A DNA stretch of 64,000 bases, taken from positions 1 through 64,000 of the forward strand of contig NIVC01000037.1 in assembly GCA_002269645.1 (NCBI GenBank), in the 5' to 3' direction. This DNA is from Macrostomum lignano. Lineage: Eukaryota. Below, piece by piece: positions 1 through 64,000 of the stretch. The translations under genes and the position numbers were made by a program. Position 1 is the first letter of the stretch, and every line of letters starts with the position of its first letter. Below the pieces are notes generated by a model. It saw nothing but the letters and a program-made list of their open reading frames with translations. It searched no databases and was not told the origin of the DNA.

Positions 1-365
1 GCTTCGTTCGGACGATACCGGTGCTCGAGAGAGGGCCGGCAGTCCATCTTTTTAGCGCTGGCGCGATTTGCAGCCATATGGCGTGATTATTTGGGTGCAC
101 TCACACTAAACTAAACTAGACAACTAACTAATGAGTCAGGAGGCACACAAAGTGCGCTCGCTGAGAGGGGTGGGGCGACTGCAAGATAAGACTAGGGGTG
201 GGGTAGAGATAAAAACAAATGTACAGTGGAATGGAAGGCTAACTAAAGTACTTTTAAGAGCTAAGCTAGGCTAGTCTAAACTATTCAACTTCTAATAAGC
301 CTTTCTAGGAAAGGCCTGCAAAAACTAGAGAATTCTCTTAAGAGTATCCCTCCACGGAAATCTTT
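1..365 (-). mobile_element. 5' end of a third tandem unit (U5 3' half, leader, start of ORF1), continuing off the left edge
   Basis: Position 1 matches 6456 and 10945. It includes the MAANRASAKK start codon region and the leader. Confidence 0.9.
297..365 (-). ncRNA. U5: U5 snRNA 3' half only (69 nt), abutting the retrotransposon 3' end
   Basis: Matches 11248-11316 apart from a few substitutions. The loop 1/5' half is replaced by the element tail (plus strand tcttt|gttgttaaaac). Confidence 0.9.
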
Positions 366-964
366 GTTGTTAAAACGAGGTGCCGTCGAAACCGGCGCGG
401 GTCAGTTCCGAAGAACTCTGCCGCAGTTATATTTTGTATTTGATCGAAAGAATTAAAAATATTTACAAGATTTCGATTTGAATATTTAATACGAATATTG
501 AAATTAAAAATATACATATATAAAACTATTTTTCAATATTTTGCAGTATTTTGCACGCATTTGGGGATAAAAAAGAGGGGAGGGAAATCCCGCACAAAGA
601 AGGGATCTAATAAAAACAGGACATCTAAAAAATACGTGCTTGATATTTGAAGGCCTATTGAGAGTAAAAGCAAGACATTTAAGTAAAAAAAAGAGATTAA
701 AAATGCAATAGCGCATATTTGAATTTAGTTGTAAAAATAGAATGAATATAGTAAAGGTGTAAAAAAGCAATTAGTAATATTTGTAGAGCAGTTGGGTAAA
801 AAACACAGTTGGGTAAATTGTAAAAAGAAACGCGAGGAGACATAGAGATTACCTAATCAGTCCTAATGACTGATCAACCGATCTCTGTCTCAGGCAGCAA
901 GTTTAGTTTTATTAGTTGCGTTTCAGAGCGTGGTCACTTCCGGTTTGGAAGGCTGGTAGCCAGC

Positions 965-3743
965 CTAACCCTGGGGTGGGAATCCCCTGTTTCTTTCCCG
1001 ACGCCTCATGGCATCCCAGAGGACATTGAGGACAGGGGTTCGGCCCGGAGCCCGAGGGGCTTCCGGCTCAATGTGGAAGCTGTGGAGCTTGGCTGCCCTC
1101 ATCTTGAGCAGCCAAGCCACCCCCAGCTGCTTGACCCTGTCTGCGAGCATCGGCATACCTGCCAGCTTGTGCAGGTATTCAATGCTGATGTAGGATGGCA
1201 CACCATAGCAGATACGGAGAGCCAGGTTTTGAATTTTCTGCAATTTGATTTGGTTAGTCGCACAGATTTGGCTCAGGATTGGCGCTCCGTAGGTGAGAGC
1301 GCTTTCTCCGTATGCCCTGTACAGCATTCTGAGGGTGGTGCTACTCAGCTTTGTCATTTTTGCAATTCTGCACAGTGACATTACAATGGCTCTGCTGGTA
1401 TCTGCCATGTTGTCCACATGTTTGTTCAGGCAGAGGCTCTGGTCAAGGAGGACACCCAGGAATTTCACCTCCTGACAGTACGGAACCTCAGTGTCCCCCA
1501 GATACAGTTTGGGTCGCAAGTCCATGCGCCTAGTGGGTTTGTAGTTGAAAGCGATTGCTTTGCTTTTACCGGCATTCAGTCTAATGCCTTGTTTACCGCA
1601 CCAGTCAAAGACTCGTCTGAGGTAGCTTTGAAGGGATGTTCGGAGCCCCGCAAAGGTGTCTGCTGAGGCCCAGACGGCCATGTCGTCTGCGAATTGACTG
1701 CGTTTGACGCTTGAGATGGTGGGAGTCGGCATTGAGCTGACGAAGAGGAGGTACAGGAGAGGGCTCAGAATGCCTCCCTGAGGGACGCCAGCCTGGATGG
1801 TGTGGGGATCGCTTAGGGCCCCCTCGATTCGAACCTGGATCTGTCTGTCTCGCAGGTAGTCAGACAGGATTCGCATGAGCATAGGTGGAAAACCATCGTG
1901 AGCATGCTATGCCTGATCTTGTCGTGCCAGGTGGAGTCAAAAGCTGCCTCTGCATCCAGGAAGACTGCAGCGGACTTTTTAGCTTTGCACTTTGCTACCA
2001 TGACATCTTGTGCCAGACGGCACAGGTTGTCATACGTGGAGTGAATTTTGCGGTAGGCGCATTGGTCATCTCCTAGGGTCTTATTATCCTCAAGGTGCTT
2101 GGTGAGTCTTTTTGCTATAAGCTTCTCAAACACTTTGCCCAGACATGAGGTCAGGCTGATTGGTCTGTAGGAGTTGGGGTGTTCGGGCGGTTTGTCCGGC
2201 TTGGGGATCATTGTCACCACAGCTTTCTTCCAGGCGCTGGGGAAAATCCCTCGACCGTAGCAGGCGTTGAAGAGGTTAGTGAGTCTCGTGATTGCCACCC
2301 CCTCTAAGCCCAGCTTGAGGACGCAGTTGGGAATCTTGTCCAGCCCGGGTGCTCCATCAGGCCTGAGGTGCTCCAGTTCCCACACTGTGTCTGCCACAGA
2401 GAATGCAGCATCAAGTGGGTGGGTCTCGATGGGTTCGATTCCCTCAGGAACGGGGTAGAATGAGGTGAGCTGTGCCACATCGGCCACCTCACGTTTGAGC
2501 TGTTCGCATGTGGAAGGGACTGGGCGCATCTTTGAGTCCAGAGTCTCGGCTAGAAGGTTAGCCTTCTCCAGATCTGTGTGCGCAGTTGTTTGACCCAGGG
2601 TGAGGCTGGGGATGGAGGTTGGCTTAAATTTGCCCATCAGCTTTTTAGTGTCATGCCAGAAATTCTTCACTTTCTTGTTCTTGCTGTTTTCAACAATACT
2701 CTCACAGACTTTGGTGAGCTTTCCATTCTGGAAGGAGTTAATTTCTCTCTTTATGCGATTTGCGAGCTGGTTTGCTTGGGTTTTGAAATTTTGATCCCGT
2801 GTGCTGAAGAAGAGGCGTCTGAGTCGTCTGCGCTCTTTGATCAGGTCGAGGATGTACTTGGGTAGGGCGTTTTTGGCACCACAGTCTGGTACTGTGGAGT
2901 CAATCACGGTGTGAATGGCCTTTGTGATGTGATCCACTTCGGCATTGATTTGGTCAGCATTTGATAATTTAATATTCTGATCTGAGCTCAAAGCTTCACT
3001 GATTTTGAGTCTGAACTCGTCCCAGTTTGTTTTTGAGAAGTTTTTGGGTCTGGGGGACCAGCCCATTTCTTCGACTGAATATTGAGCGTGAGGATTATAG
3101 GTAAGTGGTCACTGCCCAGGTCAGGACCCACCTCAAAGTCCTGCACAAATGGGAGAAAGTCCTCAGTGGCCAGGGCGAGGTCCAAGACATTCCTAGAAAT
3201 CAGCCCGTTTTTGGTGGCCAGTCTGGTGAACTGACCGGCTTGATTGAGAATGGTGGGCGAGGTGGGGCCCTCAGACAGCCAGTCGTGCAGCTGGTAGCCA
3301 GCCATGTTGTTGCTGCTGTCACCCCCGAGGAAGCGGTGTCTGGCATTGAGGTCACCCATGAGCACACTGCGCCTACGAGAGAGAAGATTTTTGAGTAGGT
3401 TCAGGTTCAGATGGTACGGTGCTGGAGACCTGTACACCAGAGCGAGATTGAAGTCAGGACCAGAGTTGTCAGACAAGCTCACGGTGCAAGAGATGGCTTC
3501 ATGGTTGACATTGTCATACTGCAAGCGCACATTTGTGAGTTTGACGCGAGGAGAGTGGGCAAGGAGAAGCCCGCGTTTGACTTGCGGGGTATCATACCGA
3601 ATGATGGAGTACCCGGGAATCTGGACAGTGTGACAACTTTTGAGAATGGTCTCAGAAAAGAGGGCAATGTCTAGCTCCTGACTGACGACCCACTGTGTCA
3701 GCTCTCTGATTTTCGGGTTGAATCCCCTGCAGTTTAAATGCAT
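965..3743 (-). CDS. Retrotransposon ORF2: APE endonuclease + reverse transcriptase, no RNase H seen (frameshifts at ~3050 and ~1898)
   Basis: Endonuclease motifs HLNCRG, SET, GDLNA, DLAL and SDHLPI. RT motifs KPDK..YRPISLTS, FLDAEAAFD, QGGILSPLLY, FADD and KFLGV. The Jockey-like C-terminus is QKIQNLALRICYGVPSY...LH. The ~1898 break is in frame in unit 2. Confidence 0.92.
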
Positions 3744-3829
3744 AATCTTCAGGGCTGTGGTTTGATTGTTTGAGTCTACAGTTAACGCACTGAAGTTTCA
3801 ATTCAAGTCTTGAGTTTAGCTGCCTGAGA

Positions 3830-6532
3830 CTAGGACTCAGTGGTCATGCCAGCCATGCCCGGCACTTCCTGGAGTGCAGCCCGCACAATGTCCTCAACCA
3901 TTTTACTGGTTGATTCCACAGTGAGGACCTCCCCAGGCGGTCGGGACAGGGCCTGCACAACCACTTGAGTCAGAGAGCGGGTGATCAGGGGCAACAGCAT
4001 GCTCACCACCGACATAAAGTCACTAAGCTGCAGCTGCACCGCCTGGCCGGCATCAGCTGACGGAGCAGTCGCATTGACATCAGACTCGGTCTCTGCCGCC
4101 GGAGCGCTCCTGGCATCATCGGTCACGATGACAAGCGGCCGGATCGCGGCGGGTACCGGCACCGTGCGCCTGCCTCGGCGGATCAGCCAGCCGCTGTCGG
4201 AGTCGTCGTCGGCGGCGGCGTCGTCGGTCTCACTTGACACTGGGGCAGCAGCGGCCGCAGCTTCCGCAGCTCGCGCCGCGGCTTTGGCCTCAGCAGCCGC
4301 TCTGGTCGCCTTGTCGTGCTCCGCCTTGGCGACGGTGCAGGCTCGACTGGTGGTTCGGTGCGAGCCGCCGCAGTTGGCGCAGACCGCTGGGCCCTCGTGC
4401 TGGCACTCCTTCCAGGAATGCTGGCCGCCGCAAATCCGGCAGCGCTGCTGCCCCCGACACTGGGCAGCGCGGTGGCCGAACTCCTGGCAGCGCTGGCATT
4501 GCAGAGCGCGGACCGGCTCGTCTGTGCGGCTGTCCTCGCAGTTGAACTTCAAGAAGTCGGTGCAGATGCCATCGCGGAGGCACTTCTCGTAGGTCATCGC
4601 CGACTTTGTGAAGATGCGCACGAACTGGGTTGCCTTCCCAGTCGCTCTGGCTCGGATTCTGTGGACGCTGACAATGTCCAGCTTGAGCGTGTCGCGCAAC
4701 AGGGTCGCGAAGTCAGCCTCCGAGAATGCGAGGGGCACCTCAGTAGCGACGAAGGTGCGTACCGGCTGCTGCTGCACTCTGTCGGGCCCTGTTCTGTTGT
4801 CCAGCGGTCGGCTCGGGCTGGACGGCGCTTTACGGGATGCTCGAGCAGCTTCTCCTCGCGCAGCGCGCCGCCCAGGAAGACGTTGTAGTCCCGCTCCGAC
4901 GCTGGAACACGAGATAGGCCGGCTGATTCGCCATCGGCGCAGTGTTGACGGCTCTAGCTTCGCCGGCAAAGTTGGTCTGCAGCCAGGCAACGAACTGCAT
5001 CAGCTTGTTGGCCGCGTCCCGGTGCACCTCAAAAACGATCGGCGGGATGGCAGCCTGGGGCCTTCTGGGCGGCGCAGGGCGCGCCGCAACCTGCGCGTAG
5101 GGCCGCGCTGCCGCAGCCGCCTGCGCGCTTGTCGCCGAAGCCGCCGCCGCACCGGCCGGCCAGGAAGCCGCCGAAGCCGCCGCCGCACCGGACGCCGCGC
5201 CGCGACCTCCTCGCCTGCCTCGCTGGTGGCCGCCACGGCCGCGCCGACCCCGATCGCCTTCGCGGTCTCGCGTCGCCGTCGCCTGCCGCTCCTGGGGCCT
5301 GTCGTCGCCCCGGCCGCCCTGGTCGTCGTCGTGGCCGCCTTGGTCGTCGTCCCGACCGCCTTGGTCGTCGCCGAATGGGCCGCCGTTTAGCGGCTGGCTG
5401 TAGGTCGGGTCATCCGGCAGAGCTCGCTTGCGCCGCAGCTCCGGCTTGGTGACACGGAATGTTAGCGAGATGCGGACGCCATTCTGAGAGTGGGCGGCGG
5501 GCACCTGGTGCTGCAGGCGTTTCTGGCAGTTTCCTGCCATCAGAATCAGCGAGCCTGGCAGCGTTGGAAAGCGGTGCGTCACGTTGCCGTCCCGACGGCG
5601 CAGCATGAACAGCCGCTCAGCGCCGAAGGACACGGTCGCGATCGTCGGCCTGTCGCCGAGCTCATCCTCATCGTCCGAGTGCCAGGGAATCCGGTCTCCC
5701 GGCTCGGTGTAGAAGTTCACCAACACGGAGTTGAACTTCGGGACATCGAACTGGGTATCATGGTAAATGAAGTCACGAATGTCTTCAATTACCTGATGCC
5801 AGTTAGATTTTCCTTCAGCTCAACCCCGCTGTAGGTGTACGACGGGCCGATCCAGTAGACGCGGCGCTGCTCACTCGGACGATGCTGAAAGGCCAGAGGC
5901 AGCAGGTCGGTGATCAGGCGCTCGTAGACTTGGTCCGCGACCTCGCTCAGGAACTTGGGCGCATAGATGATGGTGCTGTCGCTGGCGTAGATCGTCTGCT
6001 GACAGTCAGTCAAGTCAGGCTCATCAGGGAAGATGATTTGACTGATGTCAGCGTCCAGTTGCTCGGCAGGGGGCTTTGGCAGCGTCGAGGCCTGGTCTGC
6101 AGCCGATTGCTGGCGCTCCTCAGACGTCGGCGCTGCCGCTGCCGCACTGAGCTCGCTGGACTCGGCAGTTGGTGGCTCGGTGGTTGCTGCGGCCTCGTTG
6201 GATGGCAGGGCGCTTGTCTGGCCTGGCTCGTCGCAGTCGAGAGACATGCGCTGCTCTGCCTCTGCGCCTGCAGCCTCCGGCAGCTGCTCATTCTCTCGCA
6301 GGATCTCCTCTGCGTTGCGCAAGAGCTCGCCGGCCGGTGGGCTGATCGAGTGGCGGCCTTCCAGACTGCGTCGAGCTCGCATCAGGCCTGCTGGCGGCGG
6401 GCTCGCAGTCGATGGCTCAGCTGTCGGCGTCAGTCCAAGAAGCTGGCGACCGTAGGCTTCGTTCGGACGATACCGGTGCTCGAGAGAGGGCCGGCAGTCC
6501 ATCTTTTTAGCGCTGGCGCGATTTGCAGCCAT
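3830..6532 (-). CDS. Retrotransposon ORF1: acidic N-terminus + AlkB 2OG-Fe(II) dioxygenase + RGG linker + gag-like region with three CCHC knuckles (broken by frameshifts in this assembly)
   Basis: Built from ORF pieces 5789-6532, 4830-5726 and 3830-4990. Knuckles are CQRCQEFGHRAAQC, CRICGGQHSWKEC and CANCGGSHRTTSRAC. The break at ~5810 lies in an A4 run, and adding one A gives ...ELKEKSNWHQVIEDIRDFIYHDTQFDVPKFNSVLVNFY. In unit 2 the N- and C-termini are fused in one ORF (10107-11021). Confidence 0.8.
5450..5972 (-). CDS. alkB: AlkB-family (ALKBH2/ALKBH3-like) dioxygenase domain within ORF1
   Basis: Motifs YTYSG, FNSVLVNFY, WHSDDE (HxD), IATVSFGAERLF, GSLILM, QHQV (second His) and RISLTFR (RxxxxxR) occur in the canonical order. 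Confidence 0.92.
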
Positions 6533-6750
6533 ATGGCGTGATTATTTGGGTACACTCAAACTAAACCTAAACTACAACTAACTAATGAGTCAGGAGGCAC
6601 ACAAAGTGCGCTCGCTGAGAGGGGTGGGGCGACTGCAAGATAAGACTAGGGGTGGGGTAGAGATAAAAACAAATGTACAGTGGAATGGAAGGCTAACTAA
6701 AGTACTTTCAAGAGCTAAGCTAGGCTAGTCTAAACTATTCAACTTCCAAT

Positions 6751-6819
6751 AAGCCTTTCTAGGAAAGGCCTGCAAAAACTAGAGAATTCTCCTAAGAGTA
6801 TCCCTCCACGGAAATCTTT
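6751..6819 (-). ncRNA. U5: U5 snRNA 3' half only (69 nt), abutting the retrotransposon 3' end
   Basis: Same 69-nt segment and same junction (tcttt|gttgttaaaac) as at 365/366. Confidence 0.9.
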
Positions 6820-7417
6820 GTTGTTAAAACGAGGTGCCGTCGAAACCGGCGCGGGTCAGTTCCGAAGAACTCTGCCGCAGTTATATTTTGTATTTGATCG
6901 AAAGAATTAAAAATATTTACAAGATTTCGATTTGAATATTTAATACGAATATTGAAATAAAATGTACATATATAAAACTATTTTTCAATATTTTGCAGTA
7001 TTTTGCACGCATTTGGGGATAAAAAAGAGGGGAGGGAAATCCCGCACAAAGAAGGGATCTAATAAAAACAGGACATCTAAAAAATACGTGCTAGATATTT
7101 GAAGGCCTATTGAGAATAAAAGCAAGACAAATTAAGTAAAAAAAAGAGATTAAAAATGCAATAGCGCATATTTGAATTTAGTTGTAAAAATAGAATGAAT
7201 ATAGTAAAGGTGTAAAAAAGCAATTAGTAATATTTGTAGAGCAGTTGGGTAAAAAACACAGTTGGGAAAATTGTAAAAAGAAACGCGAGGAGACATAGAG
7301 ATTACCTAATCAGTCCTAATGACTGATCAACCGATCTCTGTCTCAGGCAGCAAGTTTAGTTTTATTAGTTGCGTTTCAGAGCGTGGTCACTTCCGGTTTG
7401 GAAGGCTGGTAGCCAGC

Positions 7418-10020
7418 CTAACCCTGGGGTGGGAATCCCCTGTTTCTTTCCCGACGCCTCATGGCATCCCAGAGGACATTGAGGACAGGGGTTCGGCCCG
7501 GAGCCCGAGGGGCTTCCGGCTCAATGTGGAAGCTGTGGAGCTTGGCTGCCCTCATCTTGAGCAGCCAAGCCACCCCCAGCTGCTTGACCCTGTCTGCGAG
7601 CATCGGCATACCTGCCAGCTTGTGCAGGTATTCAATGCTGATGTAGGATGGCACACCATAGCAGATACGGAGAGCCAGGTTTTGAATTTTCTGCAATTTG
7701 ATTTGGTTAGTCGCACAGATTTGGCTCAGGATTGGCGCTCCGTAGGTGAGAGCGCTTTCTCCGTATGCCCTGTACAGCATTCTGAGGGTGGTGCTACTCA
7801 GCTTTGTCATTTTTGCAATTCTGCACAGTGACATTACAATGGCTCTGCTGGTATCTGCCATGTTGTCCACATGTTTGTTCAGGCAGAGGCTCTGGTCAAG
7901 GAGGACACCCAGGAATTTCACCTCCTGACAGTACGGAACCTCAGTGTCCCCCAGATACAGTTTGGGTCGCAAGTCCATGCGCCTAGTGGGTTTGTAGTTG
8001 AAAGCGATTGCTTTGCTTTTACCGGCATTCAGTCTAATGCCTTGTTTACCGCACCAGTCAAAGACTCGTCTGAGGTAGCTTTGAAGGGATGTTCGGAGCC
8101 CCGCAAAGGTGTCTGCTGAGGCCCAGACGGCCATGTCGTCTGCGAATTGACTGCGTTTGACGCTTGAGATGGTGGGAGTCGGCATTGAGCTGACGAAGAG
8201 GAGGTACAGGAGAGGGCTCAGAATGCCTCCCTGAGGGACGCCAGCCTGGATGGTGTGGGGATCGCTTAGGGCCCCCTCGATTCGAACCTGGATCTGTCTG
8301 TCTCGCAGGTAGTCAGACAGGATTCGCATGAGCATAGGTGGAAAACCATCGGTGAGCATGCTATGCCTGATCTTGTCGTGCCAGGTGGAGTCAAAAGCTG
8401 CCTCTGCATCCAGGAAGACTGCAGCGGACTTTTTAGCTTTGCACTTTGCTACCATGACATCTTGTGCCAGACGGCACAGGTTGTCATACGTGGAGTGAAT
8501 TTTGCGGTAGGCGCATTGGTCATCTCCTAGGGTCTTATTATCCTCAAGGTGCTTGGTGAGTCTTTTTGCTATAAGCTTCTCAAACACTTTGCCCAGACAT
8601 GAGGTCAGGCTGATTGGTCTGTAGGAGTTGGGGTGTTCGGGCGGTTTGTCCGGCTTGGGGATCATTGTCACCACAGCTTTCTTCCAGGCGCTGGGGAAAA
8701 TCCCTCGACCGTAGCAGGCGTTGAAGAGGTTAGTGAGTCTCGTGATTGCCACCCCTCTAAGCCCAGCTTGAGGACGCAGTTGGGAATCTTGTCCAGCCCG
8801 GGTGCTCCATCAGGCCTGAGGTGCTCCAGTTCCCACACTGTGTCTGCCACAGAGAATGCAGCATCAAGTGGGTGGGTCTCGATGGGTTCGATTCCCTCAG
8901 GAACGGGGTAGAATGAGGTGAGCTGTGCCACCTCGGCCACCTCACGTTTGAGCTGTTCGCATGTGGAAGGGACTGGGCGCATCTTTGAGTCCAGAGTCTC
9001 GGCTAGAAGGTTAGCCTTCTCCAGATCTGTGTGCGCAGTTGTTTGACCCAGGGTGAGGCTGGGGATGGAGGTTGGCTTAAATTTGCCCATCAGCTTTTTA
9101 GTGTCTAGTAGCTCTTTGATCAGGTCGAGGATGTACTTGGGTAGGGCGTTTTTGGCACCACAGTCTGGTACTGTGGAGTCAATCACGGTGTGAATGGCCT
9201 TTGTGATGTGATCCACTTCGGCATTGATTTGGTCAGCATTTGATAATTTAATATTCTGATCTGAGCTCAAAGCTTCACTGATTTTGAGTCTGAACTCGTC
9301 CCAGTTTGTTTTGAGAAGTTTTTGGGTCTGGGGGACCAGCCCATTTCTTCGACTGAATATTGAGCGTGAGGATTATAGGTAAGTGGTCACTGCCCAGGTC
9401 AGGACCCACCTCAAAGTCCTGCACAAATGGGAGAAAGTCCTCAGTGGCCAGGGCGAGGTCCAAGACATTCCTAGAAATCAGCCCGTTTTTGGTGGCCAGT
9501 CTGGTGAACTGACCGGCTTGATTGAGAATGGTGGGCGAGGTGGGGCCCTCAGACAGCCAGTCGTGCAGCTGGTAGCCAGCCATGTTGTTGCTGCTGTCAC
9601 CCCGAGGAAGCGGTGTCTGGCATTGAGGTCACCCATGAGCACACTGCGCCTACGAGAGAGAAGATTTTTGAGTAGGTTCAGGTTCAGATGGTACGGTGCT
9701 GGAGACCTGTACACCAGAGCGAGATTGAAGTCAGGACCAGAGTTGTCAGACAAGCTCACGGTGCAAGAGATGGCTTCATGGTTGACATTGTCATACTGCA
9801 AGCGCACATTTGTGAGTTTGACGCGAGGAGAGTGGGCAAGGAGAAGCCCGCGTTTGACTTGCGGGGTATCATACCGAATGATGGAGTACCCGGGAATCTG
9901 GACAGTGTGACAACTTTTGAGAATGGTCTCAGAAAAGAGGGCAATGTCTAGCTCCTGACTGACGACCCACTGTGTCAGCTCTCTGATTTTCGGGTTGAAT
10001 CCCCTGCAGTTTAAATGCAT
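7418..10020 (-). pseudogene. ORF2 of the deleted unit (APE + RT), with frameshifts and an in-frame deletion of about 58 codons
   Basis: ORF pieces 9478-10020, 9275-9583, 8668-9270 and 7418-8752 match unit 1. LIKE-LL-DTKK replaces LIKE(60 aa)DTKK. Confidence 0.85.
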
Positions 10021-10106
10021 AATCTTCAGGGCTGTGGTTTGATTGTTTGAGTCTACAGTTAACGCACTGAAGTTTCAATTCAAGTCTTGAGTTTAGCTGC
10101 CTGAGA

Positions 10107-11021
10107 CTAGGACTCAGTGGTCATGCCAGCCATGCCCGGCACTTCCTGGAGTGCAGCCCGCACAATGTCCTCAACCATTTTACTGGTTGATTCCACAGTG
10201 AGGACCTCCCCAGGCGGTCGGGACAGGGCCTGCACAACCACTTGAGTCAGAGAGCGGGTGATCAGGGGCAACAGCATGCTCACCACCGACATAAAGTCAC
10301 TAAGCTGCAGCTGCACGATGTAGGTGTACGACGGGCCGATCCAGTAGACACGGCGCTGCTCACTCGGACGATGCTGAAAGGCCAGAGGCAGCAGGTCGGT
10401 GATCAGGCGCTCGTAGACTTGGTCCGCGACCTCGCTCAGGAACTTGGGCGCATAGATGATGGTGCTGTCGCTAGCGTAGATCGTCTGCTGACAGTCAGTC
10501 AAGTCAGGCTCATCAGGGAAGATGATTTGACTGATGTCAGCGTCCAGTTGCTCGGCAGGGGGCTTTGGCAGCGTCGAGGCCTGGTCTGCAGCCGATTGCT
10601 GGCGCTCCTCAGACGTCGGCGCTGCCGCTGCCGCACTGAGCTCGCTGGACTCGGCAGTTGGTGGCTCGGTGGTTGCTGCGGCCTCGTTGGATGGCAGGGC
10701 GCTTGTCTGGCCTGGCTCGTCGCAGTCGAGAGACATGCGCTGCTCTGCCTCTGCGCCTGCAGCCTCCGGCAGCTGCTCATTCTCTCGCAGGATCTCCTCT
10801 GCGTTGCGCAAGAGCTCGCCGGCCGGTGGGCTGATCGAGTGGCGGCCTTCCAGACTGCGTCGAGCTCGCATCAGGCCTGCTGGCGGCGGGCTCGCAGTCG
10901 ATGGCTCAGCTGTCGGCGTCAGTCCAAGAAGCTGGCGACCGTAGGCTTCGTTCGGACGATACCGGTGCTCGAGAGAGGGCCGGCAGTCCATCTTTTTAGC
11001 GCTGGCGCGATTTGCAGCCAT
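10107..11021 (-). CDS. Deleted ORF1 of unit 2 (304 aa, in-frame fusion lacking the AlkB core and zinc knuckles)
   Basis: ...GPSYTY|I|VQLQLSDF... joins unit-1 position ~5830 to ~4038. Confidence 0.8.
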   Translation of the reverse strand: MAANRASAKKMDCRPSLEHRYRPNEAYGRQLLGLTPTAEPSTASPPPAGLMRARRSLEGRHSISPPAGELLRNAEEILRENEQLPEAAGAEAEQRMSLDCDEPGQTSALPSNEAAATTEPPTAESSELSAAAAAPTSEERQQSAADQASTLPKPPAEQLDADISQIIFPDEPDLTDCQQTIYASDSTIIYAPKFLSEVADQVYERLITDLLPLAFQHRPSEQRRVYWIGPSYTYIVQLQLSDFMSVVSMLLPLITRSLTQVVVQALSRPPGEVLTVESTSKMVEDIVRAALQEVPGMAGMTTES

Positions 11022-11247
11022 ATGGCGTGATTATTTGGGTACACTCAAACTAAACCTAAACTACAACTAACTAATGAGTCAGGAGGCACACAATTACACA
11101 AAGTGCGCTCGCTGAGAGGGGTGGGGCGACTGCAAGATAAGACTAGGGGTGGGGTAGAGATAAAAACAAATGTACAGTGGAATGGAAGGCTAACTAAAGT
11201 ACTTTCAAGAGCTAAGCTAGGCTAGTCTAAACTATTCAACTTCCAAT

Positions 11248-11363
11248 AAGCCTTTCTAGGAAAGGCCTGCAAAAACTAGAGAATTCTCCTTAGAGTATCC
11301 CTCCACGGAAATCTTTAGTAAAAGGCGAAAGATTTAATCGTGGAATGAAGAGAAACCAGAGTT
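11248..11363 (-). ncRNA. U5: U5 spliceosomal snRNA, complete gene (116 nt)
   Basis: The reverse complement reads AACUCUGGUUUCUCUUC...AAAUCUUUCGCCUUUUACUAAAGAUUUCCGUGGAGGGAUAC...AGUUUUUG-CAGGCCUUUCCUAGAAAGGCUU. It shows the metazoan U5 5' stem, invariant loop 1 (GCCUUUUAC), an Sm-like site (AGUUUUUG) and a 3' stem-loop. Confidence 0.95.
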
Positions 11364-11589
11364 GAAGTTAAACAAGAGTGGGTAGCTTTTCTTATGTAGA
11401 AAATTCTGTAACCGCTTTAATTAAACATTCGTTTTCATAAAGCATTCGTTCCTGGCATGCCAATCTCTCTACTGACATAAGTGGAACTATTTGCGCATGA
11501 AAGCTAGTTTTTGTCTAGGCCTACGCAAACTGTTTTTTTCTATGCTGTAGAGAGTGGGAAGGATAGGCAGTAAAATTTCGGTAATTTTT

Positions 11590-12459
11590 TTAAAACTTCA
11601 TAGTAAGTCTTTTCTGAAGTAGCCACTGGTTAGCGAGGGTGATGACCTCTTCTTTGGACTCGAAGCGGTGCCCACGGAGTGGCCGCTTGAGCTGACGGAA
11701 TAGATGAAAATCGGAGGGTGCCAGGTCTGGTGAATAGGCCGGATGTGGGAGGATTTCGAACCCCGCAGTGGTGGCAGCATTCACCGCAACCTGGGCAGTG
11801 TGAGCTGAGGCATTGTCGTGAAGCAGCAAGGGGGCCAGCACTCAGCTTCCCCCGCTTCTTCTGGACCACTGCCTGACGAAACCGGCCCAGCTGTTCGGAG
11901 GACCAGACACCTGTGACAGTGTGCCTAACAGACAGTGACAGTGAGCAGGATCCCCTGACAGTCCCAGAAGAAACAGCCCTGGAATCTCGCTCAGACACGG
12001 GGGTCCATAGTGGCAGATCCAGCACTCATCCCCAGTAATGATTCATCGCTCAAATCCATCCAGGTTCTCATTGTAGGGGTCAGGCAGTAGTCCCGACGAG
12101 AAAGCATTCGGGGCGCTACTGCCTCAACTTTTATGGCTCACCCTGCCACGCTTGAATTCGTTGTAAAGTCGCTCGATGGTGCGCAGAGAGGGACAAGTTG
12201 TGGGGTACAGACTTTATCTTCTCCTCAATTGCAAAATTTAATATGAGGGCTCGGTATTTCTGCTTGTGTGTGCATTTTGCGGAAAATTCAGGGGGTGCTT
12301 AAAGTTCGTGCAGAAAAGATACAGTTAAAAAGACATGAAAAGAAAACACTGCACCCTATAAATTCTATATAAAAGTACTTTAAAAAGCCGAAAAAAATTA
12401 TGAAAAAAAGCTTTTGAAATGGCTGAACGGCAAAACTATAGATTTGAAGCACCCTCGTA
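11590..12459 (-). mobile_element. Degenerate mariner (Tc1/mariner) transposon remnant
   Basis: Fragments PSLRTIERLYNEFKRGR, IITGDECWI, FWDCQGILL, HDNASAHT and HPAYSPDLAPSDFHLF. One terminus reads TA-CGAGGGTGCTTCAAA (minus strand from 12459). There are stops and deletions, and the second TIR was not found. Confidence 0.85.
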
Positions 12460-12981
12460 TTTGACAGTTGACAAGACGGACTGAATATGGGCGCCCCCCC
12501 CTACCCAGTTAATAATTTGGAGTTATTGCGCAAAACTTAGTCGTGTTTGAACAGTGTCATGGAATTACGAGCTACATGGTGTATGCTAATACCCTATAAT
12601 TACATATCTTAGCTATGCGTGTATAATATAGGCCATTCTTAACTATTGTTCCAGCCTATCGATTGGCTCACTCGCTTTCTTTAATCAATCCAGCTCTTGC
12701 CTCAAGTAGTGTCGATTGCCATCATTACAATCAATCTATTGTCAACAATGGTCAGAGCAAACTTATTAGTCGCCTAACTTATTAAAATTAATTCTTGTAG
12801 TTTCAAGATCTTACGCTTGAGCTGTTGAATTTTAGAAATATGTTGATGAGTTTTAAAATTATTAGAAATTGTTGCTAAGGCGTGTAAGGAGTAGAACCAG
12901 TTGATAAATTCGACTTGGTTGCCACAATGGCGCCACGGTTTGTCTCAGTTCAGCTAATGAGGAATCTCTGAGGAAGCCAAG

Positions 12982-13700
12982 AGAGACAGAATTGCAGAGA
13001 GACAGAATTGCAGAGAGACAGAATTGCAGAGAGACAGAATTGCAGAGAGACAGAATTGCAGACAGACAAAATTGCAGAGACAGAATTGCAGAGAGACAGA
13101 ATCGCAGACAGACAGAATTGCAGACAGATAGAATTGCAGAAATACAGAGTTGCAGACAGACAGAATTGCAGGCAGACAGAATCGCAGACAGATAGAATTG
13201 CAGAAATACAGAGTTGCAGACGGACAGAATCGCAGACAGACAGACTTGCAGACAGATAGAATTGCAGAAATACAGAGTTGCAGACAGACAGAATTGCAGA
13301 CAGACAGAATTGCAGACATACAGAATTGCAGACAGACAGAATTGCAGACAGACAGAATTGCAGGCAGACAGAATCGCAGGCAGACAGAATTGCAGGCAGA
13401 CAGAATCGCAGGCAGACAGAATTGCAGACAGACAGAATCGCAGGCAGACAGAATTGCAGACAGACAGAATTGCAGACAGACAGAATTGCAGACAGACAGA
13501 ATCTCAGGCAGACAGAATTGCAGACATACAGAATTGCAGACAGAAAAAATTGCAGACAGACAGAATTGCAGACATACAGAATTGCAGACAGACAGAATTG
13601 CAGACAGACAGAATCGCAGGCAAACAGAATCGCAGACAGAAGCAGACAGGCGGCACAGAAGCAGACAGGCGGCACAGAAGCAGACAGGCGGCAGAAATTG
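12982..13700. repeat. 14-bp minisatellite (GACAGAATTGCAGA-like), ending in three ~19-bp units
   Basis: Direct reading of tandem units. Confidence 0.9.
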
Positions 13701-14212
13701 CACCGCAGCGCAAGGGAAATCCAAGCCGCAATCCGCAGCTCACGCACAGCATCAGCAAAGTTAATTCGGCTTCAGCAGGCGGCCCGTTTCCATCTAGCTC
13801 TATCAAAGCCAGGCACAAATGAAGCCAGCTTGTTGGTGCATAATGAGCTGAGCTCCAATTCTCGTGGGGATTTATCTCCCCCAATATACGCTCGTACATA
13901 TTTAGCATACAGGACCTATGGGATAATTCCATTCCGGTCTTCGCCCGCGCCTTCCCCACTTGATTTGGCCCCTTCTCCCCTCTCTAAAAGCCAAATATTG
14001 CGCAGGAGGAAGCTTTAGCGGGGTTGACGGGAGGGCCGGAGACAAAAAATAGGTCTTTGTCCCCCCCCCGAAATCCCCCGCGCCCAACCCGATCCTTGCG
14101 AACCCCCCGCCGCCACAGCTTGCCAATTTTCCCTTTCGATCCCGTTTGGCCTCTTTTACTCCTCAACTATTTTTAATCATTTGGCCGCTTTACTGTTTCA
14201 CTGGGAATTTGC

Positions 14213-14690
14213 AGCATCTGACACGGATGACACTTACAGCATCTGACACAGATGGACACTTACAGCATCTGACACAGATGGACACTTACAGCATCTGACA
14301 CAGATGGACACTTACAGCATCTGACAAAGATAGACACTTACAGCATCTGACAAAGATAGACACTTACAGCATCTGACACAGATGGACACTTACAGCATCT
14401 GACACAGATAGACACTTACATCATCTGACACAGATGGACACTTACAGCATCTGACAAAGATAGACACTTACAGCATCTGACAAAGATAGACACTTACAGC
14501 ATCTGACACAGATGGACACTTACAGCATCTGACACAGATATGACACTTACAGCATCTGACACTGATAGACACTTACAGCATCGGACACAGATGGACACTT
14601 ACAGCATCTGACAAAGATGGACGCTTACAGCATGACAAAGATGACACTTACAGCATCTGACACAGATAGACACTTACAGCATCTGACACA
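14213..14690. repeat. 26-bp minisatellite (CACTTACAGCATCTGACACAGATGGA)
   Basis: Tandem units, each with an internal CATCT/AGATG inverted repeat. Confidence 0.9.
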
Positions 14691-14964
14691 AATGGTTTTC
14701 GTAGCGCTTTGATACAGTTTGACATGAATTGGGAATATTTGAGCATCGGATATGTACCGTTTTAAAAAGCGCTTTGTTTCATTTCATTTGTTTAATGCTA
14801 TTAAGTACCGATATAGCCATCAAATTTTCCTTTTTGGCTTGTATTATTTTGTGCCAACTTTTCAAAAAGGATGAAGTCTGAATCTTACTACTGTCAGTAG
14901 GTAAAAAGTTATATATAAACATATACTCGTAAATAAACAAATTAACTACTCGTATATACCACAG

Positions 14965-15531
14965 CTAGACGAAACTAAGCAGCCAGCGCAGACAGACGAG
15001 CTGCAGCGAATCGGCAGAGACGGTGCCAGCTGCGAGCACGGCAGGCACCATCGCCGCCAAGTCAGACACCGCCGGCATCACAACTATCGCATGCCGCCAG
15101 CTGAGGCGCCAATCAAACAACAGCGGCAGCCGCTATTGGAGTCTGACGCAGAAGCAGCTGGAGAGAGTGCCGACAGAGGCAAGCAGGGCGGAGGAGGTCC
15201 GAGTCTTCGACTGCCGACACTTTTCAAGCGTTCGACCAACTCTGCCAGGTGAATAATTTTAACTACTGCAAGTAGCATGATGCAGAAAAATCGTTTTTTA
15301 TACATTCGGTATATTCGCGCGTAAAACTATTGCCAATTATCTTTATATAGAAGCGTCGCTGCCGCGGTCGCCGTAGCTTCTGAGCTCGGTGTTCTTAACT
15401 CTGAAAGCGGCACCGACTTGGCCGGCTGCGACTGCGACGCTGGCGAGGACTGCGGTCGCCGACAGTTAGCATTAGCAAAGGACGCCAATGCCTCTGCCGA
15501 GCCTGCTCCGAATTTAAATTTTCCGTTTTAA
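14965..15531 (+). CDS. Possible last two exons of an unidentified gene (14965-15248, 15351-15531)
   Basis: GC-rich open frames bounded by acag|, |gtgaat and atatag|. The phase-2 join is consistent and ends ...NLNFPF*. No domain was recognised. Confidence 0.35.
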
Positions 15532-16174
15532 TTCTATGTTGGCTACTTACAGTAGGACAGTTGAGACTTTTTGTGCGGTTTACCACAACAACGGAAAACA
15601 CTTCACTTACTCTTTATAGTCTCGAAAATGCTTTTATTCTTATTTGATAAGTATTGGATGCCATCTGAATCTGAATGCGGCTGACTTTAATATCATTTTT
15701 TTATACTTTTGAATACACCTACAGTATTGTTTATTATACTCTACACTAAGTGCAATTAAAACTACTGCGGCAGATTTAGATTATTACGAGAGACAATAAA
15801 TAAACGAATAAATAAAGTCGCAGTGACTTCCTAATCGTAATTGACAACTTCTGCTGGATAAACAAGTTGACGTGTATTTTATTAGTGGCAAGTTAGTAGT
15901 ATACCCAGAATATCTACTCTTTAATTTACTCAGGAAATCAGCCATACGTCTAGTAATAGAGCGAAGTAAGAGTAGAAAAAAAGAAATTACAGAAAGCGCA
16001 TTTTCAATTTCATATCATTTTAATTCTGCGAAGCGATAAGCCACTAACAAAGGTTCTAATGCTGTCACGGAGGTGTATTAGTGAAACTGACAAGCCTGCT
16101 TAGCATGGACCAATAGAGCATATCATAGTGTATATTGGTCGAGTAAGTACATTGCTGGCTTTTAATTTCAAGAA

Positions 16175-16995
16175 CTCCAATCCCCAACTCCAATTCCCCA
16201 ACTCCAGTTCCCCAACTCCAATTCCCCAACTCCAGCTCCCCAACTCCGATTCCCCAACTCCAGCTCCCCAACTCCGATTCCCCAACTCCAGCTCCCCAAC
16301 TCCGATTCCCCAACTCCAACTCCCCAACTCCAGCTCCCCAACTCCGATTCCCCAACTCCAACTCCCCAACTCCAGCTCCCCAACTCCGATTCCCCAACTC
16401 CGATTCCCCAACTCCAGCTCCCCAACTCCGATTCCCCAACTCCAACTCCCCAACTCCAGCTCCCCAATTCCGATTCCCCAACTCCAGCTCCCCAATTCCG
16501 ATTCCCCAACTCCAACTCCCCAACTCCAATTCCCCAACTCCAGCTCCCCAACTCCAACTCCCCAACTCCAGCTCCCCAACTCCGATTCCCCAACTCCAAT
16601 TCCCCAACTCCGATTCCCCAACTCCAGCTCCCCAACTCCAGCTCCCCAACTCCGATTCCCCAACTCAATTCCCCAACTCCGATTCCCCAACTCCAGCTCC
16701 CCAACTCCGATTCCCCAACTCCAATTCCCCAACTCCAATTCCCCAACTCCGATTCCCCAACTCCAATTCCCCAACTCCAATTCCCCAACTCCAATTCCCC
16801 AACTCCAATTCCCCAACTCCGATTCCCCAACTCCAATTCCCCAACTCCAATTCCCCAACTCCAATTCCCCAACTCCGATTCCCCAACTCCAATTCCCCAA
16901 CTCCAATTCCCCAACTCCAATTCCCCAACTCCAGCTCCCCAACTCCAATTCCCCAACTCCAATTCCCCAACTCCAACTCCCCAACTCCAACTCCT
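16175..16995. repeat. 14-bp minisatellite (CCCCAACTCC+AATT/GATT/AGCT)
   Basis: Tandem units. Confidence 0.9.
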
Positions 16996-17745
16996 AACTT
17001 CAGTTCTGTGCTCAGTGGAAACAGCAAATGATGTGGACTAGAGAGATCATAAGGAATCCGAATAAGCAGAATTAGCTAGCTAATTAAAATTAAATAAGCG
17101 AGAAAATTGAAATTATTTTTTTGAAACTAAACTTGGATAAGCAGTAAAAACATCGAAACTTATAATAATAGTATAAGAAGAAAGGATAATTCAACAAAAC
17201 AGGAATGATGACGCTGGGACAATCCAATACGTAAAGATTCGAAAACAGATGAAACGCGCACACGCTGTCAGTGCTGCGGAGATGTGTTGCTAATAGCCCT
17301 CACCGATGAGAATTCAATGCGCAAGCGGTTCCATCTTCAGAAGATTGGCTGGAATAGATAAATTGATATAGTAGGCTAGATCTATTCCAGATTCCTGGCC
17401 AATATAAAACCGGATACTAACTGAAGACTTATATTTGTAATTCTAAGTGCCAGACAGTATCTGCAACTTATGCCTTAGGCTTACACATCTGTGAGTGCCT
17501 ATGTGTGAATCTGGTCTGATAAACAGAAGTTGTGCATTTATAACAGCCTTAGTTGTTAGTCACGTGAACTACGCTGGGCACAGGGCCAGTTGGGCACCCC
17601 GCTTGGCATTCAGCCAGTCAGCAAGGGGTGAGAGAATTTAGCATCTTTGCAACAACTTCCTAGCTCAGTTCACTTAAAGAGCGGTTCTTATAGATTTTGT
17701 CTTGCTTGCTGTTATTACGGGTGATTACCGGTATATTGCATGTGG

Positions 17746-19660
17746 TTTAGTTTGATGGGAGATTGTTGAGTTTAGTTTGATGAGAGATTGTTGAGTTTAG
17801 TTTGATAGGAGATTGTTGAGTTTAGTTTGATGGGAGATTGTTGAGTTTAGTTTGATGGGAGATTGTTGAGTTTAGTTTGATGGGAGATTGTTGAGTTTAG
17901 TTTGATGAGAGATTGTTGAGTTTAGTTTGATAGGAGATTGTTGAGTTTAGTTTGATGGGAGATTGTTGAGTTTAGTTTGATGGGAGATTGTTGAGTTTAG
18001 TTTGATGGGAGATTGTTGAGTTTAGTTTGATGGGAGATTGTTGAGTTTAGTTTGATGGGAGATTGTTGAGTTTAGTTTGATGGGAGATTGTTGAGTTTAG
18101 TTTGATGGGAGATTGTTGAGTTTAGTTTGATGGGAGATTGTTGAGTTTAGTTTGATAGGAGATTGTTGAGTTTAGTTTGATGGGAGATTGTTGAGTTTAG
18201 TTTGATGGGAGATTGTTGAGTTTAGTTTGATGGGAGATTGTTGAGTTTAGTTTGATGGGAGATTGTTGAGTTTAGTTTGATGGGAGATTGTTGAGTTTAG
18301 TTTGATGGGAGATTGTTGAGTTTAGTTTGATGGGAGATTGTTGAGTTTAGTTTGATGGGAGATTGTTGAGTTTAGTTTGATGGGAGATTGTTGAGTTTAG
18401 TTTGATGGGAGATTGTTGAGTTTAGTTTGATGGAGATTGTTGAGTTTAGTTTGATGGGAGATTGTTGAGTTTAGTTTGATGGGAGATTGTTGAGTTTAGT
18501 TTGATGGGAGATTGTTGAGTTTAGTTTGATGGGAGATTGTTGAGTTTAGTTTGATGGGAGATTGTTGAGTTTAGTTTGATGGGAGATTGTTGAGTTTAGT
18601 TTGATGGGAGATTGTTGAGTTTAGTTTGATGGGAGATTGTTGAGTTTAGTTTGATGGGAGATTGTTGAGTTTAGTTTGATGGGAGATTGTTGAGTTTAGT
18701 TTGATGGGAGATTGTTGAGTTTAGTTTGATGGGAGATTGTTGAGTTTAGTTTGATGGGAGATTGTTGAGTTTAGTTTGATGAGAGATTGTTGAGTTTAGT
18801 TTGATGGGAGATTGTTGAGTTTAGTTTGATGGGAGATTGTTGAGTTTAGTTTGATGGAGATTGTTGAGTTTAGTTTGATAGGAGATTGTTGAGTTTAGTT
18901 TGATAGGAGATTGTTGAGTTTAGTTTGATGGGAGATTGTTGAGTTTAGTTTGATAGGAGATTGTTGAGTTTAGTTTGATGGGAGATTGTTGAGTTTAGTT
19001 TGATGGGAGATTGTTGAGTTTAGTTTGATGGGAGATTGTTGAGTTTAGTTTGATGGGAGATTGTTGAGTTTAGTTTGATGGGAGATTGTTGAGTTTAGTT
19101 TGATGGGAGATTGTTGAGTTTAGTTTGATGGGAGATTGTTGAGTTTAGTTTGATGGGAGATTGTTGAGTTTAGTTTGATGGGAGATTGTTGAGTTTAGTT
19201 TGATGGGAGATTGTTGAGTTTAGTTTGATGGGAGATTGTTGAGTTTAGTTTGATGGGAGATTGTTGAGTTTAGTTTGATGGGAGATTGTTGAGTTTAGTT
19301 TGATGGGAGATTGTTGAGTTTAGTTTGATGGGAGATTGTTGAGTTTAGTTTGATGGGAGATTGTTGAGTTTAGTTTGATGGGAGATTGTTGAGTTTAGTT
19401 TGATGGGAGATTGTTGAGTTTAGTTTGATGGGAGATTGTTGAGTTTAGTTTGATGGGAGATTGTTAAGTTTAGTTTGATGGGAGATTGTTGAGTTTAGTT
19501 TGATGGGAGATTGTTGAGTTTAGTTTGATGGGAGATTGTTGAGTTTAGTTTGATGGGAGATTGTTGAGTTTAGTTTGATGGGAGATTGTTGAGTTTAGTT
19601 TGATGGGAGATTGTTGAGTTTAGTTTGATGGGAGATTGTTGAGTTTAGTTTGATGGGAGA
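17746..19660. repeat. 25-bp minisatellite (GAGTTTAGTTTGATGGGAGATTGTT), very homogeneous
   Basis: Period 25, beginning about 20 bp past the sortilin-like stop codon. Confidence 0.95.
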
Positions 19661-19682
19661 ATGCTAGGTTCACGTCGCTAAA

Positions 19683-22600
19683 CTATAGATAAACCAAGGG
19701 GCAGCTGGGGACTCTCACAGCTTCATCATCCTCGCCGCCGCCAAGCAAAGCCTGCTTATCGCTGGCCCTCATCTTGCCGCCGCCATTAGTCGGGCGCCGC
19801 TCTGTGGCACCAGTGGCGTTGTAGAATCCGCCGCTGCCGCCGCCGCCTTGCAGGATGTCGTCGGCGGCTTGATATTCGACATCCTCGCCGTCAGCTTCGT
19901 CGCCCCGACGGCCGGCCGCGGACACGATCGAATAGTGGAAGGCGAGTCGGCGACGTCGACGCTCCCGGTGCCGGGCGAGCACCACCAGGCTGAGCACGAT
20001 GGCGAGCAGGATTGCCACGGTGATGGCCAGGGGAACCATCAGGCCAACTGTGCGTCGGGTTTTATCCAGTTCGGCCTGCTGCCGCTGCTGCTCGATGCTC
20101 TGGATGAGGAGGCGGCCGTCTCGGGCCCTGGGATCCTCGGTTGGCTGCGGACAGCTGGCCTCGTGCAGCACCTCCTGGTTGGGGGTGAGATTGGGGACAG
20201 TCAGTCAGTCAGTCAGTCAGTCAGTCAGTCAGTCAGTCAGTCAGTCAGTCAGTCAGTCAGTCAGTCAGTCAGTCAGTCAGTCAGTCAGTCAGTCAGTCAG
20301 TCAGTCAGTCAGTCAGTCAGTCAGTCAGTCAGTCAGTCAGTCAGTCAGTCAGTCAGTCAGTCAGTCAGTCAGTCAGTCAGTCAGTCAGTCAGTCAGTCAG
20401 TCAGTCAGTCAGTCAGTCAGTCAGTCAGTCAGTCAGTCAGTCAGTCAGTCAGTCAGTCAGTCAGTCAGTCAGTCAGTCAGTCAGTCAGTCAGTCAGTCAG
20501 TCAGTCAGTCAGTCAGTCAGTCAGTCAGTCAGTCAGTCAGTCAGTCAGTCAGTCAGTCAGTCAGTCAGTCAGTCAGTCAGTCAGTCAGTCAGTCAGTCAG
20601 TCAGTCAGTCAGTCAGTCAGTCAGTCAGTCAGTCAGTCAGTCAGTCAGTCAGTCAGTCAGTCAGTCAGTCAGTCAGTCAGTCAGTCAGTCAGTCAGTCAG
20701 TCAGTCAGTCAGTCAGTCAGTCAGTCAGTCAGTCAGTCAGTCAGTCAGTCAGTCAGTGCAGAATAGGCCTCAGCAAAATGGCCTCGCTCACCTGATGCGT
20801 TACATTTGGCTGAAATCCGCCCTGGCAACGGTTGCGAGGCAGTTTCCTATACCCCTCGGTAATAATCTTCTTAACCGTGTTGGCGTCGCAGATTCTAGGC
20901 GTTGGCACGTCGGGGTCGCGCACGCAGTCCAGGCTGTTGACCGGCCGGGTGTAGCCAAATTCGCATTCGAAATCGTCTTTAGTGCACTCGCACGGCGTCA
21001 CGCTGGTCTGCGGCTTGTAACTGTAGGTGCTGGCGCACATGCTGTCCGCCTTCAGCCGCTTGATTGTCTCCTTGGCACCCAACACACAGGCCTGGTGGTT
21101 GGCGTTGTCGTAGTTCACCGCCCCGTTGCTCAGCCAGGACTCGTAGTCGCTGTCTGTGCAGCTTCTGCTCAGAAGCACGCCAAGGTCGACTACGAACACC
21201 TGCGGCGGATGGGAGGGCACAATGGGGAGTTAGAGGTAGAGAATGGAGCTTCAGATGGAGAGAATGGAGATTCAGATAGAGAGAATGGAGATTCAGATGG
21301 AAAGAATGGAGATTCAGATGGAGATAATAGAGATTCAGATGGAGAGAATGGAAATTCAGATAAAGAGAATGGAGATTCAGATGGAGAGAATGGAGATTCA
21401 GATGGAGAGAATGGAGATTCAGATGGAGATAATAGAGATTCAGATGGAGAGAATGGAGATTCAGATGGAGAGAATGGAGATTCAGATGGAAATAATAGAG
21501 ATTCAGATGGAGAGAATGGAGATTCAGATGGAGATAATAGAGATTCAGATGGAGATAATAGAGATTCAGATGGAGAGAATGGAGATTCAGATAAAGAGAA
21601 TGGAGATTCAGATGGAGAGAATGGAGATTCAGATGGAGATAATAGAGATTCAGATGGAGAGAATGGAGATTCAGATAAAGAGAATGGAGATTCAGATGGA
21701 GAGAATGGAGATTCAGATGGAGAGAATGGAGATTCAGATGGAGAAAATGGAGATTCAGATGGAAAGAATGGAGATTCATAGGAGAGATTGGTGATTAAAA
21801 TGGAGAGATTAAAGATTCAGAGAGAATGGAGATTCATAGGAGAGATTGGTGATTAAAATGGAGAGATTAAAGATTCAGAGAGAATGGAGATTCATAGGAG
21901 AGATTGGTGATTAAAATGGAGAGATTAAAGATTCAGAGAGAATGGAGATTCATAGGAGAGATTGGTGATTAAAATGGAGAGATTAAAGATTCAGAGAGAA
22001 TGGAGATTCATAGGAGAGATTGGTGATTAAAATGGAGAGATTAAAGATTCAGAGAGAATGGAGATTCATGGAGAGATTGGTGATTAAAATGGAGAGATTA
22101 AAGATTCAGAGAGAATGGAGATTCATAGGAGAGATTGGTGATTAAAATGGAGAGATTAAAGATTCAGAGAGAATGGAGATTCAGATGGAAAGAATGGAGA
22201 TTCATAGGAGAGATTGGTGATTAAAATGGAGAGATTAAAGATTCAGAGAGAATGGAGATTCATAGGAGAGATTGGTGATTAAAATGGAGAGATTAAAGAT
22301 TCAGAGAGAATGGAGATTCATAGGAGAGATTGGTGATTAAAATGGAGAGATTAAAGATTCAGAGAGAATGGAGATTCAGATGGAAAGAATGGAGATTCAT
22401 AGGAGAGATTGGTGATTAAAATGGAGAGATTAAAGATTCAGAGAGAATGGAGATTCATAGGAGAGATTGGTGATTAAAATGGAGAGATTAAAGATTCAGA
22501 GAGAATGGAGATTCAGATGGAAAGAATGGAGATTCATAGGAGAGATTGGTGATTAAAATGGAGAGATTAAAGATTCAGAGAGAATGGAGATTCGGGAGAG

Positions 22601-25600
22601 ATTGGTGATTAAAATGGAGAGATTAAAGATTCAGAGAGAATGGAGATTCATAGGAGAGATTGGTGATTAAAATGGAGAGATTAAAGATTCAGAGAGAATG
22701 GAGATTCATGGGAGAGATTGGTGATTAAAATGGAGAGATTAAAGATTCAGAGAGAATGGAGATTCAGATGGAAAGAATGGAGATTCATAGGAGAGATTGG
22801 TGATTAAAATGGAGAGATTAAAGATTCAGAGAGAATGGAGATTCATAGGAGAGATTGGTGATTAAAATGGAGAGATTAAAGATTCAGAGAGAATGGAGAT
22901 TCATGGGAGAGATTGGTGATTAAAATGGAGAGATTAAAGATTCAGAGAGAATGGAGATTCATAGGAGAGATTGGTGATTAAAATGGAGAGATTAAAGATT
23001 CAGAGAGAATGGAGATTTATAGGAGAGATTGGTGATTAAAATGGAGAGATTAAAGATTCAGAGAGAATGGAGATTCATAGGAGAGATTGGTGATTAAAAT
23101 GGAGAGATTAAAGATTCAGAGAGAATGGAGATTCATAGGAGAGATTGGTGATTAAAATGGAGAGATTAAAGATTCAGAGAGAATGGAGATTCATAGGAGA
23201 GATTGGTGATTAAAATGGAGAGATTAAAGATTCAGAGAGAATGGAGATTCATAGGAGAGACTGGTGATTAAAATGGAGAGATTAAAGATTCAGAGAGAAT
23301 GGAGATTCATAGGAGAGATTGGTGATTAAAATGGAGAGATTAAAGATTCAGAGAGAATGGAGATTCATAGGAGAGATTGGTGATTAAAATGGAGAGATTA
23401 AAGATTCAGAGAGAATGGAGATTTATAGGAGAGATTGGTGATTAAAATGGAGAGATTAAAGATTCAGAGAGAATGGAGATTCATAGGAGAGATTGGTGAT
23501 TAAAATGGAGAGATTAAAGATTCAGAGAGAATGGAGATTCATGGGAGAGATTGGTGATTAAAATGGAGAGATTAAAGATTCAGAGAGAATGGAGATTCAT
23601 AGGAGAGATTGGTGATTAAAATGGAGAGATTAAAGATTCAGAGAGAATGGAGATTCAGATGGAAAGAATGGAGATTCATAGGAGAGATTGGTGATTAAAA
23701 TGGAGAGATTAAAGATTCAGAGAGAATGGAGATTCATAGGAGAGATTGGTGATTAAAATGGAGAGATTAAAGATTCAGAGAGAATGGAGATTCATAGGAG
23801 AGATTGGTGATTAAAATGGAGAGATTAAAGATTCAGAGAGAATGGAGATTCAGATGGAAAGAATGGAGATTCATAGGAGAGATTGGTGATTAAAATGGAG
23901 AGATTAAAGATTCAGAGAGAATGGAGATTCATAGGAGAGATTGGTGATTAAAATGGAGAGATTAAAGATTCAGAGAGAATGGAGATTCAGATGGAAAGAA
24001 TGGAGATTCATAGGAGAGATTGGTGATTAAAATGGAGAGATTAAAGATTCAGAGAGAATGGAGATTCGGGAGAGATTGGTGATTAAAATGGAGAGATTAA
24101 AGATTCAGAGAGAATGGAGATTCATAGGAGAGATTGGTGATTAAAATGGAGAGATTAAAGATTCAGAGAGAATGGAGATTCATGGGAGAGATTGGTGATT
24201 AAAATGGAGAGATTAAAGATTCAGAGAGAATGGAGATTCAGATGGAAAGAATGGAGATTCATAGGAGAGATTGGTGATTAAAATGGAGAGATTAAAGATT
24301 CAGAGAGAATGGAGATTCATAGGAGAGATTGGTGATTAAAATGGAGAGATTAAAGATTCAGAGAGAATGGAGATTCATGGGAGAGATTGGTGATTAAAAT
24401 GGAGAGATTAAAGATTCAGAGAGAATGGAGATTCATAGGAGAGATTGGTGATTAAAATGGAGAGATTAAAGATTCAGAGAGAATGGAGATTTATAGGAGA
24501 GATTGGTGATTAAAATGGAGAGATTAAAGATTCAGAGAGAATGGAGATTCATAGGAGAGATTGGTGATTAAAATGGAGAGATTAAAGATTCAGAGAGAAT
24601 GGAGATTCATAGGAGAGATTGGTGATTAAAATGGAGAGATTAAAGATTCAGAGAGAATGGAGATTCATAGGAGAGATTGGTGATTAAAATGGAGAGATTA
24701 AAGATTCAGAGAGAATGGAGATTCATAGGAGAGACTGGTGATTAAAATGGAGAGATTAAAGATTCAGAGAGAATGGAGATTCATAGGAGAGATTGGTGAT
24801 TAAAATGGAGAGATTAAAGATTCAGAGAGAATGGAGATTCATAGGAGAGATTGGTGATTAAAATGGAGAGATTAAAGATTCAGAGAGAATGGAGATTTAT
24901 AGGAGAGATTGGTGATTAAAATGGAGAGATTAAAGATTCAGAGAGAATGGAGATTCATAGGAGAGATTGGTGATTAAAATGGAGAGATTAAAGATTCAGA
25001 GAGAATGGAGATTCATGGAGAGATTGGTGATTAAAATGGAGAGATTAAAGATTCAGAGAGAATGGAGATTCATAGGAGAGATTGGTGATTAAAATGGAGA
25101 GATTAAAGATTCAGAGAGAATGGAGATTCGGGGAGAGACTGGGAGAGAACGGAGAGATGCAATATACAGAATCGAAAGCTACACACTAACGCAGTTCCAA
25201 CTCCCAAGTAGACATAAAATACAGATTGCACATTCCGGCATGGCAAGGCCAGTCCATGCTCAATGCGCAGATACCAAACAAGAAAGTATGTCTGAGATAA
25301 GAGTGAATAAATTTTAGTCAGGGCCAGTGCTAACTGCATAAGTCAGTGTTAGACTGATATTGATAACAGCAAGAGCTGGTCCTGGCGAAACATAAGTTCG
25401 CAGTGCACGCATGGTCTCTGAAGGCAAAAATAATATTGTTGATCATCGCTAGCAAAGGCAAAGGAGAGCGCACAGAGTGTGCCCGTGCTGTCTTTCAAAC
25501 CTTAAATAGTGGGCAATCAAACCTATACAGAGGTCAATTGACTTCCCCACTAAATTTTTCGCAACTTCAATAGAGGGGTCAATTGACCCCCCGATGTAAA

Positions 25601-28600
25601 CTATGGCTGACAACACTAAATAGAGGGGTCAATTGACCCCCAATGTACACTATTGCTGACAACACTAAATAGAGGGGTCAATCGAACCCCCCCATGTACA
25701 CTACGGCTGACAACACTAAATAGAGGGGTCAATCGACCTCCCTCCAAAGTTCACTTTGGCTGACAACACTAGAGCAGAAATAAGTTTCTAACAGGTGATA
25801 ATTGAATGCTCACCCGCCAGTGATGCAGCTCGCTAACGTAGCCCCAGATAGCAACTGTGAGTGCCCGATTGCCCGGCTCGGTGAGCAGGCCAGTGAACAC
25901 GTAGTCCTCCGTAGTGAACCGATGGCTGTGCCAGCACCGGCCAGCGTCGGTGCTAAATTTAACAACCTGCGGCGAGCTGCCGTTAGCAGATTTCTCAACC
26001 GCTACAAGAAAATTGCCATTGTTGCCAATCTGCACGCGATGCGGGCCTTTCAAAGCCAGGTACCAGGAATAGCCGCCGTCGCTGCTGATGTACACGTCGG
26101 CTGGGTTCGACTGCAGTTTGGCGGCGGTGTGGCCGTGAACGATAAGAAGGCCGACGGCACTGGGCGCTGATCTGGGCTGGTCGGCCGGCACACTGCGGCT
26201 GATGCTGTAATAGGAGGCCACCTGACAGGCGGTTGGGCGGTTATATTAGACCATGAGATTAGACCGACTGTCTCGGAGATCTCACTTATGAGATTAGACC
26301 TACTGTCTCCGAGATCTCACCCATGAGATAAGACCGACTGTCTCACGAGATCTCACCCATGAAATATCACTACTAAGAGATCTCACCCATCAGATTAGAA
26401 ATTGTCTCACGAGATCTCACACATGAGATTAGACCTACTGTCTCACGAGATCTCACCCATGAGATTTAACTACTAAGAGATCTCACCCATGAGATTAGAC
26501 CTACTGTCTCCGAGATCTCACCCATGAGATTAGACCTACTGTCTCCGAGATCTTACCCATGAGATTAGACCTACTGTCTCCGAGATCTCACCCATGAGAT
26601 TTAACTACTAAGAGATCTCACCCATGATATTAGACCTACTTTCTCCGAGATCTCACCCATGATATTAGACCTACTGTCTCCGAGATCTCACCTATGAGAT
26701 TAGACCTACTGTCTCCGAGATCTCACCCATGACCTCTATCTCAGAGGTCTCACCTGCAGATAGCACGGGCCGCCATCAGTAGTCGTACACGTGACACCGT
26801 CAGGTTTACTGAGGTGCCGCCAGACCGCGCCCCTATTATGCGTGATCACGGAGTGCATGGACGCGTCAGAGTGCAGCACGGTGCTCAGGAAGGCGCCGCG
26901 CATTGACTCAACCTTGTAGAAGTCGCTGCTGCCGCCAAGCGGAGGGTAGAAATTCCTCTCCAGGGATTTGGAGAACACCTGGCCAAGACTGTTGGAGGTG
27001 TACAGAGTGCCGTAGCCCAGGTAGTTGCCAGCGTCGATGTGCACGAAGGCCAGACCATCGCTGGTGTCCAAGATGACAAAGAATCTGTCCGGAGTAGCTG
27101 AAGGCAGCTGAGTGCGAACGAATGTCTTGCCGCAGTCTGTTGATACCTGCCAATTATAATTGTGAATATATGATTTAGGGTTTCAATTGTGCAAGTGGGA
27201 ATTGAAGCTATGAAAGTAGCAATTAAGCAGGGAAGTTGAAGGTCAAACGTTAGAGGTCACTGCTATTATGGTTGTGAAAGTGAGAATTATGGTTGTGAAA
27301 GTGAGAATTATGGTTGTGAAAGTGAGAATTATGGTTGTGAAAGTGAGAATTATGGTTGTGAAAGTGAGAATTATGGTTGTGAAAGTGAGAATTATGGTTG
27401 TGAAAGTGAGAATTATGGTTGTGAAAGTGAGAATTATGGTTGTGAAAGTGAGACTTATGGTTGTGAAAGTGAGACTTATGGTTGTGAAAGTGAGAATAAT
27501 GGTTGTGAAAGTGAGACTTATGGTTGTGAAAGAGAGAATTTATCAATGCGAGCTTAGCCACTAAGGCGACTGTGAAAATAAAGACGATACCTCTAAATGC
27601 CTGGACTCGGCCTTGCCCTCGTCCGATTTGGATATAAAAATAAAGCCGTCCTTATTGTTATAAGAGTAGATTTTCTCAGCCAGTGTTTTCCAATTATTGG
27701 ACCCGGCAGTGAAGTCCGTCAGCTTCGCGAGTTGCCGGCCGGGCAGCCTGTGATTGCTCGAAGCGACGCCGTCGCGCAGCAGAGATACGAAGCTGGCTTC
27801 GCCATCAAATGCAGCGTAGATACTGTCCTTATCATCGGCACTAACGCCCCAGGAGGCCTGCGGTTTAGTAGGTGGGGAATCTTTACAACTGATTACTTCA
27901 GACTGCCGCTTCACTGCCGTTAGACACTGGCCTGTACACCTGTTAGACAGGGGATTCTGCATCTGTTAGACACTGGCCTGTACACCTGTTAGACAGGGGA
28001 TTCTGCATCTGTTAGACACTGGCCTGTACACCTGTTAGACAGGGGATTCTGCATCTGTTAGACACTGGCCTGTACATCTGTTAGACAGGGGATTCTGCAT
28101 CTGTTAGACACTGGCCTGTACACCTGTTAGACAGGGGATTCTGCATCTGTTAGACACTGGCCTGTACACCTGTTAGACAGGGGATTCTGCATCTGTTAGA
28201 CACTGGCCTGTACACCTGTTAGACAGGGGATTCTGCATCTGTTAGACACTGGCCTGTACACCTGTTAGACAGGGGATTCTGCATCTGTTAGACACTGGCC
28301 TGTACACCTGTTAGACAGGGGATTCTGCATCTGTTAGACACTGGCCTGTACACCTGTTAGACAGGGGATTCTGCATCTGTTAGACACTGGCCTGTACATC
28401 TGTTAGACAGGGGATTCTGCATCTGTTAGACACTGGCCTGTACATCTGTTAGACAGGGGATTCTGCATCTGTTAGACACTGGCCTGTACACCTGTTAGAC
28501 AGGGGATTCTGCATCTGTTAGACACTGGCCTGTACATCTGTTAGACAGGGGATTCTGCATCTGTTAGACACTGGCCTGTACACCTATTAGACAGGGGATT

Positions 28601-31398
28601 CTGCATCTGTTAGACACTGGCCTGTACACCTATTAGACAGGGGATTCTGCATCTGTTAGGCAATGGCCTGTAAAACCTGTTAGACAGGGGATTCTGCATC
28701 TGTTAGGCAATGGCCTGTAAAACCTGTTAGACAGGGGATTCTGCATCTGTTAGGCAATGGCCTGTAAAACCTGTTAGACAGGGGATTCTGCATCTGTTAG
28801 GCAATGGCCTGTAAAACCTGTTAGACAGGGGATTCTTCATCTGTTAGACATCTGTTAGACACTGGTCTGTACATGTTAGACGGGAGTCTCATATCTGCTA
28901 GACACCTACTCTCCCAGCACCTGTTAGACATCTAGGCTCCCAGCACCTGTTAGACATCTAGGCTCTCAGCACCTGTTAGACATCTAGGCTCCCAGCACCT
29001 GTTAAACACCTTCTCTCTCAGCACCTGCTATACATCTAGGCTCCCAGCACCTGTTAAACACCTTCTCTCTCAGCACCTGTTAGACATCTAGGCTCCCAGC
29101 ACCTGTTAAACACCTTCTCTCTCAGCACCTGCTATACATCTAGGCTCCCAGCACCTGTTAGACATCTAGGCTCCCAGCACCTGTTAGACATCTAGGCTCC
29201 CAGCACCTGTTAGACATCTAGGCTCCCAGCACCTGTTAAACACCTTCTCTCTCAGCACCTGCTATACATCTAGGCTCCCAGCACCTGTTAGACATCTAGG
29301 CTCCAAGAACCTGTTAGACAGTCACTCTCAAACCAATTAATTCACCTTGAACACGCGCTTCTTAATCAAACGCCAATCCTGACCGGCATTAACTGACAAA
29401 TACAGCTTGTCACCGGCCTGGGCAAGCAGCCAATCGGGCTTGTCAGTGTGAAACAAAATCTGAGCAGATTGGACCGGAAACCCGGGGCTGGACAAGTGCC
29501 AGGTGGCACCGCCATCCAGAGTGTAATAGAGAAGTCCGGTGGCGCCGCCCAGCTTAGCGGGGTCGTGGCAGGCCAGGTAGATTCTGGCTGGCTGGGCTGG
29601 ATTCCGCTGCAGGCCCAGCGATTGGGACACTAGAAGGGCGGAACTGGTAGCGCCGGCTTCAAGGATCTTGGCGGTGATGTTGACAAAGGTCCGGCCATCG
29701 TTGGTGCTTCTGTAGACGCTGGAGTCGCGGGTTAGAACACCCTGTGTTCGAATAGTCACTATGATGAGCGTCTGAAATTAATTACATTTATTATATATGA
29801 GCATTATTAATGAGCCTTAGCAGAACAGTTCAATAGTAATTGCTGATAAAACTCACCTGATTGCCTGCCCAAGTCATCAGCAAGCTGGGTTTAGTCTCAT
29901 TGGAGAAGATAAACTACAATTTTAGAAATAGTTAAAAAATTAACAAAAATATTGAGGATTTCTAACACTAAGATATTTGTAATATGACTAGTATAAAGCA
30001 AATTGATGCACTTTTCACTATACTGGCACATATAATAGCAGTTGATAAACTCTAGCCCATGAAGCCTCTCTATCTGGCTTTTAGGCCCTTTGCAACTTAA
30101 TAAAAGCAATCTAGCCTACTCAAATTTTGTATCTCTTCTTAGTTCTTTTTTCTTCTACTCTTTTTTTCTCTTCAAATTTTAATTCTCCTTTCCCTTTCTC
30201 TTTTCTAATCTTTCTCTTTTTCTTTTTTTACTCTTTTTTACTTAATACTTTCCTTTTTCTTTTCTATTATTATTGCTACTTTTCAAATTGCTATAAAACT
30301 TATAAAATATAAAATTGCTCATAGGTATCAAAATGAGAAAGGGTTGGAAAGGGGATATGGCCTTCTTACTTTTAAAGTAGGAGGACCATCAATGGTACTT
30401 GCCTGTCATCCTTTTTTTAGCAACTCTTGCTATATTTTTTGCTAAATAAAGTGCTAAAATTATTTTCAAAATTAATTTATTTATAATATAAGCAATTGCT
30501 TTTTTAAATAAAAGGTAAAAACAAAATAAATCAGATTGGGTCAGATCTAGGATCAGATCCATTGGCATTAGATTAGCAATTAACTGATTATAACAAAGTA
30601 GTAATGATTATAGGCATTAGAATGGAGGTCTAAAAGAGCCATACCCCTATCTCCCACTTTTTAAAAACATTCTAATGTTTATAAAATTGCTTAAATGCAT
30701 TACCATTAGATTAGGTTAAAATTGTCAACTAGCAATGAATTTGAATATAGATAAGCCTATATATTTAAAAATATATAGTAGTAGATTAAGTAAAAGTATA
30801 TAATCTTTGATTTGTTATCAAATTTTGGCAAAAAAAGTAAATCTAAGTCTTATAGCCAATATAATTTCATAGGTTGTTTTAAAAAGTCAATATAATTTAT
30901 ATAATAAGATTATAAGTGATAAGAACTCGTGGCACTGGAAGCATGTGCCTAATAAAAAATGAGTCTAGGTAGCACACAATGCATTGTTTCCTTGACTTTT
31001 TAGTTTTTGATATTTGATTTTGGCTGCTTAGTAATAATAGCTAATATCAAATAATATTTGTGCTTTTTCTCATTTTAGATTCTAATTAGGCCCCCTAGTA
31101 GCTTATAGCTATAAGGACACCCATGCCCCTGTGCCCCATGCCTAGAGCCCTCCCCCCCTAATTGGCCCTAAAATATTAGGCTCCGCTGCCCCTGATCAAT
31201 AAAAAGTACTTTTTAAACCAAAAAAAATTAACTAACCTCTGAAACAAACTTTGATTGAACAGCAGCAGATGAAAGTTTTTCTTTAATATTTTTTTGTTGC
31301 TCAGTGCACTTTGGAGATGAATCGATTGATTTCGTGCAGGAAGTGAAAACAAAAAAGATGATTATCAAAATGCCAAATATGCTTTTCAAAAGACTCAT
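19683..31398 (-). CDS. SORT1: Sortilin-like Vps10p-domain receptor, 8 exons (31237-31398, 29857-29913, 29346-29771, 27591-27857, 26754-27146, 25814-26221, 20792-21199, 19683-20174), about 870 aa
   Basis: All junctions are GT-AG and in frame. Signal peptide MSLLKSIFGILIIIFFVFTSC. Asp-box/BNR repeats SxDGGxTW, STNDGRTF, STDCGKTF and STDAGRCW. A Cys-rich 10CC module (CVLG...CECTKDDFECEFGY), one TM helix, and a tail with YSIV and DKQALL sorting motifs. No LDLR, FN3 or PKD domains. The family call is firm, but orthology to SORT1 is inferred from architecture. Confidence 0.85.
20198..20757. repeat. (CAGT)n microsatellite, about 140 perfect units, filling intron 7 of the sortilin-like gene
   Basis: Direct reading. 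Confidence 0.97.
21240..25130. repeat. Compound minisatellite: 21-bp units (21240-21779) followed by related 58-bp units (21780-25130)
   Basis: Periods 21 and 58, sharing the GAGAATGGAGATTCA core. Lies in intron 6. Confidence 0.95.
25526..25770. repeat. About 50-bp tandem repeat (4-5 units) carrying a GGGGTCAATTGACCCC palindrome or degenerate versions
   Basis: TAGAGGGGTC at 25571, 25621, 25670 and 25721. Confidence 0.85.
26250..26735. repeat. About 35-bp minisatellite (GAGATCTCACCCATGAGATTAGACCTACTGTCTCC), intron 5
   Basis: Tandem units. Confidence 0.85.
27265..27540. repeat. 21-bp minisatellite (ATTATGGTTGTGAAAGTGAGA), intron 4
   Basis: Tandem units. Confidence 0.9.
27920..29320. repeat. 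46-bp minisatellite (27920-28860) followed by a related ~26-bp repeat (28910-29320), intron 3
   Basis: Both share the CCTGTTAGACA core. Confidence 0.9.
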
Positions 31399-33429
31399 CC
31401 TGCCAGAGATCTGGTTTCACCAGGTTCCTTGTCAATCTCAATTGAATATTAATTTTAGAATATCGACAATATTTTTCAACACAGCAAATAATGGAGAGCG
31501 ATTATAGAGGTGTAGTATAAGTATAGTATAGCTAGCGATACCCGTGACAATCAATATTTAATTTTTTAAGAATTGAAGTCAATAATTTAGGTTAAAAATG
31601 AATTCGCGATTACAGAGAGATTCTTGGAATTTCAATAAGTTGCTTTTATATTTCCAATTTTAAATTTAGTTTAACAAACAATTTTTTACCAAAATGGCAT
31701 ATTAGGCAGAAAAACTAACACATTTTCAAGACTTTAAATTTTGAACAAAGAAAGAAATATCATTTTTATATGATTTGTCAGTTTTGTTTTAGTAAAGTAC
31801 CGGGTTCGTTATAACCGTTTTATTTATGAGTTTTCAATTTTGATTAAAATACAACCTTATAACTTAAGTGCACTTAAACAACATATTATTTTTATTAACT
31901 TTAAATTCTTCAAATTGATGCTGCAGCAACAGTGTTTCGTGCGCATAATCAAGCTGAGCATCGTGTATAGCTCTGAAGCTTTAGCGACGTTGATCCAACT
32001 TGCAGCTGAAATCTCGAGTGCTAAACATTAGAAAATCAAATTCAGTCTAACAATAGTAAATACTGTAGCAAATAAGTGACGAAGTCTATCTCTCGCGGTT
32101 CTAGTAGTCCTTGTCGTTTTTCAAATCGACAAGGATCAAATAAGGCTGTTCACCCTTAAGTTATTATTACGAATGCTTATTGCTACTGCTAGTAAGTACA
32201 TGTTGATCATTAAACGCTTTTTCATTCATTACTTTTATGGTTGTATTGTAGTCTTTGAGTATAAATCTGTAAGCTTCGGCTTTGTCTGTAATCTTCTAAC
32301 TCCATGCTGACTACTAAATGCATATTTATGTACGTGCAATTAACTATAAATAATAAAGTAGCAATGCGCAGTATAAATGGCTATATGTACATGTAGCGTA
32401 TACTTTTATTAATAGTGTAGATACACGAATTACGACCCCAAAAACTTCGATTCTAGTCTACCATATTGACAAATGTATCTAAAAGGAGATTGATTAGCAA
32501 AAATCCAATTGCATGCATTTGTTCCCAAATAAAGAAGAGCCTCGATCGCTGATGAAAGTTATAATTAATAGCTCTAAGAAGACGTGGAAATTAAGACTTA
32601 CCGAAGCATCTTGACAACAGCATGCCCTACTCTCAAATGCCAATGTATAGTATCCAGGGACATGGGGGGAGCCAATATCGGGAACATGTGGATTTGCTCG
32701 AAATTAATTAGATGGTAGGTAATTATTAGAAATGCGCCGCCCCGCGTACACCTTTCGCTTCAAAATCGCATATATCAAACATCAATGGCTGTTGCATATG
32801 GCCTTGTGCTAAGCTATAGCACCAGTTTTTCCTCGCCTCCATATATTCGCCCACACCTAAATGTGTGATATGGCGAATATTTCCAGCTCAGATTTCAGGT
32901 GCGCGGGCCCGTCGGCCGCAGCTGCTATTAGCTAAAGATTGCGGCAGGGCCACGCCTACCCTCTATAATGCAGCGACGGGCCCCGTCAAATCGAGCCGAT
33001 CCGTCGAAGCGAACCTGTCAAAGCTGACATTCCAGCGAGCGCACCTTGGCGGAGCTGAGACAGCGATAGAGTGAAGTTCCATAACACTTCAGGCTGTGGG
33101 CGTGACCGCATTGAAATCCGATCGGGGTCTGAAATACAGCATAGATATAGAGTTAGAGCAGGTTCAAAATACCAGGTTCAAAGCCTCTGTAACATTCGAA
33201 ACAGAATTCTATGATAAATGTATTTCCTTCGAATTGTGAAAATTTATTAGATTTATTTATTAGATTTCAAGCCTTCCGGCTCTCACTTTTTGGGGGATTC
33301 GTAACTCAGTTCTTCCCTTATTGATGTGCCATTGTACTCTCTTCTTTTAAAAAGAGAGCTTTTATCTAAGTTGTCAATCTTCCTCCTCCATCTCTTCTTC
33401 TTGAGAATTCTACTTTCTGCTCTAATTCT

Positions 33430-33723
33430 CATTCGCCTCTCGCCTCTCACTCCCCTCTCACTCTCCCCTTCTCACCCCCTCTCACTCTTTCACTCCCCTC
33501 TCACTCTTTCACTCGCCTCTCACTCTCCCATTCTCACCCCCTCTCCCCTCTCACTCTCCCCTCTCACTCTCCCCTCTCACTCTCCCCTTCTCACCCCCTC
33601 TCCCCTCTCACTCTCCCCTTCTCGCCCCCTCTCACTCTTTCACTCCCCTCTCACTCTTTCACTCCCCTCTCACTCTCCCATTCTCACCCCCTCTCACTTT
33701 CTCACTCTCCCCTCTCACTCTCC
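33430..33723. repeat. CT-rich low-complexity repeat, left flank of the Polinton-like element
   Basis: Same CTCTCACTCTCCC-type units and same orientation as 43083-43600, so one array split by the insertion. Confidence 0.85.
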
Positions 33724-34612
33724 ACTACTAAGGACTGGTAGATCCGCCCTTTTTGGAGGTGGGGTGGGTGTCAACCCTCCTCGCCTCTCATTGGCTGGCG
33801 CGCGCGCCGCAGGCGCGTGGCGCTATCCAGGCGCCAATTAGGCGCCCATGCCGCAGGCGCACCCTCCCGATATGTACCCCGATATGTATGCCCTCCCTCC
33901 CGATATGTATGCCCACCCTCCCGATATGTACCCCGATATGTATGCCCACCCTCCCGATATGTATGCCCTCCAGAGCAGCAGGCGCCTATGCTGCAGGCGC
34001 CCATGCCGCAGGCACCCCGAGTGTACACTCTACCGAGCCGCAGGCACCCCGAGTGTACACTCTACCGAGCCGCAGGCACCCCGAGTGTACACTCTCGCGA
34101 TATGTACACTCTACCACTCTCCCGATATGTACACTCTACCACTCTCCCGATATGTAGTCAACGATATTAGGCTAGTGAAAACTACTTATAGTAGGTGAAA
34201 TTGAGTATATTTACATAAAAATGTAGATAAAACATATTGGTAGGTGAATAATGACGCATAATACATATTGGAGCATATGAGCAGCAAAAACACACAATGT
34301 AGGTGCATGGGCAGAAATAGACAAAGCAGGTACTGTAGGCGCTACATAGGTGGAAATACACACAGCAGGTTTACAAAGTGTACTTTCGATACATATCGGA
34401 TTAATGTATAAAGCAGGTTTACAAGGCATGCATAAGATGTAGTTGTATAATACAGGCACGCATGTATAATCAGATTATAGGCAAACGCCCAGGTGCAATT
34501 TCAACAGACGCGTAAATAATGTCACACCGACTAAAGAGTAAATATTGTCTAGCCCGCAGGTGCATAAAAATTTTAAACAAAAGCGGTTCGGGGAAATCCC
34601 AAAAGGGAGGTT
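33724..34612 (+). repeat. Left terminal inverted repeat (~890 bp)
   Basis: Reverse complement of 42214-43082, with indels in the internal GC-rich repeat block. Confidence 0.9.
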
Positions 34613-34978
34613 CACGGCCTAATGACCCGATATACTTTCAACACAATTAAACCCACAAGTGGGCTAGAAAAATGGACAACGTATTTCGATTGCGCTATCA
34701 GTACGCTAATCAGCGCAGCAAGTTCATGTCAGGAGTTCTACTCCAAGAGGCAGACCGCTGGGCCACAAACCGCCCCGAGGGAATAGGTGTCAAATGGGAG
34801 TTTTAACACTTGAGGGGATCCCGCTCAATGTACAGTGGAGGCGCCAAATGAGTAAGGACCCCTAAGTACAGTGCGGGCGTAAAACCATTTTCATCCCCAC
34901 GAGTCAAGGGATCCCAAGTGGGCACATAGGGGAATCCCAGGCAGGGAGGCGTAAAAAAGATAGATCCTTATCTTTCAC

Positions 34979-37900
34979 TCACTCCCGAAAGCCATACGGG
35001 CGGCTAGCGGCCCCATACACCCTCTTAGTCATTACGCGCTGGAAAGTCTTGTCCATCTCGAGGGTCCGGATTGTACAGCTAGCCTTATCGCGCCTGAACT
35101 GGGCCTGGGGCAGGCGTACAGTCCCGCCGTGACGCAGAATTTCCTGCAGCTCGTCCTCGCGCTCGGAAATCTCGGGCGTGACTCTGATGCCCTTGCACTT
35201 GAGCACCGAGTACAGCGACCCGTCAGGCTTCTCCACCACGTACCGGTAGAGCTTGGGGCCTCCCGTGGTGAACTGTACCATGCGGCAGCCGGCAGGTACC
35301 TCGTCAGTCCACTGCCCCAAACTCGAACCGCCCGGAGGCTCGTACTCGCCCGGGGAGCAGCGGTATACGACCCTGGGAGGAGGAGAAGGATAAAAAAGTG
35401 TTAAGGGGAGAAAGAGAGACAGAGACAGTGAAAAAATTACTTACGAATCGGTATCGGCGTAAATGACGCGGGTTCCTAGACCCTCCAGAGCCTCGTAGAG
35501 TCGCAGCCGGGCGTGGGAGGTGGTGAAAACGCCAATAGGTACATTAGCGTACTTGAACGCCCGCTCGCCAGCACCGCCAAATCGGGGCTTGTACTCGAGC
35601 ATCATAAAGCTCTCCCCAATTGGCTCGCACGACTTGACCTTGATCGAGGGGTCTGTCAGGCGCTGCAGCCACGCCTCGTAGCTGTCCACAATCTCTGTGG
35701 AGGTCAGGTCGTCGCGCTGGCAGAACTTGCCCCAGAGCCTGCAGGGGAAAAATAAATTTTTGTATATCTGGCTACTGTAAGTAGAAAAACATGGTCCCCA
35801 CTGCAAGTAGAAAAACTTACGAGTTTAGAAAAATCTTGGCAACAAAGCGCAGGCCAGGATTTTCTTCCACCTTTTCCAGCCGGACGCCTTCGCGCTCGAA
35901 AAAGCTGGCCATGTAGGCAGCCTTGGCGTCCTCAGCCATCCCCGGCGAACCGCTAGACTCGGCTTTGAGCTTCAAAAAAGTGTTTACATAATCTGCAAAC
36001 AGGCCCGTGCGAGTCTCGGTCCAATAGGCCAGGGCATGAACTGACTGCAGCTTGTAACCCAACTGCAGGGCTTTGTGGAGCTCTGGGGTCGACCACGTGC
36101 CGCGGAGCATTCTCTCAGCGTCAGTGTGTGTACACTCGCTGCTGCACTGGGTCTCCATGCAGACGCGGCAGAGGCCGAAAACCAGCTTCTTGTTAATCTT
36201 GGCGGGCAGTAGCGGGATGTGGAGATTGGTTGGCGGCAGAATCGACACCTCGGCGATGCCAAAATACCGGGCCAGCTGCAGCTCATCCAGTAGATGAGGC
36301 TCGGGGTGGTGTACCGGGTGCCCGACAGGGTACTTGTCAAACTTGTTGACAGTCGGGTAGAGCGACACCTAGGGGATAAGGATAATAGAGAATTAGAGGA
36401 TAAGATAAACTCAAACGCATGTCAACTGTGTGTACAAGTGTACAAACTTACCACATCCCGATAGCGCAGCTCAACAGTCTCGGTGGCCTCGGCGTGCGGG
36501 ACAAAAGCCTCGGTACGGCCGCCAAACAGGGCATCCTCCAGGCGAATAGGCTGCTGGACTGGCGCTCCCTCGTCCTGATAGTCGTGCTCCCACAGAACAC
36601 GCACATTGTATGCAGTGGAGAGCAGCCGGGTGAAGCGCTCAGTCTCCTCATAAATCGCCCGCATTGGCTGGTTCTTGAGCGGGTGCAGCACGTCGCCGTT
36701 GGGGAAGCACTTGGGACAGCCATGGAAGAAGCAGCCATGAAACTGCAGCACTGTCCTGGTCTCTGGGTCGAAGCCGTCGACCTTACGACCCATGGCGAAA
36801 GCCTCACCGCCCGAGTCCGCTGTCCGCAACCGGCCGCCAAACTCGGTTGCATTCAAATGCGCAAGCCAGCACCGCGCCTTGTGCGACTGTACATCGGACC
36901 GGCGGGAAATCACCCCAAGAGTGTTGGGCTCCATAAACTTGGTGGTGAATACTGCCATGGCCAAGCCCGCAATGGTGTTGGATTGAACAAATGCGTCCAG
37001 TCCGCAAATGTCCTTAATCAGGCGGGTGTACTTTAGACAGCCTTCCCGCAAAATTAACGTGTCCTGCAGGCAGTAGTCCAGGTACTCCTTATTGAAATTA
37101 AACACCTGTCCCTCCTGCTTGGCCAGCCAGTCGGCGATGGAGTCATGCTGCTTGTTTTTCTTTCCTCCATACATATCAATTGAGCAGTAGGGTCCCACGT
37201 ACCCCCAATTTTGAGGCTGGTTAAACACGTGCGGGAAATCTCCTTTGGTCAGTTGGGTGCCCAAACCAAGCGCCTTTGGGAATTGCGCCAGACCAATAGG
37301 GATGAAATTGAGGCTGTCCTTGAATGTTATCTTGTCGCACTTCATATACATTAGGCGGCTGTTCTGGAAGATCACTTGCGGCTTCTTCTTGGCCAGTCCG
37401 TTGAGTAGGGCGCCGAGCAGGAGGAATGCGTCATACGCAGAGCCATTGTGCGCAATAGCAATTGCCCCCTGCTTGAACACACTAGTCAGCCAGCAGTAAA
37501 AGGCATCGATAGAGTGCGGCCCGACAGATACAAACTCTCGCATCCCACAGGCACAGTCATTGTGCGAGACACAGCTCGTGAAATCGAGTGCCAAATCGCG
37601 TCCCGCAATGCAATTGGCTGAGCTGTGTAGTCCCCCGCACACGCTGCAGCGGGGCCTGGGGAAGAGTTTGGGACACGCCTCGCAGGAGGTGGCAGCCGTA
37701 ACCAAGTGTACCCGGTGCTGCTTGCCAGAGTCCACGTACGTCTCGAAATCATAGTAAACATACGGGGCGCTAGACTCTTTGGCTTTGGCGGGGTGACAAA
37801 GCACTCGTGGGTGGCAGTTTCGTCGTACTGCTTGCAGACTGGGCACTTGGCATAACCACACTGATGCTCAGGGGGCTGGCCTACTTTTAGTTCTTCTAGA

Positions 37901-39994
37901 TAGCCACACGTGCCGCAAACGTGGACCGAATCACAGCGCGATCTGCCGGCCTTATTCTTGCGCTTGTGATTTTCTAGGCACTGAGCATTATAGCAATTTA
38001 GCCCGCAATCATGGCATCTTACATATGCGCGGTTTGCCTTACAGTTGGAGCCCGGAGTCTTGCATGTACTGCAGGCATCAGCGCACTTGTGCTTGGCGGT
38101 TCGCTATCATAGGCCATCTCGCACTTGGGGCAGTAGCGGCGGCCACCGAAAAACGCAGGCAGCTTGGTGACCACATTAAAGTGCTGCTCGACCAGGTGCA
38201 GGTGCAGAATCTCGGTGCCAGGCAGGTTGAAGATGCACCTGTTGGCCTCCTCTGCGCGGTACACGCGTACACCAAAATCGTGCCCTGGATGCAGCCGGTT
38301 CAGGGCACGGATCGCTTCGGGCAGTGCATCCACCCCGAAAGGACCGGCCTGCGAGACGGTTTGAAGAGTCTGTGTGGGGGTAAAATATTTCTTTTAGTAT
38401 TCCCTGATACTATGTAAAATTCTTTTAGTATTCCTTATCGTAAAAATTCTTTTAGTATTCCACGATACTGTGTAAAAATTCTTATCAGAAAAATACTAGA
38501 AACTTACCGTGTAGAGGCCTGCTTCGACTTGTAGCTCAGCCACCAGCTTAGTCTGGGCGGGCGAATTAGCCTTGATTGTACGCCACAGCCGCTCGGTGAT
38601 GGACTTGGCCACGAATTGCAGGTAGGCGCAGGCCACGACCAGAGCGCGCAGCAGGCACCTCTTGTCCGAGTTGGTGATGCGGACATAGTGCCTGGAGAAG
38701 GCGTGCCGCTCCTCTAGATGCTTGTTCTCGAGAGCACATCCACCTCGAGGCACCCAGGCCTTTAGCAACCGGATAGAAAAGTTGCCTGACAATACAGTGG
38801 CATCCGACTGCACAATCTTGTCAATGTGCTTAAACAACAATTCAGCCGTCATGCGGGCTGCACGCACCGGGGGAGTGTGGGCCGCTTTGAGCATGTTGTC
38901 GCTCTCGAATTTCGCGGCCATAAAGTCATCACCAGCCAAATCTTGCTTGAAAACTTCGAGCATGTCAGCAAACACCTCCCGCAAATCTTCGGTGTTGGTA
39001 ATACGCACCACATACTCGACACCCTTTGCCCTAAACTTGGGCAGGTCACGCTGATTATCCAGCCGGGCCGTAAAACCTGCATGGGGGGAATGGGGGAGTG
39101 TGAGTCAGCCCGGGTCTGTGTGGGAAATGGGGGGCGGGATAACTCACCCGGTCCGGTAACAGATTCCGGCTGTGTTGGCGGGACAAACGCGTCTGAAAAA
39201 ACACAAGGAGATAAAAAACCAGAAGAATCTGTCATTTTCCTGGCCCCAGCGTGTTTCCCGCCCTAGCCCCAGCAATTTCTTAACAGAGTTTACTCTGCTG
39301 TCCCCGCAGCAACTCTCTGCAATTTCTTATCTGCACCCCCGCTGCAGCCTGTCGCAGCAGTCTTTGTTTACTCACCCCTGCAACTCTCTGTCGCAGCAAT
39401 TTGCACCCCAGCTGCAGCCTGTCTGGGTAGCGCCCTATCTGCAGCCCCAGTCTGTCCCAGCAACTCTCTGCCCCCACCCGGCTGAACTTGTCTAGCCTGC
39501 CCCAACGATTCTGCAGCAATTTCTTATCTGCCGCAGCACCCTAGCAACTGTCTGTTTTTGCAGCAATTTCTTATCAGCACACCCCTCCCTGTCTAGACAA
39601 CACCCCACCCCAGTCTTTGTTTACTCACCCCTGCAACTCTCTGTCGCAGCAATTTGCACCCCAGCTGCAGCCTGTCTGGACAACACCCCCCTAGCAGCAA
39701 TTTCTTATCAGCACACACCCGGCTGAAACTTGTCTAGCCCTCCCCTGCAACTCTCTGTTACAGACCCTGCCGCAGCACCCCACCCTAGCAACTCCAGTCT
39801 AGACCCCTGCAGCTGTCGCAGCAGTCTTTGTTGTTTACTCTGCGGTCCCACAGACCCTGCAGCTGCTGCTGCTGCTCAGCCCCTACCCCCACCCTAGCAA
39901 CTACAGTCTAGACAGAAATTAATTAAAACTTACCATAAAGACGTTGCCTCTTGTCAGCCAGGAAAGCAGTTGCGGTGGCGCTGCGTTTAGCCAT
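34979..39994 (-). CDS. polB: Protein-primed family B DNA polymerase, spliced: exons 39934-39994, 39148-39192, 38508-39076, 36452-38369, 35821-36368, 35445-35738, 34979-35372 (two 1-nt frameshifts at ~38105 and ~37790)
   Basis: Exonuclease motifs YYDFET, AHNGSAYD and YCLQD. Polymerase motifs DV|VSLYP, KIFLNS|LWGKF and YADTDS| are restored by GT-AG splicing. The N-terminus has ITNSDKRCLLRALVVA and a CxxC-rich region, plus an inserted DGF...FHGCFFHGCPKC segment. The first two exons are less certain. Confidence 0.88.
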
Positions 39995-40065
39995 TTTGCA
40001 AACAGAGAGCGTGAGAGAGCGAGCGGAGAGAAGGATTATCTCTCTACCCTGGCTCTGGGGGTCTG

Positions 40066-40190
40066 TATATATACTAAAAAATCTGCTCAGCTCGCCTGTT
40101 ATTGGATAAATCGCCAAAAACCAACCAAAATCATCAAAAATCACCCCCAAAATCATCACCCACCCCACCCTCCATCCGGGGGTATATAAG
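40066..40190. promoter_or_regulatory. Divergent promoter region of the Polinton-like element, with two TATA boxes
   Basis: TATATATA at 40066-40073 lies ~70 nt before the predicted PolB ATG (39994, minus). TATATAAG at 40183-40190 lies ~45 nt before the ATG at 40236. A third TATATAA at 40806-40812 precedes the ORF at 40886. Confidence 0.55.
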
Positions 40191-40235
40191 GCGCTGCACG
40201 GCTGTCAGAGAGCTCTCTGCTGCTGCTGCTAAATC

Positions 40236-40769
40236 ATGTCTTCTATCTCTCTATACGAAAACTTTGTGGCGCGGAAGCCCACATTTGAAACTGAACACAA
40301 CTTGATTGAAATTCGGCGTCTCTACACCAACGAGGCTGGAGTGTGGAAGGACGGCTTCCCTGCAATCTACTTGGCCGAGCCAGAGTGGAAGAAGCTCGAA
40401 GCTGCGCGCCCTGACCTGGAGGCTGCTGCCCGCCTTCACGTGAACAAGCGGGTCCTGTTGGGCAATTTCAAGGCAGTTGAAGCTTCGCGAGGGAGGATCC
40501 GTTTGCTGCGCAATTGGCTCAATCAGGACCCAAAGTTTAATTGGCGCTACACGATCGAATTCACGCCTGAACTGTGGCGCCGGATGTTTGCCGCCCGTTT
40601 GGACAAGCTCTTCAAGCCGGCACCTGAGGCACCCCCTCCAGCCAAGCGAGTCAAGACAGACACGCCTCCGGTAGCCGGGACTGAGGTGGATGTTCTTCAG
40701 CTCGTGGGTCTCAAACCCTACCAATCTCCACCCTGGGAAAATCTGTTTAACGAGGGTTGGGACTGCTAG
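40236..40769 (+). CDS. Putative PC4/Sub1-like ssDNA-binding protein (possibly two tandem PC4-like repeats), 177 aa
   Basis: IEIRRLY-TNEAGVWKDG-FPAIYLAEPEWKKL resembles the PC4 pattern (VDIREYW...G..KPG.KGISL..EQW..L). A weaker second copy is IRLLRNW...RYTIEFTPELWRRM. Recognised by eye only. Confidence 0.55.
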   Translation: MSSISLYENFVARKPTFETEHNLIEIRRLYTNEAGVWKDGFPAIYLAEPEWKKLEAARPDLEAAARLHVNKRVLLGNFKAVEASRGRIRLLRNWLNQDPKFNWRYTIEFTPELWRRMFAARLDKLFKPAPEAPPPAKRVKTDTPPVAGTEVDVLQLVGLKPYQSPPWENLFNEGWDC

Positions 40770-40885
40770 TTTCCTATTGGTTCGCACCGCCTCACTCGAT
40801 CCGTCTATATAATTAGTGTTTCCCCCCTCTCCAGAGAGTCAAACCCTATCTCAGCTCTAATACTTTACTCTCTGTTGATTCTAGC

Positions 40886-41900
40886 ATGTCCCGCCGAGCT
40901 CTATCCAACCTCTGGGATAATAATCGCCCGACTGAAGAGTTAACCAGCCTCGACGGGGATATCCCTGAACACATAGTTCCCCTAGGCACTGAAAACAACG
41001 GAAGTGATAATTGGGAGGCTGATCAATATCTAGCTTGGGCTATGTCCTATGATAGCGACACCGAGTCTGAAGTTTTTGACCTCCCGCTGCTGGCTATCGG
41101 CGGGGTTGTGAACGGTGCCCCTGCTGCTACTGCCTCCGATTTGACTACCGCCTCAGCCGCCCTCTTTGACGTCTCTGTTGAGGAGCTGACCACAACCGGC
41201 CCTGCCTCTGCTGCGCCCGTCTCTGCTGCTGCCGCCTCTACTACGCCCGTCTCTGCTGCTGCTTCAACTACCTCCCACCGGGCCTCAATATCATCAGCCG
41301 CTACGCTCCTTCTCTTCGACGACGAGGACGAGGATATGTCTGAGGAGATCGCCGTGGTTCGTGAGCGCTTTCCTCGCATTGTGGCCTCATTTTTCCGCGG
41401 GGACATTGACTGGCTGAGGTCTCGGCATCCTGGCGGGCTGCCCTCCCAAGCTACCTTTGTCAGAGCCTTTAATCGGGTTCTTGATACTTTGGTTGCGAGG
41501 GGTGCCGGCCTACGGGAGGTGTTGGAGGCTGAGACTCTGCACCAGGACTGGTTGATGGGGCGCAATTCGTATGCCCCCGACTCTGAGGCGTACCTGGCCG
41601 GTCCGGGAGCGCGGCCAACTGCGTGGGATGAGCCCGTCGCATGGCCCTCCAACTGGGAGGAGCACCTTTCGTTGGTGCGCTATACAGCGTCTCTACGTCT
41701 GTGGCGGCTGGAGGACGATTTAGATTTGGTAAGATATTACATTATATACACAACTCATCTAATCATATACCTTGCATATATTCTATCTACATTGACTGTT
41801 ATAATTTCCACATTGCCAGTCATCCGACTACTGCTTCGAGAGCGTGGAGGAAGAGGCCGCGTACGAGACAGCCCTGAGGGAGCGTATGGAGATTGACTGA
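40886..41900 (+). CDS. Orphan Polinton ORF, acidic and Ala/Ser/Thr-rich, probably spliced (40886-41728, 41820-41900)
   Basis: A long GC-rich ORF after a TATA box. The AT-rich segment ttg|gtaaga...ttgccag|tca (41729-41819) behaves as a phase-0 intron, giving ...EDDLDL|SSDYCF...RMEID*. Confidence 0.65.
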
Positions 41901-42213
41901 TAAGGGTATTTCTCTTTGTACGCGGTTTGGGGAACCCAACACTGTACACTGGGTAGGTTAGAATGGGCGCTAGCTGGGGGCCTCTATGTGTGTATACACG
42001 GGGGTTAAAAGACCAATTCTGATAGCTCGCTCCTAGGGAGGAAATTGGCAGAGGGGCCGGCCCAAAAAACTGAAATGGGCTGGCCCCGGGCTCGAGTCCA
42101 CCCACCTAAAATATGGAGGGTCATTACAACCTAATGACTCGAAATACTTTCAACGCAATTGTACCTATAAGAGGGTTAGGGCGGCGGCGGCGGTGGCGAA
42201 AACGGGCGGCTAA

Positions 42214-43082
42214 AACCTCCCTTTTGGGATTTCCCCGAACCGCTTTTGTTTAAAATTTTTATGCACCTGCGGGTTAGACAATATTTACTCTTTAGTCGGT
42301 GTGACATTATTTACGCGTCTGTTGCACCTGGGCGTTTGCCTATAATCTGATTATACATGCGTGCCTGTATTATACAACTACACCTTATGCATGCCTTGTA
42401 AACCTGCTTTATACATTAATCCGATATGTATCGAAAGTACACTTTGTAAACCTGCTGTGTGTATTTCCACCTATGTAGCGCCTACAGTACCTGCTTTGTC
42501 TATTTCTGCCCATACACCTACATTGTGTGTTTTTGCTGCTCATATGCTCCAATATGCAATATGCGTCATTATTCACCTACCAATATGTTTTATCTACATT
42601 TTTATGTAAATATACTCAATTTCACCTACTATAAGTAGTTTTCACTAGCCTAATATCGTTGACTACATATCGGGAGAGTGGTAGAGTGTACATATCGGGA
42701 GAGTGTACACTCGGGGTGCCTGCGGTTCGGGTGAGTGTACACTCGGGGTGCCTGCGGCATGGGCGTCTGCGGCATGGGCGCCTACGGCTCGGGAGGGTGC
42801 GCCTGCGGCTCGGGAGGGTGTACATATCGGGGTACATGTCGGTAGGGTGAGCATACATATCGGTAGGTGCGCCTGCGGCTGGGGAGGGTCGCCGGTGGCT
42901 CGGGAGGGTCGCCTGCGGCTGGACGGCGCTTGGCGCCACGCGCCTGCGGCGCGCGCGCGCCGAGCGCCGATATCGATACGGGTATCGATCACCTAGTGAT
43001 CGGGGCGCCAGCCAATGAGAGGCGAGGAGGGTTGACACCCACCCCACCTCCAAAATCAACACTTACGGAATCCCTTAGTAGT
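42214..43082 (-). repeat. Right terminal inverted repeat (~870 bp)
   Basis: Reverse complement of 33724-34612. Confidence 0.9.
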
Positions 43083-43600
43083 CTCTCCCATTCTCACCCC
43101 CTCTCACTCTTTCACTCCCCTCTCACTCTCCCATTCTCACCCCCTCTCACTCTTTCACTCCCCTCTCACTCTCCCATTCTCACCCCCTCTCACTTTTTCA
43201 CTCTCCCCTCTCACTCTCCCATTCTCACCCCCTCTCACTCTTTCACTCCCCTCTCACTCTCCCATTCTCACCCCCTCTCACTTTTTCACTCTCCCCTCTC
43301 ACTCTCCCATTCTCACCCCTCTCACTTTTTCACTCTCCCCTCTCACTCTCCCATTCTCACCCCCTCTCACTTTCTCACTCTCCCCTCTCACGTTCCCCTC
43401 TCACTCTCCCCTCTCACTCTCCCCTCTCACTCTCCCCTCTCACTCTCCCTCTCACTCTCCCCTCTCACTCTCCCCTCTCACTCTCCCCTCTCACTTTCCC
43501 TTCTCACTCTCCCCCCTCTCACTCTCTCCCCTCTCCCTCCCCCTCTCACTCTCTCCCCTCTCACTTTCTTTCCTCTTACACTCCCCCTCTCACTCCGCCT
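43083..43600. repeat. CT-rich low-complexity repeat, right flank of the Polinton-like element
   Basis: Continuation of the 33430-33723 array. Confidence 0.85.
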
Positions 43601-44099
43601 CGCTCACCTCTCATCCAAAGCAATATGTGGTGGAAGCTTGGCAGCCTTTTATTCTTTGCACAGTTTTGTCACAAGATCTGAACTCCGCCAACGCCTATCA
43701 ATACTGAACAGCTGAAGAAGCGTGAGTACAGGATTAGCCGTTTCTGCTGAAAGTTGATCCATGTCCAAGCAAGCAAAGATGAGTATGCATTAACTCAGTG
43801 ACAGATCTCAGCGAAAATCATCTATCTAAGCTCGTATCCTCAAAGTCACGCAAATAATTTTCGAGCTTTAATAATCCTGAATGAAGCGATCAAATGAGTG
43901 GATACTGCAGGAAACTGGAAACCGATGGAAATAGCTGTCAATTTTTTTTACCTTTCACTTTACACTTGGCGCTGGGTGTGGCCTGCTGTGCGCATCAATC
44001 ATCGCTGCTGAGACTGGGGAAATGAGGCGAGCCACTCCCACACTGAAAGCTGCGAGCATTATCGCTTGAGTTGTCGTGACTGCAGTAGTTTACCGCATA

Positions 44100-44650
44100 G
44101 GATCAGCATTTGGCCATAGACAATAGGATCAGCATGGGCCATAGACAATAGAATAACCTTTGGCCATAGACACTAGGATAAGCATTGGCCAGACACTAGG
44201 ATCAGCATGGGCCAGACACTAGGATCAGCATGGGCCATAGACAATAGAATAACCTTTGGCCATAGACACTAGGATCAGCGTTGGACATAAAAAGGATGAA
44301 AAACTTGGTCATAGATATGAGCACTGGGTCACAGACACAATGATGTGCACTCGGTCATAGACAATAGGGTGAGCACTGAGTTATAGACAATAGGATGAGC
44401 ACTCGGTTATAGACAATATGATGAGCACTCGGTCATAGACAATATGATGAGCACTCGGTCATAGACAATATAGGATGAGCACTCGATCATAGTCAATATA
44501 GGATGAGCACTCGGTCATAGACAATAGGATGAGCACTCGATCATAGACAATATAGGATGAGCATTCGGTCATAGACAATAGGATGATCACTCGGTAACAG
44601 ACAAAGGATGAGCACTGAGTCATCGACAATAGGATGATCACTCGGTCACA
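44100..44650. repeat. Degenerate ~26-28-bp tandem repeat (CATAGACAATAGGATGAGCACTCGGT-like)
   Basis: Tandem units. Confidence 0.8.
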
Positions 44651-45534
44651 GACACCCCTACTCAACGCAGTCTTCATTTACGCTAACGCTAACAGATCCG
44701 ACTATAGGTTCGAATTCATAAAAATTGTATTCCCGGGAATTCCTCCCACGCACATGTTGCTCACAGATGCAAACCGAGCGCGCACCTATTCAGAGGAGGG
44801 GCCCGCAATAATTAATGAGAACGGTCAGTGGGCAGTGGGTTAGGACTAAGATCTTATGCAGGCGTTGAGGCCCAGCTGTAGCCATGGAATGCCCCCAGAG
44901 CAAGAAAGACAGAAATGGCCGGGCGTCTTCTTCAAGTATTTAGTAACTTTGATCCCCCCTCCCGGTATAAAATAGTTTTTATGACCGCTTGTCTCTCTCC
45001 CCAGCCCAGCCGCCTAAAGCGGAGTCGACTTTGTGTCCCATGTTGAGCAGAGCAAGCAAGTTTATTGCCTCATATTCCGGGCATAAGCGGGCGGCTAGTT
45101 GTATAACTTGAGCTCAAAGACCAGTTCAAAGAGGACCCGGCTATAACGCTTGCACCCACCCGCCCATATACCGCAGCTTGTGTTTCCACCTTGGCAACCA
45201 AAATTGCTATTCGAGTTCGACTATAAAGAAGGGTGCGCGAATTGTCAAGTTCCCGCTTGTCCTAACAGGAAACGGGATCTGGGTTATATTGTATTATACA
45301 GGAACGTATGTAAAGGTGCAGCCGAGAGATTTCCGTGAGACGTGAATGCTCACCACCACCTGCGATTGCCTGTGCTGCCTATGCTGCTATAAAACCCATG
45401 CTTCTACTGCTATCTGAAATGCTAGAGTAACGGCATTTGCATAAAATCATTCCATCACCACGGCATGCATTTGCACAAAAAGCTATACCGATTCTGAATT
45501 GGCCCCAAAGCCTAAACTTTACAATACCCTCATT

Positions 45535-45950
45535 CATAAACACCCCAACTTCACAACACACCAACTTCACAACACCCCAACTTCACAACACACCAACTTT
45601 ACAACATCCCAACTTTACAACATCCCAATTTTACAACACTCTAACTTGACAAGTACCCCAAATTCACAACACCCCAACTTCACAACACACCAACTTCACA
45701 ACACCCCAACTTCACAACACCCTAACTTCACAACACCCCAACTTCACAACACCCCAACTTCACAACACCCCAACTTCACAACACCCCAACTTCACAACAC
45801 CCCAACTTCACAACACACCAACTTCACAACACCCCAACTTCACAACACCCTAACTTCACAACACCCCAACTTCACAACGCCCTAACTTCACAACGCCCTA
45901 ACTTCACAACACACCAACTTTACAACATCCCAACTTTACAACACTCTAAC
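45535..45950. repeat. 16-bp minisatellite (ACAACACCCCAACTTC)
   Basis: Tandem units. Confidence 0.9.
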
Positions 45951-46938
45951 TTGACAAGTACCCCAAATTCACAAAACCAAACTTCTTAAACTTTCAGCTC
46001 ACAAATGAGTTTACACTCGGTTCCCAGTCTAATACAATACAGTTAGATTAGAAGGAAGTCCAATAGCTTGCAAACCCTTGCATATTCGGTGATCAGACAA
46101 GCATTTTTACACGCTATGCGGTTGTCCAGTTATATTTTGCCTTCGCAAAGACACTTATACTGCACAACACTGTCTGTGTCAGCTCAAACTGCATTATACA
46201 TAGTTTATAAGTATTGATAAGCTACTATAGTCACAATAATAGAGGCAGTGCAGCAGGGGGAGGTGGGGTTCCGGGGGCTTCAGTTGTTGCTATAGTTGTT
46301 AAGGGGATAATTCTAAGCCAAACAGTTTTCATAATTCCCCACCAATATAATCCAGTTACACAATTGGCGTGTGCTGTAAGAATTTTGCAGCTTTTAATTT
46401 CATATAGTCTTGGGGGTAAGAAAAGGGAAAGAGTGGCAAACTTTAAACCCCCTATGCACCACCCCCACCCACTAACTCGTGGAGACTTAATAGTTAATAG
46501 CGCGTAGCAACACGCCCCCCCCCTGCAGACTGCAGGCCATGCACAACAGTTATGTAAATGATTAGTTTTGTAACTTCTTAACTTTCAATTCGATTCAATA
46601 TAAGCAGCGAAGAAGCACAGTTTAATACTCAATTCCGCGGTCAACTACCCCCCGGGCCAGTATAACTATCGGGGCATGTAAGAAAGCAGATAGATATGCA
46701 TAAAACACATTTATGAGCCATATAGGGCTCCCTATTGCCATATACTGATCGATGCTAATAAAAGCAGCTAGATAGCAGCAAGAAAAAAGTTACTTTTTTG
46801 AGCCCGACAATTTCAATATCTTTCTCTTTATGGGTAGTTGAACCTTTGCCAACACTTTTCACTCAATTGTAGCTAGCAGAAGTAACGGAGTCGAGACTTG
46901 TACTGCTCGTCCTTATCCTTCTGCTCCTCTCTCAGTAC

Positions 46939-47154
46939 CAGGGACGCCGTCACCAGGGGGGACTGGGGGACATGCCCCCCCCCCCAGTAAAAGCTATGGG
47001 GGACATGCCAATTCTTTGTCCCTCACCCCACCTTGTGACCCGTTGTTGAAATCAATAATTGCGCTCCAGGGCTCCAAAATGAGTGCCAAAAATGTATACA
47101 TGTAGAATTCTTGGCTTTGTCACTCCACCATAAAGTCCCTGACGACGCTCCTGG
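46939..47154. mobile_element. hAT-like MITE (216 bp), 8-bp TSD CTCAGTAC
   Basis: CTCAGTAC at 46931-46938 and 47155-47162. Imperfect TIRs CAGGGACGCCGTCA / TGACGACGCTCCTG. Confidence 0.7.
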
Positions 47155-47204
47155 CTCAGTACAAAGTTAAACGAATGAGACTTCAGGATCGCCAAATCAA
47201 AACG

Positions 47205-49330
47205 GACTTTGAAAGGCGCCAAAACAGACCATGATTGAGGCGCCAGCTAGATTGTTGAGGCGCCAAAACAGATCATGATGGAGGCGCCAAAACCGACCAT
47301 GATTGTGGCGCCAAAACCGACCATGATGGAGGCGCCAAAACAGACCATTATAGAGACTATTAAGGCGCCAAGACAGACCATGATGGAGGTGCCAAAACAG
47401 ACCATGATAGGGGGGGGGGAGGTTCACAAACTCGAAATTTCACTAGGTCGAAATTTCATAACGTCGAAAACTCAAATAGCAACCACTTTCACAATGTCGA
47501 AACTTCACAAGGTCGAAATTTCACAACATCGAAAACTACTGTATGGTTCTTGTTATATTAAATTTTCGACGTTGTGAAATTTCGAGCTAATGAAGTTTCG
47601 ATTTTGTGAAAGTGGCTGCTACTTGAGTTTTCGATGTTATGAAATTTCGACCTAGTGAAATTTCGACTTTATGAAATCTCTTGCTAGAGTTTTCGGTGTT
47701 GTGAAATTTCGATCTTGTGAAATTTCGACCTTGTGAAATAATTTACTTTTCGACGTTGTGAAATAATTTACTTTTCGACGTTGTGAAATTTCGACCTTGT
47801 GAAATTTCGACTTTATGAAATCTCTTGCTAGAGTTTTCGGTGTTGTGAAATTTCGATCTTGTGAAATTTCGACCTTGTGAAATAATTTACTTTTCGACGT
47901 TGTGAAATAATTTACTTTTCGACGTTGTGAAATTTCGACCTTGTGAAATAATTTACTTTTCGACGTTGTGAAATTTCGACCTTGTGAAAGCACCCGCATG
48001 ATAGAGACGCCAGCCAGATTATTGAGGCGCCAAAACAGACCATTTGATGGAGGCGCCAAAACAGACCATATGATGGAGGCGCCAAAACAGACCATGATGG
48101 AGGCGCCAAAACAGACCATGATGGAGGCGCCAAAACAGACCATGATGGAGGTGCCAAAACAGACCATGATGGAGGTGCCAAAACAGACCATTATAGAGAC
48201 GCCAGCTAGATTATTGAGGCGCCAAAACAGACCATGATGGAGGCGCCGAAACAGACCATTATAGAGGCGCCAACTAGATTATTGAGGCGCCAAAACAGAC
48301 CATGATGGAGGCGCCAAAACAGACCATGATGGAGGTGCCAAAACAGACCATGATGGAGGTGCCAAAACAGACCATTATAGAGACGCCAGCTAGATTATTG
48401 AGGCGCCAAAACAGACCATGATGGAGGCGCCGAAACAGACCATTATAGAGGCGCCAACTAGATTATTGAGGCGCCAAAACAGACCATGATGGAGGCGCCA
48501 AAACAGACCATGATGGAGGTGCCAAAACAGACCATTATAGAGGCGCCAGCTAGATTATTGAGGCGCCAAAACAGACCATTATAGAGGCGCCAGCTAGATT
48601 ATTGAGGCGCCAAAACAGACCATTATAGAGACGCCAAAACAGACCATGATGGAGGCGCCAAACAGACCATGATGGAGGCGCCAACTAGATTATTGAGGCG
48701 CCAAAACAGACCATGATGGAGGCGCCAAAACAGACCATGATGGAGGCGCCAAAACAGACCATGATGGAGGCGCCAAAACAGACCATGATGGAGGCGCCAA
48801 AACAGACCATGATGGAGGCGCCAAAACAGACCATTATAGACACGCCAGCTAGATTATTGAGGCGCCAAAACAGACCATGATGGAGGCGCCAACTAGATTA
48901 TTGAGGCGCCAAAACAGACCATGATGGAGGCGCCAAAACAGACCATTATAGAGGCGCCAACTAGATTATTGAGGCGCCAAAACAGACCAATGATGGAGGC
49001 GCCAAAACAGACCAATGATGGAGGCGCCAAAACAGACCAATGATGGAGGCGCCAAAACAGACCAATGATGGAGGCGCCAAAACAGACCAATGATGGAGGC
49101 GCCAAAACAGACCAATGATGGAGGCGCCAAAACAGACCAATGATGGAGGCGCCAAAACAGACCAATGATGGAGGCGCCAAAACAGACCAATGATGGAGGC
49201 GCCAAAACAGACCAATGATGGAGGCGCCAAAACAGACCAATGATGGAGGCGCCAAAACAGACCATGATGCAGGCGCCAAAACAGACCATGATGGAGGCGC
49301 CAAAACAGACCATGATTGAGGCGCCAGCTA
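47205..49330. repeat. 24/25-bp minisatellite (GGAGGCGCCAAAACAGACCATGAT), interrupted at ~47410-47995
   Basis: Tandem units on both sides of the foldback block. Confidence 0.9.
47421..47990. mobile_element. Foldback-like element built from GTGAAATTTCGAC modules
   Basis: Inverted arms 47432-47535 and 47563-47666 (~104 bp, about 90% identical), followed by tandem copies of the same module. Confidence 0.6.
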
Positions 49331-50446
49331 GAATATTGAGGCGCAAAAAATGAAATGTCATGTTTTCCAGAAACTTTAGTAACACACTGTGCACAAAATA
49401 CAATACAATAAATGGTCAGACCATACAAGAAATTTTATAAAGCATCATCCGTCTAAGCACATTAGAAAAAAACCTGCTCAAATCCCACGCACACAGATGA
49501 TGGAGATTTCTTCCATTCCATGCATGCAGCCAACGGTCGATAGTTGGGATGGGGATATTGTCAATGCGCGCATGCCGCTGCAGGTCTCAGGATTGAATAG
49601 GGGGGATGACTGACTCTTCGAAGAGGACGCATATGGTTGGCATTGTTAAGCTGCAGGATTCAGAACAGTTATATAGTTAAAGCCTCAAGGAGTCTTCACT
49701 ATTCAACAGCATGCGGTGTATAGGATGCCACTTGCCACTGCTAGACGGCTTATTGTGCACCGAGTTAAGGGAAGACTCAATCTTAACAACAGGTGTGAAA
49801 TCTGCCCGACATTGTATGGCTATGCCATGTTGCATTGTGATGATGGAACTTTTTTGGACAGTATAGCAGAGAGGAGACAACTCAATTCATTGTCAGCTAA
49901 TTGCTTGCTGCTTGCAAAGAAGAGAATTGGATTTGTCTTGAGCTGCTGCTTACCATGGCTTGAATAGAATTCCGCATGCAGGTGTAGCATAGAACTGCTT
50001 CTGCTGCTGCTGCTAGGCCAACTGTATTAGCGGGGAGCGAAAGCATTGCTTGCTTGAGGATTCACTTTGCTTTGCACTGGGCCGTTCACTCATATACGGT
50101 ATACGGTGGCTGCTACACCTCTATATGCTATACAAGAAAATAGAAGCAATTCTTGCTGGTCTGCAACAAGGGGGGGGGGGTTGAAGCGACCGCATGTGTG
50201 AGCAGAGCTCATGCCATGCGGTTATGCTTCATCGATTCTGCTCTTGCAGCACCGCGTCATGCGGGTGCAGTCGCATATGGTCTGATGGCATAAGATTGTG
50301 TGAGGCTAATTCGCTGCATGCGGCATGCAGACTTGCTGAATTTAAGCCTGCCTTGCTAATCACTAATCTTGTGGAACTCTTAAGAGTCTCAGTCCTAAAT
50401 TCTCCCCTTTGTTTTCCCTTCTCTCAGCAAGTTGGCTCAATCAGCT

Positions 50447-51885
50447 GACTCTCGCACTCTCACCCATGTCTCACTCATCTCTGGCCCTCTCACTCTCACC
50501 CATGTCTCACTTATCTGACTCTCGCACTCTCACCCATGTCTCACTTATCTGACTCTCGCACTCTCACCCAAGTCTCACTCATCTGACCCTCGCACTCTCA
50601 CCCATGTCTCACTCATCTGACCCTCGCACTCTCACCCATGTCTCACTCATCTGACCCTCGCACTCTCACCCATGTCTCACTCATCTGACCCTCGCACTCT
50701 CACCCATGTCTCACTTATCTGACCCTCTCACTCTCACCGATGTCTCACTCATCTCTAGCCCTCTCACTCTCACCATGTCTCACTTATCTGACTCTCGCAC
50801 TCTCACCCAAGTCTCACTCATCTGACCCTCGCACTCTCACCCATGTCTCACTCATCTGACCCTCGCACTCTCACCCAAGTCTCACTCATCTGACCCTCGC
50901 ACTCTCACCCATGTCTCACTCATCTGACCCTCGCACTCTCACCCATGTCTCACTCATCTGACCCTCGCACTCTCACTCATGTCTCACTTATCTGACTGTC
51001 GCACCCTCACCCAGTCTCACTCATCTGACCCTCTCACTCTCACCCATGTCTCACTCATCTCTGACCCTCTCACTCTCACCGATGTCTCACTCATCTCTGG
51101 CCCTCTCACTCTCACCATGTCTCACTTATCTGACCCTCGCACTCTCACCCATGTCTCACTCATCTGACCCTCGCACTCTCACCCATGTCTCACTCATCTG
51201 ACCCTCGCACTCTCACCCATGTCTCACTCATCTGACCCTCGCACTCTCACTCATGTCTCACTTATCTGACTGTCGCACTCTCACCCAGTCTCACTCATCT
51301 GACCCTCTCACTCTCACCCATGTCTCACTCATCTCTGACCCTCTCACTCTCACCCATGTCTCACTCATCTCTGACCCTCTCACTCTCACCCATGTCTCAC
51401 TCATCTCTGGCCCTCTCACTCTCACCCATGTCTCACTCATCTCTGACCCTCTCACTCTCACCCATGTCTCACTCATCTCTGACCCTCTCACTCTCACCCA
51501 TGTCTCACTCATCTCTGACCCTCTCACTCTCACCCATGTCTCACTCATCTCTGACCCTCTCACTCTCACCCATGTCTCACTCATCTCTGGCCCTCTCACT
51601 CTCACCCATGTCTCACTCATCTCTGACCCTCTCACTCTCACCCATGTCTCACTCATCTCTGACCCTCTCACTCTCACCCATGTCTCACTCATCTCTGACC
51701 CTCTCACTCTCACCCATGTCTCACTCATCTCTGGCCCTCTCACTCTCACCCATGTCTCACTCATCTCTGACCCTCTCACTCTCACCCATGTCTCACTCAT
51801 CTCTGACCCTCTCACTCTCACCCATGTCTCACTCATCTCTGGCCCTCTCACTCTCACCCATGTCTCACTCATCTCTGACCCTCCC
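50447..51885. repeat. 34/36-bp minisatellite (CTCTCACTCTCACCCATGTCTCACTCATCTCTGACC)
   Basis: Tandem units, with 34-bp units first and 36-bp units later. Confidence 0.9.
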
Positions 51886-53189
51886 ACAGCTAAAAGTATA
51901 GTTCAATCAATATATCTACAATTATTCACTCATGCAAGCACATATCCACACCTGCATTAAAATGAATAAAATCTTCTCACATCAATTCTTGCATTTAGCA
52001 AACTTTCTATCGAGCCCCATGCTATATGCTGAGTATATATAGACAATCAATATTACTCGTTATACCACCTGCATGACGAATTTAGGCAGCTTGTCATGCA
52101 GGCAGGCAAACTTTTATCATTCAAATATAAAAAATATGAAAAGAAGAAACATTTTAAGATGTGCATCAAAGTCGAGACAGAACGAAACAATCCCGGCGGG
52201 CGGTCTAAGCAGCGCGTGCGCGGGGAAAGTGGCATGATGGTTGCCTTAGCAAATCATTGCATCGAGTATGCGGGCATATTCATAATAGTTAATAAGCCAT
52301 ATATATATATATTTTTTTTTTTTGATTTTTATAGTTAGAGATATATACAGCGAATTGGGTGAAGAGTTTGAAGAGTGAATGGAGGAATCTTTTATATTCC
52401 AGATTTAAAAAAAAGAAAGTGGTTTTGCTGCTTTGCGCGGGTGAGGGTGGGTGTTAAGCGAGAGACTCTACAGCTCCGTCTCGGAAAGCTGGGAAGGTTT
52501 GCAGCTCAATTGAGGAGAAGAATGACAGAAACAGAGGGCTGGGGGTGGGGGTCAAACAAAAAATTAGGCTTCTCAATTGAGACTTCTTCCCTTGCATCCT
52601 GAAGCTTATTGTGTGAAAATCCCATGCAGCTACTCCCTCTAAACTCCTCCCCTTCCATGCCTTTGGTCCCGCCTCAGTGCAGTCGAGACTGTTTTGCAAA
52701 GCGAGAGTTTTTTAAAATAGAAAACACCTATTACCTTCCTCTTTACCTGTCAGGCAGACCCTCCATCATCGTTGGGTCATATTTTGATACGCAAAAACTG
52801 AAAACAGACAGATCAGCAGGCCTGAATGTTTCTCTATACTCCCATCTCAATTTCTTCTCTCCATTCTTTCATATTTTCACCTGTCATCTCCCAACTCATC
52901 TCTCATCTCAACTATCCTCTAATCTCCCTTCTCCTCTCTCCTTTCCTCTCTCATCAGGCCCGCCCGCTCACGCGGCCATGAGCTGGCCCTTAAGGTAAAA
53001 AAGTTTGTGGACACCCCTGGCCCTGTTCTAGAGTTTCATGATTGATGTACAGTTATCATAGGCTACTGGATAACATACATTGCAACTGTGGGGTATTGAT
53101 GATTCCGCTGATAACGATTACGATTTGAAACAGATGGTGGTGGCAGGCGAGAACGCATCTCGGGGGGCGGCTAAAAAATAAAGGAGAAA

Positions 53190-53654
53190 TAAAGAAATCC
53201 ACTTGCGGTAGGGGGGGGGGCTGATTTAGCGGGCCGCCTCAGCATAGACAGTGGGGGTGGATTTGGTTAGACTGCTAAAATTGCGTGTGGTTCGCGGCCA
53301 GCCAATCAGAGCCCGCCTGGACCCGCATTGGTCCCGCTGAGATCTGTGGTGGGGGTGTTGACGCGGGGGGGGGGGGTTGCGGCCCCCCAGCCCGTGCAGT
53401 CAGTTCAGTCAGTTTTTAAATTGAAATAGCGAAGACCGCAGCCAGACAACGACAGGACGACAGACGCCCGCAGTCAACGCCTCAGCAGCTTCTCAAGCAG
53501 AATATTCAAAACTGTTTTTATAGCGCTCGGCCCTCTCACCAAGTTTCAATTTTTGCCGAGATATCTGGATAATTGAAAAAGCAAAACGACTTTTTATTGA
53601 TTGTCTCACTAGATAATAATTAGTATTGTGTAATTAGTTGCCAAGGCAGTCAAG
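53190..53654 (+). promoter_or_regulatory. Probable promoter and non-coding first exon of the ovo-like gene
   Basis: GC-box-like tracts, AGCCAATCA (CCAAT box), TCAGTT initiator-like repeats at ~53400 and a donor caag|gtaaga at ~53654. It could splice to the acceptor cctgcag|gcATG at 55387. Confidence 0.45.
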
Positions 53655-54576
53655 GTAAGATTTTCTATCTGTCTCACGATTTTTTTCTTATCTCATTGTT
53701 ACATTGAATTTGAAGTTATAAAGGTATTCAGCTGTTTCTTTGTTGTTGCGTCATAACTCATAATAGGCTCTAAAACTCAATAGTCATAGAGATTTTAGTT
53801 ATTTATTACAACATCTATTACATAGAGGAGACAAACAAAATTAATAATATATGTATTCCGAGTTTGTTGAGTAACTATGGCCCTATACTTAGTTAAGCAA
53901 AATGTATATCGATAACAATCTAAGCTAAATACTCGAGTATTCATGTTATTTTTACTACTATTTAGCTCGAGTATAGTTAGCCATCCTCCGCATTCGAAAA
54001 GTGAGGAAGTCACCGAGTCAAAGACCTCAGGCTCAGCCCATGCCAAGGGCAATAAAAGCCTATTTGATAAGTTTGGTTTTTAAAAAATCACCTTCAGGGT
54101 ATATCGAGAACGCAATGGGAGAGCGTTTAAGACCTTAAGACTTTTTTGAGGAGGGTCAAGATCGGTCAGTTCGGTAGATACTATTTTTGAGCTTAACGGT
54201 TGCGCAATTAGCCTATCTAGTCGCCATAGCAACTGTTGCTATCTATCAGATAAAGCTTCTAAGAGTTCCAGCTCCTAATCCCAGGTCACCTGATCCGACC
54301 CTCAGGCGGCAAAGTTGATTAAATTCATATATAGCATACAGTTCTACTCAACATACTGTAGTTTTCATATGCATCTGGTCGAGGTTGTCTATGAAACTGA
54401 TGCAACACTCTGTTTTACGAGTATATCACCTTGGATATTCACTGCCCAAGGGGGTCAAGAGCGACCCCCCCCCCCCCGAGAAAGTGTCATGACCCTCCGG
54501 GAAACTGAACGAAATTTCTGTTTGCCCTTCGAAGTTATATTGCTTAAAAGTATCTCAAGCTTGGAGCTTGAACTCA

Positions 54577-54990
54577 CTGGCGGATCCAGGGGTCAAGGTG
54601 GCGGATTCAGGGGGTCAAGGTGGCGGATTCAGGGGGTCAAGGTGGCGGATTCAGGGGGTCAAGGTGGCGGATTCAGGCGGTCAAGGTGGCGGATTCAGGC
54701 GGTCAAGGTGGCGGATTCAGGGGGTCAAGGTGGCGGATCCAGGGGGTCAAGGTGGCGGATTCAAGGGGTCAAGGTGGAGGATCCAGGGGGTCAAGGTTGA
54801 GGATCCAGGGGGTCAAGGTTGAGGATCCAAGGGGTCAAGGTGGAGGATCCAGGGGTCAAGGTGGAGGATCCAGGGGGGTCAAGGTGGCGGATCCAGGGGA
54901 TCAAGGTGGAGGATCCAGGGGGTAAGTTGTCGGATTCAGGGGGTCAAGATTGAGGATCCAAGGGGTCAAGGTGGCGGATCCAGGGGGGTC
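54577..54990. repeat. 22-bp minisatellite (GGGGTCAAGGTGGCGGATTCAG)
   Basis: Tandem units. Confidence 0.9.
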
Positions 54991-55388
54991 AAGGAGGTCG
55001 GACGACCCCCTCTCTCTGAAAAAAGTGCTGGATTCGTCATGCACTGTGGGTATTATTTGGCTCGTAAGCACGTGTATCGAGCATGCAGTTTTCTGCCTGC
55101 TGCCAATGCATGCTTGATACATACTTATTTGCCTAAGTCATTTCGGTTGCCAAGGTGACAATGAAAACAAATCCACTGCATTCTGTTACGGCTTCTTGCA
55201 CCTCTATATTATTTAGCCTTCATGGCTTTCATATCTGCGCAGCAATATGTATGAAGACTTCCTCTCTGCAAACAGGCCATCAGATACTCGTAGATATGGT
55301 CAGCTCAAACAGTTTCTTTTATTTAGCTCTAGAGCAAATATTATCTCCACTGAGCTGAGTGCATGCAGCTCGCTTCTCGCCTGCAGGC

Positions 55389-63676
<8,288 letters not shown>

Positions 63677-63934
63677 CTTTGTTTGTTAGTTTCTTTTTTA
63701 TCCTCCCCTTGTGTCTTTGTTGTGTCCTTGTGTCTTTGTCTTTGTTGGCAAGGTGCGACGGCTTTGTGCTGTGGGTAAGAGTAGGAGTTGTTTGTTATAT
63801 CCCTTCCCCATGAATCTCCAATCTGCACGTGTCATTTGGACAATGTCGCCATAAATGCAACTTCATTCGATTGCGTGCGTTCGCGAACTGGCTGCGGTTT
63901 GGTTGAGAAATTGGATGAGTCAAGCACGATGCAG

Positions 63935-64000
63935 ACATGATTCTGACATGATGCACGCATGATTCTGACATGATGCACACGATTCTGACATGATGCACAC
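63935..64000. repeat. About 20-bp tandem repeat (GATTCTGACATGATGCACAC), running off the right edge
   Basis: Three units visible. Confidence 0.7.

What the first reader, a model, noticed from the sequence alone, without database searches (positions are those of the whole stretch)
366..11363. Non-LTR retrotransposon joined at one fixed nucleotide of U5 snRNA, next to invariant loop 1
Seen: both element 3' ends in the window (366 and 6820) abut the same U5 base. In element sense the junction reads ...GTTTTAACAAC|AAAGATTTCCGTGGAG, and the intact gene reads GCCTTTTACT|AAAGATTTCC (11317/11316). Known: sequence-specific non-LTR elements target multicopy RNA genes (R1/R2 in 28S rDNA, Keno and Utopia in U2, NeSL/SLACS in SL RNA). 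Inference: this is a U5-specific family. The AAA after the cut gives a T-ended primer that can pair with the A-rich tail, as in TPRT. I do not know of a U5-targeting Jockey/I-like APE element, but I cannot search to confirm novelty.
Basis: partly seen in the sequence, partly recalled or inferred. Interest (0 to 1): 0.9.

Follow-up and report, generated by a model that had tools for sequence, protein, structure and literature searches.

The report
Retrotransposon that targets U5 snRNA genes
A young LINE-type retrotransposon of the flatworm Macrostomum lignano inserts at one fixed nucleotide of U5 spliceosomal RNA genes. Full-length copies carry their own copy of the gene's 3' part, so each insertion rebuilds a complete U5 gene and head-to-tail arrays build up.

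Summary
On the minus strand the window holds a complete U5 snRNA gene (11364-11249) followed by two tandem element copies and the start of a third. Both element 3' ends (6820, 366) abut U5 nucleotide 49.

The two window junctions alone would not prove targeting. The AlkB-like part of ORF1 identified the organism as Macrostomum lignano and gave three further contigs. Across the four sequences all 10 element 3' junctions lie at U5 48|49. They involve at least two unrelated U5 loci, two different U5 3'-half variants, and one 5'-truncated copy with a 14-bp target duplication. This makes site-specific insertion the best reading.

Two new points emerged:
- Full-length copies begin with a 95-nt leader, made of U5 nt 49-116 plus 27 nt of U5 flank. 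Each insertion therefore restores an intact U5 gene at the array head.
- ORF1 (901 aa) fuses an ALKBH3-like dioxygenase to an RRM/CCHC gag-like protein.

ORF2 (926 aa, APE plus RT) looks Jockey-like, not L1/Tx1- or R1-like. A Tx1-clade family that targets U5 is already listed in the literature, so U5 targeting itself is not new. No genome-wide census was possible.

The parts
11365..11445 (-). U5 promoter region. It holds a PSE-like block GCTTTATGAAAACGAATGTTTAATT at about -78..-52 and TTCTACATAA near -30.
   Evidence: Both blocks are conserved upstream of an otherwise unrelated second U5 locus (L123). Promoter function is inferred.
11249..11364 (-). Complete U5 snRNA gene at the head of the array. 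Nt 1-48 lie at 11364-11317 and nt 49-116 at 11316-11249. The 3' part doubles as the leader of copy B.
   Evidence: Rfam RF00020, 83.5 bits, full length.
6820..11316 (-). Element copy B (4497 nt). Layout: leader 11316-11222 (U5 49-116 plus 27 nt), 5'UTR with an 8-nt duplication, ORF1 start at 11021, ORF2 start at 10020, RT ORF at 8752-7418, 3'UTR at 7417-6820. Two internal deletions remove most of ORF1 and part of the ORF2 linker.
   Evidence: The same deletions are present in NIVC01003829.1 unit 1.
6725..6819 (-). Leader of copy A: a copy of U5 nt 49-116 (6819-6752) plus 27 nt of U5 3' flank (6751-6725).
   Evidence: Alignments. The end of the NIVC01002892.1 array shares exactly these 95 nt and then diverges.
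6533..6724 (-). 5'UTR of copy A.
   Evidence: It lies between the leader and the first ATG of ORF1.
3830..6532 (-). ORF1 of copy A (901 aa in the family majority). Layout: disordered N-terminus, ALKBH3-like 2OG-Fe(II) dioxygenase (about 5866-5450), G/D/R-rich linker, RRM-like region, three CCHC knuckles (about 4498-4339). In this copy it is broken by 1-nt deletions near 5804, 4906 and 4812.
   Evidence: Pfam PF13532. PDB ALKBH3, E 5e-22. The natural GenBank protein PAA49615.1 has AlkB, the RRM-like region and the first CCHC in one frame. Indel list.
965..3743 (-). ORF2 of copy A (926 aa when intact). APE endonuclease lies at about 3743-3093 and reverse transcriptase at about 2207-1448. There is no RNase H and no C-terminal CCHC. 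In this copy it is broken by 1-nt deletions near 3057 (C5 instead of C6) and 1899.
   Evidence: Pfam PF14529/PF03372 and PF00078. An intact 926-aa ORF2 is present in L123:12792-15572. Indels.
366..964 (-). 3'UTR of copy A. It is AT-rich, then has a GC-rich segment of about 60 nt, and ends ...CACCTCGTTTTAACAAC with no poly(A).
   Evidence: A relative with 39% identity in ORF2 (L133) ends ...CCACTCGTTCAATCAA after a strong hairpin.
1..365 (-). Start of a third unit, cut by the window edge: leader 365-271, 5'UTR, ORF1 ATG at 77-75.
365..366 (-). Junction between the 3' end of copy A and U5 nt 49.
6819..6820 (-). Junction between the 3' end of copy B and U5 nt 49 (the leader of copy A).

Best explanation
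This is a young family of APE-type non-LTR retrotransposons in Macrostomum lignano. It may still be active. It integrates in the sense orientation between nt 48 and 49 of U5 snRNA genes, at the 3' edge of loop 1.

Shown by sequence:
- Every 3' end seen abuts U5 nt 49.
- A 5'-truncated copy carries a 14-bp target duplication (U5 49-62).
- Every full-length copy starts with a 95-nt leader that copies U5 nt 49-116 plus 27 nt of U5 flank.

Inferred mechanism:
- The endonuclease nicks the bottom strand at 5'-GGAAATCTTT|AGTAAAAGG-3'. The T-ended 3'-OH then primes reverse transcription (TPRT). Priming probably occurs on RNA that reads through into the next U5 part (AAAGAUUUCC).
- The top strand is cut about 14 nt downstream.
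- For full-length cDNA, the target's U5 end anneals to the leader copy. The product is a seamless complete U5 gene (target promoter and 5' part plus the element's 3' part), then the element, then the displaced old U5 3' half.
- The rebuilt gene, and perhaps the target-like internal junctions TTTTAAC(AAC)|AAAG, can be hit again. This would explain head-to-tail arrays whose distal units are the oldest.
- The leader could also let the U5 promoter drive element RNA by read-through. An internal promoter is equally possible.
- ORF1p carries an ALKBH3-like dioxygenase that presumably demethylates the element's RNA or cDNA.

Confidence by part: about 0.85 for site-specific U5 insertion, about 0.6 for the carried leader that rebuilds U5, and about 0.3 for transcription from the U5 promoter.
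For: - Ten of ten 3' junctions lie at U5 48|49: window 2, NIVC01002892.1 4, NIVC01003829.1 2, NIVC01002030.1 2. No element fragment lies outside the arrays in about 90 kb of flanks.
- The arrays sit in distinct target genes. The NIVC01002892.1 U5 shares only two short promoter blocks with the window's U5. The distal flanks are unrelated.
- The NIVC01003829.1 array ends ...GTTTTAACAAC|AAAGATTTCCGTGGAGAGGAACATTC..., which is a different U5 3'-half variant. It is collinear with the first variant (score 14 versus 6.0+-1.0 in shuffles, 0 of 200 reach it). The unit just upstream of that end still carries the first variant as its leader.
- The 5'-truncated copy reads U5 1-62 (Rfam 43.8 bits), a 9-nt filler, the last ~575 nt of the element, AAA, then U5 49 onward.
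- Complete U5 genes head three arrays, at 83.5-83.8 bits.
- Distal units are the most diverged: 7.9 and 6.4 differences per kb from the majority, against 0.6-1.6 for proximal units in NIVC01002892.1.
- Window copy A has no private substitutions and groups with the units of the other locus, not with its neighbours.
- The family majority has two intact ORFs. One natural unit has an intact 926-aa ORF2.
- GenBank gene models, which are transcript-based (PMC5730564), cover the 5' part of ORF1.
Against: - The sample is small and biased. It consists of loci whose AlkB ORF happened to be annotated. Three of the four sequences share one upstream flank (97.9-98.5% identity) and are probably homeologous copies of one locus.
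- Thirty-six per cent of this assembly's length is in chimeric scaffolds (PMC10733133). The link between head and tail of an array could therefore be wrong.
- Gene conversion between arrays could mimic recent insertions and could have replaced an original B-type duplication by A-type leaders.
- Some 3'-tail variants may be assembly errors. The same unit reads GTTTTAACAAC in the window and GTTTTTAAC in NIVC01003829.1.
- Both window copies have broken reading frames.
- The relatives from other organisms show no U5 in the contigs available.
- The Sm site of the leader-type U5 (AGUUUUUGC) is atypical, so it is not shown that the rebuilt gene works.
Confidence: 0.8

Rival explanations
1. One chance insertion into a U5 gene was later amplified by tandem duplication or unequal crossing-over, and the element has no target specificity. 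This is the refutation scenario named in the finding.
For: Within the window the two junctions belong to one array of 98.8-99.8% identical units. Three of the four sequences share the same upstream flank. The genome has three subgenomes and a redundant assembly.
Against: A second U5 locus with an unrelated promoter flank and an unrelated distal flank carries the same junction. One array ends on a different U5 variant. A 5'-truncated copy with its own 14-bp duplication and an AAA-extended tail sits upstream of an older unit. Window copy A is not a copy of either neighbour. Amplifying a simple insertion by duplication would not leave an intact U5 gene at the array head.
Confidence: 0.06
2. The element|U5-49 junction is a breakpoint of a non-homologous tandem duplication, not a retrotransposition junction. 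The element originally lay downstream of an intact U5 gene, and its true 3' end is elsewhere.
For: There is no poly(A) at the junction. The terminal hairpin is not significant (z = -1.56). Within the window the 3' end is defined only by the junction.
Against: The same end abuts two different U5 variants in different flanks. The 5'-truncated copy has the same 3' end and a 14-bp target duplication. The number of terminal AAC/A residues varies. A relative with 39% identity in ORF2 ends its contig with a hairpin plus CTCGTTCAATCAA, resembling CTCGTTTTAACAAC here.
Confidence: 0.03
3. The element is U5-specific, but the 95-nt repeat is a long target-site duplication made at each full-length insertion, with the top strand cut 95 nt downstream. 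It would then not be a leader carried in the RNA.
For: In NIVC01002892.1 the array is flanked by the same 95 nt on both sides and diverges right after it. Long duplications of the target RNA gene are known for SLACS/CRE-type elements in spliced-leader genes (from memory, not checked here).
Against: The unit that abuts the B-type U5 half has an A-type repeat at its 5' side. The truncated copy shows a 14-bp duplication, so this model needs two different top-strand cut sites.
Confidence: 0.2
4. The family only prefers U5, or arrays persist there, and many copies lie elsewhere in the genome. This resembles the weakly specific Utopia families.
For: No census was possible. The GenBank annotation removed transcripts overlapping annotated repeats, so only some copies are visible. 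The bottom-strand site TTT|A resembles the generic preference of APE-type endonucleases (from memory).
Against: Ten of ten junctions are in U5, and there are no stray fragments in about 90 kb of neighbouring sequence.
Confidence: 0.2

Closest known systems
Tx1-clade non-LTR families that target snRNA genes: Keno (U2), and an unnamed Tx1 family whose target is given as U5 snRNA in Kojima 2015, Fig. 3 legend (PMC4494074)
   Same: APE-type non-LTR retrotransposons inserted at a specific site of a spliceosomal snRNA gene. One of them has the same target gene.
   Different: ORF2 here is short (926 aa) and has no C-terminal CCHC. It is no closer to L1 ORF2p (67 bits) than to R2 (62 bits), against 250-650 bits to 'transposon BS'-type and unnamed relatives. 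The insertion site of the Tx1 family in U5 could not be looked up. No leader or AlkB domain is reported for it in the text available.
R1 (28S rDNA-specific APE LINE; R1 clade with TRAS/SART)
   Same: A sequence-specific APE element in a multicopy RNA gene. It makes a 14-bp target duplication, needs read-through target sequence in the RNA for precise initiation, and occurs in tandem arrays separated by target fragments (R1 facts from memory).
   Different: The endonuclease here matches TRAS1 EN only marginally (E 0.0065) and R1Bm EN not at all. It has no C-terminal Cys-His motif, a different target, and a leader that rebuilds the target gene.
Utopia (restriction-like-endonuclease non-LTR elements in U2 snRNA genes; PMC4640811)
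   Same: A precise 3' junction in an snRNA gene and variable 5' junctions. It is occasionally inserted in tandem, and truncated snRNA 3' parts lie next to element 3'UTRs.
   Different: A different endonuclease class and a different target. Utopia leaves disrupted U2 genes lacking their first 38 bp. Here full-length insertion leaves a complete U5 gene.
Jockey-clade elements (jockey, BS, X of Drosophila)
   Same: The ORF2 size and domain order (APE-RT, no RNase H, no C-terminal knuckle) and an ORF1 with three CCHC knuckles. The nearest named database relatives are called 'RNA-directed DNA polymerase from transposon BS'.
   Different: This element has an (AAC)n tail instead of poly(A), a flatworm host, site specificity, and an AlkB domain in ORF1. 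Identity to the named relatives is only 30-36%.
AlkB domains in other mobile or viral genomes: orchid Ty3/Gypsy elements (PMC9289625) and plant RNA viruses
   Same: A 2OG-Fe(II) AlkB-type domain acquired by a replicating RNA-based element. It was shown to be an RNA demethylase in the orchid case.
   Different: There it is an extra ORF of an LTR element or part of a viral replicase. Here it is fused to the gag-like ORF1 protein of a non-LTR element and is closest to ALKBH3.

Membership tests
APE-type non-LTR (LINE) retrotransposon | ORF2 with an N-terminal apurinic-like endonuclease followed by a reverse transcriptase | tested here: met
   PF14529/PF03372 at aa 1-217 and PF00078 at aa 513-765 of the 926-aa ORF2.
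APE-type non-LTR (LINE) retrotransposon | 5'-truncated copies sharing the 3' end, flanked by target-site duplications, with no terminal repeats of the element's own | tested here: met
   L125 holds the last ~575 nt of the element between U5 1-62 and U5 49 onward, giving a 14-bp duplication. The only direct repeats around full copies are target-derived.
Target-specific non-LTR family (Kojima 2015 criterion: one kind of sequence in more than 20% of flanks) | The same target sequence at the flanks of independent copies | tested here: met
   Ten of ten 3' flanks are U5 nt 49 onward, in at least two unrelated U5 loci and two U5 variants. The sample is small and there is no genome-wide census.
Target-specific non-LTR family | Specificity holds genome-wide, with few copies outside the target | not testable with these tools
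   The M. lignano assembly cannot be searched by DNA here. Only contigs reachable through annotated proteins were seen.
Jockey clade | The RT groups with jockey/BS/X in a phylogeny with reference elements (RTclass1/Repbase) | not testable with these tools
   No reference library was available. Indirectly, the nearest named hits are 'transposon BS'-type at 30-36% identity.
Jockey clade | Poly(A) tail at the 3' end | tested here: not met
   The ends are ...GTTTTAAC(AAC)1-2, with at most three extra A.
Tx1/L1 group (the clade of Keno and of the reported U5-targeting family) | An L1-like ORF2 of about 1200-1300 aa with a C-terminal Cys-rich motif and an RT closest to L1 | tested here: not met
   ORF2 is 926 aa and ends right after the RT/thumb region with no Cys motif. 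L1 ORF2p scores 67 bits, no better than R2 at 62 bits.
R1 clade | Endonuclease and RT close to R1Bm/TRAS1/SART1, with a C-terminal Cys-His motif | tested here: not met
   TRAS1 EN matches at E 0.0065 only and there is no R1Bm EN match. There is no C-terminal motif.
AlkB/ALKBH 2OG-Fe(II) dioxygenases | The double-stranded beta-helix domain with HxD...H iron ligands and the R...R 2-oxoglutarate motif | tested here: met
   PF13532, E 3.7e-21. Alignment to ALKBH3 (2iuw, E 5e-22) keeps WHSDDE, QHQVP and RISLTFR. Activity was not tested.
U5 spliceosomal snRNA (RF00020) | A full-length match above the curated score, with loop 1 and stem I | tested here: met
   83.5 bits in the window, 83.5 in L126 and 83.8 in L123. 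The Sm site AGUUUUUGC is atypical, and expression was not tested.

The most novel reading that the evidence does not exclude
This may be the first non-LTR retrotransposon found to carry the downstream part of its own RNA-gene target as a 5' leader. Every full-length insertion would then rebuild a complete U5 snRNA gene. That would spare the host gene, recreate the element's own target, and possibly place the element behind the U5 promoter. The logic resembles phages and integrative elements that restore the tRNA gene they integrate into. It may also be the first non-LTR lineage whose ORF1 protein contains an AlkB/ALKBH3-type demethylase. That lineage extends to other animals.
Probability: 0.4. 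Interest if true: 0.8.

Novelty: new variant of a known kind. Interest (0 to 1): 0.66.

Why it matters
Site-specific LINEs are natural models of protein-directed, RNA-templated insertion at a chosen site. R2 is already being engineered for this purpose.

- An APE-type element aimed at a 14-nt stretch of U5 that is nearly invariant across animals adds a new and portable target.
- The leader suggests a way to insert into an essential small-RNA gene without destroying it.
- Arrays that grow at a regenerated target give a readable record of successive insertions.
- The AlkB-ORF1 fusion is conserved in relatives with only 32-39% identity. This points to RNA or ssDNA methylation as a host barrier that LINEs can counter with an enzyme of their own.
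- For M. lignano, the element reshapes U5 gene loci and may convert one U5 variant into another.

Tried and rejected
- A metagenome scan with VAAAGATTTCCGTGGAG gave 120 or more hits. All were chance matches in bacterial contigs, and none continued as U5.
- The closest RT relatives outside M. lignano were uninformative. L001 (64% identity) has no U5 in the 2.4 kb after its stop codon and no alignable 3'UTR. L002 (57% identity) is too short.
- I first argued that copies A and B share a frameshift and so are dead duplicates. I withdrew this. The site is a C5/C6 homopolymer, most units in the other assembly have C6, and all five ORF breaks in copy A are 1-nt deletions.
- The 3'-terminal hairpin of the window element is not significant (z = -1.56).
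- The two distal flanks are not detectably homologous.
- I could not show that the window's third unit is the same unit as NIVC01003829.1 unit 2. It differs by 5 mismatches, against 1 mismatch to units of the other locus.
- My recollection that Dada DNA transposons carry part of their target gene was not borne out by the paper.
- The Rfam U5 model does not report isolated 3' halves, even in 200-nt searches. The halves were therefore shown by alignment instead.
- A gag-only protein search found no further annotated copies.
- More distant AlkB-LINE relatives (L128-L134) show no RNA-gene flank.

Full report
**Observation.** Rfam finds one complete U5 snRNA on the minus strand at 11364-11249 (83.5 bits). 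The gene reads ...CGCCTTTTACT|AAAGATTTCC..., with nt 48 at 11317 and nt 49 at 11316. A U5 3' part preceded by a base other than T occurs exactly twice more, at 366 and 6820, against a chance expectation of 0.00. Both read ...CTCGTTTTAACAAC|AAAGATTTCCGTGGAG in element sense. The split falls exactly between the last base of loop 1 and the stem.

**Anatomy in the window.** Self-alignment shows tandem units of period 6455.
- Copy A (6819->366) is full length.
- Copy B (11316->6820) lacks A 2653-2831 and A 4040-5826.
- Window 1-365 is the start of a third unit.

Read on the minus strand, each unit has four sections:
- a U5 3' part of 68 nt, then about 220 nt up to an ATG;
- ORF1, containing an AlkB-type 2OG-Fe(II) dioxygenase, an RRM-like region and three CCHC knuckles;
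- ORF2, an APE endonuclease followed by a reverse transcriptase;
- an AT-rich 3'UTR of 599 nt that ends in a GC-rich stretch and GTTTTAACAAC, with no poly(A).

So the elements do not sit in separate interrupted genes. One complete U5 gene heads an array of repeats of the form [U5 3' part, element].

**Organism and further loci.** The RT has only two close relatives in the protein collection, at 64% and 57% identity. Neither shows U5. The AlkB part hit two Macrostomum lignano proteins at 98-100% identity. Their cluster mates led to three contigs of assembly GCA_002269645.1: NIVC01002892.1, NIVC01003829.1 and NIVC01002030.1. All three carry the same kind of array.

**Evidence for independent insertions at one nucleotide.**
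- All 10 element 3' ends seen abut U5 nt 49: window 2, and the three contigs 4, 2 and 2. About 90 kb of neighbouring sequence holds no stray element fragment.
- The NIVC01002892.1 array is in a different U5 gene. Its upstream flank shares with the window's only two short blocks, at about -78..-52 and about -30. These are probably promoter elements. Its distal flank is unrelated. A complete U5 gene heads this array too (83.8 bits).
- The NIVC01003829.1 array has the window's upstream flank (98.5% identity) and the same deleted first unit. It ends on ...AACAAC|AAAGATTTCCGTGGAGAGGAACATTCAATGAG.... This is a second U5 3'-half variant (B). It is collinear with the first variant (A), with a score of 14 against 6.0+-1.0 in shuffles.
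- In NIVC01002030.1 the U5 gene runs to nt 62 (Rfam 43.8 bits). It is followed by a 9-nt filler, only the last ~575 nt of the element, AACAAC plus AAA, and then U5 nt 49 onward with a full unit. This is a 5'-truncated copy with a 14-bp target duplication, AAAGATTTCCGTGG.
- The tails vary: (AAC)2, (AAC)3, AACAAC+AAA and TTTTTAAC. At least one variant may be an assembly error.
- Distal units are the most diverged, at 7.9 and 6.4 differences per kb from the majority, against 0.6-1.6 for proximal units in NIVC01002892.1. Window copy A has no private substitution and resembles units of the other locus more than its own neighbours.

Together these points exclude a single insertion amplified by duplication. 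They also exclude a duplication breakpoint.

**The leader.** The NIVC01002892.1 array ends with U5 nt 49-116 plus 27 nt (TATTAGAAGTTGAATAGTTTAGACTAG) and then unrelated DNA. Every unit begins with the same 95 nt before its own sequence, CCTAGCTTAGC..., starts. This could be a 95-bp target duplication or a leader carried by the element. Two facts favour a carried leader:
- The unit that abuts the B-type half has an A-type repeat at its 5' side.
- The truncated copy shows a 14-bp duplication.

My reading is that the RNA begins with, or runs through, the U5-like leader. After TPRT at 48|49 and a top-strand cut near 62|63, the target's U5 end pairs with the leader copy in the cDNA. The result is a seamless complete U5 gene, then the element, then the displaced old 3' half. 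This explains the intact gene at every array head, the arrays themselves, and the age gradient. It is inferred, not shown. Gene conversion or scaffold chimerism could mimic it, since 36% of this assembly's length is in chimeric scaffolds. Whether the U5 promoter drives the element by read-through is open.

**State of the copies.** The family is young, with units 98.8-99.9% identical.
- I tested reading frames gene by gene on a majority of seven units. The consensus DNA was neither printed nor saved. ORF1 (901 aa) and ORF2 (926 aa) are both open.
- One natural unit (L123:12792-15572) has an intact ORF2.
- GenBank PAA49615.1 shows AlkB, the RRM-like region and the first knuckle in one frame.
- Window copy A differs from the majority by five 1-nt deletions inside the ORFs, near 5804, 4906, 4812, 3057 and 1899. 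It has no stop codon created by substitution. These breaks may be real or may be assembly errors.
- Copy B is dead because of its two large deletions.

**Classification.**
- ORF2 has no RNase H and no C-terminal Cys motif.
- It matches L1 ORF2p (67 bits) no better than R2 (62 bits).
- Its endonuclease matches TRAS1 only marginally and R1Bm not at all.
- Its nearest named relatives are 'transposon BS'-type.

It is therefore Jockey-like in architecture and not a Tx1/L1 or R1 member by the features I could test. A real RT phylogeny was not possible. The short repeat tail recalls stringent-type LINEs of the CR1/L2 kind (from memory).

**Known relatives of the idea.** Keno and Utopia target U2. The Fig. 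3 legend of Kojima 2015 lists a Tx1 family whose target is U5 snRNA. U5 targeting by an APE LINE is therefore not unprecedented. I found no other text on it.

**AlkB.**
- The domain is closest to human ALKBH3 (E 5e-22) and keeps the iron and 2-oxoglutarate motifs.
- The exhaustive representative search found other long proteins with the same architecture.
- P0271 (892 aa) aligns to ORF1 in both the AlkB part (35% identity, E 7e-34) and the gag part (29%, E 1e-22).
- L133 is a complete element from another organism. It has an AlkB-ORF1, and its ORF2 is 39% identical over 930 aa.
- Other relatives at about 38% identity have no AlkB hit in the ORFs upstream of ORF2.
- In the paper library the only retrotransposon with an AlkB domain is an orchid Ty3/Gypsy element.

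**Verdict.** The main gap is a genome-wide census.

Noticed in passing
window 5450-5866 (copy A, minus strand); L123/L125/L126; L130-L134: ORF1 of the element carries an ALKBH3-like AlkB dioxygenase fused to the RRM/CCHC gag-like protein. The same fusion exists in relatives with 32-39% identity from other organisms (P0271, P0251/L133). No report of AlkB in a non-LTR element was found in the paper library.
   Followed up: partly
window 11390-11442 (minus strand) and L123:9588-9640: Two short blocks are the only similarity between the upstream flanks of two unrelated U5 loci. They are GCTTTAyGAAAACGAAkGTTTmATT at about -78..-52 and TTCTAyATAA near -30. They are candidate PSE and TATA-like promoter elements of M. 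lignano snRNA genes.
   Followed up: partly
L126:12115-12185 versus window 11249-11316: M. lignano has two clearly different but collinear U5 3' halves. Type A has Sm-like AGUUUUUGC. Type B has the canonical GGAGAGGAACA stem strand and GAUUUGUGA. Type A is the one carried by the element, so insertions may convert B-type genes into A-type genes.
   Followed up: partly
window 11623-12120 (minus strand): A degenerate mariner-type transposase remnant (...LLHDNASAHT...YSPDLAPSDFHLF...) containing stop codons lies about 260 nt upstream of the U5 gene.
   Followed up: partly
window 33966-42797: A segment of about 8.8 kb is bounded by inverted repeats of 0.5-0.7 kb (34115-34612 / 42214-42705, 99% identical). 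It encodes fragments of a protein-primed family B DNA polymerase (PF03175; 36422-37861 and 35817-36368, minus strand). It is probably a truncated Maverick/Polinton-like element.
   Followed up: partly
window 19683-26221 (minus strand): Exons of a sortilin/VPS10-domain host gene (PF15902 E 3e-25; Sortilin_C E 2e-29). They are interrupted by large satellite arrays, including (CAGT)140 at 20198-20757 and a 58-bp repeat at 21238-25129.
   Followed up: no
window 12980-13640, 16173-16994, 17745-19660, 27919-28850, 48024-49326, 50445-51887: The window has a very high density of long, well-conserved satellites with periods of 14-46 bp and up to 77 copies at 98% identity. This agrees with the repeat-rich M. 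lignano genome. The 16-bp satellite upstream of the U5 gene is also present upstream of the second U5 locus at 84-88% identity.
   Followed up: no
L001:3287-4800: The closest relative outside M. lignano (64% identity in ORF2, Logan run SRR28338156) has two copies of an ~800-bp repeat after its ORF2 stop codon. Its 3' end and target could not be determined.
   Followed up: partly
L133:8990-9079: A full-length AlkB-LINE from another organism ends its contig with a very stable hairpin (-52.9 kcal/mol, z = -6.0) followed by CCACTCGTTCAATCAA. This resembles the GCACCTCGTTTTAACAAC end of the window element and may be a conserved 3'-terminal recognition motif.
   Followed up: partly

What the first reader, a model, noticed from the sequence alone, without database searches (positions are those of the whole stretch)
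5450..5972. Apparently catalytically intact AlkB dioxygenase inside LINE ORF1
Seen: the HxD (WHSD), distal His (QHQ), RxxxxxR (RISLTFR) and N-x-Y (NFY) motifs lie between the ORF1 start and the CCHC knuckles. Known: ALKBH2/3-type enzymes oxidatively remove 1-meA and 3-meC from single-stranded nucleic acid, and some plant RNA viruses carry AlkB in their replicase polyproteins. LINE ORF1 accessory domains are usually esterase, PHD or RRM types. Inference: the RNP carries its own repair or demethylase activity to clear RT-blocking methyl adducts, or to counter host RNA methylation, on the template RNA or first-strand cDNA.
Basis: partly seen in the sequence, partly recalled or inferred. Interest (0 to 1): 0.85.

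Follow-up and report, generated by a model that had tools for sequence, protein, structure and literature searches.

The report
AlkB repair domain inside flatworm LINE
A jumping gene (LINE retrotransposon) of the flatworm Macrostomum lignano carries an AlkB/ALKBH3-type enzyme domain, which strips methyl damage from nucleic acids, fused to its RNA-binding protein; the fusion is kept in several distantly related elements, so these elements probably clean their own RNA before copying it, although the copy in this window is broken by single-base deletions.

Summary
On the minus strand, window 6001-5454 encodes a complete AlkB-type Fe(II)/2-oxoglutarate dioxygenase fold (Pfam PF13532, E=7e-23; best solved relative human ALKBH3). 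N-x-Y, HxD, distal His and RxxxxxR are all present. It lies between the ORF1 ATG (6532) and a tandem-RRM plus three-CCHC core, upstream of an APE+RT ORF2. The host is Macrostomum lignano.

The fusion is a family trait, not a one-off capture. Sister copies in the public M. lignano assembly read from AlkB into the first CCHC knuckle in one frame. Intact ORF1s of 757-962 aa with the same architecture occur in other LINE lineages, one followed by an intact APE+RT ORF2. AlkB is the best-conserved block of ORF1, and its catalytic residues are invariant.

The window copy is broken as assembled. It has five one-base deletions, one inside AlkB at about 5803, and all are homopolymer contractions, so some may be assembly errors.

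The enzyme type is ALKBH2/3-like, not ALKBH5-like. The likeliest role is removal of RT-blocking m1A/m3C from the element's RNA or cDNA. This is inferred and untested. I found no published description. An AlkB ORF also sits next to a probable Penelope-like RT/GIY-YIG gene.

The parts
6533..6819 (-). 5' UTR of LINE copy A. The 5' end of the element is at about 6819.
   Evidence: The same sequence starts at 11316 in copy B, where it abuts unique flank, and at the flank junction in L011.
3830..6532 (-). ORF1 of copy A, about 900 aa when read through. Order: low-complexity N-terminus, AlkB, G/D/R/A-rich linker, two RRM folds, three CCHC knuckles, C-terminal tail. It is broken by three one-base deletions.
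   Evidence: Three-frame translation. The five-copy DNA alignment shows the indels. Sister protein P0189 reads from AlkB into the first knuckle in one frame.
5454..6001 (-). AlkB-type Fe(II)/2-oxoglutarate dioxygenase fold of the ALKBH2/3 type.
   Evidence: Pfam PF13532 E=7.4e-23; PDB ALKBH3 E=2e-23; AF2 pLDDT 89; Foldseek ALKBH3 E=2e-16, TM 0.75-0.78.
5709..5717 (-). N-x-Y (NFY), which stabilises 2-oxoglutarate.
   Evidence: Coordinates. N and Y are invariant in six ORF1 lineages.
5673..5681 (-). HxD (H-S-D within WHSDDE), two of the three iron ligands.
   Evidence: Coordinates. Aligns to WHSDDE of ALKBH3. Invariant in the family.
5499..5513 (-). QHQVP, which holds the distal iron-binding His.
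   Evidence: Coordinates. Aligns to QHRVP of ALKBH3. The His is invariant.
5454..5474 (-). RISLTFR (RxxxxxR), which binds 2-oxoglutarate.
   Evidence: Coordinates. Aligns to RVNLTFR of ALKBH3. Both Arg are invariant.
5802..5804 (-). One-base deletion (AAA to AA) inside the AlkB domain. Intact copies read ELKENL(N/D)WHQ.
   Evidence: Alignment column 737 is shared with L011b and absent from L011a, L010 and L008. P0038 and P0188 are uninterrupted here.
4810..4906 (-). Two further one-base deletions (CCC to CC at about 4905 and about 4812) that shift the frame within the first RRM region.
   Evidence: Columns 1637 and 1732 are private to the window copy.
4499..5042 (-). Two RRM-fold domains of ORF1p.
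   Evidence: The AF2 model shows two beta-alpha-beta-beta-alpha-beta units with pLDDT 84-91. Foldseek top hits are tandem-RRM proteins: nucleolin, Pub1, HuD/HuR and UP1.
4337..4498 (-). Three CCHC zinc knuckles: CX2CX4HX4C, CX2CX3HX4C and CX2CX3HX6C.
   Evidence: Read directly from the sequence. The Pfam zf-CCHC hit is weak, E=0.0065 and below the cut-off.
965..3743 (-). ORF2 of copy A: APE endonuclease plus reverse transcriptase, with no RNase H. It is split into three pieces by two one-base deletions (about 3057 and 1899).
   Evidence: Pfam Exo_endo_phos_2 and RVT_1. Indels. Sister copy L011a has an uninterrupted 926-aa ORF2.
6820..11316 (-). LINE copy B, directly head-to-tail with copy A and about 99% identical. 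It has two internal deletions. One removes the C-terminal two-thirds of AlkB through the CCHC region, leaving an AlkB remnant at 10529-10320.
   Evidence: Self-BLAST; tblastn; ORF 10107-11021.
1..365 (-). 5' UTR and the first codons of a third tandem copy (C), which runs off the window start.
   Evidence: Positions 1-365 match 6456-6819 and 10945-11316.

Best explanation
The window holds a head-to-tail array of a Macrostomum lignano LINE. Its ORF1 protein is a Type-I LINE 'gag' (two RRMs plus three CCHC knuckles) with an ALKBH2/3-type AlkB dioxygenase fused at the N-terminal side.

Shown:
- The domain is a complete AlkB fold with every cofactor-binding residue.
- In sister copies it is in the same reading frame as the RRM/CCHC core.
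- The same architecture is found, intact, in several LINE lineages whose ORF1 and ORF2 are only 27-50% identical to this one.
- AlkB is the most conserved block of ORF1.

Inferred:
- ORF1p coats the element's own RNA in cis, so the fused enzyme sits at high local concentration on the template.
- There it oxidatively removes N1-methyladenine and N3-methylcytosine (and perhaps related lesions) from single-stranded RNA or from first-strand cDNA.
- Those bases block or derail reverse transcriptases, so removing them would raise the yield of full-length copies.

The copy in the window cannot make this protein as assembled, because of five one-base deletions. All five are homopolymer contractions, so at least some may be assembly errors.
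For: Enzyme identity:
- Pfam E=7e-23 and ALKBH3 E=2e-23 with aligned NxY, HxD, H and RxxxxxR.
- AF2 pLDDT 89. Foldseek gives ALKBH3/ALKBH2 at E=1e-16 to 1e-13, against E. coli AlkB at 1e-9 and ALKBH5 at 8e-8.

One ORF:
- M. lignano protein P0189 (PAA49615.1) runs from AlkB through the linker and RRMs into the first knuckle.
- The majority reading of five copies is open from the ATG into the first knuckle; a tied indel column then breaks it, and the window's own frame continues from there to the ORF1 stop.

Family trait:
- An exhaustive HMMER search puts proteins of 696-962 aa with AlkB+RRM+CCHC architecture at the top.
- L001 carries an intact 843-aa AlkB-ORF1 followed by an intact 948-aa APE+RT ORF2 that is 37-41% identical to the window's ORF2.
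- M. lignano itself probably has at least three such families.

Constraint:
- Mean pairwise identity is AlkB 42.5%, RRM 35.7%, CCHC 33%, linker 17%.
- The catalytic residues are invariant.

ORF1p nature: tandem RRM folds.

Established knowledge (not tested here): m1A and m3C stop reverse transcriptases, AlkB treatment relieves this (the basis of AlkB-assisted tRNA sequencing), and ALKBH3 acts on single-stranded DNA and RNA.
Against: - No activity, expression or retrotransposition data exist.
- The window copy is frameshifted inside AlkB, and that deletion is shared with a copy in an independent assembly record, so it may be real.
- No copy examined has a fully open ORF1.
- All four M. lignano loci examined share the same flank. 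They are paralogous copies of one tandem array, not independent insertions, so recent mobility of this family is not shown.
- dN/dS could not be measured: the pairs available are either identical or saturated.
- Substrate is inferred from fold rank only. ALKBH3-type enzymes have been reported to act on other methylated bases as well.
- The neighbour-joining grouping of the retroelement AlkBs has only 6% bootstrap support, so a single origin is not proven.
Confidence: 0.6

Rival explanations
1. The domain is an m6A eraser. It strips N6-methyladenosine from the LINE transcript (or from host mRNAs) to escape m6A-dependent decay or silencing, as proposed for the AlkB of orchid Ty3/Gypsy elements.
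For: A retrotransposon-encoded AlkB with in vitro m6A demethylase activity exists (PMC9289625). m6A is known to modulate retroelement RNA fate (PMC7873242 listed; background).
Against: The orchid protein is ALKBH5-like. The flatworm domain matches ALKBH3/ALKBH2 by sequence, with no ALKBH5 or FTO hit at E<=0.01. By fold, ALKBH5 scores E=8e-8 against 2e-16 for ALKBH3.
Confidence: 0.2
2. The enzyme acts on something other than the element's own RNA. Candidates are single-stranded target DNA or cDNA at the integration site, host tRNAs (to favour translation), or host nucleic-acid sensors.
For: ALKBH2/3-type enzymes work on DNA as well as RNA (PDB complexes with ssDNA and dsDNA are the top structural matches). 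The sequence does not fix the substrate.
Against: The fusion to an RNA-coating RRM/CCHC protein, kept in all lineages, argues for action within the RNP. There is no separate targeting domain.
Confidence: 0.13
3. The domain is a passenger: a host ALKBH exon captured once and now decaying, without use to the element.
For: The window copy is frameshifted inside AlkB, copy B has lost most of the domain, and all the M. lignano loci seen are one paralogous array.
Against: The same fusion occurs in at least five divergent LINE lineages with intact ORFs. AlkB is the best-conserved ORF1 block and its catalytic residues are invariant. Host AlkB paralogues are no closer than about 35-38% identity.
Confidence: 0.04
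4. It is an artefact of assembly or of my joining of frames, and AlkB is a separate gene next to the LINE.
For: The window needs three frame corrections to link AlkB with CCHC.
Against: Independent records carry the fusion in one uninterrupted ORF: P0189 in GCA_002269645.1, and P0040, P0042, P0047 and P0050 in Logan contigs found in several sequencing runs.
Confidence: 0.03

Closest known systems
Human ALKBH3 (and ALKBH2) oxidative demethylases
   Same: Same fold, including the nucleotide-recognition lid. Same NxY, WHSDDE, QHxVP and RxNLTFR motifs. Best sequence match (E=2e-23) and best structural match (TM 0.75-0.78).
   Different: Only about 30-40% identical. It is not a free-standing cellular enzyme but the N-terminal module of a retrotransposon RNA-binding protein. 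Activity and substrate are untested.
AlkB domains in replicase polyproteins of plant RNA viruses (Alpha-/Betaflexiviridae, Closteroviridae)
   Same: A selfish RNA-based replicon carries its own AlkB, thought to repair methylation damage of its genome (summarised in PMC9289625). Structural matches to such replicases were found.
   Different: Only 16-28% identity in structure-based alignment, further away than the cellular ALKBH2/3. The host molecule is a LINE RNP that must be reverse-transcribed, not an RdRp replicon. The domain is fused to the RNA chaperone, not the polymerase.
paALKBH5-like protein of Phalaenopsis Ty3/Gypsy (Ogre/Tat) elements (PMC9289625)
   Same: A retrotransposon-encoded AlkB with conserved cofactor residues. 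The same idea of a self-encoded nucleic-acid demethylase.
   Different: That one is ALKBH5-type (an m6A eraser), sits in a separate extra ORF, occurs in an LTR element and is a recent acquisition in one plant genus. This one is ALKBH2/3-type, fused within ORF1p, occurs in non-LTR elements of animals and is shared by deeply diverged lineages.
Type I LINE ORF1p (RRM(s) directly upstream of CCHC knuckles; I, Jockey, R1, Tad1, plant L1, some L2/CR1)
   Same: Two RRM folds followed by three CCHC knuckles, upstream of an APE+RT ORF2. The definition is taken from PMC4120745.
   Different: The known accessory ORF1 modules are coiled coil/CTD, PHD and esterase (a 448-element survey), plus a viral SF1 helicase in some insect Jockey elements (PMC5563155). 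An AlkB module is not among them.

Membership tests
AlkB family of Fe(II)/2-oxoglutarate dioxygenases (Pfam PF13532), ALKBH2/3 subgroup | Score above the curated family threshold | tested here: met
   82.2 bits against a cut-off of 31.2, E=7.4e-23.
AlkB family of Fe(II)/2-oxoglutarate dioxygenases (Pfam PF13532), ALKBH2/3 subgroup | Double-stranded beta-helix core with N-terminal nucleotide-recognition lid | tested here: met
   AF2 pLDDT 89, pTM 0.87. Foldseek aligns 204-215 columns to ALKBH3/ALKBH2 at TM 0.75-0.78.
AlkB family of Fe(II)/2-oxoglutarate dioxygenases (Pfam PF13532), ALKBH2/3 subgroup | HxD...H iron triad, RxxxxxR and NxY 2-oxoglutarate contacts | tested here: met
   All are present and aligned to ALKBH3. 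All are invariant in six ORF1 lineages, and the His, Asp and His are also invariant in the 40-sequence alignment.
AlkB family of Fe(II)/2-oxoglutarate dioxygenases (Pfam PF13532), ALKBH2/3 subgroup | Closer to ALKBH2/3 than to other AlkB subgroups (E. coli AlkB, ALKBH5, ALKBH6, ALKBH8) | tested here: met
   phmmer against PDB returns only ALKBH3 and ALKBH2 at E<=0.01. Foldseek E=1e-16 to 1e-13 for these against 1e-10 to 1e-7 for the others.
AlkB family of Fe(II)/2-oxoglutarate dioxygenases (Pfam PF13532), ALKBH2/3 subgroup | Uninterrupted coding sequence in this copy | tested here: not met
   A one-base deletion at about 5803. The feature is met in sister copies L011a, L010 and L008 and in proteins P0038, P0188 and P0189.
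AlkB family of Fe(II)/2-oxoglutarate dioxygenases (Pfam PF13532), ALKBH2/3 subgroup | Oxidative demethylase activity on m1A/m3C | not testable with these tools
   This needs a biochemical assay.
Non-LTR (LINE) retrotransposon with Type I ORF1p | ORF2 with apurinic-type endonuclease followed by reverse transcriptase | tested here: met
   Exo_endo_phos_2 E=1.6e-12 and RVT_1 E=9e-18 and 2e-14, with no RNase H.
Non-LTR (LINE) retrotransposon with Type I ORF1p | At least one RRM immediately upstream of CCHC knuckle(s) in ORF1 | tested here: met
   Two RRM-topology domains in the AF2 model, and tandem-RRM proteins are the top Foldseek hits. Three CCHC motifs are read from the sequence.
Non-LTR (LINE) retrotransposon with Type I ORF1p | Dispersed copies with target-site duplications, 5' truncation or a 3' tail (evidence of retrotransposition) | tested here: inconclusive
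   Only head-to-tail arrays at loci that share one flank were seen. The 3' end has no poly(A). A genome-wide census is not possible with these tools.
Non-LTR (LINE) retrotransposon with Type I ORF1p | Assignment to a named clade (Jockey, CR1, L2, I, R1 and others) by RT phylogeny | tested here: inconclusive
   The word-indexed search with ORF2 returned only two unnamed proteins. No reference RT set was at hand.
ALKBH5-type m6A erasers (as in the orchid Gypsy AlkB) | Nearest relatives are ALKBH5/ALKBH9B/10B | tested here: not met
   There is no ALKBH5 hit by sequence. By fold it ranks 43rd, at E=8e-8.
Viral replicase AlkB domains | Nearest relatives are viral AlkBs | tested here: not met
   BFVD hits are 16-28% identical, and the plant-virus replicases score E=1e-11 to 1e-9. 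Cellular and retroelement AlkBs are 35-58% identical.

The most novel reading that the evidence does not exclude
A self-encoded ALKBH3-like 'template cleaner' is a required part of the retrotransposition machinery of a whole lineage of animal LINEs. The same module has also been taken up by Penelope-like elements. If so, base methylation of RNA (m1A/m3C, whether damage or host-installed) would be a significant natural barrier to reverse transcription in animals, one that retroelements have evolved to remove themselves.
Probability: 0.3. Interest if true: 0.85.

Novelty: new variant of a known kind. Interest (0 to 1): 0.7.

Why it matters
LINE ORF1 proteins are regarded as RNA-binding chaperones. 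Their accessory modules are few: coiled coil/CTD, PHD, esterase, and rarely a viral helicase. A conserved nucleic-acid repair dioxygenase fused to ORF1p would be a new enzymatic activity in a LINE RNP.

It would give a direct handle on an open question: do RNA base modifications or alkylation damage limit reverse transcription in vivo? The case parallels the AlkB domains of plant RNA viruses and the m6A eraser of orchid Gypsy elements, but with a different AlkB subtype, a different element class and an animal host. That points to repeated recruitment of AlkB by RNA-based selfish elements.

Macrostomum lignano is transgenesis-capable (PMC5730564, listed), so the idea is testable. The proteins are already in public databases, labelled only as 'Fe2OG dioxygenase domain-containing protein' with no mention of a LINE context.

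Tried and rejected
1. Exact-protein look-up of the window's 247-aa N-terminal ORF found nothing.
2. Word-indexed homologue searches were poor. The AlkB domain returned only bacterial or plant AlkBs of about 40% identity. The ORF1 profile returned 6 proteins. The ORF2 profile returned 2 unnamed proteins, so the LINE clade stays unassigned. The exhaustive HMMER search is what found the family.
3. dN/dS could not be measured. Identical-protein contigs from different runs are identical in DNA. P0040 and P0191 differ by one base. The M. lignano copies differ by only 4 substitutions in AlkB, 2 at third codon positions and 2 amino-acid changing. Between families the divergence is saturated. I used block-wise conservation instead.
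4. In a neighbour-joining tree of 159 AlkB domains, the six retroelement AlkBs form an exclusive group in the point estimate, but in only 12 of 200 bootstraps. With the C-terminal 150 residues alone they do not group. The origin (host ALKBH3-like, bacterial or other) is therefore unresolved. BLAST bit scores favour retroelement AlkBs only modestly: 112-144 bits against 76-115.
5. The organism behind the Logan runs SRR316283xx-4xx and SRR19430222 could not be identified. There is no nucleotide similarity to the M. lignano loci.
6. I considered independent insertions of the family in M. lignano and rejected the idea. L008, L010 and L011 share the window's flank.
7. Nine full-text literature queries found no description of AlkB in a LINE or Penelope-like element (one further query was rejected for syntax). 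Subscription journals and Repbase Reports are not covered.
Full report
**What is in the window**

The feature lies on the minus strand. An ATG at 6532 opens a reading frame that runs down to a stop at 3830 once three frame changes are allowed for. In order, it encodes:
- a low-complexity N-terminus;
- an AlkB-like domain;
- a Gly/Asp/Arg/Ala-rich linker;
- a region I show below to be two RRM folds;
- three CCHC knuckles (4498-4337);
- a C-terminal tail.

About 90 bases further on, a second frame (3743-965) encodes an APE-type endonuclease and a reverse transcriptase with no RNase H. This is a LINE with a two-ORF layout. A second copy, about 99% identical, follows head-to-tail at 11316-6820, and the start of a third lies at 365-1. 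Copy B has an internal deletion that removes the C-terminal two-thirds of AlkB together with the RRM/CCHC region.

**Checking the observation**

The conceptually joined domain scores 82 bits (E=7e-23) on Pfam 2OG-FeII_Oxy_2, against a cut-off of 31. In the PDB it matches human ALKBH3 at E=2e-23 and ALKBH2 at about 1e-15, and no other AlkB subtype at E<=0.01. The alignment to ALKBH3 pairs NFY with NLY, WHSDDE with WHSDDE, QHQVP with QHRVP and RISLTFR with RVNLTFR. Window coordinates are 5717-5709, 5684-5667, 5513-5499 and 5474-5454.

An AlphaFold2 model built on a 40-sequence alignment is confident (pLDDT 89, pTM 0.87). Foldseek places it on ALKBH3 and ALKBH2 over about 200 columns (E=2e-16 to 1e-13, TM 0.75-0.78). 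E. coli AlkB (1e-9), ALKBH6 (5e-10), ALKBH5 (8e-8) and ALKBH8 rank clearly lower.

**State of this copy**

I aligned ORF1 and ORF2 of copy A with four sister copies from the public M. lignano assembly. The window copy carries five one-base deletions: about 5803 (inside AlkB), 4905, 4812, 3057 and 1899. Every one shortens a mononucleotide run: AAA to AA, CCC to CC twice, C6 to C5, and CC to C.

Every sister copy has its own set of one to four single-base indels in ORF1, and across the five copies indel columns are about as frequent as substitution columns. That pattern is typical of long-read consensus errors. However, the 5803 deletion is shared with a copy in an independent record (L011b), and the 3057 deletion is shared with window copy B, so some may be real.

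As assembled, translation from the ATG ends after 247 aa, before any catalytic residue. 'Catalytically intact' is therefore true of the motifs but not of this copy's reading frame.

**Host and sister copies**

An exhaustive HMMER search of 1.84 billion representative proteins found 98-100% identical proteins. These are Macrostomum lignano hypothetical proteins PAA54533.1, PAA54534.1, PAA61448.1 and PAA49615.1. The window aligns at 99.1% over 12 kb to NIVC01003829.1 of GCA_002269645.1.
- P0038, P0188 and P0190 read through the AlkB domain without interruption.
- P0189 (688 aa) continues in one frame from AlkB through the linker and both RRMs into the first knuckle.
- The majority reading of the five copies is open from the ATG into the first knuckle. 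A tied indel column then breaks it, and the window's own frame continues from there to the ORF1 stop.
- L011a has an uninterrupted 926-aa ORF2 and a single one-base deletion in ORF1.

AlkB and 'gag' therefore belong to one ORF1. All three public loci share the window's flank (88-97% identity over window 11317-14695) and the same tandem arrangement. They are paralogous versions of one array, not independent insertions.

**A family trait, not a one-off capture**

Directly below the self hits, the HMMER list holds long proteins with the same architecture at 36-42% identity:
- P0040 (962 aa), P0042 (757 aa), P0047 (892 aa) and P0050 (843 aa), from Logan assemblies;
- P0045/P0192 (696/861 aa), P0041 and P0043, from M. 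lignano;
- P0046, 58% identical; its archive number lies among those of the M. lignano entries, so it is probably M. lignano too.

Contig L001 carries the intact 843-aa AlkB-ORF1, then an intact 948-aa APE+RT ORF2 that is 37-41% identical to the window's ORF2. L004, L005 and L012 show the start of an ORF2 after the other AlkB-ORF1s.

In a six-lineage ORF1 alignment, the residues that bind iron and 2-oxoglutarate are all invariant. AlkB is also the best-conserved block: mean pairwise identity is 42.5%, against 35.7% for the RRMs, 33% for the knuckles, and 17-27% for the linker, N-terminus and tail. AlkB divergence between the window element and L001 (about 35-38%) matches that of APE and RT (37-41%). 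This is what one expects if the domain was already present in their common ancestor and has been under comparable constraint since.

**ORF1p type**

An AlphaFold2 model of the region between the linker and the knuckles shows two beta-alpha-beta-beta-alpha-beta units with pLDDT 84-91. Its best PDB matches are tandem-RRM proteins: nucleolin RBD1-2, Pub1, HuD/HuR and hnRNP A1 UP1. With the three knuckles, this fits the Type I ORF1p definition quoted in PMC4120745. That survey of 448 Jockey-superfamily ORF1s lists RRM, CCHC, coiled coil/CTD, PHD and esterase. PMC5563155 adds a viral SF1 helicase. Neither mentions AlkB.

**Origin**

The origin is unresolved. With the full domain, the six retroelement AlkBs form an exclusive group in a neighbour-joining tree of 159 sequences, but bootstrap support is only 6%. 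BLAST scores to retroelement AlkBs (112-144 bits) are only modestly above those to cellular ones (76-115 bits). The cellular set includes M. lignano's own ALKBH3-like protein P0121, a C2H2-AlkB protein P0049, and P0202. Viral AlkBs are further away, at 16-28% identity.

**How it most likely works**

Two facts are established. ALKBH3-type enzymes remove 1-methyladenine and 3-methylcytosine from single-stranded DNA and RNA. Those bases stall reverse transcriptases. LINE ORF1 proteins bind the RNA that encodes them. I infer that the fused AlkB clears such lesions from the template RNA, or from nascent cDNA, inside the RNP.

An m6A-eraser role is the main rival. It has a precedent in the ALKBH5-like protein of orchid Gypsy elements (PMC9289625), but the subtype evidence here points away from ALKBH5.

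**Novelty**

None of the nine full-text queries that ran turned up a description of AlkB in LINE or Penelope-like elements. The public proteins carry only automatic 'Fe2OG dioxygenase domain-containing protein' labels. I rate it a new variant of a known kind: a LINE ORF1p with a new enzymatic module, and another case of AlkB recruitment by an RNA-based selfish element. My coverage excludes subscription journals and Repbase Reports.

**Side finding**

In contig L003 (run SRR19430222), a 1012-aa protein with an AlkB domain of the same type (37% identical, with the same WYGP.Y.Y and NSCL.NFY signatures) lies directly upstream of an ORF with weak RVT_1 and GIY-YIG matches, E=0.002 each. That domain pair is the hallmark of Penelope-like elements. 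This suggests the module has moved between retroelement classes, but the domain calls are weak.

Noticed in passing
L003:2120-7398 (Logan SRR19430222): A 1012-aa ORF with an AlkB domain of the same type as the LINE ones, but with no CCHC knuckles, sits just upstream of an ORF with RVT_1 and GIY-YIG matches (E=0.002 each). That domain pair is typical of Penelope-like elements, so AlkB may also have been recruited by a second retroelement class.
   Followed up: partly
window 1-11316 (minus strand); also L008, L010, L011: The LINE copies are joined directly head-to-tail: the 3' end ...TTTTAACAA abuts the 5' end CAAAGATTTCCG..., with no poly(A) and no spacer. The same array with the same flank recurs at three or more loci in the M. 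lignano assembly. Whether the array arose by unequal crossing-over, by successive insertions into the element's own end, or by genome duplication is open.
   Followed up: partly
proteins P0049 (PAA75158.1), P0121/P0201, P0061/P0202 of M. lignano: M. lignano has several cellular AlkB paralogues. One has N-terminal C2H2 zinc fingers and shares the W.GP.Y.Y signature seen in the LINE AlkBs. It could be the donor of the LINE domain or a domesticated copy of it.
   Followed up: partly
window 35817-37861 (minus strand), with neighbouring ORFs at 38496-39011, 40236-40769 and 40886-41896: A protein-primed type-B DNA polymerase (Pfam DNA_pol_B_2, E=4e-18 and 5e-13), split into two ORFs. This suggests a decayed Polinton/Maverick-like element or a similar large DNA transposon. 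The neighbouring ORFs have no Pfam match.
   Followed up: partly
window 20753-21220 and 25769-26221 (minus strand): Exons of a sortilin/VPS10-domain receptor gene (Sortilin_C E=2e-29; Sortilin-Vps10 E=3e-25). The intron between them is filled by a 3.9-kb minisatellite (21238-25129, 58-bp unit) and a (CAGT)140 array (20198-20757).
   Followed up: partly
window 11590-11841 (minus strand): A fragment of a Tc1/mariner-type DDE transposase (DDE_3, E=4e-7) in the flank next to the LINE array.
   Followed up: no
window 12980-62264 (many sites): The density of minisatellites is very high, with periods of 14-58 bp and arrays of up to 1.9 and 3.9 kb (for example 17745-19660, 98% identical 25-mers). This produces long spurious ORFs in all frames.
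   Followed up: no
L001:4346-4717: A 123-aa ORF with no Pfam match lies between ORF1 and ORF2 of the intact AlkB-LINE. Similar ORFs of 123-124 aa occur in L002, L006 and L007. The window element has no counterpart.
   Followed up: no

What the first reader, a model, noticed from the sequence alone, without database searches (positions are those of the whole stretch)
6751..11363. Self-regenerating target: each unit starts with the U5 3' half, rebuilding an intact U5 gene and a fresh landing site
Seen: the order in element sense is U5 5' half (11363-11317), then [69-nt U5 3' half + ~225-nt leader + ORF1 + ORF2 + tail] repeated head-to-tail. The same U5 3' half occurs at 11248-11316, 6751-6819 and 297-365, so the array begins with a full 116-nt U5 including the Sm site and 3' stem-loop. 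The three leaders differ (CTCTTAAGAG / CTCCTAAGAG / CTCCTTAGAG, and an 8-nt CAATTACA insert only at ~11091), so they are not identical collapsed copies. Inference: the element either carries the U5 3' half at its 5' end or makes an unusually long TSD. Either way, insertion would leave an essential spliceosomal RNA gene intact and recreate the target, so new copies stack next to U5 and could use the U5 promoter.
Basis: partly seen in the sequence, partly recalled or inferred. Interest (0 to 1): 0.92.

Follow-up and report, generated by a model that had tools for sequence, protein, structure and literature searches.

The report
U5-gene-rebuilding LINE array in a flatworm
A jumping gene (LINE) of the flatworm Macrostomum lignano lands at one exact position inside U5 spliceosomal RNA genes and carries a spare copy of the part of U5 it cuts off, so a full-length insertion rebuilds a complete U5 gene that can be hit again, and copies pile up head-to-tail.

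Summary
Rfam finds one full U5 snRNA at 11249-11364 (minus strand, 83.5 bits). Its 3' 68 nt recur at 6752-6819 and 298-365, each at the start of a head-to-tail unit of an endonuclease/reverse-transcriptase LINE.

The ORF1 protein identified the host as Macrostomum lignano. That gave three loci in the public assembly, all with the same layout:
- 13 junctions lie at the same U5 position (nt 48/49).
- Flanks of two paralogous loci are only about 80-86% identical, while the elements differ by less than 1%.
- Tail lengths vary, and distal units carry the most private changes.

Two results separate "carried half" from "long duplication":
- A 5'-truncated copy has only a 14-bp duplication (U5 nt 49-62) and breaks the U5 gene.
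- One array ends in a different U5 3'-half variant, which pairs perfectly with the resident 5' half.

So the element carries U5 nt 49-116 plus 27 nt of 3' flank. Full-length insertion rebuilds U5, and one rebuilt U5 was hit again. Use of the U5 promoter is inferred, not shown.

A U5-targeting Tx1 family is listed in the literature. I found no description of the target-rebuilding design. ORF1 also contains an AlkB dioxygenase domain.

The parts
11419..11444 (-). Candidate proximal sequence element (PSE) of the U5 gene, about -56 to -81
   Evidence: The block TGCTTTAYGAAAACGAAKGTTTMATT is conserved between paralogous U5 loci whose other upstream sequence does not align. Promoter function is inferred.
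11391..11402 (-). TATA-like block (TTTCTAnATAA), about -28 to -39
   Evidence: Conserved across the four locus copies. Function is inferred.
11249..11364 (-). Complete chimeric U5 snRNA gene: resident 5' part plus element-borne 3' part
   Evidence: Rfam RF00020, 83.5 bits, model 1-117. Two of the 15 pairs of stem I are non-standard.
11317..11364 (-). Resident U5 nt 1-48, up to the insertion point in conserved loop 1 (...CGCCTTTTACT|AAAG)
11303..11316 (-). U5 nt 49-62 (AAAGATTTCCGTGG), the 14 bp duplicated around the 5'-truncated copy at another locus
   Evidence: NIVC01002030.1: U5 nt 1-62, then 8 extra nt, then the truncated element, then AAA and U5 nt 49 onward.
6820..11316 (-). Unit 1, nearest the promoter: internally deleted element (lacks 1788 bp of ORF1 including AlkB and the CCHC knuckles, and 174 bp of ORF2)
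   Evidence: The same deletions are present in NIVC01003829.1.
11222..11316 (-). 5' head of unit 1: carried U5 nt 49-116 (11249-11316) plus 27 nt of U5 3' flank (11222-11248, likely 3' box)
   Evidence: Identity to the native flank at the far end of the NIVC01002892.1 array stops exactly after these 95 nt.
366..6819 (-). Unit 2: full-length element (6454 bp), with five 1-nt deletions that shift the reading frames
   Evidence: It is 99.3-99.7% identical over its full length to units in the public assembly.
6725..6819 (-). 5' head of unit 2: carried U5 nt 49-116 (6752-6819) plus the 27-nt flank (6725-6751)
3830..6532 (-). ORF1 of unit 2 (about 900 aa when the frames are joined): N-terminal region, AlkB domain, Gly/Arg/Asp-rich linker, CCHC zinc knuckles
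   Evidence: It reads as one continuous frame in other copies and in the annotated proteins P0132 and P0133.
5454..6001 (-). AlkB-type 2OG-Fe(II) dioxygenase domain inside ORF1, with HxD, H and Rx5R residues present
   Evidence: Pfam PF13532, E = 1.1e-16. Residues located. Homologues.
4403..4498 (-). CCHC zinc knuckles of ORF1
965..3743 (-). ORF2 of unit 2: AP-type endonuclease (2988-3743) and reverse transcriptase, with two frameshifts
   Evidence: Pfam Exo_endo_phos_2, Exo_endo_phos and RVT_1. An intact 944-codon frame exists in a public copy.
7418..8752 (-). Uninterrupted reverse-transcriptase ORF (444 aa) of unit 1
   Evidence: Pfam RVT_1, E = 4e-37.
366..418 (-). 3' end of unit 2: UUCG-capped hairpin (404-418) and tail CACCTCGTTTTAACAAC (366-382), with no poly(A). 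The same features are at 6820-6872 for unit 1.
1..365 (-). Head of unit 3 (U5 nt 49-116 at 298-365, 27-nt flank at 271-297, leader, start of ORF1), cut by the window edge

Best explanation
This is an array of a site-specific non-LTR retrotransposon (a LINE with an AP-type endonuclease and a reverse transcriptase) of Macrostomum lignano.

**Shown by the sequences**
- The element inserts at one position of U5 snRNA genes, between nt 48 and 49, at the 3' edge of the invariant loop 1.
- A full-length copy begins with U5 nt 49-116 plus 27 nt of U5 3' flank. This segment travels with the element. It is not copied from the local target.
- The real target-site duplication is about 14 bp (U5 nt 49-62).
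- A full-length insertion therefore leaves, upstream of itself, a complete chimeric U5 gene: resident promoter and 5' part, element-borne 3' part and 3' flank.
- That rebuilt U5 is again a target. New copies enter at the promoter-proximal end and push older ones away, giving head-to-tail arrays.
- A 5'-truncated insertion lacks the head and kills the U5 at that locus.

**Inferred**
- The template RNA is a transcript that starts at the U5 promoter and reads through the U5 3' end into the element. It may end at the next U5 3' part, which would explain the lack of poly(A).
- Reverse transcription is primed at the bottom-strand nick (...CTTT-3').
- The U5-complementary end of the cDNA anneals to the target's U5 sequence. 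The top-strand end at nt 62 then primes second-strand synthesis and gives a seamless 5' junction.

This resembles the co-transcription and homology-assisted 5' joining proposed for R2.
For: **Site specificity**
- 13 element/U5 3' junctions in the window and in three public loci all lie at the same nucleotide.
- NIVC01002892.1 and the window locus have upstream flanks only about 80-86% identical and rearranged. Their elements are 99.3-99.7% identical.

**Independent insertion events**
- Tails vary: AACAAC, AACAACAAC, AACAACAAA, TTTTTAAC.
- Leader and U5 sub-variants are shared across loci rather than within arrays.
- Window unit 2 is closer to a unit at a paralogous locus (8 substitutions) than to its positional counterpart (44 substitutions).

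**Carried head, not a long duplication**
- The truncated copy in NIVC01002030.1 follows U5 nt 1-62, with a 14-bp duplication. Rfam sees only a partial U5 there, model positions 14-63.
- The NIVC01003829.1 array ends in a different U5 3' variant, which pairs 15/15 with the resident 5' half. The carried variant pairs 13/15. All units at all loci carry the same variant.
- At the far end of the NIVC01002892.1 array, identity to the element head stops after U5 plus 27 nt.

**Re-use of the rebuilt target.** The truncated copy sits in the U5 rebuilt by the full-length unit downstream of it.

**Stacking from the promoter side.** Private substitutions per unit along NIVC01002892.1 are 2, 0, 0 and 36, with the 36 in the distal unit. 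In NIVC01003829.1 they are 7, then 18 in the distal unit.

**Coding capacity**
- Pfam finds the endonuclease and RT domains.
- One public copy has an intact 944-codon ORF2.
- The window copy is interrupted only by 1-nt deletions.

**Promoter.** Conserved PSE-like and TATA-like blocks lie upstream of the head U5 genes.

**Precedent.** Co-transcription with the target, and its help in target-specific integration, is described for R2 (PMC4494074, discussion citing Eickbush and Fujimoto).
Against: - Only one 5'-truncated copy was available, so the 14-bp duplication rests on a single event.
- The distal variant in NIVC01003829.1 is itself followed by a tail-like relic and a further degenerate U5 3' half. 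It may have been brought by an older element rather than being the original gene half. It still contradicts a local-duplication origin of the present heads.
- The far end of the NIVC01002892.1 array, taken alone, would also fit a 95-bp duplication.
- No RNA data exist. The carried 27 nt probably contain the U5 3' box, which should terminate most U5-promoter transcripts, so read-through may be rare. An internal promoter is not excluded.
- Two adjacent units differ by only 4 substitutions. Unequal crossing-over or gene conversion may add to or homogenise the arrays.
- Array copy number differs between the window and the public assembly. This could be a haplotype difference or an assembly error.
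- All loci were found through the element's own protein, so the share of U5 genes that are occupied is unknown.
Confidence: 0.72

Rival explanations
1. Long target-site duplication. The endonuclease cuts the two strands 68-95 bp apart, so each insertion duplicates the local U5 3' half and flank. The element itself starts after that.
For: The structure within the window fits this equally well. At the far end of the NIVC01002892.1 array the shared sequence is exactly U5 nt 49-116 plus 27 nt. Very long duplications are reported for another site-specific element, R9 (title of reference 22 in PMC5035012).
Against: - The 5'-truncated copy has only a 14-bp duplication and lacks U5 nt 63-116 upstream.
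- The NIVC01003829.1 array ends in a different U5 3' variant from the one at the head of every unit.
- The same head variant occurs at all loci.
Confidence: 0.06
2. One insertion per locus, followed by DNA-level amplification. Unequal crossing-over between the two U5 3' halves builds the array, and retrotransposition plays no part in stacking.
For: Direct repeats of at least 68 bp flank each unit. Two neighbouring units differ by only 4 substitutions. Copy number differs between the window and NIVC01003829.1.
Against: - It does not explain how the first U5 3' half came to lie upstream of the element.
- Tails differ between neighbouring units.
- A truncated copy with its own 14-bp duplication lies at the head of one array.
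- Neighbouring units belong to different sub-variants that are shared with other loci.
- Private changes increase towards the distal end.
Confidence: 0.12
3. Template switching at each insertion. The reverse transcriptase jumps from the 5' end of the element RNA onto U5 snRNA, as in U6/L1 chimeras, and adds U5 sequence anew each time.
For: snRNA-LINE chimeras made by template switching are known (PMC4494074 section 19; PMC6789731). This would also explain why the heads do not match the local gene.
Against: - Every unit has the same junction, to the nucleotide.
- Every unit includes 27 nt of genomic 3' flank that mature U5 snRNA lacks.
- Head sub-variants co-segregate with leader sub-variants.

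A single ancestral switch onto a 3'-extended U5 precursor remains a possible origin of the head.
Confidence: 0.05
4. Assembly artefact: a collapsed or mis-joined repeat.
For: The region is highly repetitive. Reading frames are interrupted only by 1-nt deletions, as expected from long-read consensus errors.
Against: The same architecture occurs in the window and in three contigs of a separate public assembly, with different flanks and different unit variants.
Confidence: 0.02

Closest known systems
Tx1-clade non-LTR retrotransposons that target snRNA genes (Keno in U2; a Tx1 family listed with target 'U5 snRNA' in Fig. 3 of PMC4494074)
   Same: AP-endonuclease LINEs that insert at a fixed site of a multicopy spliceosomal RNA gene. 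U5 is already recorded as a target.
   Different: - ORF1 here has CCHC knuckles plus AlkB, not the L1/Tx1-type ORF1 (a family feature from my own knowledge).
- ORF2 ends without a Cys/His motif.
- NCBI names given to its RT relatives are 'transposon BS' (Jockey-like), not TX1.
- I found no report that those families carry the target's 3' part or rebuild the gene.
Utopia (restriction-like endonuclease LINE in U2 snRNA genes; PMC4640811)
   Same: Targets an snRNA gene at a conserved site. One family is 'occasionally inserted in tandem in U2 genes'.
   Different: Different endonuclease type and a single ORF. Duplications are 0-20 bp. No carried gene half is described.
R1 (28S rDNA-specific AP-endonuclease LINE)
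   Same: Strict site specificity, no poly(A), and a defined 3' end abutting the target. The 14-bp duplication is the same length as that of R1 (R1 value from my own knowledge).
   Different: R1 disrupts its target and carries no target sequence that restores it.
R2 (28S rDNA; co-transcribed with its target)
   Same: No promoter of its own is needed. Target-derived sequence on the RNA can help the cDNA anneal to the target for 5' joining (PMC4494074 section 20, citing Eickbush 2000/2010 and Fujimoto 2004).
   Different: - R2 has a restriction-like endonuclease.
- It is released by an HDV-like ribozyme. None was detected here.
- The target sequence on R2 RNA lies upstream of the insertion site, so nothing is duplicated or rebuilt.
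Integrative elements and temperate phages that insert into tRNA or tmRNA genes and carry the gene's 3' end in attP (own knowledge)
   Same: Same logic: the incoming element supplies a replacement 3' part, so the target gene stays whole, and tandem insertions can follow.
   Different: Those are prokaryotic and use DNA recombinases. Here the element moves by reverse transcription, and the rebuilt gene is a chimera made at the 5' junction of a LINE.
Long-duplication site-specific LINEs (R9, title of ref. 22 in PMC5035012; SLACS in spliced-leader genes, 49 bp, own knowledge)
   Same: Target sequence is repeated on both sides of the element inside a small or ribosomal RNA gene.
   Different: In those elements the repeat is a true duplication of the local target. 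Here the local duplication is about 14 bp and the rest is carried.
Drosophila telomeric HeT-A/TART/TAHRE arrays (Jockey clade; own knowledge)
   Same: Head-to-tail LINE arrays in which the position of a copy determines which promoter it can use.
   Different: Those attach to chromosome ends, not to a gene-internal site, and do not rebuild a gene.

Membership tests
Non-LTR retrotransposon (LINE), AP-endonuclease type | ORF2 with an N-terminal AP-like endonuclease followed by a reverse transcriptase | tested here: met
   Pfam Exo_endo_phos_2 (E = 1.6e-12), Exo_endo_phos and RVT_1 (E = 4e-37) in that order. One public copy has a single 944-codon frame.
Non-LTR retrotransposon (LINE), AP-endonuclease type | No terminal repeats of its own; 5' truncation; short target-site duplication | tested here: met
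   Self-BLAST shows only head-to-tail unit identity. One copy is truncated to its last 574 bp and has a 14-bp duplication.
Site-specific (target-specific) LINE | Independent insertions at the same nucleotide of a repeated target sequence | tested here: met
   13 junctions lie at U5 nt 48/49 in arrays at three paralogous loci. Flanks are about 80-86% identical and elements over 99%. Ascertainment is through the element, so insertions outside U5 were not sampled.
Tx1 clade (includes the recorded U5-targeting family) | RT groups with Tx1 in a phylogeny with reference elements | not testable with these tools
   No reference LINE sequences were available. Indirect evidence: named relatives are called 'transposon BS', not TX1.
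Tx1 clade (includes the recorded U5-targeting family) | L1/Tx1-type ORF1 and a Cys/His motif at the ORF2 C-terminus (features from own knowledge) | tested here: not met
   ORF1 has CCHC knuckles. The about 160 aa after the RT contain no Cys/His motif (translations).
Jockey clade / Jockey-like group | ORF1 with CCHC knuckles; ORF2 is endonuclease plus RT without RNase H or a C-terminal knuckle | tested here: met
   No RNase H domain was found by Pfam.
Jockey clade / Jockey-like group | Poly(A) tail; RT groups with Jockey in a phylogeny | tested here: not met
   The tail is ...GTTTTAACAAC with no poly(A). The phylogeny could not be run. The clade assignment is left open.
R2-like co-transcribed elements | Self-cleaving HDV-like ribozyme at the 5' end | tested here: not met
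   No Rfam ribozyme hit at E <= 1 in window 1-11700.
R2-like co-transcribed elements | Transcription from the target gene's promoter | not testable with these tools
   No RNA data. Only conserved PSE-like and TATA-like blocks upstream of the head U5 genes.
U5 spliceosomal RNA gene (the rebuilt copy) | Full match to the U5 covariance model, including loop 1, Sm site and 3' hairpin | tested here: met
   83.5-83.8 bits over model 1-117 at three array heads. Two of the 15 stem I pairs are non-standard in the chimera.
U5 spliceosomal RNA gene (the rebuilt copy) | Expressed and assembled into snRNP | not testable with these tools
   Needs small-RNA sequencing that distinguishes the 3'-half variants.
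AlkB-family 2OG-Fe(II) dioxygenase (domain in ORF1) | Pfam 2OG-FeII_Oxy_2 match with HxD...H iron ligands and Rx5R | tested here: met
   PF13532, E = 1.1e-16 on the window ORF. HSD, H (RLQHQ) and RISLTFR are present. The domain is 35-45% identical to about 200-aa AlkB proteins.

The most novel reading that the evidence does not exclude
The element and the U5 genes of M. lignano may form a working partnership.
- The LINE has no promoter of its own. It is transcribed only as a read-through of the U5 gene it has just rebuilt.
- The chimeric U5 genes at array heads are expressed and functional.
- The U5 Sm site and hairpin on the element RNA may let it use the snRNP assembly and import route back into the nucleus.
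- The AlkB domain in ORF1 may remove methyl marks from the element's own RNA.

This would be a eukaryotic retrotransposon that repairs its essential target as prokaryotic tRNA-gene integrating elements do, and that can reshape the 3' halves of a spliceosomal RNA gene family.
Probability: 0.3. Interest if true: 0.88.

Novelty: new variant of a known kind. Interest (0 to 1): 0.78.

Why it matters
- **A different strategy for tolerated insertion.** Site-specific LINEs are usually thought to survive by hitting redundant gene copies and inactivating them. Here the full-length element replaces what it cuts off, so the target gene and its promoter stay whole and can be used again.
- **Stacking explained.** This accounts for head-to-tail stacking without invoking recombination.
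- **Effect on the U5 gene family.** A mobile element can overwrite the 3' half and 3' flank of U5 genes across loci.
- **Testable transcription model.** The idea that a LINE is transcribed from an snRNA-type Pol II promoter can now be tested in a laboratory flatworm that has transgenesis.
- **Design principle.** The layout may be of interest for targeted, non-disruptive gene insertion.
- **AlkB in ORF1.** It is also present in at least one related element from another organism. It links LINE biology to RNA or DNA demethylation.

Tried and rejected
- **Closest RT relatives outside M. lignano.** P0001 (64% identity, Logan contig L001) and P0002 (L002) have no U5 pieces in or beside the element. 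They say nothing about the mechanism.
- **Clade placement with solved structures.** The endonuclease matches TRAS1 and another LINE endonuclease only weakly. The RT matches L1 ORF2p and R2 about equally. This is not discriminating.
- **Third homologue search.** The C-terminal part of ORF1 returned only self.
- **Ribozyme scan.** Rfam found nothing in the leader or the whole array at E <= 1.
- **Distal U5 3' half alone.** Rfam did not recognise it, so pairing with the resident 5' half was counted by hand from the Rfam structure.
- **Literature searches.**
  - U5-specific retrotransposons: only the Fig. 3 legend in PMC4494074.
  - M. lignano with non-LTR and snRNA: nothing.
  - AlkB in non-LTR elements: nothing; only orchid Gypsy elements, PMC9289625.
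  - The Dada (PMC3706591) and Mutsu (PMC5340908) papers describe no carried target halves.
- **Early host guess.** I first guessed a shrimp from the satellite-rich window. The ORF1 hit to M. lignano proteins showed this was wrong.
- **AlkB-ORF1 relatives from other organisms.** L008-L011 have no U5 in their 5' regions.

Full report
**1. Observation**

Rfam finds one RNA gene in the window: a full-length U5 snRNA on the minus strand at 11249-11364 (83.5 bits, gathering score 40, E = 7.9e-13). A more permissive scan of 1-11700 finds nothing else.

The 3' 68 nt of this U5 (nt 49-116, numbered from the Rfam start) recur at 6819-6752 and 365-298, with E-values near 1e-30, and nowhere else.

Self-BLAST shows head-to-tail units on the minus strand:
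- Unit 1 is 11316->6820 (4497 bp).
- Unit 2 is 6819->366 (6454 bp).
- Unit 3 has only its first 365 nt inside the window.

Units 1 and 2 are about 99% identical. Unit 1 lacks 1788 bp and 174 bp and has an 8-nt duplication in its leader. Each unit ends ...CCTCGTTTTAACAAC, without poly(A), directly followed by AAAGATTTCCGTGG, which is U5 nt 49 onward. The three sequence variants it quoted lie inside the U5 3' part, not in the leader.

**2. What the unit encodes**

*ORF2.* Pfam finds an AP-type endonuclease (Exo_endo_phos_2, Exo_endo_phos) followed by a reverse transcriptase (RVT_1).

*ORF1.* It has CCHC zinc knuckles. Unexpectedly, it also has an AlkB-type 2OG-Fe(II) dioxygenase domain (PF13532, E = 1.1e-16). 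The HxD, H and Rx5R residues are present.

*State of the reading frames.* In window unit 2 the frames are interrupted only by five 1-nt deletions and by no nonsense substitution. The interruptions differ from copy to copy in the public assembly. One public copy has an intact 944-codon ORF2, and other copies cover ORF1 in one frame. The family is therefore young. Some of the frameshifts may be long-read consensus errors.

**3. Host and further loci**

The RT has no close relative in the protein collection. The best hit is 64% identical, and its contig shows no U5.

The ORF1/AlkB query matched annotated proteins of Macrostomum lignano at 99-100%. Through these proteins and their cluster members I fetched three loci of assembly GCA_002269645.1.

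Maps of the three loci:

- *NIVC01002892.1.* A full U5 (83.8 bits) is followed by four units. The last unit has a 140-bp deletion. After it comes a remnant made of U5 nt 49-116 plus 27 nt, and beyond that the sequence is unrelated.
- *NIVC01002030.1.* The order is:
  - U5 nt 1-62
  - 8 extra nt
  - a copy truncated to its last 574 bp
  - AAA
  - a full unit with the usual U5 head
  - the head of a further unit, running into an assembly gap

  Rfam sees only a partial U5 there, model positions 14-63.
- *NIVC01003829.1.* This is the counterpart of the window locus (99.1% over 12.1 kb). It has the same deleted first unit but only two units in all. The array ends in a U5 3' half of a different sequence variant.

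**4. Is the element site-specific, and are the units separate insertions?**

- All 13 element/U5 junctions lie at the same nucleotide.
- The window locus and NIVC01002892.1 are paralogous. Their flanks upstream of U5 are only about 80-86% identical and are rearranged. Their elements are 99.3-99.7% identical. The arrays were therefore not inherited with the loci.
- Tails differ: AACAAC, AACAACAAC, AACAACAAA, TTTTTAAC.
- Leader and U5 sub-variants are shared between loci rather than within arrays.
- Window unit 2 differs by 8 substitutions from a unit at the paralogous locus, but by 44 from its positional counterpart.
- Private substitutions rise with distance from the U5 promoter. The counts are 2, 0, 0 and 36 along NIVC01002892.1, and 7 and 18 in NIVC01003829.1. 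This is the order expected if new copies enter at the promoter-proximal end.
- Two adjacent units differ by only 4 substitutions. Some unequal crossing-over or gene conversion is not excluded.

**5. Carried half or long duplication?**

Two observations decide this.

*The truncated copy.* It is preceded by U5 nt 1-62, not by a whole U5. It is flanked by a 14-bp duplication, AAAGATTTCCGTGG, which is nt 49-62. The staggered cut is therefore about 14 bp, and a copy without the element's 5' end does not rebuild U5.

*The far end of the NIVC01003829.1 array.* The U5 3' half there reads AAAGATTTCCGTGGAGAGGAACATTCAATGAGTG...CCCCTTCCAAGAAGGGGTAC. It is identical to the element-borne half only for the first 16 nt. 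Placed on the Rfam U5 structure, it pairs with the resident 5' half at all 15 positions of stem I. The element-borne half has two non-standard pairs. A local duplication would have copied this variant. Instead, every unit at every locus carries the other one.

*The far end of the NIVC01002892.1 array.* Identity to the element head stops exactly 27 nt past the U5 3' end. This defines the carried segment as U5 nt 49-116 plus 27 nt. These 27 nt share a GAAGT..AA.AGT pattern with the flank of the other variant and probably contain the 3' box (inference).

**6. Consequences shown by the sequences**

- A full-length insertion leaves a complete chimeric U5 upstream of itself. It scores 83.5-83.8 bits at three array heads.
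- The truncated copy in NIVC01002030.1 lies in the U5 that the unit downstream of it had rebuilt. The rebuilt gene is therefore a competent target.
- That truncated insertion ended the cycle at its locus, because no intact U5 remains there.

**7. Inferred mechanism**

snRNA genes have no internal promoter (PMC4494074, introduction). Upstream of the array-head U5 genes, a 26-nt block at about -56 to -81 and a TATA-like block at about -30 are conserved between paralogues whose other flank does not align.

The simplest reading has these steps:
- The template RNA is a read-through transcript from the U5 promoter.
- The endonuclease nicks the bottom strand after ...CTTT.
- Reverse transcription starts at the AAC/A-rich tail, possibly helped by downstream U5 sequence on the RNA.
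- The U5-complementary end of the cDNA anneals to the target.
- The top-strand end at nt 62 primes second-strand synthesis.

Co-transcription with the target, and its help in specific integration, is described for R2 (PMC4494074, section 20).

Points against or still open:
- The carried 3' box should end most U5 transcripts.
- No ribozyme was found.
- No RNA data were available.

I put about 0.45 on U5-promoter use. I put about 0.85 on the carried head.

**8. Comparison with known systems**

- U5 is already listed as a target of a Tx1-clade family (Fig. 3 legend, PMC4494074). U2 is targeted by Keno and by Utopia, and one Utopia family occurs in tandem in U2 genes (PMC4640811).
- The present element does not look like Tx1. 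Its ORF1 has CCHC knuckles. Its ORF2 has no C-terminal Cys/His motif. Its named RT relatives are called 'transposon BS'. A proper phylogeny could not be run, so the clade is left open.
- The 14-bp duplication and the lack of poly(A) recall R1.
- Very long duplications are known for R9 (title cited in PMC5035012). That is not what happens here.
- The closest functional analogue is prokaryotic: integrating elements that carry the 3' end of the tRNA gene they enter (own knowledge).
- I found no description of a LINE that carries the downstream part of its target gene and rebuilds it, nor of AlkB in a LINE ORF1. Repbase itself could not be searched.

**9. Side finding followed in part**

An exhaustive HMMER search with the ORF1 N-terminal/AlkB protein found long proteins (700-960 aa) with an N-terminal AlkB domain. 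One of them also has a CCHC knuckle. On one Logan contig, such an ORF is directly followed by an AP-endonuclease ORF. AlkB-bearing LINEs therefore exist in at least one other organism. Their 5' regions contain no U5.

**10. Verdict**

This is a new variant of a known kind, the site-specific LINE. It has a target-rebuilding design of real interest to transposon and snRNA biologists. Its transcription mode is still untested.

Noticed in passing
window 5454-6001 (-), within ORF1 3830-6532; also L003, L005, L006, L011: ORF1 of the element contains an AlkB-type 2OG-Fe(II) dioxygenase domain with its catalytic residues intact, fused in one frame to the CCHC knuckle region. Long AlkB-plus-CCHC proteins exist elsewhere, and one AlkB ORF1 is directly followed by an AP-endonuclease ORF in another organism. 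I found no literature on AlkB in non-LTR elements; only orchid Gypsy elements are reported.
   Followed up: partly
L006 12117-12300 (NIVC01003829.1, just beyond the window's left end in the counterpart locus): After the distal, different-variant U5 3' half come a 3'-flank-like stretch, about 30 nt resembling the element tail (CCTCATTTTAACAAT), and a degenerate second U5 3' half. This may be a relic of an older insertion cycle or a minimal non-autonomous derivative (U5 head joined to tail).
   Followed up: partly
window 1-365 versus L006 12115 onward: The window array has at least three units where the public assembly's counterpart has two. Their second units differ by 44 substitutions. This is a haplotype, homeologue or assembly difference in array content.
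   Followed up: partly
window 11130-11141, 6633-6644, 179-190 (-): The leader contains a strong 3' splice-acceptor-like motif (CTTATCTTGCAG). M. lignano uses spliced-leader trans-splicing (own knowledge), so a read-through precursor might be trans-spliced here to give a capped mRNA. Untested.
   Followed up: no
window 404-418 and 6858-6872 (-): A GAGUUC-UUCG-GAACU hairpin lies about 40 nt from the element's 3' end. It is a candidate recognition signal for the reverse transcriptase.
   Followed up: no
window about 11600-12300 (-): A mariner-like transposase pseudogene (…HDNASAHT…PYSPDLAPSDFHLF…) ends about 240 bp upstream of the U5 gene.
   Followed up: no
window 35817-37861 (-): Two adjacent ORFs match protein-primed type B DNA polymerase (PF03175). 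They are probably a fragment of a Maverick/Polinton-like or similar element.
   Followed up: partly
window 19683-26221 (-): Exons of a sortilin/VPS10-domain gene (PF15902, PF15901) are separated by introns filled with large satellite arrays (periods 4, 21/58 and 25 nt). The whole window is unusually rich in micro- and minisatellites.
   Followed up: partly
window 1899, 3057, 4812, 4906, 5804: All five interruptions of the reading frames of unit 2 are single-base deletions, mostly in short C runs, and there are no nonsense substitutions. Other copies are interrupted at other places. This suggests consensus errors of long-read assembly as much as decay.
   Followed up: partly

Follow-up and report, generated by a model that had tools for sequence, protein, structure and literature searches.

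A Polinton-like element of Macrostomum lignano with an intron-bearing pPolB gene and no recognised integrase or virion genes

We describe a three-gene element within a 64-kb stretch of Macrostomum lignano DNA (hereafter the window), and we consider it fairly probable that this is a reduced, Polinton-derived, self-synthesizing element that makes up a family of its own in a flatworm of Macrostomum type, in which copying by a spliced pPolB would be combined with an integrase acting in trans. The coordinates of its features are given in Table 1.

Table 1. Features of the element and its target site (positions in the window).
Feature	Position	Strand	Remarks
Left TSD	33718..33723	.	CTCTCC; within CT-rich host minisatellite
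Left TIR, 889 bp	33724..34612	+	ends in ACTACTAAGG
pPolB exon 7	34979..35372	-	from after motif C to stop
pPolB intron 6, 72 nt	35373..35444	-	GTAAGT..CAG, phase 2, in motif C
pPolB exon 6	35445..35738	-	
pPolB intron 5, 82 nt	35739..35820	-	GTAAGT..CAG, phase 2, in motif B
pPolB exon 5	35821..36368	-	PF03175, E=4.9e-13
pPolB intron 4, 83 nt	36369..36451	-	GTAAGT..TAG, phase 0, in motif A
pPolB exon 4	36452..38369	-	true start probably 38,348
pPolB intron 3	38349..38507	-	GTAAGT donor, 28% GC; acceptor 38,370, or 38,349 (fits homologs better)
pPolB exon 3	38508..39076	-	N-terminal region common to other Polinton pPolBs
pPolB intron 2, 71 nt	39077..39147	-	GTGAGT..CAG
pPolB exon 2, 45 nt	39148..39192	-	conserved in divergent subfamily
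pPolB intron 1, 741 nt	39193..39933	-	GTAAGT..CAG; internal direct repeats, stops in every frame
pPolB exon 1	39934..39994	-	probable; ATG, basic 20 aa; weakest exon, in 1/33 sister models
Putative divergent promoter region	39995..40235	.	TATA-like boxes at 40,073 (minus) and 40,183 (plus)
ORF2, 177 aa	40236..40769	+	probable PC4-like ssDNA-binding protein
ORF3, orphan	40886..41900	+	exon 1 40886-41728, intron 41729-41819, exon 2 41820-41900; TATA-like box 40,806
Right TIR, 869 bp	42214..43082	-	ends in CCTTAGTAGT; ~49-nt two-hairpin insert near 42,955-43,003, missing from left TIR
Right TSD	43083..43088	.	CTCTCC

The element spans 9,359 bp from TIR to TIR (33724-43082). Its coordinates, its ends and an empty-site test all agree with the initial annotation, which had proposed a complete element flanked by a clean 6-bp TSD. 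The probability of a chance 6-mer match within the flanking minisatellite is 0.033. When empty sites were rebuilt with removal lengths of 0 to 12 nt (13 tried), only the removal of 6 nt restored the unit of the minisatellite array, giving a 20-mer seen 8 times and a 28-mer seen 6 times, while the other 12 lengths gave zero; this TSD evidence comes from the one copy at 33724-43082. A TSD of 6 bp agrees with Polinton integration (5-8 bp, usually 6 bp), and both TIR lengths lie inside the 100-1500 bp expected of Polintons. The end motif, 5'-(ACT)2A..T(AGT)2-3', corresponds neither to (AGT)2//(ACT)2 nor to (AG)3//(CT)3, the two forms expected of Polintons. It is inverted relative to the motif common in vertebrate Mavericks, 5'-(AGT)2//(ACT)2-3', so that recognition by a standard integrase is not assured, although a 5'-(AC)3A variant is known. 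Reading the ends as CACTA was dropped, as this would fit the left end alone.

The TIRs had been described as near-identical, which is true of their inner block only (97.8% identity across 498 columns). In the left TIR, this AT-richer block (34115-34612, 38% GC) follows a GC-rich short-repeat zone (62% GC), and a 51-bp perfect block lies at 33751-33801. Overall, the TIRs share 84% identity with 12 gap openings; a mismatch of 16-17 nt follows the terminal 10 bp, and repeat number is unequal between left and right in the diverged outer ~390 bp. A protein-primed genome that had just been replicated would not be expected to show such outer divergence. Hairpins at the ends are only moderately more stable than shuffled sequences (z -2.7, -2.8 and -1.6), and an Rfam scan of 33-44 kb returned 0 matches. 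For the young age initially proposed for the insertion, the inner block and sister copies that are 98-100% identical make a better argument than the whole TIRs.

pPolB carries exonuclease motifs I-III and polymerase motifs A-C, and matches DNA_pol_B_2 (PF03175) twice (E=4.4e-18 and 4.9e-13). Exon 4 contains the second half of a putative OTU-like region, a Cys-rich zinc-finger region, the 3'-5' exonuclease motifs and a VSR-like insert. Exons 3-4 align to the N-termini of other pPolBs at E values from 1e-10 to 1e-17, and the Cys and His positions are conserved. On the basis of such comparisons, exon 3 may represent a terminal-protein-like plus OTU-like region; a PDB sequence search with this exon gave 0 matches. 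Most interruptions of the reading frame are six canonical GT-AG spliceosomal introns, with GT(A/G)AGT donors and pyrimidine-rich acceptors, all of which restore the frame. This main feature had been missed in the initial annotation, which saw frameshifts fixable by +1 nt. Only two true breaks are left, both in exon 4, near 38,100 and 37,790; with X at junctions and breaks, the protein reads through 1,276 positions with zero stops. Among 29 sister models, 26 and 20, respectively, pass the two break positions in one frame, and the breaks are either assembly noise or private decay. Single-base indels are common in this stretch, tandem LINE copies differing by 4 indels versus 5 substitutions per 3,835 columns.

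Introns 4, 5 and 6 split catalytic motifs A, B and C respectively, at sites that are uninterrupted in 87, 63 and 76 of 90 non-Macrostomum homologs. Spliced junctions were found in independent gene models for intron 2 (17/33), intron 4 (15/33), intron 5 (25/33) and intron 6 (14/33), these sister models being machine predictions that are often chimeric and often use other splice sites. A divergent subfamily shows 57-74% identity per exon. Of its 58 alignment breaks, 6 coincide with introns 4 or 6; among the 90 outside homologs, 5 of 975 coincide with introns 4-6. One divergent model stops exactly at motif C, and others change sequence at the starts of exons 2, 3 or 7. Coincidences with intron 3 were not counted, as control homologs break there too, and the same test on the unique boundaries of close models was not significant (5/119, P=0.09). 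The introns are mutually unrelated (best intron-intron match of 11 nt) and have no copies elsewhere within the window. As intron positions (among introns 4-6, those of introns 4 and 6) are common to this divergent subfamily, which is only ~62% identical (~38% protein divergence), the introns appear to be old and carried along with the element. Moreover, spliceosomal introns point to a nuclear, splicing-dependent element and not to a cytoplasmic or mitochondrial one, contrary to the linear-plasmid-like lifestyle that had been suggested.

At least 30 of the 120 pPolB matches listed are from M. lignano (30 clusters, 43 sequences). In a quick tree, where the sister of the clade is not fixed, these 30 form a single clade (SH-aLRT 100, stem 0.89), and all of them fall in this integrase-less-looking group. 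Twelve of the 30 models reach the ORF2 region and five the ORF3 region; gene order is the same in at least five, none of which has an integrase domain. According to chimeric models, copies sit within host genes, one of them an ADAM gene and one a C2H2 gene. Model counts overstate insertions, since the M. lignano assemblies contain redundancy. The further copies anticipated by the initial annotation are thus found as a multi-copy family, and many copies with the same gene order at different host loci argue against a single-copy element or a one-off, simple deletion of a full Polinton. Close matches of pPolB, ORF2 and ORF3 are from one host species only, among the matches listed. No match for Maverick, Polinton or PF03175 was found in the supplements of PMC5730564 and PMC5173321, and our literature search found no relevant work joining Macrostomum with Polinton or Maverick elements.

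The absence of integrase, capsid, ATPase and protease genes, which had also been noted initially, was borne out: none of the 148 six-frame segments of at least 40 aa matched these families in Pfam (E<=0.01), two being DNA_pol_B_2 and three giving sub-threshold unrelated matches. Integrase motif patterns were found in 0 of 222 segments, and no six-frame segment of the element gave a Pfam match to RNA polymerase. The unassigned gaps of just 366, 241, 116 and 313 nt, plus the 741-nt intron, leave no coding room for an ATPase, a Ulp1 protease or major and minor capsid proteins. Likewise, integrase (rve), capsid, ATPase and protease domains occur in 0 of the 30 M. lignano pPolB models listed, and no integrase domain was found in the six ORF2/ORF3 models scanned.

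The three-gene content stands, and ORF2, initially labelled PC4-like, is probably such an ssDNA-binding protein, although we treat this as a supported lead and not a firm call. Its relative P0038 (42% identity over 138 aa) scores 21.1 bits against PF02229, below the gathering cut-off of 25, and ORF2 itself gave PC4 matches of 0.86-0.87 in the ESM Atlas, again as a lead. Its AlphaFold2 model is unusable (mean pLDDT 34.8), and a PDB sequence search with the ORF2 alignment gave 0 matches. The N-terminal 74 aa of the divergent models, compared with antisense PC4, scored 0.33-0.39, within the null (positive control, 0.98), so that P0038 is the single source for a head-to-head gene order in the divergent subfamily. 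ORF3 is acidic, with a low-complexity N-terminal half and ~135 ordered residues, and its intron is used identically by five of six ORF3 models. Neither an integrase, which had been envisaged inside this orphan, nor any other family was found in it by Pfam, PHROGs (0/12 proteins matched) or the ESM Atlas (no usable match for residues 140-309), and the AlphaFold2 prediction of an ORF3 gene model is unusable (mean pLDDT 33.1). Relatives were sought within lengths of 97-310 aa for ORF2 and 154-492 aa for ORF3, so fusions to an integrase could not appear. The UniRef names of these relatives ('DDE_Tnp_1_7', 'replication endonuclease', 'ParB' and others) were set aside, being mutually contradictory and devoid of Pfam support.

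The element shares with Polintons/Mavericks (Polintoviricetes; animal, adintovirus-type pPolB) the polymerase with N-terminal extension, exonuclease and motifs A-C, at 30-40% identity to animal Polinton pPolBs, as well as long TIRs, a 6-bp TSD and triplet-repeat termini. However, Polintons are 13-25 kb long, have an RVE integrase, ATPase, protease and capsids, all lacking here, and introns are described as absent from their core genes. PMC5499653 treats the RVE integrase as definitional for Polintons/Mavericks, and none was found in the element. Adintoviruses have a hexon and a chromodomain-bearing integrase, and the element has neither. Joint loss of MCP, protease and ATPase has been described in nine capsid-less Polintons, and insect variants without polB are also described; while such forms keep the integrase or lose the polymerase, in the present element it is the integrase that is gone and a spliced polymerase that is retained. 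Repbase includes short Polintons that are non-coding and non-autonomous. Fungal and plant mitochondrial and cytoplasmic linear plasmids are also pPolB replicons that lack capsid and integrase and have the terminal protein fused to the polymerase, but the element differs from them by its integration with a TSD, its spliceosomal introns, its putative TATA-like promoters, its lack of an own RNA polymerase and its animal Polinton-type pPolB. Finally, mirusviruses are an intron-rich DNA-virus lineage in which spliceosomal introns are taken as a mark of nuclear reproduction; being unrelated, giant, capsid-encoding and found in protists, they offer a conceptual parallel only.

Altogether, we can propose the following life cycle. 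Host RNA polymerase II would transcribe pPolB leftward and ORF2/ORF3 rightward from the TATA-like promoters, and the spliceosome would take out the six pPolB introns and the ORF3 intron that are seen in the gene structure. By analogy with the family, pPolB may prime at the (ACT)n termini via its own terminal-protein domain and copy the freed linear DNA, while the PC4-like protein may coat the displaced strand. Because copying would be DNA-to-DNA, the introns would be passed on with the element. As it encodes no recognised insertion enzyme, it looks as if the integrase must be borrowed: new copies could be inserted via a 6-bp staggered cut by an RVE integrase of Polinton type, whose gene would lie elsewhere in the genome, either in a longer relative or in a partner that has matching ends. 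We found no sign of a virion stage in the element. Of the satellite borrowing its integrase that the initial annotation had imagined, the Polinton-derived, multi-locus, integrase-less pPolB element holds, and the loan of an integrase, and perhaps of a capsid, from a helper is hypothetical, as is an extrachromosomal linear DNA form.

Insertion might instead depend on the element's own proteins and host repair, with ORF3 being an integrase that escaped recognition, or with the VSR-like insert of pPolB nicking the target. The lack of integrase domains in the 30 pPolB and six ORF2/ORF3 models, the long separate branch in the tree, the unusual end polarity and the VSR-like motif itself would fit; we nonetheless judge this unlikely, as the motif is also present in 84 of 90 ordinary homologs and so is no special adaptation, the small ordered part of ORF3 matches no family and three ORF2 models carry a short tail where ORF3 would be, and a clean 6-bp TSD is the signature of a Polinton integrase. 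Packaging in virions of a helper Polintovirus, in part the idea first put forward, could account for the retained replication functions and termini and for one Preplasmiviricota cluster among the ORF2 look-alikes, but this is very unlikely: neither a capsid-related gene nor a helper was seen, and the seven introns and the listed close matches from one host species suggest vertical, nuclear spread.

That the element is a dead deletion derivative of a canonical Polinton, with introns acquired after integration or mere decay, is already largely refuted and seems to us quite unlikely. It has two real frame breaks and diverged outer TIRs, and in dinoflagellates introners do invade integrated Maverick/Polinton-like elements, giving spliceosomal introns in Polinton-like genes as here. 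Those introns, however, belong to repetitive transposon families and were mostly gained once the elements had integrated, while the present ones are unrelated to each other, single-copy in the window, common to old subfamilies and found in an animal host; moreover, the layout recurs at different loci, most sister models pass the break positions in one frame, and single-base indels are frequent here regardless. A host-domesticated pPolB gene family, with introns gained under host selection and spread by segmental duplication, is the least probable reading. Intron gain is described as typical of domesticated transposon genes, and TATA promoters and redundant assemblies would agree with this reading, but it is at odds with the TIRs, the exact TSD within a minisatellite and the presence of copies in unrelated host genes.

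Tentatively, and with rather low confidence, we also consider that the Polinton lineage may be split (bipartite) or free of integrase, so that polymerase and integrase would no longer travel together in M. lignano. All pPolB copies would then be intron-rich, nuclear, capsid-less replicase modules, and integration might rely on a separate partner that lacks the polymerase and shares the inverted (ACT)n ends, or on an uncharacterised protein of their own. If true, this would amount to a full conversion from virus to transposon, observed together with its intron gains and invisible to surveys needing pPolB next to an integrase or in one long ORF.

It is still debated whether Polintons should count as viruses or as transposons, and introns are considered to be absent from their core genes. 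The element looks like a Polinton lineage that gave up viral life, and a family without capsid and integrase, with six fixed pPolB introns and apparently still spreading with 6-bp TSDs, lends itself to testing full nuclear, vertical commitment. Since introns lie in all three catalytic motifs, activity would depend on splicing, a possible control point. As a model animal, M. lignano is amenable to transgenesis and has publicly available RNA and piRNA data, so that expression and silencing are checkable. Surveys requiring pPolB beside an integrase or intact ORFs would miss such elements, and more may exist in other animals.

The mobile element, which measures 9,359 bp, carries the inverted 10-mer ACTACTAAGG at both termini, in agreement with the TIR-to-TIR unit proposed in the initial annotation. 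Because it lies within a CT-rich minisatellite, the clean 6-bp TSD described there needed a control. A chance 6-mer match at this site has P=0.033, and among 13 excision lengths tested, the removal of 6 nt alone recreates an array unit present elsewhere (8 and 6 occurrences vs 0), so that the TSD is real. The TIRs (889 and 869 bp) had been described as near-identical. This holds for their inner ~500 bp (5 substitutions and one 6-nt gap) but not for the outer parts, where short-repeat number and a 16-17-nt stretch next to the terminal 10 bp differ between the ends. A two-hairpin insert of ~49 nt is found in the right TIR only; in the M. lignano protein prediction P0029, its translation stands at the polymerase-side end, and the TIR variants thus seem interchangeable between ends. 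The element shows no similarity to the remainder of the 64-kb window.

Two host genes, sortilin-like and C2H2, neighbour the element, which lies ~4 kb upstream of the farthest identified sortilin/Vps10 exon and possibly within the 5′ region of that gene. The C2H2 gene presumably resembles an Ovo-type factor.

Features of the window and of the element
Feature	Position	Strand	Remark
Tandem near-identical non-LTR retrotransposon copies	857-11030		endonuclease, RT, gag-like zinc knuckle; second copy internally deleted
ORF with AlkB-like 2OG-Fe(II) oxygenase domain	4833-5819		PF13532 E=7.5e-20; ahead of retrotransposon copies
Host sortilin/Vps10-domain gene	19683-29777	minus	minisatellite-filled introns between exons
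Element	33,724-43,082
pPolB intron 1, repeat-bearing part	39300-39870	minus	direct repeats within the intron, ~150 nt, 78%; two additional GTGAGT donor-like sites
Two-hairpin insert	42955-43003		right TIR
Array of 16-nt units in inverted orientation	47423-47989		113-nt, 90% palindrome
Host C2H2 zinc-finger gene	55359-57970	plus	Pfam zf-C2H2

The minus-strand pPolB had been read as frameshifted. Its six interruptions are in fact intron-like GT(A/G)AGT...YAG intervals, and only two true frame breaks, both in exon 4, are left. Introns 1 to 6, in transcription order, measure 741, 71, 138 (or 159), 83, 82 and 72 nt; the GC content of introns 3-6 is 28-40% vs 54-62% for exons, and the removal of each intron restores the reading frame. 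When every junction and break is filled with X, the protein has 1,276 positions and zero stops. It carries the catalytic motifs, named A-C and Exo I-III in this family. Introns 4, 5 and 6 lie within motifs A, B and C, respectively, and these motifs are contiguous in 87/90, 63/90 and 76/90 homologs from outside Macrostomum. For intron 3, homologs favour the downstream acceptor: of 213 tested, 105 gave a score, 88 preferring it, 10 the other acceptor and 7 tying. Support is weakest for exon 1, which 1/33 models use. ORF3 has one intron, which 5/6 database models also use, and TATA-like boxes stand 50-80 nt ahead of all three ATGs.

All matches to ORF2 (4/4) and ORF3 (6/6) are from Macrostomum lignano. 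For pPolB, searched among proteins of 780-2,225 aa, 30 of the best 120 matches (264 found) are from this species, corresponding to 43 sequences with 51-100% identity; the next best among the matches listed reach about 30-40%. This flatworm or a close relative is therefore the most likely host. The sister models were predicted by machine, and many are chimeric. The ORF2 region precedes pPolB in 12/30 and the ORF3 region in 5/30, while P0029 runs across ORF3, ORF2, pPolB and TIR sequence. As M. lignano assemblies are described as redundant (PMC5730564), model counts overstate the number of insertions; no fewer than three sites are nonetheless distinct, and the element is not single-copy. Copies with the same gene set, which the initial annotation proposed to look for, are found. 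A quick tree of 57 rows groups all seven Macrostomum sequences in one clade (SH-aLRT 100, stem 0.89) that splits into two subfamilies and whose sister group the tree leaves unsettled. Two predictions of the divergent subfamily, P0038 and P0140, have an ORF with an ORF3-C-terminus-like end read directly into sense pPolB, a layout pointing to dimers joined tail to tail, to nested copies or to a different gene order. The ORF2 variants P0001, P0002 and P0004 have a short tail of another kind, similar to the end of ORF3, which hints at a subfamily that is shorter still.

Comparison with the divergent subfamily, in which per-exon identity is 57-74%, indicates that the pPolB introns are old. Alignment breaks fall on introns 4 or 6 in 6/58 cases for its seven proteins vs 5/975 on introns 4-6 for the 90 outside proteins; introns 4 and 6 lie inside motifs where true deletions would be lethal. 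One divergent model ends directly after motif C, matching the unspliced frame of the window copy; in others, the sequence changes precisely where exon 2, 3 or 7 begins, or after exon 3. This evidence of shared positions does not extend to intron 5, and the coincidence at intron 3 was discounted since control proteins also break there. The PC4-like gene adjoins pPolB in this subfamily too (P0038, 42% to ORF2, PF02229 E=2.2e-4).

The element would work as the same type of replicon as Polintons but departs from them in lacking an integrase and virion genes, in its size and end motif, and in having introns in its genes. Intact vertebrate Mavericks, whose end motifs are given, are reported without introns (PMC8097293), and Polinton core genes as intronless, with introns in cargo genes (10.1101/2022.07.12.499685). 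Polinton sizes and the VSR insert of pPolB come from a survey restricted to integrase-linked pPolB (10.1101/2023.08.22.554363). Unlike the introners described in dinoflagellate Polinton-like elements (10.1101/2025.03.18.643946), the pPolB introns are mutually unrelated in sequence. Other accounts concern capsid-gene loss in Polintons (PMC4028283), insect polinton variants without polB (10.1101/2025.02.07.637071), adintovirus hexon and integrase (10.1101/2024.03.25.586562), mirusvirus introns (PMC12768974) and the integrase as a defining Polinton gene (PMC5499653); the comparison also covered 10.64898/2026.10.13.758929, PMC5718144, PMC12220804, PMC4604429 and PMC5173321. Neither a spliced pPolB in an animal Polinton, nor an integrase-less family keeping pPolB, nor any Macrostomum Polinton is described in the literature covered, which was mostly open-access and did not extend to Repbase or the 2006-2007 founding papers; the supplementary tables of 10.1101/2023.08.22.554363 may bear on flatworm records.

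As initially annotated, the three genes include no integrase, capsid, ATPase or protease. Across all 148 six-frame segments of at least 40 aa, DNA_pol_B_2 is the sole Pfam family above its curated cut-off; Walker A, HHCC and integrase-like patterns are absent from 222 segments, and none of the four domains occurs in the 30 M. lignano pPolB models. Leftover gaps are of 116-366 nt only. An integrase or capsid gene would have space nowhere but in ORF3 and intron 1, and each frame of this intron contains 10-12 stops. Self-integration of the element is unlikely, and we give still less credit to a packaged satellite. As for a dead derivative, which we also doubt, the exon-4 breaks are read through in one frame by 20/29 (first) and 26/29 (second) sister models; the nine skipping the first may share a common break there. 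Between the tandem LINE copies of the window, 3,835 aligned columns contain 5 substitutions and 4 single-base indels, so two breaks per 3.8 kb would be about what such noise produces. Some models are embedded in host genes (two in an ADAM gene, one in a C2H2 gene); domestication appears the least probable reading.

We favour a chain in which introns would be removed from element transcripts by the spliceosome, copying would be protein-primed from a terminal-protein domain fused to pPolB (by the domain logic of pPolB linear plasmids, 10.1101/2024.03.18.585575), the ORF2 product would bind ssDNA and a putative helper would supply the integrase in trans. As a whole, this chain is rather probable. 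The element is real, and its initial reading was partly wrong. It very probably belongs to a mobile family whose pPolB is spliced.

Follow-up and report, generated by a model that had tools for sequence, protein, structure and literature searches.

Polintons, also called Mavericks (polintoviruses, adintoviruses), are the closest described systems to the element reported here. Some polymerases of their pPolB2 type are described as carrying a VSR insert (10.1101/2023.08.22.554363), and intact vertebrate Mavericks have been reported as intron-free (PMC8097293), in line with the expectation of the sequence-only reading that Polinton polymerase genes are usually continuous. [quoted passage not shown] A single spliceosomal intron has been described in the family-B polymerase gene of chloroviruses, which are giant viruses (PMC7019647), and spliceosomal introns inside dinoflagellate Polinton-like elements are reported as introners, that is, repeated transposon families gained mostly after integration (PMC11957031). 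Cryptophyte Polinton-like elements were described with group I introns (PMC12220804), and the passage of the adintovirus paper that mentions an intron concerns a maturase (PMC8502044). Placement at conserved sites is typical of endonuclease-driven elements such as group I introns, and cellular spliceosomal introns were reported to show no such preference (PMC2814812). Inteins of archaeal family-B polymerases occupy three fixed active-site positions, one of which, YGD|TDS, lies in motif C (PMC549080). In the literature covered, with subscription journals, Repbase and supplements outside its range, neither a clustering of spliceosomal introns at the motifs of Polinton polymerases nor the present element was found described.

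The window, a stretch of 64,000 nucleotides of Macrostomum lignano DNA (contig NIVC01000037.1, positions 1 to 64,000), was found to contain an element with the following parts besides its polymerase gene:

33724..43082, no strand assigned, whole element, a Polinton derivative of 9,359 bp that has neither integrase nor capsid genes
33724..34612, plus strand, left terminal inverted repeat, about 890 bp
42214..43082, minus strand, right terminal inverted repeat, about 870 bp
40236..40769, plus strand, PC4-like gene, divergent from the polymerase gene
40886..41900, plus strand, accessory ORF with no function assigned and a predicted intron at 41729-41819

The element shares with Polintons the intact exonuclease and polymerase motifs and a VSR-like insert (10.1101/2023.08.22.554363; PMC8097293), together with long terminal inverted repeats, 6-bp target duplications and a PC4-like gene as in the complete Polintons of its host. 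It differs from them in being only 9.4 kb long, in lacking integrase, ATPase and capsid genes, and in having ends that read ACTACT and not AGTAGT. Its termini are ACTACT...AGTAGT, flanked by the target duplication CTCTCC at 33718-33723 and 43083-43088, both within a tandem repeat. Duplications of 6 bp were present in 6 of 6 two-ended copies of one set and in 16 of 17 copies of a second set, one copy being common to both. The Polinton end motif (AGT)2 or (AG)3 was absent, since copies of the window's family (family I) carry ACTACT and those of a sister family (family II) ACTACG; a Polinton end of the form (AC)3A is known from one fish (PMC8097293).

No integrase match was obtained among the element's ORFs or in the ORF lists of 20 copies, and in 21 further stretches integrase matches were confined to flanking or nested Polintons. 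When the capsid and ATPase of host Polintons were used as queries, no match was found within end-bounded stretches, and none was present among the element's ORFs. The PC4-like gene product was 31% identical to a host Polinton ORF (E 2e-8) and 44% identical to another ORF, which itself matched Pfam PC4 at 1e-5; the product is likely a single-stranded-DNA-binding protein. The accessory ORF gave no match from the Atlas and is missing from many copies of the element. [quoted passage not shown] It is filed as a Polinton derivative because it functions like a Polinton replicon and yet has neither integrase nor capsid. The spliced polymerase would copy the element by protein-primed strand displacement, and the integrase of a complete Polinton would insert it in trans.

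The polymerase gene was resolved into seven exons:

34979..39994, minus strand, protein-primed family-B DNA polymerase gene of the pPolB2 type, seven exons (PF03175; best fold match of the polymerase model, phi29 polymerase, Z 15.1)
39934-39994, 39148-39192, 38508-39076, 36452-38369, 35821-36368, 35445-35738 and 34979-35372, minus strand, polymerase exons
36560..36895, minus strand, VSR-like nuclease domain, an in-frame insert between the exonuclease domain and motif A

The exonuclease exon of about 1.9 kb had been described as free of introns. This was borne out, but the window copy carries two frame breaks in it, near 38.1 and 37.8 kb; the exon is open in 11 of the 18 other copies located. 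As in pPolB2 polymerases with a VSR insertion, a VSR-fold domain lies inside the polymerase. The structure model of the polymerase with this domain had a pLDDT of 85, and superposition of the domain (model 288-399) on 1cw0 gave Z 8.0 and rmsd 3.5 over 101 aligned positions, a match that is borderline on its own. Foldseek returned weak rows for 1cw0 (Vsr, E 0.024) and for I-Bth0305I (3r3p, E 0.42), and Pfam gave no match naming the domain. An Asp is kept in 95 of 100 rows, and a His is conserved as well.

Six introns interrupt the gene, three of them within the catalytic motifs:

36369..36451, minus strand, intron A, 83 nt long and in phase 0, within motif A (RDV|VSLYP)
35739..35820, minus strand, intron B, 82 nt long, splitting the Ser codon of motif B in phase 2 (KIFLNS|LWG)
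35373..35444, minus strand, intron C, 72 nt long, splitting the Ser codon of motif C in phase 2 (YADTDS|VVY)
38370..38507, minus strand, N-terminal-region intron, 138 nt here and 119-320 nt in other copies, at a position common to family II
39077..39147, minus strand, N-terminal-region intron, 71 nt
39193..39933, minus strand, first intron, 741 nt, internally repetitive

The sequence-only reading had already placed the GT-AG introns of 83, 82 and 72 bp in motifs A, B and C, and they are present there. Four of 24 listed runs (X1, X3, X5 and X17) were compared with 34700-39260. Runs X1, X3 and X5, from three studies, are probable RNA runs, a status deduced from the joints themselves; X17 showed no joints over the polymerase gene. 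Introns A and B were skipped exactly at their canonical ends (CT..AC on the plus strand) in contigs of X1, X3 and X5, and all three motif introns were skipped in one contig of 1,729 nt (X5, record 23). This record is the only one in which intron C is skipped; the skip is absent from the joint table, and a skipped repeat was reported inside intron C. The further introns proposed from the sequence were supported too: the 71-nt joint was seen in X1, X3 and X5, the 138-nt joint in X3 (X5 has a 140-nt skip with two letters between), and the 741-nt intron is represented by loose ends of X1 and X3 at 39193, whose sequence agrees by eye with exon 1. The joints are best read as splicing because no intron-less junction occurred in the 132 genome stretches searched, some of which overlap or hold no copy. 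An origin of the joined contigs from intron-less genomic copies was rejected, none having been found in these stretches. The motif introns are thus real and are removed from transcripts. Their GT-AG ends, their removal and their free length are those of U2-type spliceosomal introns; length and GT-AG ends argue against group I or group II introns.

Introns A, B and C all have the form GTAAGT...YAG, with a GC content of 36-40% compared with 56-62% for the exons on either side. As a donor, GTAAGT is the usual U2 consensus. Each of 30 close copies contained the three introns, with lengths of 65-111, 67-83 and 67-75 nt for A, B and C, respectively. GT was found in 30 of 30 copies at each of the three sites and AG in 30, 30 and 29 of them, and the exon between introns A and B measured 546 nt in every copy. 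The proposal that all three donors are GTAAGT holds in the window and fails at intron C in 9 of the 30 copies, where the donor is GTGAGT.

Compared with the systems described above, these introns differ in several respects. Intact vertebrate Mavericks were reported intron-free, whereas the element has six spliceosomal introns; the chlorovirus gene has one. Unlike mirusvirus shintrons, the introns are short and nuclease-free, the nuclease domain lies in frame in the host gene, and the target is the polymerase and not a virion gene. In contrast to the dinoflagellate introners, they are unique, old and inherited with the element. Their placement is like that of inteins and of group I introns; unlike these, they are spliceosomal, not self-splicing, devoid of an endonuclease and offset in position. 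The YGD|TDS intein site lies 8 nt from intron C. The other two PolB intein sites lie at motifs A and B.

Family II, whose C-terminal exons show 63-74% identity, is interrupted at the same A, B and C sites and at the 138-nt site. At 61-65% identity, two outside records run from the motif-A site to the motif-B site; the end of a third, 71% identical, falls at the motif-C site. The sites are common to the sister family and to these three outside records. The motif A-B rows of the window's group formed one clade (support 100). Intron positions common to families that are 63-74% identical agree with the long nuclear dependence suggested earlier. Family II was discarded as an intron-free control: the 867-aa frames arise by reading through an in-frame intron A, and the family carries each of the three introns. 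This intron A is GTGAGT-led and was in frame and free of stops in 8 of 11 copies, a finding that counts against motif placement acting as a splicing gate.

Introns A, B and C are unlike each other. When introns were compared with one another, only intron B of family I against intron B of family II exceeded shuffled sequences (p 0.005). A common origin of A, B and C, which such a comparison could have revealed, was therefore rejected. An introner origin was not supported either: in the genome-wide search, made with intron A, all 40 matches adjoin polymerase copies by eye, and the introns are mutually unlike. In agreement with the sequence-only reading, which expected such elements to be hidden from ORF-based searches, ORF callers break intron-split polymerase genes into exon-sized pieces (P0055, P0056, P0276). 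ORF-based Polinton and adintovirus surveys will miss intron-split lineages or miscall them as decayed, and a minimal, polymerase-only class of satellite may be overlooked.

The probability that six randomly placed introns would put one in each of motifs A, B and C was calculated as 3.5e-5, and as 0.006 under a lenient definition with ten motifs, the motif windows having been set after the fact in both cases. Recurrence was evaluated in 80 metagenome loci, kept from 145, with 38-47% identity. By pattern, 67 of them were contiguous at motif A, 72 at motif B and all 69 that reach motif C; the remaining loci showed, by eye, substitutions, frameshifts or contig edges, with the exception of L165. 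This locus (40% identity), the only one of the 80 with motif introns, has four predicted introns, two of them outside the motifs. The two motif introns are of the GT-AG type: one interrupts the motif-A Ser at a point 5 nt downstream of the corresponding site in the window, and the other interrupts the motif-B Trp, 6 nt downstream of its counterpart. With L165, motif A and B introns at offset positions are shown at the DNA level for a single distant element; beyond the host genome, the other cases were read from protein ends.

Motif B is reached by 138 of the 150 library representatives, and 55 of those 138 stop short of the end of the model. Twelve of the 55 early ends fall within six positions at motif B and four near motif C. 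A strict count, which leaves out the row of the window's clade, two unclear rows and rows with long tails, gave 6 exact ends at motif B against 18 over 214 other positions (P 1.5e-5). In five rows the invariant Ser is replaced by Arg, the mark of an AG|GT donor; several protein ends read Asn-Arg or Asn-Ser stop, fitting a phase-2 donor, and two carry a phase-1 signature in motif C. These protein ends suggest further independent interruptions at motifs B and C; the profile stopped at motif B, HMM ends drift toward conserved anchors, and some rows scored as contiguous may be spliced gene models. Scans of IMG/VR found no relative, and no intein-sized insert was present at the motifs among about 160 proteins.

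Rows interrupted at motif B required 12 changes on a tree of 173 rows, which is quick, unrooted and weakly supported at depth. A single clade of the 15 rows with the motif-B Ser site was rejected in a 60-row subset (p-AU 0.0006, 8 changes), in which the 45 comparison rows were chosen after viewing the tree and gain is not separated from loss in the absence of a root. Offsets of 3-7 nt were observed among the introns of interrupted polymerases, and the split Ser codon of motif B reads TC|G in the window and AG|Y in others.

Nuclease-driven gain or spread is favoured as the cause of this placement because of the targeting of motifs, the endonuclease precedents and the VSR and EndoVII domains found in these polymerases. 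Homing-type nucleases would have repeatedly cut the invariant DNA of the three motifs, and the presence of an intron would durably destroy the target while leaving the enzyme as it was. The putative cutter may be a nuclease of co-resident Polintons, for example the VSR or EndoVII domain inside these polymerases. Alternatively, it may have been an intron-encoded endonuclease that has since been lost. The introns could be repair scars that give immunity, or spent spliceosomal homing introns, and they might be copied between elements as the uncut allele. This reading is put forward tentatively, as one somewhat more apt to fail than to hold. Precedents include a spliceosomal intron at an intein codon of Bathycoccus PRP8 (PMC3749507), the mobilisation of adjacent introns by free-standing nucleases (PMC11296320) and the existence of homing endonucleases with a VSR fold (PMC3239194; PMC2677866). 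An EndoVII domain occurs within the PolB of host Polintons, with its motif in 5 of 7.

The placement exceeds chance. When 8-codon windows are ordered by DNA conservation, motifs C, B and A come 1st, 5th and 7th, but the intron sites within them are not rich in protosplice sequence, ranking between 61 and 1294 of 1,425 positions in 44 intact loci. Several findings speak against nucleases. In families I and II and in L165, motif introns measure 53-158 nt, which is too short for an endonuclease gene, and none holds one, whereas shintrons can. The VSR domain is also present in intron-free relatives (52 of 81 long representatives), it has no evident sequence-specific DNA-binding module in addition to its borderline fold match, and most relatives are uninterrupted. 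The VSR-like domain may serve repair or replication. In the window and in L165 alike, half of the introns lie outside the motifs. Breaks at other equally conserved DNA windows showed no clear excess.

The main rival, itself unlikely, is that introns were gained at random in nucleus-resident lineages and that those in the motifs persisted, their imprecise deletion being lethal, while others were lost. It requires no nuclease, and no loss of A, B or C was seen in the 30 copies or in those located in 16 further stretches. However, most of the polymerase fold is probably just as intolerant of imprecise deletion, the three non-motif introns were also retained, and no such bias was reported for cellular spliceosomal introns (PMC2814812). 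Many gains and losses would moreover be needed to empty the 1.9-kb exon.

An improbable alternative supposes a few ancient introns in the ancestral polymerase, after which small slides took place and many introns were lost precisely by way of cDNA that host retroelements produce. LINE reverse transcriptases are indeed abundant in the host, the phase-2 position in the Ser of motif B is common to 15 rows, and gain and loss are indistinguishable on an unrooted tree. On the other side, the interrupted rows are scattered over the 173-row tree and starred sister pairs include contiguous rows; the offsets and the different splitting of the Ser codon also speak against it, and the choice of motifs would be left unexplained.

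The sequence-only reading had suggested that the introns gate replication on host splicing, and selection for such a gate is a rather remote explanation. Retention of intron B or C leads to a stop right after the Ser codon, and the splice sites are nearly invariant, although this follows from the need for a working enzyme. The gate does not explain position, because any stop-bearing intron upstream would already inactivate the unspliced product, and spliced contigs appeared in three separate studies with no sign of regulation. The sequence-only reading had overlooked the absence of integrase and capsid genes from the element and the recurrence of the pattern in distant lineages.

It is very improbable that sequence context alone was responsible, with motif codons offering splice signals (AG|G; Val-Ser as GTAAGT) and local duplications turning into introns. 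The first 12 nt of intron A of family I read V-S-L-Y, like the next exon, and the Asn-Arg type and motif A of L165 sit at MAG|. However, family II intron A lacks the V-S-L-Y echo, about 60 positions match or exceed the best motif site in MAG| frequency, and the score is 0 of 44 at the window's A site and likewise at the Trp sites; protosplice bias as the sole cause is largely refuted by these ranks. Least probable of all would be an escape from a homology-guided host defence directed at the best-conserved stretches of Polinton DNA or nascent RNA, since, for all that the motifs belong to the best-conserved DNA windows and the host has many Polinton families, the mature mRNA is unchanged and ordinary host Polintons share little sequence with this clade.

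The nuclease reading can be extended to a wider, and doubtful, proposal. In-frame VSR or EndoVII homing nucleases would cut the motif DNA of rivals and the introns would be immunity alleles, so that endonuclease conflict drives intron gain to active sites; at the same time the lineage, having shed integrase and capsids, would be a self-replicating satellite of complete Polintons. The origin of new spliceosomal introns is an open question, and those of cells reportedly have no preference for conserved sites (PMC2814812). Here, spliceosomal introns mark the active site of a polymerase in several lineages, a pattern like that of inteins and homing introns. The element offers a small, multi-copy, transcribed system, in what is likely a flatworm used in the laboratory, for testing nuclease-driven intron gain.

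When one polymerase exon was compared with the 764-Mb genome, 127 matches were obtained, which are matches and not copy numbers; 45 were full-length at 94-100% identity, and a second group lay mostly at 54-77%. The element end motif occurred 63 and 69 times on the two strands (control, 0). Many end-bounded elements are non-coding or palindromic derivatives, as would be expected from template switching during strand-displacement replication. Exon pN/pS values of 0.069, 0.012, 0.063 and 0.171 indicated purifying selection, in a sample of 14-18 of 20 copies, those with unaltered exon length and free of stops, a filter that favours intact copies. Insertion inside Polintons was clear in 1 case among 34 elements in a flank search, plus two by eye, and a preference was not supported.

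Complete Polintons of the host genome have integrase, ATPase, AGTAGT ends and polymerase frames of 987-1,478 aa, as well as genes that, from gene order, are likely to encode capsid proteins. About nine host Polintons had their ends read; all begin with AGTAGT, and no complete Polinton with ACTAC ends, a possible helper, was among them. The ordinary Polintons of the host are intron-free. Of the intron-free relatives in the host, the nearest is a decayed copy, 36-46% identical and unbroken across motifs A and C. Among named proteins, the closest are gene models in UniRef labelled Macrostomum lignano, many of which already have spliced motifs.

Intron A, the 83-nt intron within polymerase motif A, begins with 12 nt that can be read as V-S-L-Y (window 36440-36451), and the next exon opens with the same residues. 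This echo was absent from intron A of family II, the sister family with the same motif intron positions, where a short AGTAGT...ACTACT palindrome was found at the start of the intron. In several family II copies (L044, L049, L087 and L088), the 5' part of the polymerase gene holds a LINE with RNase H, which apparently lies within or close to the first intron of that gene. A GC-AG intron was predicted between motifs A and B (931-1018) in the unrelated polymerase of the metagenome locus L165.

At the ends of the element, the invariant tip ACTACTAAGG is separated from TTTTGG by a variable cassette about 17 nt long (window 33734-33750 and 43056-43072), which resembles a mosaic built from two half-alleles. 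The two ends of one element usually have identical cassettes, but those of the window copy differ.

Many elements share their ends with the window element, lack the polymerase and contain long internal inverted duplications (L172-L189). The example at L173-174 is palindromic, holds two PC4 genes together with incomplete copies of the polymerase, and resembles snap-back defective genomes. One derivative, in L172 (3274-8991), is inserted into a complete Polinton, within the integrase gene, and is flanked by a 6-bp duplication. Nesting was also observed in a 40 kb long element (L089-L090 with L171), within which an adintovirus-like Polinton is inserted. An ORF in the flank of L063 resembles the phospholipase-like domain of adintoviruses.

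Complete Polintons of the host encode a TATA-binding-protein-like ORF (L071, 8267-8896; Pfam TBP, E 1.7e-23), and similar ORFs were detected in other host Polintons. A Polinton family of 11-13 kb (L191-L194; C291, C738) combines AGTAGT ends with integrase, capsid-like and ATPase genes, and a long polymerase ORF was absent from its ORF list. This family may complement the polymerase-only elements, although the two do not have the same ends.

Elsewhere in the window, two LINE-type retroelements with endonuclease and reverse transcriptase occupy 857-11030. Two further features were annotated:

4833-5819, 2OG-Fe(II) oxygenase (AlkB-like) domain, upstream in one of these two retroelements
25769-29777, minus strand, exons of a host sortilin/Vps10 gene
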